A stretch of DNA of 50,798 bases from Nemertoderma westbladi (Eukaryota > Animalia > Xenacoelomorpha), in contig JAUCBJ010005936.1 in assembly GCA_032718475.1 (NCBI GenBank), positions 1 through 50,798 of the forward strand, read 5' to 3'. The notes under the pieces were generated by a model. That model ran no database searches. It saw only the letters and a list, made by a program, of their open reading frames with translations, and was not told the DNA's origin. Made by a program: the position numbers and the translations under genes. Below are positions 1 through 50,798 of the stretch, one piece after another. Position 1 is the first letter of the stretch; every line of letters begins with the position of its first letter.

Positions 1-716
1 TATCTACTACATCCTAGGCTCTATCTTTACGGAGTTGCAGAGTCCTATACACTTCCCCAGTCTACCGCTAGAGGGTGAAATGTCTGAAAATTAACATCTT
101 CTCCAACTTTGTTATTTACAAACGGTTTAGACTGAAACTTGGTAGGCATCTACTACAGCATAGGCTCTACCTTTACGGAGTCGCAGAGTTGTATACAGTT
201 CCCCTATCTGCCGCTAGAGGGCGAATTGTCTGATAGTGAACACCTCATCCCAATTGGTTCTCTTTAATCCCTTTGAGCTGAAACTTGGCAGGAATCTACT
301 GCAGCATATTCTGTATCTTTACGGAGTCCCAGAGTCGTCTACAGTTCTTCAGTCTACCGCTAGAAGTCTGAATGTGAACATCTACACCAATTTTGTTATT
401 TACAATCTGTTTAAGCTGAAACTTGAAAGGCAGGCATTTTACTTCACCATAAACCCCACCTTTACCAAACTGCAGCGCCGTCTGCATTTCACCAGTCCGC
501 AGGTAGAGGGTGGATCTGAAAGTGATCATTTTCTGGAAATTTTGTTATTTACAATCTGACTAAAGTTGAAACTTGACAGTTATCTCTTATGGGGGTGGTG
601 TTTTATTTAATGATGGTGTCTGTTCCGTATGCAGTTCTCCAATCTCCCACACATATTCATATATCATCTGCACGTGCACTAGAAAGCTGTGGCCCGAAGG
701 GCCACAGGCTTTCTAG
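1..716 (+). mobile_element. Non-autonomous Helitron-type element, subfamily A (5'-truncated by window edge)
   Basis: Ends in hairpin GTGGCCC-GAA-GGGCCAC followed by CTAG (713-716); near-identical to 4229-4952; ~146-bp internal repeats. Confidence 0.85.
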
Positions 717-2834
717 TCTATATATATAAATATCATGTGTCTGTCTGTCTGTTTGTTTGTCTGTCCAAGCTATACGTTTCTACACACAAGCACCAATCTG
801 AGCTCGCGATACATCGAACGAAAGCTCTCGTCACGAGCACGTGCACTGTCGCTATCTCGAGTCTTATTTTACGCGTTTGTTTGCGTGAATGCAGATTTCG
901 TGAATTTGGTACCGGTAGCGCAGTAGGCCTAGCAGTTCATTCTGTCACTCTACATGTTGGGTCCGACTATTAGGCTACTTTTTGATACCAGACTTAATCT
1001 GTTCTAAATGATACTTTGCAGATCCGGTCCCGACCATAGATGCAGATTTCGTGAATTTGGTACCGTTAGCGCAGTAGGCCTAGCAGTTCATTCTGTCACT
1101 CTACATGTTGGGTTCGACTATTATTATTATGCTACTTTTTGATACCAGACTTAATCTGTTCTAAATGATACTTTGCAGATCTGTTCCCGACCATAGACTG
1201 TGTGTTTGGGAGGACACTGATCAATCTGCAGTTCTCCAGTCTGACGCTAGGGGGCGAAATATCCGAAACTGAAAACATCTCCCATTTCGTTATTATTAAA
1301 GCCTTTTAGCTGATACATGGTAGAGGTCTTTTACCCCATAGGCTGTGTGTTTGGGGAGGATGCTGACCAATCTGCAATTCCCCAGTCTGCCGCTAGGGGG
1401 AGAAATATCTGAAAGTGAAAACCTTATGCCATTTCTTTGTTTATAATGCTTTTTTGCTGATACTTGGCAGAGGCCTACTACACCATACAGCGTGTTTGGG
1501 GAGGAGCTAGAATCAGTCTGCATTTCTCCAGTCTACCGCTAGGGGGCCAAATATCTGAAAGTGAAAACCTTATCCCATTTCGTTATTAATGATGGTTTTA
1601 GGCTGACATTTGACAGATGCGTATTACACCATATGGTCTGTGTTTGTGGAGGACCCCCAACTACCTGCAGTTCCCCATTCGGCCGCTAGGGGGCAAAATA
1701 TCTGAAAGTGAAAACCTTATCCCATTTCGTTGTTTATACTACTTATAGGCTGATACTTGGCAGAGGTCTACTACACCATAGGCTGCGTGTTTGTGGAGAA
1801 CTCTGACCAATCTGCAATTCCTCTGTCTGCCACTAGGGGGCCAAATGTCTGAAAGTGAAAACCTTATCCCATTTCGTTATTAATAATGCTTTTAGGCTGA
1901 CACTTGGCAGATGTGTATTACACCATATGGTGTTTGTCTGTAGAGGACGCCCAAATACCTGCAGTTCTCAATTCGGCCGCTAGGGGGCGAAATATCAGAA
2001 AGTGAAAACCTTATCCCATTTCGTTGTTTATAATACTTATAGGCTGATACTTCGCAGAGGTCTACTACCCCATAGACTGCGTTTTTGTGGAGAACTTTGA
2101 CCAATCTGCAATTCCTCACTCTGCCGCTAGAGGGTGAAATGTCTGAAATGAAAACCTTCTCCCATTTCGTTGTTTCTAATGCTTTTTTTTATACTTGGGA
2201 AAGGTATACTACACCATAGGATGTGTGTTTGGGGCGGATGCTAACCAGTCTGCAGTTCTCCAGTATATGGCTAGAGGGTGCGAAATGTCTGAAAAGTGAA
2301 AACATTCTCACATTTATTTATTAAAAATGCTTTTAGGCTGAGACTTGGCAGAGGTCTACTGTACTACATCATTGGCTGCGTCTTTGGGAAGGACGGTGAC
2401 CAGTCTGCAGTTGTCCAGTCCGCCACTAGGGGACGAATTGTCTCAAAGTGAAATCCTTCTCCCATTTAAATTCTTTAGAGTTGATTCTTGGCAGCGATCT
2501 AAAAGTACTGTACAGTACCTACTAAACTAAATAAACTATAGGTTGTGTTTACGAGGATGTTCTACAGTTTAACCTTTTTCCATATTTTTACTATTTTGTA
2601 ATCCTTTGGAAATGATACTTGGTAGGCATTTACTATATACAACAAGCCTTATGTTGTACATAGTAAAGTTTGTAGTAAAATAGCTTCAGTAATTTTGTTT
2701 GAGAGAACACTCAATCATGTGACGTTTTGTTAAGTTAAGTTAAGTTAATTAATTAATTACAGAATTAATGTTTGGAATGGTGAATAGGCTTGTGAACTAG
2801 AAAGCCGTGGCCCGAAGGGCCACTGGCTTTCTAG
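717..2834 (+). mobile_element. Non-autonomous Helitron-type element, subfamily B
   Basis: Starts TCTATATATATAAATATC, then a (GTCT)n tract, nine 146-147-bp repeats, terminal hairpin and CTAG at 2831-2834; paralogous to 4953-7384; internal ~150-bp duplication near 889-1195. Confidence 0.85.
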
Positions 2835-4952
2835 TCTAATATATATAAATATCGATTGTCTGTCTGTCTGTGTGTTTGTCATCGGCTATACAATCGAACC
2901 CATCTCGATGAAATCTCGCTTGCTATATCTCGTTAGAAAGGTCTCGCCCTAACTCGTTGCAACGTAATACTCAGAGCCGTCTGAAGTTCGCCCGTCTGCC
3001 GCTAGAGGGCGATTTTCGTGATTTTCGGGCGAAATTTATCGAATTATTTCGGTTCTTCTATCGGTAATTAATGATTTAGAGGGCTAACATTTATCCCACC
3101 TGGTATAAAATTAACATGGGTAGATTCGCCGTGTCCCATTCTCACAAAGTTTTTATTTTATTCGAGTGTTTAATATAAATATGTATGATTATTTATTGAT
3201 TAAAAATCAAATAGTGTATAAATATGTCATATTCGCCAAGCACGATCGAATTGGCCTATTGGTATTGAATAGGGAAGGATTGTTTTCTGTATCATAGCAA
3301 CGTTAAGGTAATTATTGAACTCGCAGCTAGCTGGCTGGGCACAGATAAGGAGCAAGCAGGCTGGAGTGTTGATTGGGGTGGGTTTGGGTTGTCTATTGCG
3401 AATTGCTCAGAGTAATTCTGCTTTTTCAATCATTGGCTGCATGGAAGGAGAGGTTTATAACATTTTTGTTTTACTGTTATGAATATTAAAAGTAAAATAA
3501 TTATTTCTCTACGCCTGTACTTACTGTATTATTATTTTATCTAATATTATACATCTAATCTCGATGAGTGGTAGCTATATACTGCAGCATAGGCTGTATA
3601 TTTCCGGAGTCACTGGGTTGTCTACAGTTCCCCAGTCTACCGTTAGAGGGCTAAATGTCTGAGAGTTAACATCTTCTCCAACTTTATTATTTACAATCCG
3701 TTTTGACTGAAACTTGGTAGGCATCTACTACAGCATAGGCTGAATCTTTACTGAGTCGCAGAGTCCCTTTTGAGCTGAAACTTGGCAGGTATCTACTACA
3801 TCCTAGGCTCTATCTTTACGGAGTTGCAGAGTCCTATACACTTCCCCAGTCTACCGCTAGAGGGTGAAATGTCTGAAAGTTACCATCTTCTCCAACTTTG
3901 TTATTTATAATCCATTTAGACTGAACTTGGTAGGCATCTACTACAGCATAGGCTATATCTTTACTGAGTCGCGCAGAGTTGTCTACATTACCCGCGTCTG
4001 CCGCTAGAGGGCGAAATGTATGAAAGTTAACATCTCCTCCAACTTTGTTATTTACAATCCTTTTAGACTGAAACTTGGTAGACATCTACTATAGCATAGG
4101 CTATATCTTTGTGGAGTAGTAGAGTCGTCTACAGTTCCACAGTCAGCCGCTAGAGGGGGAATTGTCTGATAGTGAAAACCTCATCCCATTTGGTTCTTTT
4201 TAATCATTTTGAGCTGAAACTTGGCAGGTATCTACTACATCATAGGCTGTATCTTTACGGAGTTGCAGAGTCCTTTACACTTCCCCAGTCTACCGCTAGA
4301 GGGTGAAATGTCTGAAAGTTAACATCTTCTCCAACTTTGTTATTTACTAACGGTTTACACTGAAACTTGGTAGGCATCTACTACAACATAGGCTGTACCT
4401 TTACGGATTCGCAGAGTTGTATACAGTCCCCCCATTTGACGCTAGAGGGCGAAATATCTGATAGTGAACACCTCATCCCATTTGGTTCTTTTTAATCCCT
4501 TTGAGCTGGAACTTGGCAGGAATCTACTACAGCATATTCTGTATCTTTACGGAGTCCTAGAGTCGTCTACAGTTCTTCAGTCTACCGCTAGAGGGTGAAA
4601 TGTTTGAATATGAACATCTACACCAATTTTGTTATTTACAATCTGTTTAAGCTGAAACTTGAAAGGCAGGCATTTTACTTCACCATAAACCCCATCTTTA
4701 CCAAACTGCAGCGCCGTCTGCATTTCACCAGTCCGCAGGTAGAGGGTGGATCTGAAAGTGATCATTTTCTGGAAATTTTGTTATTTACAATCTGCCTAAA
4801 GTTGAAACTTGACAGTTATCTCTTATGGGGGTGGTGTTTTATTTAATTATGGTGTCTGTTCCGTATGCAGTTCTCAAATCTCCCACACATATTCATATAT
4901 CATCTGCACGTGCACTAGAAAGCTGTGGCCCGAAGGGCCACAGGCTTTCTAG
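2835..4952 (+). mobile_element. Non-autonomous Helitron-type element, subfamily A (complete)
   Basis: Starts TCTAATATATATAAATATC + (GTCT)n; ~146-bp repeats 3580-4800; hairpin and CTAG at 4949-4952. Confidence 0.85.
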
Positions 4953-7384
4953 TCTATATATATAAATATCATGTGTCTGTCTGTCTGTTTGTCTGTCCAA
5001 GCTATACGTTTCTACACACAAGCACAAATCGGAGCTCGCGATACATCGAACGAAAGCTCTCGTCACGAGCACGTGCACTGTCGCTATCTCGAGTCTTATT
5101 TTGCGCGTTTGTTTGCGTGAATGCAGATTTCGTGAATTTAGTACCGGTAGCGCGGTAGGCCTAGCAGTTCATTCTGTCACTCTACATGTTGGGTCTCGAC
5201 TATTATGCTACTTTTTGATGCGCATCTACGTGATGCAGACTGCCCCGAGCACATGGACGCGAAACGTGGTTATATCGAGGCTAATTTTATGTATCATTTA
5301 TGCGTGAATGCGTATTATTACTACTGTATTATTGTGGTCAAATTGGGCTATACCATAACCATTTTCGGCCAAATTACTGATCAACCGGTTACACCATCAG
5401 TCTCAATCTGTGATAATGCATATAATATAATATGATAAATGATACTTTGCAGATATATTCCTGACCATAGACTGCGTGTTTGGGAGGACACTGATCAATC
5501 TGCAGATCTCCTGTCTGCCGCTAGGGGGCGAGATGTCCGAAACTGAAAACCTTTTCCCATTTCGTTATTATTAAGGCCTTTTAATTGATACGTGGCAGAG
5601 GTATACTACACCATAGGCTGTATGTTTGCGGATGATGCTGACCAATCTTCAATTCCCCAGTCCGCCGCTAGGGGGAGAGATATCCGAAAGTGAAAACCTT
5701 ATCCCATGTCGTTGTTTCTAAGGCTTTTTTGCTGATACTTGGCAGAGATCTACTCTCCATAGACTGCGTGTTTGTGGAGAACTCTGGCCAATCTGCAATT
5801 CCTCTGTCTGCCGCTAGGGGGCGCAATGTCTGAAAGTGAAAACATTCACCCATTTCGTTATTTATAATGCTTTTTTGCTGGTACTTGGCAGAAGTCTACT
5901 ACACCATAGACTGCGTGTTTGTAGAGAACTCTGAATAATCTACAATTCCTCTGTCTGCCGGTAGGGGGCGCAATGTTTGAAAGTGAAAACCTTCACCCAT
6001 TTCGTTGTTTTTAATGCTTTTAGGCTGACACTTGGCAGATGTGTATTACACCATAGGGTGTGTGTCTGGAGAGGACGACGAACAACCTGCAGTTCTCTAT
6101 TCGGCCACTAGGGGGCGAATATCTGAATGTGAAAACCTTATCCCATTATTGATGTTTATAATGTTTTTAGGCTGATACTTGTCAGAGGTCTACTTCATCA
6201 AAGACTGCGTGTTTATGGAGAACGCTGACCAATCTGCAATAGCTCTTGTCTGCCGCTAGGGGGCGCAATGTCTGAAAGTGAAAACCTTTATGCATTTTAT
6301 TATTTATAATGCTTTTTTGCTGATACTTGGCAGTGGTCTACTACACCATAGGCTGTGTGTTTGGGGAGGAGCTAGAACCAGTCTGCATTTATCCAGTCTA
6401 CCGCTAGGGGGCCAAATGTCTTGAAAGTGAAAACCTTATCCCATTTCGTTATTAATATGCTTTCAGGCTGACACTTGCCAGATGTGTATTACACCATAGG
6501 GCGTGTATCTGGGGAGGACGCCGAACAAACTGCAGTTCTCCATTCGGCCGCTAGGGGGCGAAATGTCTGAAAGTGAAAACCCTCTCCCATTTCGATGTTT
6601 ATAATGCTTTTAGGCTGATGCTTGGCAGAGGTCTACTACACCATAGACTGCGTGTTTGAGGAAAACTCTGACCAATCTGCAATTTCTCAGTCTGCCGCTC
6701 GAGGGTGAAATGTCTGAAATGAAAACCTTCTCCCATTTCGTTGTTTCTAATGCTTTTTTTCTTATATTTGGGAAAGGTACTACACCATAGGGTGTGTGTT
6801 TGGGGCGGATGCTAACCAGTCTGCAGTTCTCCAGTATACTGCTAGGGTGCGAAATGTCTGAAAAGTGAAAACATTCTCACATTTATTTATTAAAAATGCA
6901 TTTAGGCTGATACTTGGCAGAGGTCTACTGTACGACATCATTGGCTGCGTCTTTGGGAAGGACGTTCACCAGTCTGCAGTTCCCCAGTCCGCCACTAGGG
7001 GACGAATTATCTGAAAGTGAAATCCTTCTCCCATTTAAATTATTTAGAGTTGATTCTTGGCAGCGATCTAAAATTACTGTACAGTACCTACTAAATTTAC
7101 GAGGATGATAACCTGCAGTTCTACAGTTTAACCTTTTTCCATATTTTTACTATTTTGTAATCCTTTGGAAATGATACTTGGTAGGCATTTACTACAGTAT
7201 ATACAACAAGCCTTATGTTGTACATAGTAGTTTGTAGTAAAATAGCTTCAGTAATTTTGTTTGAGAGAACACTCAATCATGTGACGTTTTGTTAAGTTAA
7301 GTTAATTAATTAATCTAATGTTTGGAATGGTGAATAGGCTTGTGAACTAGAAAGACGTGGCCCGAAGGGCCACGGGCTTTCTAG
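4953..7384 (+). mobile_element. Non-autonomous Helitron-type element, subfamily B (longer copy)
   Basis: TC start, about eleven 146-148-bp repeats, hairpin and CTAG at 7381-7384. Confidence 0.85.
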
Positions 7385-9051
7385 TCTATATATATAAATA
7401 TCCTCTGTCTGTCTGTGAGTCTGTGAGTCTATGAGTCTGTGAGTCTGTCCAAGCTATACACTCCGACACACGAGCACCAATCTGAGCGAATGATACATCG
7501 ATCGAAAGCTCTCGTCCCAAGCACGTAAACTATCGCTATCTCGAGGCTTATTTTACGCGTATGCTTGCGTGAATGCGTATTTTGTATTCGCTGCAACATG
7601 TTGTGTGATAAAATCTCAAAGTGATTCGAATATTCCTTTTGGCAGTACAGGCCTGGCAAAGCTGAGAGTTAGTTCGCAAGGCAGCTAGCTACTTGCAGAC
7701 CAATCATAGGTGGCCTGCAGCAGGCTGGGTTGGTTAAGTAGTAATCTCAATAAATAGGACCCAGCAGGAGAGTGGAGTGGATCTACTGTGATTGGTTCTT
7801 GACTTACATTGGTAAGAACAAGCAGTAAATCTTAGATTAGCTTTTTTTCAGTTCACATATTGTTTACAATCATAAACACAAAATTATTCAATTATTCATT
7901 TTTGCAATGTACCGGATGGGTGCTAGCGAGGTAGGCCTAGCAGGTCGTCAGTCCGTCATCCTACAAGTTGGATCTTGACTCTATCATGTGCGTGCACCTA
8001 TATAATGCAGACCATCCTCAGCCCGTGAACTTGAATTGTAAAGGCTATCTCGAGGCTGATTTTTTACACATTTACTTGATACTTGCATGAATGCGTCTTG
8101 GAGGTAAAATTGCATTATTCTGCAGTTGTTTTGTTATCGGAGAAATTACTGATCAGCAAGCAGGAAATTGTAACAGCAGTTATTGCATCATCGTAATTCG
8201 TAACCACTCTGCTGACACTTTGCAGAATAAATTCTACCTGACCATAGCTGCGTGTTGGGAGGACGCCGACCAGTTTGCGGTTCTTCAGTCTGCCACTAGG
8301 AGGCGAAATGTCTGAAAGTGAAAATCTTATCCTATTTTGTTATTAATAATGATTTTTAGCTGATACTTAGGTCCTTTACACAATATGTTTATAATGTTTT
8401 TTGCTGATACCAAGCAGAGTATACTACACCGTAGGGTGTGTATTTGGGCTTGGGGAGACGATGACTAATCTACAGTTCCCCATTCTGCCGCTATTAGGTG
8501 ATGAAATGTCTGAATGAGGAAACCTACAATTTTGTTATTTATGAATGCTTTTTTGCTGATACTTGGCACTTGGCAGAGGACTACTACACCATAGTCGTCA
8601 TGTTTGGGGAGGACGCTAACCAGTGCATAATTATGCAGTCTGCCACTAGGGGGCGAAATGTATGAAATTAGAACCTTCCATTTTAATACGATAGAGTTGC
8701 TGCAGTGACCTACTGCACTATAGATTATGTTTGCGAGGACGCTAACCACTACTCTGCAGTTATACAGTTTTCCACTAAGGGGAAAATATCACACACAGTT
8801 TAAACCTTTTCACATTTTATTATTTGTAATCCATTGGAGGTGTTACTTGGAAGGTATCTACTACAACATAAAGCCTTATGTTTATTATTGTATGTAGCTG
8901 CAACTAAAACGGGATCAGTCTGTTAGTCGTATGTAAAGTTTTGTTAAGTTAATTAATTAATTTATTTATGTTTGATATTGTCCATTGATTGATTGATTGT
9001 ATAGAAGCTTGTGAACTAGAAAGCCGTGGCCGAAGGCCACGGGCTTTCTAG
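7385..9051 (+). mobile_element. Non-autonomous Helitron-type element, diverged B-related subfamily C
   Basis: TC start, (GAGTCTGT)n tract, degraded internal repeats, hairpin GTGGCC-GAA-GGCCAC and CTAG at 9048-9051 followed by T as expected for a Helitron target. Confidence 0.8.
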
Positions 9052-9435
9052 TTCTAATTAATAAATATACAATGTTCTAGAACGTTTTGTTTATCTCATA
9101 AGTAGCTTGGCAACAATGCAATGCCTACATGATAATACTAGTACATGGATATTAGGCCTAATAGATAATTAAAAGTTCTAAAACATTGTTTATTTATTAA
9201 ATAGAATAAATGGCCTACAGCGGAAACAAATAGATGCAACATTCGAATGCCCATATCTCAGCTATTTCCCAACCAAATACAAATATTTCTACATAATTTG
9301 GAATCCTTGCACTGTCAGCTTTCCACTAGTATTAACGGTGTAACGGAGACACCGTTTTTAAACGCTTGTAGCTGAAGAATGAAAGCAAAAATAAAAATTC
9401 TGGGTCACCCACTAAGGGGGAGGGAGATGAAACTA
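9052..9435 (-). mobile_element. Partial foldback MITE related to 14151-15011
   Basis: 9073-9122 matches the reverse complement of 14560-14610; 9335-9435 matches its arm (ACGGAGACACC...AAACGCTTGTAGCT...GAATGAAAGCAAAAATAAAAATTCTGG). Confidence 0.7.
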
Positions 9436-9619
9436 CCAGTGCCGTTATAAACTATTAACATCGCTCCAAGAGCCACCATAAATATAAGCTCACTTATTTG
9501 TAACATAATTTATGTCACTTTTACATTTATTTATACAGCAACTAATTTAATTTGTCCAGTTCCTATCACTTATAATGTATATACAATCATTTCGAAATGT
9601 TACAATTTTGGAATACAAC

Positions 9620-9765
9620 TACATACATACTTTTTGCAAAGTACTTTACAGTGTTCTGATCCTCGTGGCTTTATTTTCACTCACTCACTAACGTTCGTTT
9701 GTGTACCAAAGCCACTCGGATCATCACACTGTAAAGTGCTACTTTACACATAAGTATGTAAATAG
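9620..9765. mobile_element. ~145-bp palindromic hairpin element
   Basis: Nested inverted pairs TACATACT/AGTATGTA, ACTTTACAGTG/CACTGTAAAGT, GTGGCTTT/AAAGCCAC; similar architecture at 12621-12740 and 26999-27146. Confidence 0.6.
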
Positions 9766-10181
9766 TTATTACATTCATACCGGTAACATCATAGGTACAT
9801 ATTACATAATACTTCCAGCCACCCACCAATTTTTATACTAGCTATAGTTCTTTTTTTATAAATTCTTTGAAAATGTGAGCTGTTGTTAGCTAATTATTAA
9901 TAATGTTCTAGAATAAATATTTCATTCTAGAACTTTTTAGAAAGGTTAAAAATTCCCATATAGGCCTATACTAGCTAATTGTTGTATTTTTAATTTTTTA
10001 TAAGTTCTAGAACATTAATTTTATTCTAGAAAAATTTCTAAAAAGTTAAAAATCATTAGATAAATAGATATATTTATTTATACATTATGTAAAAACAATA
10101 ACAAATACACCAAACAAAGTACAGGTATTGTCCAACATAACATATAGGATTACCCCTAAAGCTTTGCAACTTATTTCCAAG

Positions 10182-10725
10182 GACCCCTGTAACAGAAAGC
10201 TGGTCCCTGTACCAGAAAACTGGTCCCTGTACCAGAATGCTAGTCCCTGTACCCGAAAGCTGGTCCCTGTACCAGAATGCTGGTCCATGTACCAGAATGC
10301 TAGTCCCTGTACCAGAATGCTGGTCCCTGTACCAGAAAGCTGGTCCCTGTACCAGAAAGCTGGTTCCTGTTTCCTGTACCAGAAAGCTGGTCCCTATACC
10401 AGAAAGCTGGTCCCTGTACCAGAAAGCTGGTTCCTGTACCAGAAAGCTGGTCCTTGTACTAGAAAGCTGGTCCCTGTATCAGAAAGCTGGTCCCTATACC
10501 AGAAAGCTGGTCCCTGTACCAGAAAGCTGGTTCCTGTACCAGAAAGCTGGTCCTTGTACTAGAAAGCTGGTCCCTATACCTGAAAGCTGGTCCCTGTACC
10601 AGAAAGCTGGTTCCTGTACCAGAAAGCTGGTCCTTGTACTAGAAAGCTGGTCCCTATACCAGAAAGCTGGTCCCTGTACCAGAAAGCTGGTTGGTCCCTG
10701 TACCAGAAAGCTGATACAGGGACCA
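10182..10725. repeat. 20-bp minisatellite (CCCTGTACCAGAAAGCTGGT)n, ~26 copies
   Basis: Directly visible tandem unit; ends in an inverted arm (CTGATACAGGGACCA). Confidence 0.95.
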
Positions 10726-11040
10726 TTTACTAAATTTAAATTTATTAAATTTATATATAGGAAACTTTGTTGGGAAATTGAGAAATTGCCACTGTGCGTA
10801 CTTGATATCAACTGGTTTAATTATGGTATTCGGTAGGCCCCTATATATTGGATTTACATTAAAGCTATAGATATTCAATGCACTGTTGACTACGAGTTCA
10901 AAGTACATCACTAAGTTACTTACAGTACTATGACCACAGTGTTTAGTTTACAATTATCACAGTCAAGACATTATATGAAGGGTTGTTAGTTCCATTTTTA
11001 GGGGTGCTTTTAGGTTAAGAAAATGTTACAGAGTATTGAG

Positions 11041-11649
11041 TTATCTTCTGATCTTTTCGATCTTCTTAATATCAGGAAGCTTTACGCCTTCGTGCCTCAC
11101 TATTCTCCCATCTCTAGCGTCTTCAAAATGTTTGGGGGGTCCTTTAACAATGAAGGTATTTTTAGGTTTGTCATCGTCTTCTGTATAGGAACGTCTATGT
11201 CTACCAGTGGCTGATACCTTACTGGGTTTAATGGAATCAACCACATTCTTTGATCTAGAATCCGCAGGCACCTTATTTTTCTTTATAGAAATGGTTCTAT
11301 TGGCCCCACCTTGCCGCATCCATTTCCCATAACTTGCGGGAAGCACATTCTTGTTGACATTACTGTGAGGTTTCGGGTAAGGCACAGGCTCAGGTGCTGT
11401 GTACGACTCAAAGTTGGAGTCACTCATGGAGTCACTGCTGGAATCACTGCTGGAATCACTGCTGGAGTCATTACTGGGAGATTTATTATTATTATCAGTT
11501 GCGGCCTTACTGTAACTCTGTAGGATTTCTCCAAAAGCTTCAGGCATCTCACGTTCAGTATCACGGAAGCTGAATGAGTCAGCATCAGATGAAACGATAT
11601 CACTTCGGTCTTTATTGGTTCCAGTAGGTTTATACGATGATCGATACAT
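11041..11649 (-). CDS. Hypothetical intronless 202-aa Ser/Asp-rich protein with basic C-terminus
   Basis: 609-bp ATG-to-TAA ORF, GC-richer than its flanks, A-rich leader, TATAAAT about 65 bp upstream; no recognisable domain. Confidence 0.5.
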   Translation of the reverse strand: MYRSSYKPTGTNKDRSDIVSSDADSFSFRDTEREMPEAFGEILQSYSKAATDNNNKSPSNDSSSDSSSDSSSDSMSDSNFESYTAPEPVPYPKPHSNVNKNVLPASYGKWMRQGGANRTISIKKNKVPADSRSKNVVDSIKPSKVSATGRHRRSYTEDDDKPKNTFIVKGPPKHFEDARDGRIVRHEGVKLPDIKKIEKIRR

Positions 11650-11986
11650 ATTTTTTATTTTAGTTTTTATTTTTATTTTCGCCCACCTGAACTTCCCAAG
11701 ATCTACGCGATATTTATAAAACAGCTAAACTCTTTGGAACGTCGATATGTATAATTGAACATTAAAATCAGTCAAAAAAGCCTTCTAAAACAGTAAGTTT
11801 AACATTAATTATATTCTAAAAAAATTTATAAAAAGTTAAAAATCATTCGCAAATATAGCTAGTTTCTGGTATTTCTATGGTGTATAAAGTGTTACAGAAC
11901 AAGTTTTTCTTATTCTAGTCTTATTCTAGTTTCTAGTTTTTTAAACAATTTTTCGCTTTAAATGGTCTCAAAGAAAATTAGTTGGT

Positions 11987-12400
11987 ACTAGTGTTATAGG
12001 TACACCCACCCCCCCCCCCCCCCCCCCCCATAAATAAATTTAAAAAAAAAATTTATATTTTTTGAACTGTTCTAGAACAAAAACTATTTGTTCTATAACT
12101 TTTTTTCTAGTTCTGAATAGCTCACATGTTCCAGAACATTATTAAAAAATAAAAATAGTACCCGGTACATTAATTTTTTGAATTTTTTAAATTGTTCTAG
12201 AACAAAAAATATTTTTTCTAGAAAATATATATATTTTTTATATTTTCATATATATTTTAATAGCTAATAGCTAAATAGCTAATAGCTAATAGCTAAATAG
12301 CTAATAGCTAATAATAGCTTAATACATGTTCATAAAAAGAAATAGCAAAAACTAGCTAGTAAAAAAAATATGAGTGGGGGTGTACCTATAACACACTAGT
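11987..12400. mobile_element. MITE with ~20-bp terminal inverted repeats
   Basis: ACTAGTGTTATAGGTACACCC ... GGGTGTACCTATAACACACTAGT; internal TTCTAGAA repeats; TSD not clear. Confidence 0.6.
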
Positions 12401-12747
12401 GCCCCCAGTGACATAATGGAGAGGAAGGTTTTAATGCAGAAACATGAATTTGTTCTAGAATAAGCAATATTTATACAAAATTCCTGTTTACCAATAAGTC
12501 ATAATGCGTAACTTGAGATGCACTGTAAATGCAACTAATACATTAATAAAGTCGTGAAAATAATGTTCCATTTAAAATTAAAACTACCGGTACCGGTACG
12601 TATTAGGCCTACATGTTAAATTACGTGGAACATATTTTCACTTTGCTCTCTAATATTTATTAACCTCGCTACGTTCGGTAAATAAAATATCTTGAGTATA
12701 GTGAAAATAATGTTCTACATTATTTACCATGCAATAAATACTTATTT

Positions 12748-13745
12748 GCATTGGTACACCTTGGGTACCCATTGACCAGATTTTTTATACTAGCTAGTTT
12801 TTGCTATTTTTTAGAAGTGTTATAGAAGATGTGCTGCTATCAATTTTGATAATTATTTTTGTTCTAGAACACCTTTTTTTTTTTGTTCTAGAACACATTA
12901 TTTAATTTTTATAATTGCTAGTTCTTTCAACTTATTTTTTTATAAATGTTATAGAACATGTGTTAGCTATCAATTTTGATACATATTTTTGTTCTAGAAC
13001 ATTTTTTGAAAAAAAAATTAAATAGTACAGGAATCATCATATAAATCCTTATTTAAAAAAATAGTCATTGGAAATGATTAGACCTCTTAGAAACTGCAGA
13101 ATTTTGAATCTAGAACTTCTAACACACAAACACACACCAATACGGCCCAATGTAACACACAAACACACACCAATACGGCCCAATGGTGTAAAACGGGGGT
13201 CGTCGGAATATTTTAAACAAACCGGGAGGCATCTGTCATTATTTATTTCGCGAATATTAATATACAAATCGGGCTTCTCGTATTTCATTAGCAAACTGGG
13301 GCCGGTATTACCTACCCTATTACACACCAAATCTTTAAACACACACACATTTTTTCCGAGTTTTGATAACAAATTGTGGAGTTCGAGATATTAATATAGA
13401 AATCTCACATTTATACTATATTTGATCTCCTGATTCCGAATCTTCAATTAATGCAAACCGGGATCTCCACAGTTTGTTTTTTGCTCCACAGTTTATGGGT
13501 GAAAAAGATGGCGTGTCCACAGTTTACATCTTCCGTCAGAACAGTTGTGTTTGATGTTCTAAATAAGTTTTCTTTTTTTAATATCTTATAAAAAGTACTA
13601 GCTAACACAAAATCAAAATTACTAGCTACCATCCTACTGTCCGAAGGTCAAATATTTGTTATAGAAAAAAAAACCTCATGATAAAAGCCTTTTTCATATG
13701 AAAAAAAATTGGTCAAACTATTGGTACCCAAGGTCTACCAATGCC
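12748..13745. mobile_element. Non-autonomous Mutator/MULE-like element
   Basis: TIR GCATTGGTA(C/G)ACCTTGGGTACC at both ends; 9-bp TSD TACTTATTT at 12739-12747 and 13746-13754. Confidence 0.75.
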
Positions 13746-14150
13746 TACTTATTTTTACTAAAATGGGTACCCAAAACGGAGGAATTATCCGAATCGTACG
13801 GTCTTAGACGAAGCCTAACAAAATCCGCTGCGTTAGGAGAGTTGGTGAACACGTGTGATTTATACCTATTTATAGCAAAGAGTAATCAAAGTACAAAAAA
13901 AAAATATTATCCGAAAAGTAAAGAGTTATATTGTTTTATAATTACTGTACAACCGCCCTTTCACAGAATATATTAAATATAATTTATTGCGAATCTTTAA
14001 TGATGGCTTGAGTGTAGGCCTATACTATAGGCCTATGTATAATCTTTAAATAATAAACGCTTTCCAGAATAATATCTAAATGTTGGCAAGGTATTTAATT
14101 ATAAATGCTTTGGTAAGTTTAATAGCAATGGTCGGTATGTACGTACAGTA

Positions 14151-15011
14151 CACCATGTCCTGGAATATAGTGTCGTTATTGAGGTACCTGGACCCCCCCC
14201 CCCCCCCAAATCTTTCTACAAATCTTAATGAGATTGCATGAAATTTGAAACAGAGATAGTTTCACCTCCCTCCTCCTTTCTGGGTGAGCCAGAATTTTTA
14301 TTTTTGCTTTCATTCTTTAGCTACAAGCGTTTGAAAAAGGTGTCTCCGTCGGTATTGCGCCAGTTACACTGCAGTTAATTCCAAATATGAATCACAATCT
14401 GAAATTCGTCGTAAAATAGCTGAGATATGATGTTAAAATGTTGCATGATTTAGCATCTGCGCGAGACTATTTTATTCTATTTAATTAATAATCCTTATTC
14501 TAGAACACTTTGTTTATAGGCCTATACGAATAGCTACACAATAGTATGATTACAGAGTTATTGCATTGTTGCCCAGCTACGTTTGGGATAAACAACATGT
14601 TCTAGAATATGGTGAATTTTTTTAATAGAAAAAAATAACCTTACACAGGTGTAAAACCATGCAACTTTAGAAGGCCCATATCTCAGCTATTTAACGACGA
14701 AATTCAGATTGTGATTCATATTTGGAATACTTGCATGGTCATCTTTCCGTCAATATCAAAAAATCGCTATAAGGTTGAAGAATAACTGCGGTGTAACTGG
14801 CGCAATATCGACGGAGACACCTTTTTCAAACGCTTGTAGCTAAAGAATGAAAGCAAAAATAAAAATTCTGGCTCACCCAGCAAGGAGGGGGGGAGGTGAA
14901 ACTATCTCTGTTTCAAATTTCATGCTCTCTCATTAAGATTTGTAGAAAAATTAGGGGGGGGGGGGGGGGGGGGCGTGTCACTGAATTACGACACTATTCC
15001 AGGACATGGTG
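14151..15011. mobile_element. Tc1/mariner-type foldback MITE (861 bp)
   Basis: TA|CACCATGTCCTGGAATA ... TATTCCAGGACATGGTG|TA; arms complementary for about 300 bp; TA TSD. Confidence 0.9.
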
Positions 15012-15135
15012 TATAGCAGTCTGGCAGTGTCTCACTTTATTTTAAATATCTTTACACTGAGATCGCATGAAATATTTAACAAAAAGCTTTTCGGCGAATT
15101 AACTACGATTATTATTAATTCTGCGGACACAGGAG

Positions 15136-18100
15136 AAGGTTATGTAATGTTTAATCGTTGCTCGTACGTAAGGGATAAGGTTATGTAATGTTTAATCGTT
15201 GCTCGTACGTAAGGGATAAGGTTATGTAATGTTTAATCGTTGCTCGTACGTAAGGGATAAGGTTATGTAATGTTTAATCGTTGCTCGTACGTAAGGGATA
15301 AGGTTATGTAATGTTTAATCGTTGCTCGTACGTAAGGGATAAGGTTATGTAATGTTTAATCGTTGCTCGTACGTAAGGGATAAGGTTATGTAATGTTTAA
15401 TCGTTGCTCGTACGTAAGGGATAAAGTTATGTAATGTTTAATCGTTGCTCGTATGTAAGGGATAAGGTTATGTAATGTTTAATCGTTGCTCGTATGTAAG
15501 GGATAAGGTTATGTAATGTTTAATCGTTGCTCGTACGTAAGGGATAAAGGTTATGGGACGTTTAATCGTTGCTCGTATGTAAGGGATAAGGTTATGTAAT
15601 GTTTAATCGTTGCACGTATGTAAGGGATAAAGGTTATGTAATGTTTAATCGTTGCTCGTACGTAAGGGATAAAGGTTATGGAACGTTTAATCGTTGCTCG
15701 TACGTAAGGGATAAGGTTATGGGACGTTTAATCGTTGCACGTATGTAAGGGATAAAGGTTATGGGACGTTTAATCGTTGCTCGTATGTAAGGGATAAGGT
15801 TATGTAATGTTTAATCGTTGCACGTATGTAAGGGATAAAGGTTATGGAACGTTTAATCGTTGCTTGTATGTAAGGGATAAGGTTATGTAATGTTTAATCG
15901 TTGCACGTATGTAAGGGATAAAGGTTATGGAACGTTTAATCGTTGCTCGTACGTAAGGGATAAAGGTTATGGAACGTTTAATCGTTGCTCGTACGTAAGG
16001 GATAAGGTTATGGTACGTTTAATCGTTGCACGTATGTAAGGGATAAAGGTTATGGGACGTTTAATCGTTGCTCGTATGTAAGGGATAAGGTTATGTAATG
16101 TTTAATCGTTGCACGTATGTAAGGGATAAAGGTTATGGAACGTTTAATCGTTGCTCGTATGTAAGGGATAAGGTTATGTGATGTTTAATCGTTGCACGTA
16201 TGGAAGGGATAAAGGTTATGGAACGTTTAATCTTTGCTCGTACGTAAGGGATAAAGGTTATGGGACGTTTAATCGTTGCTCGTATGTAAGGGATAAGGTT
16301 ATGTAATGTTTAATCGTTGCACGTATGTAAGGGATAAAGGATATGTAATATTTAATCGTTGCTCGTACGTAAGGGATAAGGTTATGAAATGTTTAATCGT
16401 TGCTCGTACGTAAGGGATAAAGGTTATGGGACGTTTAATCGTTGCTCGTATGTAAGGGATAAGGTTATGTAATGTTTAATCGTTGCACGTATGTAAGGGA
16501 TAAAGGTTATGTAATATTTAATCGTTGCTCGTACTTAAGGGATAAGGTTATGTAATGTTTAATCGTTGCTCGTACGTAAGGGATAAAGGTTATGGGACGT
16601 TTAATCGTTGCTCGTATGTCTGGGATAAGGTTATGTAATGTTTAATCGTTGCACGTATGTAAGGGATAAAGGTTATGTAATATTTAATCGTTGCTCGTAC
16701 GTAAGGGATAAGGTTATGTAATGTTTAATCGTTGCTCGTACGTAAGGGATAAAGGTTATGGGACGTTTAATCGTTGCTCGTATGTAAGGGATAAGGTTAT
16801 GTAATGTTTAATCGTTGCACGTATGTAAGGGATAAAGGTTATGTAATATTTAATCGTTGCTCGTACGTAAGGGATAAGGTTATGTAATCTTTAATCGTTG
16901 CTCGTACGTAAGGGATAAAGGTTATGGGACGTTTAATCGTTGCTCGTATGTAAGGGATAAGGTTATGTATTGTTTAATCGTTGCACGTATGTAAGGGATA
17001 AAGGTTATGGAACGTTTAATCGTTGCTCGTACGTAAGGGATAAAGGTTATGGGACGTTTAATCGTTGCTCGTATGTAAGGGATAAGGTTATGTAATGTTT
17101 AATCGTTGCACGTATGTAAGGGATAAAGGTTATGTAATATTTAATCGTTGCTCGTACGTAAGGGATAAGGTTATGTAATATTTAATCGTTGTTCGTACGT
17201 AAGGGATAAGGTTATGGGACGTTTAATCGTTGCTCGTACGTAAGGGATAAGGTTATGGGACGTTTAATCGTTGCTCGTACGTAAGGGATAAGGTTATGGG
17301 ACGTTTAATCGTTGCTCGTACGTAAGGGGTAAGGTTATGGGACGTTTAATCGTTGCTCGTACGTAAGGGATAAGGTTATGGGACGTTTAATCGTTGCACG
17401 TATGTAAGGGATAAAGGTTATGGAACGTTTAATCGTTGCTCGTACGTAAGTGATAAGGTTATGTAATATTTAATCGTTGCTCGTACGTAAGGGATAAGGT
17501 TATGTAATGTTTAATCGTTGCTCGTACGTAAGGGATAAGGTTATGGGACGTTTAATCGTTGCTCGTACGTAAGGGATAAGGTTATGTAATATTTAATCGT
17601 TGTTCGTACGTAAGGGATAAGGTTATGGGACGTTTAATCGTTGCTCGTTCGTAAGGGATAAGGTTATGGGACGTTTAATCGTTGCTCGTACGTAAGGGAT
17701 AAGGTTATGGGACGTTTAATCGTTGCTCGTACGTAAGGGATAAGGTTATGGGACGTTTAATCGTTGCTCGTACGTAAGGGATAAGGTTATGGGACGTTTA
17801 ATCGTTGCTCGTACGTAAGGGATAAGGTTATGGAACGTTTAATCGTTGCTCGTACGTAAGGGATAAGGTTATGTAATGTTTAATCGTTGCTCGTACGTAA
17901 GGGATAAGGTTATGTAATGTTTAATCGTTGCTCGTATGTAAGGGATAAGGTTATGGAACGTTTAATCGTTGCTCGTACGTAAGGGATAAGGTTATGTAAT
18001 GTTTAATCGTTGCTCGTACGTAAGGGATAAGGGATAAGGTTATGTAATGTTTAATCGTTGCTCGTATGTAAGGGATAAGGTTATGGAACGTTTAATCGTT

Positions 18101-18638
18101 GCTCGTACGTAAGGGATAAGGTTATGTAATGTTTAATCGTTGCTCGTACATAAGGGATAAGGTTATGTAATGTTTAATCGTTGCTCGTACGTAAGGGATA
18201 AGGTTATGTAATGTTTAATCGTTGTTCGTACGTAAGGGATAAGGTTATGTAATGTTTAATCGTTGCTCGTACGTAAGGGATAAGTTATGGGACGTTTAAT
18301 CGTTGCTCGTACGTAAGGGATAAGGTTATGTAATGTTTAATCGTTGCACGTACGTAAGGGATAAGGTTATGTAATGTTTAATCGTTGTTCGTACGTAAGG
18401 GATAAGGTTATGGAACGTTTAATCGTTGCTCGTACGTAAGGGATAAGGTTATGTAATGTTTAATCGTTGCACGTACGTAAGGGATAAGGTTATGTAATGT
18501 TTAATCGTTGCTCGTATGTAAGGGATATGTAATGTTTAATCGTTGCTCGTACGTAAGGGATAAGGTTATGGAACGTTTAATCGTTGCACGTACGTAAGGG
18601 ATAAGGTTATGGAACGTTTAATCGTTGCTCGTACGTAA
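15136..18638. repeat. 41/42-bp minisatellite, ~85 copies
   Basis: Unit AAGGTTATGTAATGTTTAATCGTTGCTCGTACGTAAGGGAT; variants alternate in a higher-order pattern in the middle of the array. Confidence 0.97.
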
Positions 18639-18949
18639 TCAGATGTCATTTGCGTCAATTTTTCGATTTCCATGGAGGGAGACCTTGCCGTATAATTTTG
18701 ATTGTTTCGCAGCAAGTGTGTTTAGTGTTTGATTATCTTTGATTATCAGTGTCAGCTGGGCGGTGAGCGATTATCTAGTTTGTGTAGGTTAATATTATAC
18801 CGGTCAGCCGGTACATACTGTAATATTTCCGTGTTTCTTGTATAATTATTTTGTACCGGTACGGTATCATTCATAGCAGCATTGTATACATACAGACATA
18901 CCAGATAACCGCGTCTGTGTCTGTCTAAACAAAAGGCAGACAATGGGTG

Positions 18950-20173
18950 ATGGAAATGGAAGGTCAAGATGATATTTCTATGGGACAGTCAGAAAGCGAG
19001 ATTGACGACAAATATCGTCTTCTGCCTTCAGAAAGTGGGCCTAGCAACTGTACCAGCACCGGTACCGGCACCGGTACAACACCTGATGGAATAAGAATAC
19101 AAGCGACCGAAACCAAAGACCCTTCCGTTACAGTCATGTCGAATCACTCCAGAAAGTTAATAAAACAGGTTAAAAACTCAACTATTAACTTAGCTGGATT
19201 CATTATCGCCAAATCTCCTTATATCTTCCCGGCAATTGTTCTTGTCTTCCAGTGGTCAGGCGACCCTCTGTCGTTCATACTGATCTGGCCGGTTCTATTC
19301 TGTTTGTTCCTGTTGGGACAGGACCGGCTGTTGTACCACCCAGACAGTCCCAGTCCGACCCTCAGTCTGTACGACCCCAGTCCTCTCTGTGTCGGCGCTG
19401 CCCATGACAGCTTCACTATAACGACTAGCGACCGCGTCAGACTCCACTGTTACCGCCTATCCTACACGCAGGGCCAGCCCCTCTGCACCATTGTATTCCT
19501 ACACGGTAACGCCGGCAGCATAGGTTACCGGCTGCCCAACGCGGTGGAGTTAGTTGCCAGTTGCCGTAGTAACGTGATCCTGGTAGACTACCGAGGTTAC
19601 GGACTCAGCGAAGGGAGTCCGACCGAGCGAGGTCTCTACCTAGACGCCGCAGCGGCGGTCAACCACTCGCTAGACTCGCGAGACGGACTCCCAGTCGTTG
19701 TGTTCGGTCGCTCTATTGGTGGCGCCGTCGCAATAAACGCGGCGACTCGCCACGGAATTAGCAGCCGAATCGCTGCGCTCGTCCTCGAGAACACATTCAC
19801 TGGGATCCCCCAGATGGCCGGGGTTATTAGCAACCTACCATTCCTGAGTAAGTTACCGCGATTCTGTTACCGGAATTACTTCCCTTCCCTATCGCGAGTC
19901 GGTTCGGTTTCCTGTCCGACTCTGTTCCTCAGCGGCGAGTTGGACACTCTAGTTCCCCCCAGCATGGTCAACCAATTGTTTGATGAGTGCGGCTCTGAGA
20001 TTAAGAGATTGGTGCGTTTTACCACGGGTTGCCATGGGTCCACGTGGGGTTGTCCCGGGTATTACCCGGCTATTTCCGAGTTCATCCGGTTGTGTCTCAG
20101 TCCGGAATCCGTTGGGTTGAGTCAGTCCGATATCCGGGTTGTTTCTGCGGACGGTTTAACTAGAGCCGGTTAA
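18950..20173 (+). CDS. ABHD13: Alpha/beta-hydrolase ABHD13 (Bem46 family), single coding exon
   Basis: TM segment then QDRLLYHP, FLHGNAGSIG, VDYRGYGLSEGSPTERGL, nucleophile elbow GRSIGG, LVLENTFT, SGELDTLVP (Asp), GCHGSTW (His); first in-frame ATG at 18950. Confidence 0.92.
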   Translation: MEMEGQDDISMGQSESEIDDKYRLLPSESGPSNCTSTGTGTGTTPDGIRIQATETKDPSVTVMSNHSRKLIKQVKNSTINLAGFIIAKSPYIFPAIVLVFQWSGDPLSFILIWPVLFCLFLLGQDRLLYHPDSPSPTLSLYDPSPLCVGAAHDSFTITTSDRVRLHCYRLSYTQGQPLCTIVFLHGNAGSIGYRLPNAVELVASCRSNVILVDYRGYGLSEGSPTERGLYLDAAAAVNHSLDSRDGLPVVVFGRSIGGAVAINAATRHGISSRIAALVLENTFTGIPQMAGVISNLPFLSKLPRFCYRNYFPSLSRVGSVSCPTLFLSGELDTLVPPSMVNQLFDECGSEIKRLVRFTTGCHGSTWGCPGYYPAISEFIRLCLSPESVGLSQSDIRVVSADGLTRAG

Positions 20174-21435
20174 TATGTTTGTTACCCCTAAATCGGTCTC
20201 CTTGGTATCTACTAATCTCACATCGGAAACAACAAAACTGCACAGAAATGAAAGGGAAACTTGGTATTTTATGTTACGGTTATTTTTTAATGTTCTGATT
20301 TTGTTTAAAAAATTTAATTAAATAATTTAATTCTGGGCAGTTAGTTTTCTTGCAGCAGTTATTTTTTTTATCATTTTTCATATTTTAACATTTAAATTAT
20401 TTAAAATTGTCCAAAAATTTAATCAATTTTTTTGTATAAAAATATTAAAAAATTGTTTTTCATAATTTTAAATTTTGAGAAGTTCTTTATTTTGGTGAAA
20501 ACCGACGTCGCGACTCATCATATGAAACCCTTTTATCAAACTACAAAAATAGGTAAGAAAAGGTAACTGATACAATAAGATCCCCTTAAATTGTTACTTT
20601 TACGTTCGAATGTATTAAATACCCCAAAACTGGGGGAAATATGTTTAATTTTTCCCCCTTTGGAAAACAAGTTACTGTAACCTATTCAGTAATTGGATGG
20701 CGTGGATTTTACATTTTTCCCGTCGAAAAAGCAATGCAAGAAAATGTGAAAATATTTTGTGATTTTTGAAAATATTTTTACAAGTAATTTGAGTGAAATC
20801 CTATTCTATTCACAAACTCAAAAGTTATTACAACTTTAGTGGCTCAAAGGCGAACTCTTAAACTGAAAACGGAACCCAATGTCCATTAGTTTAGTTGCGG
20901 TCTCTCTACTAAGGTCATAAAAGTTACAGAACATTTAACAATTTCTTTTACAAAAAGGAAGTAACATTTTTTGTCTGACTTTTTAATCCGCATTTTCTGG
21001 AAAAAGTAAAAGTGGAGTTAGTTCGAGGCCGAGAGTTTTCGAAAAATTTAATCTCCTCATTAGGACTAAGAGAAGTAACAAGGAATTACTTACGGCTGTA
21101 AACCTTAAATTTATATTAATTAACCCTGTTAATTAATTCCCCGAGACGATATATTTATTCACCGAGGATGAATTTACGACCCCCCTCCCCCGGTAATTCC
21201 ATGTTCTAGAACAAATCTACAATATTTTATATTCTTTATTTAGCTGCATCAAATTACACCGCTTAAATTTACAATATTTGGGTCTAACGGGTCTAACTAA
21301 CGTGCAACTGTATTGATAAACAATTACACAATAGGAAATTATCTTAATAATTTTGTTATATGAATATAAATATGGGAACAGTTCCGCATGCAATAGAATT
21401 TTCTAAAAAAATGTTATGAAATATATGAAATGAAA

Positions 21436-21645
21436 TATATAGGCATATATTATATATATATAGGCATATATTATATATATATAGGCATATATTATATATA
21501 TATAGGCATATATTATATATATATAGGCATATATTATATATATATAGGCATATATTATATATATATATAGGCATATATTATATATATATAGGCATATATT
21601 ATATATATATAGGCATATATTATATATATATATAGGAATATATTA
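21436..21645. repeat. ~21-bp AT-rich minisatellite (AGGCATATATTATATATATAT)n, ~10 copies
   Basis: Directly visible. Confidence 0.9.
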
Positions 21646-22412
21646 TGACAAATTTAGAACTAAATTACCATCGTTGACTTGCTCACAACATTTAAAAAAA
21701 TATATTGTGTTCTAGAACACAATATTAGCTAATTTCAGAAGAATTGCGACATATAAGGGGGGGGAGGGGGGGGGGGTAAAATCGTCTAATGAGACGATAG
21801 TAAATTTGGCAAACAGAGGCATAATAAAGGGCGTTTCACAGAAGGGCACTGGACTAGTGGGGAGGAGTAAGGAACTATTTTTAGCTGCTATTTTTTAAAG
21901 TAGTAGCTAGCACATTAGCTAATGTTCAAAAACAAAGTATTTTCAGTGTTGCTTAAACATAAATCAATAACATAACACCAACAAATTAAAATAAAAAAAA
22001 TATTTTTTAAAACACTAGCTACCATAAAACATAGCTAACATTAAAAGCACTAGCTAGATTAAATAACAATTCGTCACTAATAATTGTCAACATTGATCAA
22101 TGAGAACATCACAGAAAATCCAAAGTAATAGACTCAAAGAATATTTTTTTTAAATAATAGCTAGCTGATTGCTAATGTTCTAGAACACAATATTTTTTGA
22201 AAAATGTTGCGATAAAATCAGTGGTGATATTACAGTACTATGTAAAAAGTACATCATTTAATTAATTAATATTAAAATATCAAATGCGACTGCATACGGA
22301 ACTCTAGCCTAAATATGAGATATTTATATATTTTGTCTTATATATTTTGTGACCCTTAATATTATAGCTAACAGCGAATCATATTAATCTGAAATCCCCT
22401 AATTTGGCTAAA

Positions 22413-23624
22413 ATGACAGGTATTTTATTATCCTCTGATGCCCAGTTAGGTATTTCACCATCTTCTGATCGCCTCTGTTTGCCTTACATCAGGGTTGCAG
22501 CTCGGAGGGAGACGCAATCCTTGGATGAGTTCGTGTTAAATAATTGGTATGCAAAGTACTCACCAGGAAATAAAAAAACAATAAATAATTGGTATGCAAA
22601 GTACTCACCAGGAAATAAAAAAACAATAAATAATTGGTATGCAAAGTACTCACCAGGGAAGAAAAATAAAAAAACTATAAATAGTAATCACCTTATGATG
22701 AAAAGAAACGAAACAAATAACTATATAGTAGGTGATCAACACACAATGACATTCAAGAATGTTTTAATAGAAATCATCAACATTGTTAATCATCAAAGCT
22801 ATGAAACTGAAAGTAAATATTTCAATGTAAATGTGTCGATCACGGATAAGTTATTCACTCTGAAGTTCTTAGACAAGTTCACGGATCCAAAAGGCCACAG
22901 GAAAGTCAAGAGAAAAGTCAGGTTTACTGGAATCGGTTATCAATGTAATCAAAAGAAAAAAGTCAAGGTATTTGTTAAAAATGCTCTTGCATGTGTCTTT
23001 GAAGTTGTATTCCATTTATGTTCAACTGATCTCACCATAAAATTCAGCAATGCTTTGAAAGAACATGATATATTAGAGTGGAAGTTCGGCAGTTCCCAGA
23101 ACGAAGTACCCAATAACCGAGATCTACTGTTCCAAAGTAACCTGGTAATAGCTATGTTTGATTGGGTGGAAACATTCTGCCTGACTATGAACAAATTATA
23201 TGATGATTTCGAATATCCCGACGTCGACATGCTTGAAAAGATCATGGAGAAAATTATAAGAAAGGATGAACTTCCCCTTGGCCCTGATGCGCAGGATGAT
23301 AATATCCGTCGTGTAATGTGTTTCCTGACGCTCGATACTCTATCGAGTTTCATTGCTGAACTGAGTCACAAGGAGGATAAGATTGTAATGGAAGCGTTAT
23401 GTAGCTTAGTTGGAGTTCATCTCCTAAAGGTTGTGGAAGCTAAGATACGATTTTACGATTGTCGAGCTGCCCTAGAATTGTTGCGCAGAGTTCACGCTTT
23501 TCTGCGCGAAGGTACCGGAAATGTAGAGAGAGATGTTTACTATATCGGGAAGATATCAGCTACTATACGGGAACTGGGGGACGCAGTGTTTAAGTCAATG
23601 ATTAATCAACGGAGTAGGAATTGA
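22413..23624 (+). CDS. Hypothetical intronless ~400-aa protein
   Basis: 1.2-kb ORF in AT-rich DNA with AAAATG start context; globular-looking, helix-rich C-terminal half; no family recognised. Confidence 0.6.
   Translation: MTGILLSSDAQLGISPSSDRLCLPYIRVAARRETQSLDEFVLNNWYAKYSPGNKKTINNWYAKYSPGNKKTINNWYAKYSPGKKNKKTINSNHLMMKRNETNNYIVGDQHTMTFKNVLIEIINIVNHQSYETESKYFNVNVSITDKLFTLKFLDKFTDPKGHRKVKRKVRFTGIGYQCNQKKKVKVFVKNALACVFEVVFHLCSTDLTIKFSNALKEHDILEWKFGSSQNEVPNNRDLLFQSNLVIAMFDWVETFCLTMNKLYDDFEYPDVDMLEKIMEKIIRKDELPLGPDAQDDNIRRVMCFLTLDTLSSFIAELSHKEDKIVMEALCSLVGVHLLKVVEAKIRFYDCRAALELLRRVHAFLREGTGNVERDVYYIGKISATIRELGDAVFKSMINQRSRN
22538..22685 (+). repeat. In-frame 45-bp tandem triplication (NNWYAKYSPGNKKTI)
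   Basis: Three copies of AATAATTGGTATGCAAAGTACTCACCAGG at 45-bp spacing. Confidence 0.9.
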
Positions 23625-23962
23625 ACGTTTTTATAAAATAGAAGAAGAACAAACACTTCCTCCTAATTAATTTGGACGACATCAATAATTATATTAATTA
23701 GTTCAAACATTCACCTAAATGTACTATTTAGTAGGCCTATGTATTGATTGGTTAATTGCTTTCTCATTATTCCCGATTGGCGTTATTATGAGTTACTATC
23801 CTCTTTGACTAAACGTTAAAACTGAAAAAAAAAATTACAATGACTTATTGTATTAAACAGTAAAAACAATAAAAATACATACATACACACATATAACACA
23901 CATACATAAATCGGCACCCACCAGCCACCACCAGCAGAATATTTATCATTAACTACTAAAAG

Positions 23963-23983
23963 CCAATTGGCGGGAAATTTAAA
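23963..23983 (+). promoter_or_regulatory. CCAAT + E2F site + CHR-like element
   Basis: CCAATTGGCGGGAAATTTAAA: E2F consensus TTGGCGGGAAA; GGCGG-N4-TTTAAA matches CDE/CHR spacing. Confidence 0.45.
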
Positions 23984-37100: not shown

Positions 37101-39209
37101 ATACAGTTATTTATTACTTTCAGTAAGACTCAGACTCGCCACTAATACAGTTATTTATTACTTTCAGTAAGACTCAGACTCGCCACTAATACAGTTATTT
37201 ATTACTTTCAGTAAGACTCAGACTCGCCACTAATACAGTTATTTATTACTTTCAGTAAGACTCAGACTCGCCACTAATACAGTTATTTATTACTTTCAGT
37301 AAGACTCAGACTCGCCACTAATACAGTTATTTATTACTTTCAGTAAGACTCAGACTCGCCACTAATACAGTTATTTATTACTTTCAGTAAGACTCAGACT
37401 CGCCACTAATACAGTTATTTATTACTTTCAGTAAGACTCAGACTCGCCACTAATACAGTTATTTATTACTTTCAGTAAGACTCAGACTCGCCACTAATAC
37501 AGTTATTTATTACTTTCAGTAACACTCAGACTCGCCACTAATACAGTTATTTATTACTTTCAGTAACACTCAGACTCGCCACTAATACAGTTATTTATTA
37601 CTTTCAGTAAGACTCAGACTCGCCACTAATACAGTTATTTATTACTTTCAGTAAGACTCAGACTCGCCACTAATACAGTTATTTATTACTTTCAGTAAGA
37701 CCCAGGCTCGCCACTAATACAGTTATTTATTACTTTCAGTAAGACCCAGACTCGCCACTAATACAGTTATTTATTACTTTCAGTAAGACTCAGACTCGCC
37801 ACTAATACAGTTATTTATTACTTTCAGTAAGACCCAGACTCGCCACTAATACAGTTATTTATTACTTTCAGTAAGACTCAGACTCGCCACTAATACAGTT
37901 ATTTATTACTTTCAGTAAGACTCAGACTCGCCACTAATACAGTTATTTATTACTTTCAGTAAGACCCAGACTCGCCACTAATACAGTTATTTATTACTTT
38001 CAGTAAGACCCAGACTCGCCACTAATACAGTTATTTATTACTTTCAGTAAGACTCAGGCTCGCCACTAATACAGTTATTTATTACTTTCAGTAAGACTCA
38101 GGCTCGCCACTAATACAGTTATTTATTACTTTCAGTAAGACCCAGACTCGCCACTAATACAGTTATTTATTACTTTCAGTAAGACTCAGGCTCGCCACTA
38201 ATACAGTTATTTATTACTTTCAGTAAGACCCAGACTCGCCACTAATACAGTTATTTATTACTTTCAGTAAGACTCAGGCTCGCCACTAATACAGTTATTT
38301 ATTACTTTCAGTAAGACTCAGACTCGCCACTAATACAGTTATTTATTACTTTCAGTAAGACTCAGACTCGCCACTAATACAGTTATTTATTACTTTCAGT
38401 AAGACTCAGACTCGCCACTAATACAGTTATTTATTACTTTCAGTAAGACTCAGACTCGCCACTAATACAGTTATTTATTACTTTCAGTAAGACTCAGACT
38501 CGCCACTAATACAGTTATTTATTACTTTCAGTAAGACCCAGACTCGCCACTAATACAGTTATTTATTACTTTCAGTAAGACTCAGACTCGCCACTAATAC
38601 AGTTATTTATTACTTTCAGTAAGACTCAGACTCGCCACTAATACAGTTATTTATTACTTTCAGTAAGACCCAGACTCGCCACTAATACAGTTATTTATTA
38701 CTTTCAGTAAGACTCAGACTCGCCACTAATACAGTTATTTATTACTTTCAGTAAGACTCAGACTCGCCACTAATACAGTTATTTATTACTTTCAGTAAGA
38801 CTCAGACTCGCCACTAATACAGTTATTTATTACTTTCAGTAAGACTCAGACTCGCCACTAATACAGTTATTTATTACTTTCAGTAAGACTCAGACTCGCC
38901 ACTAATACAGTTATTTATTACTTTCAGTAAGACCCAGACTCGCCACTAATACAGTTATTTATTACTTTCAGTAAGACCCAGACTCGCCACTAATACAGTT
39001 ATTTATTACTTTCAGTAAGACTCAGACTCGCCACTAATACAGTTATTTATTACTTTCAGTAAGACTCAGACTCGCCACTAATACAGTTATTTATTACTTT
39101 CAGTAAGACTCAGACTCGCCACTAATACAGTTATTTATTACTTTCAGTAAGACTCAGACTCGCCACTAATACAGTTATTTATTACTTTCAGTAAGACTCA
39201 GGCTCGCCA
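28171..39209 (+). repeat. 44-bp tandem array, 251 copies, of the intron 2 / exon 3 boundary
   Basis: Unit ACAGTTATTTATTACTTTCAG|TAAGACTCAGACTCGCCACTAAT; first AG ends at 28191, last at 39191 (exactly 250 x 44 bp). Confidence 0.98.
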
Positions 39210-39270
39210 AGCTTTTGCCTCCTACCTATCTCGTGTACAGCAGCGGTTGCAGTTGGAGTCTCGTCGTGAC
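39192..39270 (+). CDS. Uncharacterised multi-exon gene, exon 3
   Basis: Last array acceptor continues into SKTQARQAFASYLSRVQQRLQLESRRD; GAC|GTACGT donor, phase 0. Confidence 0.75.
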
Positions 39271-39669
39271 GTACGTAATGACGACACCAAAAACGATGAA
39301 CAAATGGTTAGTTCTTTAAGGAGTGCACGTCACCAACGGCAACCGTCACCAACACATCACGATATTGTTAATTGTGCACTAAATGTTACTGAAACGATCA
39401 TATTATCACTGCAATATTATGTACTTGTTGGGGACTCCCTAACACAGTTAGGTAAAAAAATAAAAGTTAGCGAGGGATGTAAATGCTAACGGGGGATAAT
39501 CTATACTACTGCTAACATTCTTTGATATTTTATTTATCTCCGTTCCATAGCCCCACCATACATAAAGTTGCAAGTCGGTTATTGACTTGTCACTTGTCAG
39601 TTAATAAGAAAGTCTAGTACCTGTATTATATTACCTATTATAATTATATTTTTACTTTCTATTTCTTAG

Positions 39670-39899
39670 GATTTGGTTCTCCGATTTTTAAAACGCGCCG
39701 CTGCCAATTTGAGTCAGCCGTTTAAGGTGTTGGTTCCAACCCGCCGGTTGCCAATTAATCAACGTCGAAGGATCCTATCGAAACAACTAGGTGACTTCGT
39801 GTTGGTGTACAACAGGGAGACAGAGCGATCTCGTAAACACAACGAGACGGGGAACTCCAGTACGGAACGGATGTTCGCTGCCTTCACTAACAGAGCCAA
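39670..39899 (+). CDS. Uncharacterised multi-exon gene, exon 4
   Basis: TTTCTTAG acceptor; DLVLRFLKRAAANL...RMFAAFTNRA; AA|GTAAGT donor, phase 2. Confidence 0.8.
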
Positions 39900-42800
39900 G
39901 TAAGTAGAGAGACGGGGAACTCCAGTACGGAACGGGTGTTCGCTGCCTTCACTAACAGAGCCAAGTAAGTAGAGAGACGGGGAACTCCAGTACGGAACGG
40001 GTGTTCGCTGCCTTCACTAACAGAGCCAAGTAAGTAGAGAGACGGGGAACTCCAGTACGGAACGGGTGTTCGCTGCCTTCACTGACAGAGCCAAGTAAGT
40101 AGAGAGACGGGGAACTCCAGTACGGAACGGGTGTTCGCTGTCTTCACTGACAGAGCCAAGTAAGTATAGAGACGGGGAACTCCATTACGGAACGGGTGTT
40201 CGCTGCCTTCACTAACAGAGCCAAGTAAGTAGAGAGACGGGGAACTCCAGTACGGAACGGGTGTTCGCTGCCTTCACTAACAGAGCCAAGTAAGTAGAGA
40301 GACGGGGAACTCCAGTACGGAACGGGTGTTCGCTGCCTTCACTAACAGAGCCAAGTAAGTAGAGAGACGGGGAACTCCAGTACGGAACGGGTGTTCGCTG
40401 CCTTCACTGACAGAGCCAAGTAAGTAGAGAGACGGGGAACTCCAGTACGGAACGGGTGTTCGCTGTCTTCACTGACAGAGCCAAGTAAGTATAGAGACGG
40501 GGAACTCCATTACGGAACGGGTGTTCGCTGCCTTCACTAACAGAGCCAAGTAAGTAGAGAGACGGGGAACTCCAGTACGGAACGGGTGTTCGTTGCCTTC
40601 ACTGACGGAGCCAAGTAAGTAGAGATACGGGGAACTCCAGTACGGAACGGGTGTTCGCTGCCTTCACTAACAGAGCCAAGTAAGTAGAGAGACGGGGAAC
40701 TCCAGTACGGAACGGGTGTTTGTTGCCTTCACTGACGGAGCCAAGTAAGTAGAGAGATGGGGAACTCCAGTACGGAACGGGTGTTCGCTGCCTTCACTAA
40801 CAGAGCCAAGTAAGTAGAGAGACGGGGAACTCCAGTGCGGAACGGGTGTTCGTTGCCTTCACTGACGGAGCCAAGTAAGTAGAGAGACGGGGAACTCCAG
40901 TACGGAACGGGAACTCCAGTACGGAACGGGTGTTCGTTGCCTTCACTGACGGAGCCAAGTAAGTAGAGAGACGGGGAACTCCAGTACGGAACGGGTGTTC
41001 GCTGCCTTCACTAACAGAGCCAAGTAAGTAGAGAGACGGGGAACTCCAGTACGGAACGGGTGTTCGCTGCCTTCACTGACAGAGCCAAGTAAGTAGAGAG
41101 ACGGGGAACTCCAGTACGGAACGGGTGTTCGCTGCCTTCACTAACAGAGCCAAGTAAGTAGAGAGACGGGGAACTCCAGTACGGAACGGGTGTTCGTTGC
41201 CTTCACTGACGGAGCCAAGTAAGTAGATAGACGGGGAACTCCAGTACGGAACGGGTGTTCGCTGCCTTCACTGACGGAGCCAAGTAAGTAGAGAGACGGG
41301 GAACTCCAGTACGGAACGGGTGTTCGCTGCCTTCACTGACGGAGCCAAGTAGGTAGAGAGACGGGGAACTCCATTACGGAACGGGTGTTCGCTGCCTTCA
41401 CTGACGGAGCCAAGTAGGTAGAGAGACGGGGAACTCCAGTACGGAACGGGTGTTCGCTGCCTTCACTAACAGAGCCAAGTAAGTAGAGAGACGGGGAACT
41501 CCAGTACGGAACGGGTGTTCGTTGCCTTCACTGACGGAGCCAAGTAAGTAGAGAGACGGGGAACTCCAGTACGGAACGGGTGTTCGCTGCCTTCACTGAC
41601 GGAGCCAAGTAGGTAGAGAGACGGGGAACTCCAGTACGGAACGGGTGTTCGCTGCCTTCACTAACAGAGCCAAGTAAGTAGAGAGACGGGGAACTCCAGT
41701 ACGGAACGGGTGTTCGTTGCCTTCACTGACGGAGCCAAGTAAGTAGAGAGACGGGGAACTCCAGTACGGAACGGGTGTTCGTTGCCTTCACTGACGGAGC
41801 CAAGTAGGTAGAGAGACGGGGAACTCCAGTACGGAACGGGTGTTCGCTGCCTTCACTAACAGAGCCAAGTAAGTAGAGAGACGGGGAACTCCAGTACGGA
41901 ACGGGTGTTCGTTGCCTTCACTGACGGAGCCAAGTAAGTAGAGAGACGGGGAACTCCAGTACGGAACGGGTGTTCGCTGCCTTCACTGACGGAGCCAAGT
42001 AGGTAGAGAGACGGGGAACTCCAGTACGGAACGGGTGTTCGCTGCCTTCACTAACAGAGCCAAGTAAGTAGAGAGACGGGGAACTCCAGTACGGAACGGG
42101 TGTTCGTTGCCTTCACTGACGGAGCCAAGTAAGTAGAGAGACGGGGAACTCCAGTACGGAACGGCTGTTCGCTGCCTTCACTAACAGAGCCAAGTAAGTA
42201 GAGAGACGGGGAACTCCAGTACGGAACGGGTGTTCGTTGCCTTCACTGACGGAGCCAAGTAAGTAGAGAGACGGGGAACTCCAGTACGGAACGGGTGTTC
42301 GCTGCCTTCACTGACGGAGCCAAGTAAGTAGAGAGACGGGGAACTCCAGTACGGAACGGGTGTTCGTTGCCTTCACTGACAGAGCCAAGTAAGTAGAGAG
42401 ACGGGGAACTCCAGTACGGAACGGGTGTTCGCTGCCTTCACTAACAGAGCCAAGTAAGTAGAGAGACGGGGAACTCCAGTACGGAACGGGTGTTCGTTGC
42501 CTTCACTGACGGAGCCAAGTAAGTAGAGAGACGGGGAACTCCAGTACGGAACGGGTGTTCGTTGCCTTCACTGACGGAGCCAAGTAAGTAGAGAGACGGG
42601 GAACTCCAGTACGGAACGGGTGTTCGTTGCCTTCACTGACAGAGCCAAGTAAGTAGAGAGACGGGGAACTCCAGTACGGAACGGGTGTTCGTTGCCTTCA
42701 CTGACGGAGCCAAGTAAGTAGAGAGACGGGGAACTCCAGTACGGAACGGGTGTTCGCTGCCTTCACTGACAGAGCCAAGTAAGTAGAGAGACGGGGAACT

Positions 42801-42952
42801 CCAGTACGGAACGGGTGTTCGCTGCCTTCACTAACAGAGCCAAGTAAGTAGAGAGACGGGGAACTCCAGTACGGAACGGGTGTTCGTTGCCTTCACTAAC
42901 AGAGCCAAGTAAGTAGAGAGACGGGGAACTCCAGTACGGAAGGGGTGTTCGT
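39844..42952 (+). repeat. 65-bp tandem array (47 donor-bearing copies) of the exon 4 / intron 4 boundary
   Basis: Unit GAGACGGGGAACTCCAGTACGGAACGGGTGTTCGCTGCCTTCACTAACAGAGCCAA|GTAAGTAGA; first copy is the coding exon end; one 19-bp internal duplication near 40910. Confidence 0.98.
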
Positions 42953-43160
42953 TCAGGTTTGATGGTTTGATGAAGATCACTACGGGTTTTTGTTCGGATT
43001 CACTACGGGTACAGATTCGCTCGGATTCAGAACGCCTTGATCTAATTTTCTTCTTTATGTAAAATTAAAGGACTCGATAAAATTTATAACATATAAAATT
43101 TGGCTTCAATGTATTTCAAAGAAATACGATTTTAATCTCAATTTTAATTTCAATCTAATA

Positions 43161-46100
43161 TTGGTGTAGACATTGGTGTAGACCTTGGTGTAGACATTGG
43201 TGTAGACCTTGGTGTAGACATTGGTGTAGACATTGGTGTAGACATTGGTGTAGATCTTGTTGTAACCTTGGTGTAGACCTTAGTGTAGACATTGGTGTAT
43301 ATCTTGGTGTAGACATTGGTGTAGACATTGGTGTAGACATTGGTGTAGATCTTGGTGTAGACATTGGTGTAGACCTTGGTGTAGACCTTGGTGTAGACCT
43401 TGGTGTAGACATTGGTGTAGATATTGGTGTAGACATTGGTGTAGACATTGGTGTAGATATTGGTGTAGACCTTGGTGTAGACCTTGGTGTAGACATTGGT
43501 GTAGACCTTAGTGTAGACATTGGTGTAGACCTTTGTGTAGACATTGGTGTAGACCTTGTGTAGACCTTGGTGTAGACCTTGGTGTAGACCTTGGTGTAGA
43601 CCTTGGTGTAGACCTTGGTGTAGACCTTTGTGTAGACATTGGTGTAGACCTTTGTGTAGACATTGGTGTAGACCTTGTGTAGACCTTGGTGTAGACCTTG
43701 GTGTAGATCTTGTTGTAGACCTTGGTATAGACATTGGTGTAGACATTGGTGTAGATATTGGTGTAGATCTTGTTGTAACCTTGGTGTAGACCTTGGTGTA
43801 GACATTGGTGTAGACCTTGGTGTAGACCTTGGTGTAGAGCTTGGTGTAGACCTTTGTGTAGACATTGGTGTAGACCTTTGTGTAGACATTGGTGTAGACC
43901 TTGTGTAGACCTTGGTGTAGACCTTGGTGTAGACATTGGTGTAGACATTGGTGTAGACATTCGTGTAGATATTGGTGTAGATCTTGTTGTAACCTTGGTG
44001 TAGACCTTGGTGTAGACATTGGTGTAGACCTTGGTGTAGGTAGACATTGGTGTAGACCTTGGTGTAGACATTGGTGTAGATCTTGTTGTAGACCTTGGTG
44101 TAAACCTTGGTGTAGATCTTGGTGTAGACATTGGTGTAGACATTGGTGTAGACCTTGGTGTAGACATTTGTGTAGATCTTGGTGTAGACCTTTGTGTAGA
44201 CATTGGTGTAGATCTTGTTGTAGATCTTGGTGTAGACCTTTGTGTAGACATTGGTGTAGACCTTGTGTAGACCTTGGTGTAGACCTTGGTGTAGACCTTG
44301 GTGTAGACATTGGTGTAGACATTGGTGTAGACATTGGTGTAGATCTTGGTGTATACATTGGTGTAGACATTGGTGTAGACCTTGGTGTAGACATTGGTGT
44401 AGACCTTGGTGTAGACATTGGTGTAGACATTGGTGCAGACATTGGTGTAGACATTGGTGTAGACATTGGTGTAGATCTTGTTGTAACCTTGGTGTAGACA
44501 TTGGTGTAGATCTTGGTTTAGACCTTGGTGTAGACCTTGGTGTAGACCTTGGTGTAGATCTTGTTGTAACCTTGGTGTAGACATTGGTGTAGATCTTGGT
44601 GAGACATTTGTGTAGATCTTGTTGTAACCTTGGTGTAGACATTGGTGTAGATCTTGGTGTGGACCTTGGTGTAGACCTTGGTGTAGACCTTGGTGTAGAC
44701 ATTGGTGTAGACCTTGTTGTAGACCTTGGTGTAGACCTTGGTGTAGACATTGGTGTAGACCTTGGTGTAGACCTTGGTGTAGACCTTGGTGTAGACCTTG
44801 GTATAGACATTGGTGTAGACCTTGTTGTAGACCTTGGTGTAGACCTTGGTGTAGACATTGGTGTAGACCTTGGTGTAGACCTTGGTGTAGACCTTGGTGT
44901 AGACATTGGTGTAGACATTGGTGTAGATCTTGTTGTAACCTTGGTGTAGACATTGGTGTAGATCTTGGTTTAGACCTTGTTGTAGACCTTGGTGTAGACA
45001 TTGGTGTAGACCTTGTGTAGACCTTGGTGTAGACCTTGGTGTAGACATTGGTGTAGACCTTGGTGTAGATCTTGTTGTAACCTTGGTGTAGACATTGGTG
45101 TAGATCTTGGTGTGGACCTTGGTGTAGACCTTGGTGTAGACCTTGGTGTAGACATTGGTGTAGACCTTGTTGTAGACCTTGGTGTAGACCTTGGTGTAGA
45201 CATTGGTGTAGACCTTGGTGTAGACCTTGGTGTAGACCTTGGTGTAGACCTTGGTATAGACATTGGTGTAGACCTTGTTGTAGACCTTGGTGTAGACCTT
45301 GGTGTAGACCTTGGTGTAGACATTGGTGTAGATCTTGTTGTAACCTTGGTGTAGACATTGGTGTATATCTTGGTGTAGACATTGGTGTAGACATTGGTGT
45401 AGACATTGGTGTAGATCTTGGTGTAGACATTGGTGTAGACATTGGTGTAGACTTTGGTGTAGACATTGGTGTAGACATTGGTGTAGACATTGGTGTAGAC
45501 ATTGGTGTAGACCTTGGTGTAGACCTTGGTGTAGACATTGGTGTAGATCTTGTTGTAACCTTGGTGTAGACATTGGTGTAGATCTTGTTGTAACCTTGGT
45601 GTAGATCTTGTTGTAACCTTGGTGTAGACATTGGTGTATATCTTGGTGTAGACATTGGTGTAGACATTGGTGTAGACATTGGTGTAGATCTTGGTGTAGA
45701 CATTGGTGTAGACATTGGTGTAGACTTTGGTGTAGACATTGGTGTAGACCTTGGTGTAGACATTGGTGTAGATCTTGTTGTAACCTTGGTGTAGATCTTG
45801 TTGTAACCTTGGTGTAGACCTTAGTGTAGACATTGGTGTATATCTTGGTGTAGACCTTGGTGTAGACATTGGTGTAGACCTTGGTGTAGACCTTGGTGTA
45901 GATCTTGGTGTAGACATTGGTGTAGACCTTGGTGTAGACCTTGGTGTAGACCTTGGTGTAGACATTGGTGTATATCTTGGTGTAGACATTGGTGTAGACA
46001 TTGGTGTAGACATTGGTGTAGATCTTTGTATAGACATTGGTGTAGACATTGGTGTAGACATTGGTGTAGACATTGGTGTAGATCTTGGTGTAGACATTGG

Positions 46101-48686
46101 TGTAGACATTGGTGTAGACTTTGGTGTAGACATTGGTGTAGACCTTGGTGTAGACATTGGTGTGGACATTGGTGTAGACCTTGGTGTAGACCTTGGTGTA
46201 GACATTGGTGTAGACCTTGGTGTAGACCTTGGTGTAGACCTTGGTGTAGACATCGGTGTAGACCTTGGTATAGACCTTGGTGTAGATCTTGTTGTAGACC
46301 TTGGTGTAGACCTTGGTGTAGACCCTGGTGTAGACATTGGTGTAGATCTTGGTGTAGACCTTGGTGTAGACATCGGTGTAAACTTTGGTATAGACCTTGG
46401 TGTAGATCTTGTTGTAGACCTTGGTGTAGACCTTGGTGTAGACCTTGGTGTAGACCTTGGTGTAGACCTTGGTGCAGACCTTGGTGTAGACATTGGTGTA
46501 GATCTTGTTGTAACCTTGTTGTAGACCTTGGTGTAGACCTTGGTGTAGACCTTGGTGTAGACATTGGTGTAGATCTTGTTGTAGACCTTGGTGTAGACCT
46601 TGGTGTAGACCTTGGTGTAGACCTTGGTGTAGACATTGGTGTAGACATTGGTGTAGACATTGGTGTAGACGTTGGTGTAGACCTTTGTGTAGACCTTGAT
46701 GTAGACATTGGTGTAGATCTTGTTGTAACCATGGTGTAGACCTTGGTTTAGACCTTGGTGTAGACCTTGGTGTAGACCTTGGTGTAGACATTGGTGTAGA
46801 CATTGGTGTAGACCTTGGTGTAGACATTGGTGTAGATATTGGTGTAGACATTGGTGTAGACCTTGGTGTAGACATTGGTGTAGACCTTGGTGTAGACCTT
46901 GGTGCAGACCTTGGTGTAGATCTTGTTGTAGACCTTGTTGTAGACCTTGGTGTAGACCTTGGTATAGACATTGTTGTAGACCTTGGTATAGACCTTGGTA
47001 TGGACCTTGGTGTAGACATCGGTGTAGACCTTGGTATAGACCTTGGTGTAGATCTTGTTGTAGACCTTGTTGTAGACCTTGGTGTAGACCTTGGTATAGA
47101 CATTGTTGTAGACCTTGGTATAGACCTTGGTATGGACCTTGGTGTAGACCTTGGTGTAGACCTTGGTGTAGACCTTGGTGTAGTCCTTGGTGCAGACCTT
47201 GGTGTAGGTAGACATTGGTGTAGACATTGGTGTAGACATTGGTGTAGATCTTGGTGTAGATATTGGTGTAGACCTTGGTGTAGACATTGGTGTAGACATT
47301 GGTGTAGACCTTGGTGTAGACATTTGTGTAGACCTTGGTGTAGACATTGGTGCAGACCCTGGTGTAGACCTTGGTGTAGACCTTGTTGTAGACCTTGGTG
47401 TAGACATTGGTGTAGACCTTGGTGTAGATCTTGTTGTAACCTTGGTGTAGACATTGGTGTATATCTTGGTGTAGACATTGATGTAGACATTGGTGTAGAC
47501 ATTGGTGTAGATCTTGGTGTAGACATTGGTGTAGACATTGGTGTAGACCTTGGTGTAGACATTGGTGTAGACCTTGGTGTAGACATTGGTGTAGACATTG
47601 GTGTAGACATTGGTGTAGATCTTGTTGTAACCTTGGTGTAGACCTTGGTGTAGACATTGGTGTAGACCTTGGTGTAGACCTTGGTGTAGACATTGGTGTA
47701 GATCTTGTTGTAGACCTTGGTGTAGACCTTGGTGTAGATCTTGGTGTAGACATTGGTGTAGACATTGGTGTAGACCTTGGTGTAGACATTGGTGTAGACC
47801 TTGGTGTAGACCTTGGTGTAACATTGGTGTAGATCTTGTTGTAGATCTTTGTGTAGACCTTGGTGTAGATCTTGGTGTAGACATTGGTGTAGACATTGGT
47901 GTAGACATTGGTGTAGATCTTGTTGTAACCTTGTTGTAGACCTTGGTGTAGACCTTGGTGTAGACCTTGGTGTAGACCTTGGTGTAGATATTGGTGTAAA
48001 CATTGGTGTAGTCCTTGGTGTAGACCTTGGTGTAGACCTTGATGTAGACATTGGTGTAGATCTTGGTTTAGACCTTGGTGTAGACATTGGTGTAGATCTT
48101 GTTGTAGACCTTGGTGTAGACATTGGTGTAGACCTTGGTGTAGACATTGGTGTAGACCTTGGTGTAGACATTGGTGCAGACCTTGGTGTAGACCTTGGTG
48201 TAGACCTTGTTGTAGACCTTGGTGTAGACATTGGTGTAGACCTTGGTGTAGATCTTGTTGTAACCTTGGTGTAGACATTGGTGTAGATCTTGTTGTAGAC
48301 CTTGGTGTAGACCTTGGTGTTGACCTTGGTGTAGACATTGGTGTAGACATTGGTGTAGACTTTGGTGTAGACCTTGGTGTAGACCTTGGTGTAGACATTG
48401 GTGTAGACCTTGGTGTAGACATTGGTGTAGATCTTGTTGTAGACATTGGTGTAGACCTTGGTGTAGACATTGGTGCAGACCTTGGTGTAGACCTTGGTGT
48501 AGACCTTGGTGCAGACCTTGGTGTAGACATTGGTGTAGACCTTGGTGCAGACCTTGGTATAGACATTGGTGTAGATCTTGGTGTAGACATTGATGTAGAC
48601 CTTGGGGTAGACATTGGTGTAGACCTTGTTGTAGACCTTGGTGTAGACATTGGTGTAGACCTTGGTGTAGACATTGGTGTAGACCT
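43161..48686. repeat. 12-bp satellite (TTGGTGTAGAC[C/A])n, ~460 copies, intronic
   Basis: Directly visible, with 11-bp variants; explains all long ORFs called in this interval. Confidence 0.98.
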
Positions 48687-48766
48687 GTGTTCTTTACCTT
48701 ACCTGGCTTGTTACTGGCGGTAATTATTTTATTGGTGTAACATCCTCATTTAATTGTTATTCTTAG

Positions 48767-49077
48767 TGAAGCCGAATTGGAAGAAGTTCTCACATTGTTT
48801 ACTAAACTCCACAAGTCCGCGAGTATCTTCCTCGGGGGCAGTTCAACGAAGCCTCACAGCCTAAAGAAACCCAATTCGGAACAGATTAACGACGCAGTGC
48901 CCGTAGAGGAGGCAACCAACCAATCAGAAGCGGTACAACAGGAACGCCTGTTTCATCGGACCAATCAGAAAATACTTAATAAACGAAGCTCTTCAGAAGA
49001 AAGAGAGACTATGGCACGTAGGGAGGGGATTAGCAAAGTCAATGATTGGCAATGTGCTGAAAATAAAGCAATGAACG
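48767..49077 (+). CDS. Uncharacterised multi-exon gene, exon 5
   Basis: TTATTCTTAG acceptor; phase-2 join gives NEAELEEVLTLF...ENKAMN; G|GTTAGT donor, phase 1. Confidence 0.8.
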
Positions 49078-49284
49078 GTTAGTATTATTTAATTATATTT
49101 ATTTTAATTCACCAATAAACCGCTGGAGGCGTCATTTTCTTGTTAGGAGATGATGAGACTTGATAGTGAACTAATGAATGATGATGCATCGGATACTAGA
49201 ACAATAAGGCAATATATCTATCTAGGCAATTTATCTAAGTCTTAGATATTTTACTTGCTAATATTTCCATTATTTGGGTTTCAG

Positions 49285-49398
49285 GTGGAGGTGCGAGCGT
49301 TGTTACAGACTACGAGATTACAGATGTAGACGATTCTCACACCTCCAATAGACAACGACCTGCGTCAGCCACAGTAATGAGGATTCACGGACCCACCG
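49285..49398 (+). CDS. Uncharacterised multi-exon gene, exon 6
   Basis: TTTCAG acceptor; GGGASVVTDYEITD...RIHGPT; G|GTAAGT donor; 114 nt, phase 1-1. Confidence 0.75.
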
Positions 49399-49417
49399 GT
49401 AAGTGGCTACATTAGAT

Positions 49418-49575
49418 GAATTTACGTCGGGTTCACGGTAACAGAGTTCACTTAAACAAAACCGCCTCCGCCTGGCAGGATATTGCTGAGACGCATCTTA
49501 AAGAACACTGGCCTTGAAGATGCGGATGATCTAGCAAATGTCATGGGTGCTAGGGAGTTGTGGCGGCGCAATTAT
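49418..49575 (+). mobile_element. Degraded RTE-clade LINE 3' fragment
   Basis: Remnants NRLRLAGYC* and TGLEDADDLANVMGARELWRR; shares TACGTCGGGTTCA with the 27.4-kb fragment. Confidence 0.6.
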
Positions 49576-49762
49576 CCTGATAAGCCGGCATTCATTCTCA
49601 ATGCACGCTGCATTTTTAGCAAGCCGAATGCGAATTGTGTCACTTAAGTTTTCTGGTCATTTAGGCCTACTTATTAACCAAATTAGATCTACATTAACTG
49701 AGCTCACTACTGTCTAGCCTGTTTGTCGCAATAATTATTTTAGAAGTAGAAGCTGAATAACC

Positions 49763-50288
49763 AATAATTAAGAATTATATTTATTTATTTATCAAGCAAG
49801 ATAAGTAAAAACCTTACCGGTAGGTGTGTTAGTTCCAAAGTATGTAAAAAAACTAAAAAGCAACTAGAACTAGACGTTGCATCAGCTGACAGCAGCAAGC
49901 TGATCGGTAGGTCTTGCAAAAGCTTGATATTTATTACCTTCAAACACGCAAACCCGCTATCAACAAGCAGAAACGTGATTGGCGTAAGTTTGTGGTGCTG
50001 CTTCCCAGTGGTTAGTTACCTACAGACCTCTCTCTTCATTTCAATACTCGTTCTGTCTCCCTTTGTGAATTTCTCTCTACATTTCCTGGCTTGGCCTCCT
50101 GAGAATGCCTTCAGCTGCGGGGCGAAACCTACCGATCAGCTGGCTGCTGTCAGCTGATCACTGATTGCATGCAACGTCTAGGTCTTGTTGCTTTTTAGTT
50201 TTTTACATACTTTGGTACTAACACACCTACCGGTAAGGTTTTTTACTTAACATGCTTGATAAATAATATAATATAATTTTTAATTATT
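49763..50288. mobile_element. Foldback MITE with ~155-bp inverted arms, intronic
   Basis: 49763-49918 is reverse-complementary to 50121-50288 (e.g. ACCTTACCGGTAGGTGTGTTAG / CTAACACACCTACCGGTAAGGT). Confidence 0.85.
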
Positions 50289-50711
50289 TTAGAGTAGCCT
50301 CAACTCAACTACTGTAGTAATAAATATCCCAACTCTGGAATATCGTTTCCTCTGTTACGATCTGGTGGCTCCTAAAGCCCCCAGATCAAAGTATTTCGTA
50401 TTAATTCTCTGAAATCCATTCCGTTATTTTGTGCCCCCCGATTAGGACCCCATCCCACTCAGGTCCACAACTTTTGATCGGTTACAATAATTGCAGTTTA
50501 TTATGTTGCATCACGGTAGGCAGAACAGATTAAACGACTTCTACGTCTCTCTATTCTGGACTCTCCCTAAATCTAATCTGCATCTAATGCACTCTCACTA
50601 TCTATTCACCTTCTATTCAATTACTGTAAATAAATATAAAAATAAATAAATTAATTGTTTTATGTTGCACTGCACTGCACTGCACTGACAACTGCACTCA
50701 TTCTTCCTCAG

Positions 50712-50777
50712 GTTCACTTCTCACTCAGGGTCGTCCCAGTTCCGCATCCAGCCGTCGACTCCGTACCGATAACACCG
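50712..50777 (+). CDS. Uncharacterised multi-exon gene, exon 7 (gene continues beyond window)
   Basis: TTCTTCCTCAG acceptor; GSLLTQGRPSSASSRRLRTDNT; G|GTTAGT donor; 66 nt, phase 1-1. Confidence 0.7.
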
Positions 50778-50798
50778 GTTAGTATATTATGTTGCATC

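Follow-up and report, generated by a model that had tools for sequence, protein, structure and literature searches.

Non-autonomous Helitrons and Helentrons with central tandem repeats include DINE-1 and DINE-TR1 of Drosophila, the HINEs of a mite and Culex, and CgHINE/Cg170 of the oyster (PMC4067079, PMC12628747, PMC9659126). The train of elements analyzed here, situated in a 50.8-kb stretch of DNA (the window), resembles these elements, as they are described in the available passages, in being formed by non-coding rolling-circle units with a microsatellite near one end, a satellite-like internal array, a 3′ hairpin and tandemised copies. Unlike the DINE and HINE elements, as far as those passages go, the units run from TC to CTAG without subterminal inverted repeats, and their monomer holds a two-part CTCF-like motif, of which the available passages of the three accounts make no mention.

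CTCF sites are also known to be spread by mammalian retrotransposons and by lamprey hAT-Tip100 and LTR repeats (PMC5504073), and in zebrafish bound CTCF sites lie within non-autonomous DNA transposons (PMC7182764). In these systems, as in the window, a mobile element carries and multiplies a CTCF motif; however, those cases are vertebrate and ChIP-proven, with no Helitron or tandem array named in the accessible parts of both papers, whereas the window offers 4–11 candidate sites per unit and comes from a non-vertebrate-like host. The motif itself is like the vertebrate two-part CTCF site of the IL3 insulator and chicken HS4, as given in excerpts of PMC12885311 and PMC10484683, in having both modules and a 5-base linker, and it shares with IL3 and HS4 the T at the core center. 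It differs from that site in having CTG for TGG and AA after GGCG, and in an unconstrained upstream module, whose third position is A in family A.

Helitron internal repeats have been proposed as chromatin barriers in C. elegans, where minisatellites lead to PATC barriers; according to the available part of that preprint (bioRxiv 10.64898/2026.08.08.743475), the unit is of 35 bp, was gained after insertion and acts mechanically, independently of protein, in a species without CTCF. In the window, unlike those minisatellites, a predicted protein-binding motif lies within the repeat consensus. Tandem CTCF arrays with demonstrated looping roles exist at single fixed loci, such as DXZ4 and the Igh 3′ CBE super-anchor; the arrays in the window likewise gather many co-oriented motifs within a short stretch, but they belong to a family that is probably high-copy and mobile. 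Separately, CTCF sites borne by transposons and internal repeats of Helitrons are both known already, and our literature searches did not find CTCF sites inside Helitron internal repeats as a combination. The frog and Nemertoderma genome preprints contained nothing on CTCF in repeats, and no statement on CTCF in xenacoelomorphs was found in the literature searched.

A head-to-tail train of Helitron-type units

Positions 1–9051 of the window hold five Helitron-type units in a head-to-tail train (Table 1). Their internal repeats, of ca. 146 bp, amount to 36 monomers (4+9+8+11+4 from U0 to U4), all on the + strand, in agreement with the sequence-only reading, which had counted about 35 in one orientation. 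Searching the complete window with a monomer profile returned 39 matches, only on the + strand and spanning positions 6–8858, which correspond to the 36 near-full monomers, two fragments and one motif-only match at 2966–3012. U0 and the corresponding 3′ portion of U2 are 95 % identical, U3 and U1 85 % across 1.7 kb. No ORF of 150 aa was found in positions 1–9051, nor any Rfam family in positions 1–15000, and the train is situated among satellites and MITE-like repeats.

Table 1. Units, terminal hairpins and selected CTCF-like sites of the train, in window coordinates.
Feature	Coordinates	Strand	Description
U0	1..716	+	Family A, 3′ part only; 5′ end lies beyond the window
U1	717..2834	+	Family B; order: TC, (GTCT)n, leader, 9 monomers (1185–2499), tail, hairpin, CTAG
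U2	2835..4952	+	Family A; 8 monomers and 2 fragments (3581–4820)
U3	4953..7384	+	Family B; 11 monomers (5459–7068)
U4	7385..9051	+	Family C; 4 diverged monomers (8236–8858); T after last CTAG
U0 3′ hairpin and CTAG	679..716	+	z −6.5
U1 3′ hairpin and CTAG	2797..2834	+	z −7.6
U2 3′ hairpin and CTAG	4915..4952	+	Letters identical to U0 hairpin
U3 3′ hairpin and CTAG	7347..7384	+	z −7.4
U4 3′ hairpin and CTAG	9016..9051	+	z −7.2
Best two-part CTCF-like site	1665..1695	+	0 mismatches; 10-bp upstream module, 8-nt gap, 13-bp core
Solo two-part CTCF-like site	2981..3011	+	U2 leader, away from any array

Helitrons (HLE1) are recognized by a 5′ TC, a 3′ CTRR and insertion at an A–T step with no duplication of the target. 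All four complete units start with TC and all five units end in CTAG, so that the junctions read CTAG directly followed by TC, and the four folded ends form terminal hairpins (z from −6.5 to −7.6; 0 of 200 shuffles for each). The base after every CTAG is T; in the 3′ flank, two of three paralogous arms have an A before that T, and on its 5′ side the train extends beyond the window. A subterminal hairpin is described for the Helitron 3′ end in an excerpt of PMC12628747, and subterminal inverted repeats at both ends, together with a TT target, for Helentrons and HINEs (HLE2) in one of PMC4067079. No inverted pair linking both ends was found in U1, U2 and U4, the three of four complete units examined; with no subterminal inverted repeats and with CTAG-to-TC junctions, a HINE identity was ruled out for the units. 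The starts, hairpins and ends bear out the initial assignment to Helitrons, and we class the units as non-coding, putatively non-autonomous elements of Helitron type.

Read depth was high and unit-specific in runs X1, X2 and X4, although these are summed depths and do not equal copy number. U2 had the deepest read cover within the train, with ca. 17,000–46,000 in run X1 versus 600–8,600 across U3, and separate amplification of the units would be expected to give such differences in depth. Among the sequencing runs with this sequence, no RNA run was listed.

The monomers carry candidate two-part CTCF sites

Motifs were scored with an IUPAC core given in the sequence-only reading and with a composite consensus from S3 Table of PMC12885311. 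Allowing up to three mismatches, the two-part pattern occurs at 22 places, namely 21 of the 36 monomers and a solo site, compared to no match in each of 100 dinucleotide shuffles, the kind of control that had been proposed along with the motif; the example originally placed near position 1666 is the best of these sites (Table 1). The monomer consensus is identical to the composite consensus, as printed in that table, at 21 of 28 specified bases, a score attained by one of 20,000 shuffles of the monomer consensus, and to the printed core at 11 of 15. Its 5-base linker is the published one, within the 5–6 bases typical of two-part sites, and places the upstream module 8 nt from the CC of the core, the spacing named in the sequence-only reading, and the linker has this length in the best placement for 35 of the 36 monomers. 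The core at 1683 is identical in its 13 letters to that of the chicken HS4 probe printed in the accessible part of PMC12885311.

The match is uneven among copies. The strict core is present in 11 of the 36 monomers, and also in the solo site, and the upstream module matches at 8 or more of 10 positions in 27; only eight monomers keep both parts well, and the earlier view of nearly every monomer as a full site was thus overstated. Families B, A and C retain an unbroken TGCA in 18 of 20, 2 of 12 and 1 of 4 monomers, respectively. Since the 36 copies share one ancestor, the motif counts as one observation and not as 36. These results indicate that the monomers match the two-part CTCF motif, all on one strand, and constitute candidate sites.

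The solo site is identical to the monomer consensus at 27 of 31 positions, its flanks at only 15 of 42 and 21 of 73, and no counterpart exists at the aligned position in the leaders of U1, U3 and U4. Elsewhere in the window there is a 20/28 match to the consensus, with a poor core.

Conservation along the monomer

G/C and A/T columns were normalized before ranking the 146 windows along the monomer by rate of change. Of the blocks of the monomer, corrected for base composition, the 13-bp core changes most slowly: it ranks 2 of 146, none of the 103 windows outside the site being as slow (p = 0.0035), and 1 of 146 when duplicated units are removed (23 of the 36 monomers left; p = 0.005). The upstream module (TGCAG) ranks 76 of 146 and behaves like an average 10-bp stretch (p = 0.53), and the entire 31-bp site ranks 31 of 146. 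The proposal that the motif is kept while the rest of the monomer drifts is therefore supported for the core (p 0.003–0.005) but not for the upstream module, and non-motif blocks such as TGATACTTGG change nearly as slowly as the core.

Without composition correction, 16 of the 103 windows outside the site change no faster than the core. The core signal was not significant for family A alone (p = 0.11), and 13 close monomer pairs differed at 8 of 165 core positions versus 113 of 1465 outside (p = 0.12). The core columns T, A and G underwent 0, 1 and 1 changes on the tree. CpG-type changes fall on core positions 3 and 12, and C12 is retained in 22 of the 36 monomers, with T in nine, which is the pattern that CpG decay would give; a p of 1e-4 from a test with a CpG class was set aside because this class had just two columns outside the site. 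A C right after GGCG occurs in 3 of the 36 monomers; according to a passage of a preprint, invertebrate CTCFs require a 3′ terminal cytosine, whose equation with this C is our own reading.

A similar core in repeats of another animal

HINE-like elements of another animal contain an unrelated ca. 146-bp repeat family with the same core and the same period. Beyond the core, nhmmer gave 0 matches at 1e-3 between the window elements and this family, alignment of the monomer consensus to it gave p = 0.48 and 0.45, and the leaders and tails showed no homology to those of the other elements. From the consensus comparison, 6 of 125 loci were left out (three duplicates and three not of the family). Of the latter three, L011 lies in prokaryote-like coding DNA and matches by chance, and L027 and L078, without a tandem array at this period, were left uncounted as cases. 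The family has the core without the upstream module, the core is conserved to the same degree as the rest (0.66 vs. 0.66 in 323 monomers unable to trigger the search) and it frequently forms an arm of a hairpin, with z < −2 in 25 of 60 folds. The paired-core pattern was found in 0 viral contigs. The recurrence of the core in the other animal, which comes from a metagenome scan, has weaker support and may be due to chance.

Origin and possible role of the motif

The reading we favor, to which we give about even credence, is that the Helitron took up one host CTCF site, multiplied it along with the internal repeat, and keeps its core because bound CTCF would aid the element, through open or shielded chromatin, and not host loops. 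The motif match and the slowly changing core within 146-bp repeats make the capture of a host site, and a benefit for the element, likely. The units would be mobilized by a RepHel protein encoded elsewhere, and the train would have grown by new units landing at the A|T that a host A forms with the T opening an older unit. Host CTCF is predicted to bind a subset of monomers, mainly from family B; as sites 146 bp apart cannot all be bound with a nucleosome in between, occupancy would be partial or else the array nucleosome-poor, and any insulation of nearby genes would be a by-product. We count in support the unit ends, the two-part match against shuffles, the linker length, the core conservation, the solo motif-only site and the unit-specific depth, and, by analogy, the CTCF sites of vertebrate DNA transposons and the same-core family of the other animal. 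Against it we count the unconstrained upstream module, the rank of the entire site, the ranking without composition correction, the results for close pairs and family A, the changes at C12, the rare C after GGCG and the 20/28 match elsewhere in the window; the core of the other animal, which lacks the upstream module, is no slower than the rest and is often in a hairpin, also counts against it, as may, by analogy, the loss of CTCF in some bilaterians and the absence of the upstream motif reported for Drosophila in a passage of PMC12885311.

A CTCF-like stretch, captured or arisen by chance in the founding monomer, might instead have been copied and be decaying without use to element or host, an alternative that we consider possible but doubtful. 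The single ancestor of all copies agrees with it, as do the unconstrained upstream module, the non-significant close-pair test, the almost equally slow blocks and the CpG-type changes in the core; besides, with a match of ca. 1e-5 per family and very many repeat families scanned, chance matches are expected at times. Such a passenger would nevertheless hardly account for a core that, once composition is corrected, changes more slowly than the other blocks in two sets of monomers, for the correct spacing of both modules, or for the motif-only copy at 2981. It is also conceivable, and in our judgment rather improbable, that the core serves the element machinery or another zinc-finger protein and that its likeness to CTCF is incidental, since its most invariant letters are CTAG, as in a Helitron end. 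The near-invariant T, A and G, the slow blocks such as TGATACTTGG and the hairpin arms in the other animal would fit this; yet a hairpin before or after the core CTAG occurs in 0 of the 36 window monomers in both tests, unlike at the true ends, and neither the G-run after CTAG nor the correctly spaced upstream module would be explained. With no adjoining hairpin, the internal CTAG was rejected as a Helitron terminator.

The sequence-only reading had gone further, taking the transposon as a mobile, oriented insulator or loop anchor with multiple sites; in this strong form, the host would use the copies, as insulators or cohesin anchors of loops, to fold its genome. Their motifs are tandem and co-oriented and, according to excerpts of PMC12885311, in mammals the upstream motif is a mark of enhancer-blocking sites and one screen cited there needed 2–4 tandem sites; but tandem duplication by itself explains co-orientation, the train sits among satellites and MITE-like repeats with no tie to a regulated gene, and invertebrate CTCF orthologues formed no loop-extrusion domains in a replacement study (preprint). 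By this comparison a loop-anchor role outside vertebrates is unlikely, and we hold this strong form very improbable.

If the sites are bound, one insertion would bring 4–11 co-oriented CTCF sites together, and a high-copy family could provide a large share of the CTCF sites of the host; this might explain the persistence of the ca. 150-bp central repeats in Helitron-like elements. If the sites are unbound, this would be a Helitron train like others, with a motif that only looks convincing. The question bears on the role of CTCF outside vertebrates and on the age of the two-part binding mode, dated to the vertebrate ancestor at latest in the accessible part of PMC5504073. We consider it unlikely, though worth stating, that rolling-circle transposons of unrelated animals repeatedly built internal repeats of nucleosome length around a CTCF site, forming a portable boundary that shields the element itself, and that, if the host is a nemertodermatid, two-part recognition (ZF9-11 plus ZF3-7) would go back to the bilaterian root.

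Genes in the window

The ORF at 22413 had neither a homologue nor a Pfam family, and a tree of ABHD13 gave no supported placement of the host. The ABHD13 gene of the window is intronless and forms a long branch, most of its full-length matches being 39–45 % identical.

Structure of the train of units

Helitrons begin with TC, end with CTRR and insert at A|T. Bases 1–9051 of the window contain five units, U0 to U4, in head-to-tail order; the four complete ones begin with TC and continue through an AT-rich stretch and a (GTCT)n microsatellite into a leader that can be aligned between them, and all five close with a terminal hairpin of 36–38 bases ending in CTAG (z −6.5 to −7.6 for the four folded, with 0/200 shuffles equally stable). 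A T directly follows the final CTAG of the train, and an A precedes that T in two of three paralogous copies of the flank. Because no inverted pair joins both ends of U1, U2 or U4, a HINE-type reading was ruled out and the units are, judged from their sequence, Helitron-type. No ORF of at least 150 codons was found in the train (1–9051), and no Rfam family within window 1–15000. The leader of U1 also contains a 151-bp direct duplication (889–1197) unrelated to the 146-bp monomer.

Identity was 95% between U0 and U2 (family A) and 85% between U1 and U3 (family B; U4 is family C). Cover of the train by contigs of sequencing runs was very deep in three of four runs and uneven between units: in run X1, possibly the source of the window, depth was about 17,000–46,000 on U2, 1,900–21,000 on U1, 600–8,600 on U3 and 1,900–5,600 on U4. 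Contig depth does not equal copy number and serves here only as an indication of abundant units with separate histories of amplification.

Features of the window
Feature	Position	Strand	Remarks
U0	1–716	+	3′ part only
U1	717–2834	+	complete unit
U2	2835–4952	+	complete unit
U3	4953–7384	+	complete unit
U4	7385–9051	+	complete unit
Satellite array, 20 bp	10185–10713		
Serine-rich open frame, 227 codons	11041–11724	−	no Pfam family found
MITE-like element	14167–14997		long inverted arms
Satellite array, 41 bp	15132–18638		
ABHD13-like gene	18956–20173	+	intronless, GC-rich, very divergent from all database relatives
403-codon ORF	22413–23624	+	45-bp in-frame tandem repeat
tRNA-Leu(TAG) gene	24298–24380	−	
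Satellite array, 44 bp	28165–39209		
Satellite array, 65 bp	39844–42951		
Satellite array, 12 bp	43161–48686		
MITE-like element	49763–50288		long inverted arms

The internal monomers contain a two-part CTCF-like motif

A profile search of the window gave hits on the plus strand only: 36 near-full monomers of ~146 bp, a single hit limited to the motif, and two fragments, in agreement with the single orientation proposed by the sequence-only reading. Mean monomer identity was 0.73–0.78 within families A and B and 0.60–0.69 between families. A 31-base two-part pattern, combining the upstream module from PMC12885311 with the core given in the sequence-only reading, matched 22 places in the window with at most three mismatches, and none in 100 shuffles. 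Against the composite CTCF consensus in S3 Table of the same paper, the monomer consensus agreed at 21/28 bases with a 5-base linker, a score reached by 1/20,000 shuffles (analytic chance about 1e-5 per monomer family); one of seven control stretches scored 20/28, with a poor core. The presence of the motif is upheld, but the claim that nearly every monomer holds a full bipartite site is too strong: the upstream module matched at 8/10 or more in 27/36 monomers, the strict core is present in 11/36 and both in 8/36. Motif quality was best in family B. In PMC12885311, the IL3 probe has the geometry of the monomer site and the chicken HS4 probe contains the same 13 letters as the core at 1683; in CTCF, ZF8 spans the linker and ZF9–11 read the upstream part (PMC10484683).

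A solo site in the leader of U2 (2981–3011) is identical to the monomer consensus at 27/31 bases, with downstream flanks near background; in the leader alignment, U1, U3 and U4 have no equivalent. The motif may have originated at this site, or the site may be a short segment copied over from one of the monomers.

The core, but not the upstream module, changes slowly

Pairwise identity was 0.72–0.75 in motif columns versus 0.63–0.66 outside them in three of four redundancy settings, and 0.70 versus 0.62 in the fourth (p 0.02–0.04 throughout). In a tree built from the 36 monomers, where counts can be distorted by gene conversion among monomers, the core showed 2.77 changes per column versus 4.15 in composition-matched columns (p 0.0035), ranking 2/146 windows after composition correction; 0/103 outside windows were as slow, versus 16/103 without that correction. 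The core ranked first when U0 and U1 were removed (23 monomers, p 0.005), and gave p 0.009 in family B alone and p 0.11 in family A alone. A close-pair test of the core versus the rest of the monomer was not significant, and core position C12 is lost in 14/36 monomers. No constraint was detected on the upstream module on the monomer tree (p 0.53), four columns of which nevertheless have a single change each. The alignments thus provide modest evidence of constraint on the core and none for the upstream module, so that the motif described as steadier than a drifting monomer appears to be so only in its core. The block TGA(T/A)ACTTGG changes nearly as slowly as the core, and the conserved block GAAAGTGAAA, about 20 bases 3′ of the core (e.g., 1704–1714), resembles an IRF/PRDM1-type motif.

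A second repeat family in another animal

Metagenome contigs were scanned for two cores 120–148 bases apart; 127 stretches were reported (about 1,500 by the scan's own estimate from 6/64 parts), and 125 loci were analyzed. Of 457 distinct monomers, 455 belong to a single family of 144–147 bp found at 117 loci; the ORFs around it are LINE- and Gypsy-like, as is typical of DNA from animals. It has the core, often as one hairpin arm, and an A-tract at the position of the upstream module; no homology to the window elements was detectable outside the core. Core identity was 0.80 versus 0.67 for 731 monomers, which is biased up, and 0.66 versus 0.66 for the 323 that lack an exact copy of the query core, which is biased down. 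Common flanks include a terminal hairpin (12/125 loci) and a 9-base inverted motif, both also found in HINEs. This family, found by a targeted search without shuffled control, is suggestive of one further case. HINE-like elements with its central repeats are abundant (e.g., L031 2410–4187, L001, L044).

Possible origin and role of the motif

Central arrays and tandemised copies have been described before in Helitron-like elements (PMC4067079, PMC12628747, PMC9659126), as have bound CTCF sites spread by transposons in mammals, lamprey (PMC5504073) and zebrafish (PMC7182764), and C. elegans Helitron minisatellites have been proposed as protein-independent barriers (bioRxiv 10.64898/2026.08.08.743475). 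Searches of open-access literature found no description of CTCF motifs as the basis of internal repeats in Helitrons. CTCF is bilaterian; flatworms and some nematodes have lost it (PMC10658182); xenacoelomorphs fall outside the sampling of PMC7535936, and no statement on CTCF in them was found in the literature, although bioRxiv supplements may contain one.

We give about even chances to a captured host CTCF site, multiplied in the Helitron repeat, whose binding by CTCF would keep element chromatin open or shielded. Most likely, the element family would have taken up the site inside a 146-bp segment, which tandem duplication then multiplied; a RepHel protein encoded elsewhere would spread the units, incoming ones landing at A|T ahead of older ones, and some of the monomers would be bound by the CTCF of the host. 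Such predicted binding would explain why the core is constrained while the upstream module drifts. In a 2026 preprint, invertebrate CTCF motifs end in a 3′ terminal C; if this is the C after GGCG, which 3/36 monomers have, it speaks mildly against binding. That the motif is a neutral passenger without function is a less probable reading, though one to be taken seriously, and its serving the element machinery or another protein is unlikely. We consider least probable that it is a loop anchor for the host, the part of the earlier insulator or loop-anchor claim that loses ground because, in the same preprint, invertebrate orthologues bind yet build no loop-extrusion domains.

Other features of the contig

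The ABHD13-like gene lies directly after the 41-bp satellite and falls among animals on a long branch, its sister group lacking support. No homologue or Pfam family was found for the 403-codon ORF. Exon-like stretches occur near 25510–25690, 27800–28000, 48770–49080 and 49290–49400, suggesting that some satellite arrays lie within introns of one gene. The only CTCF-core-like match with one mismatch beyond 9100 is at 25650–25662 (minus strand), with C after GGCG, and the second MITE-like element has a 20/28 match to the composite CTCF consensus at 50077, with a poor core.
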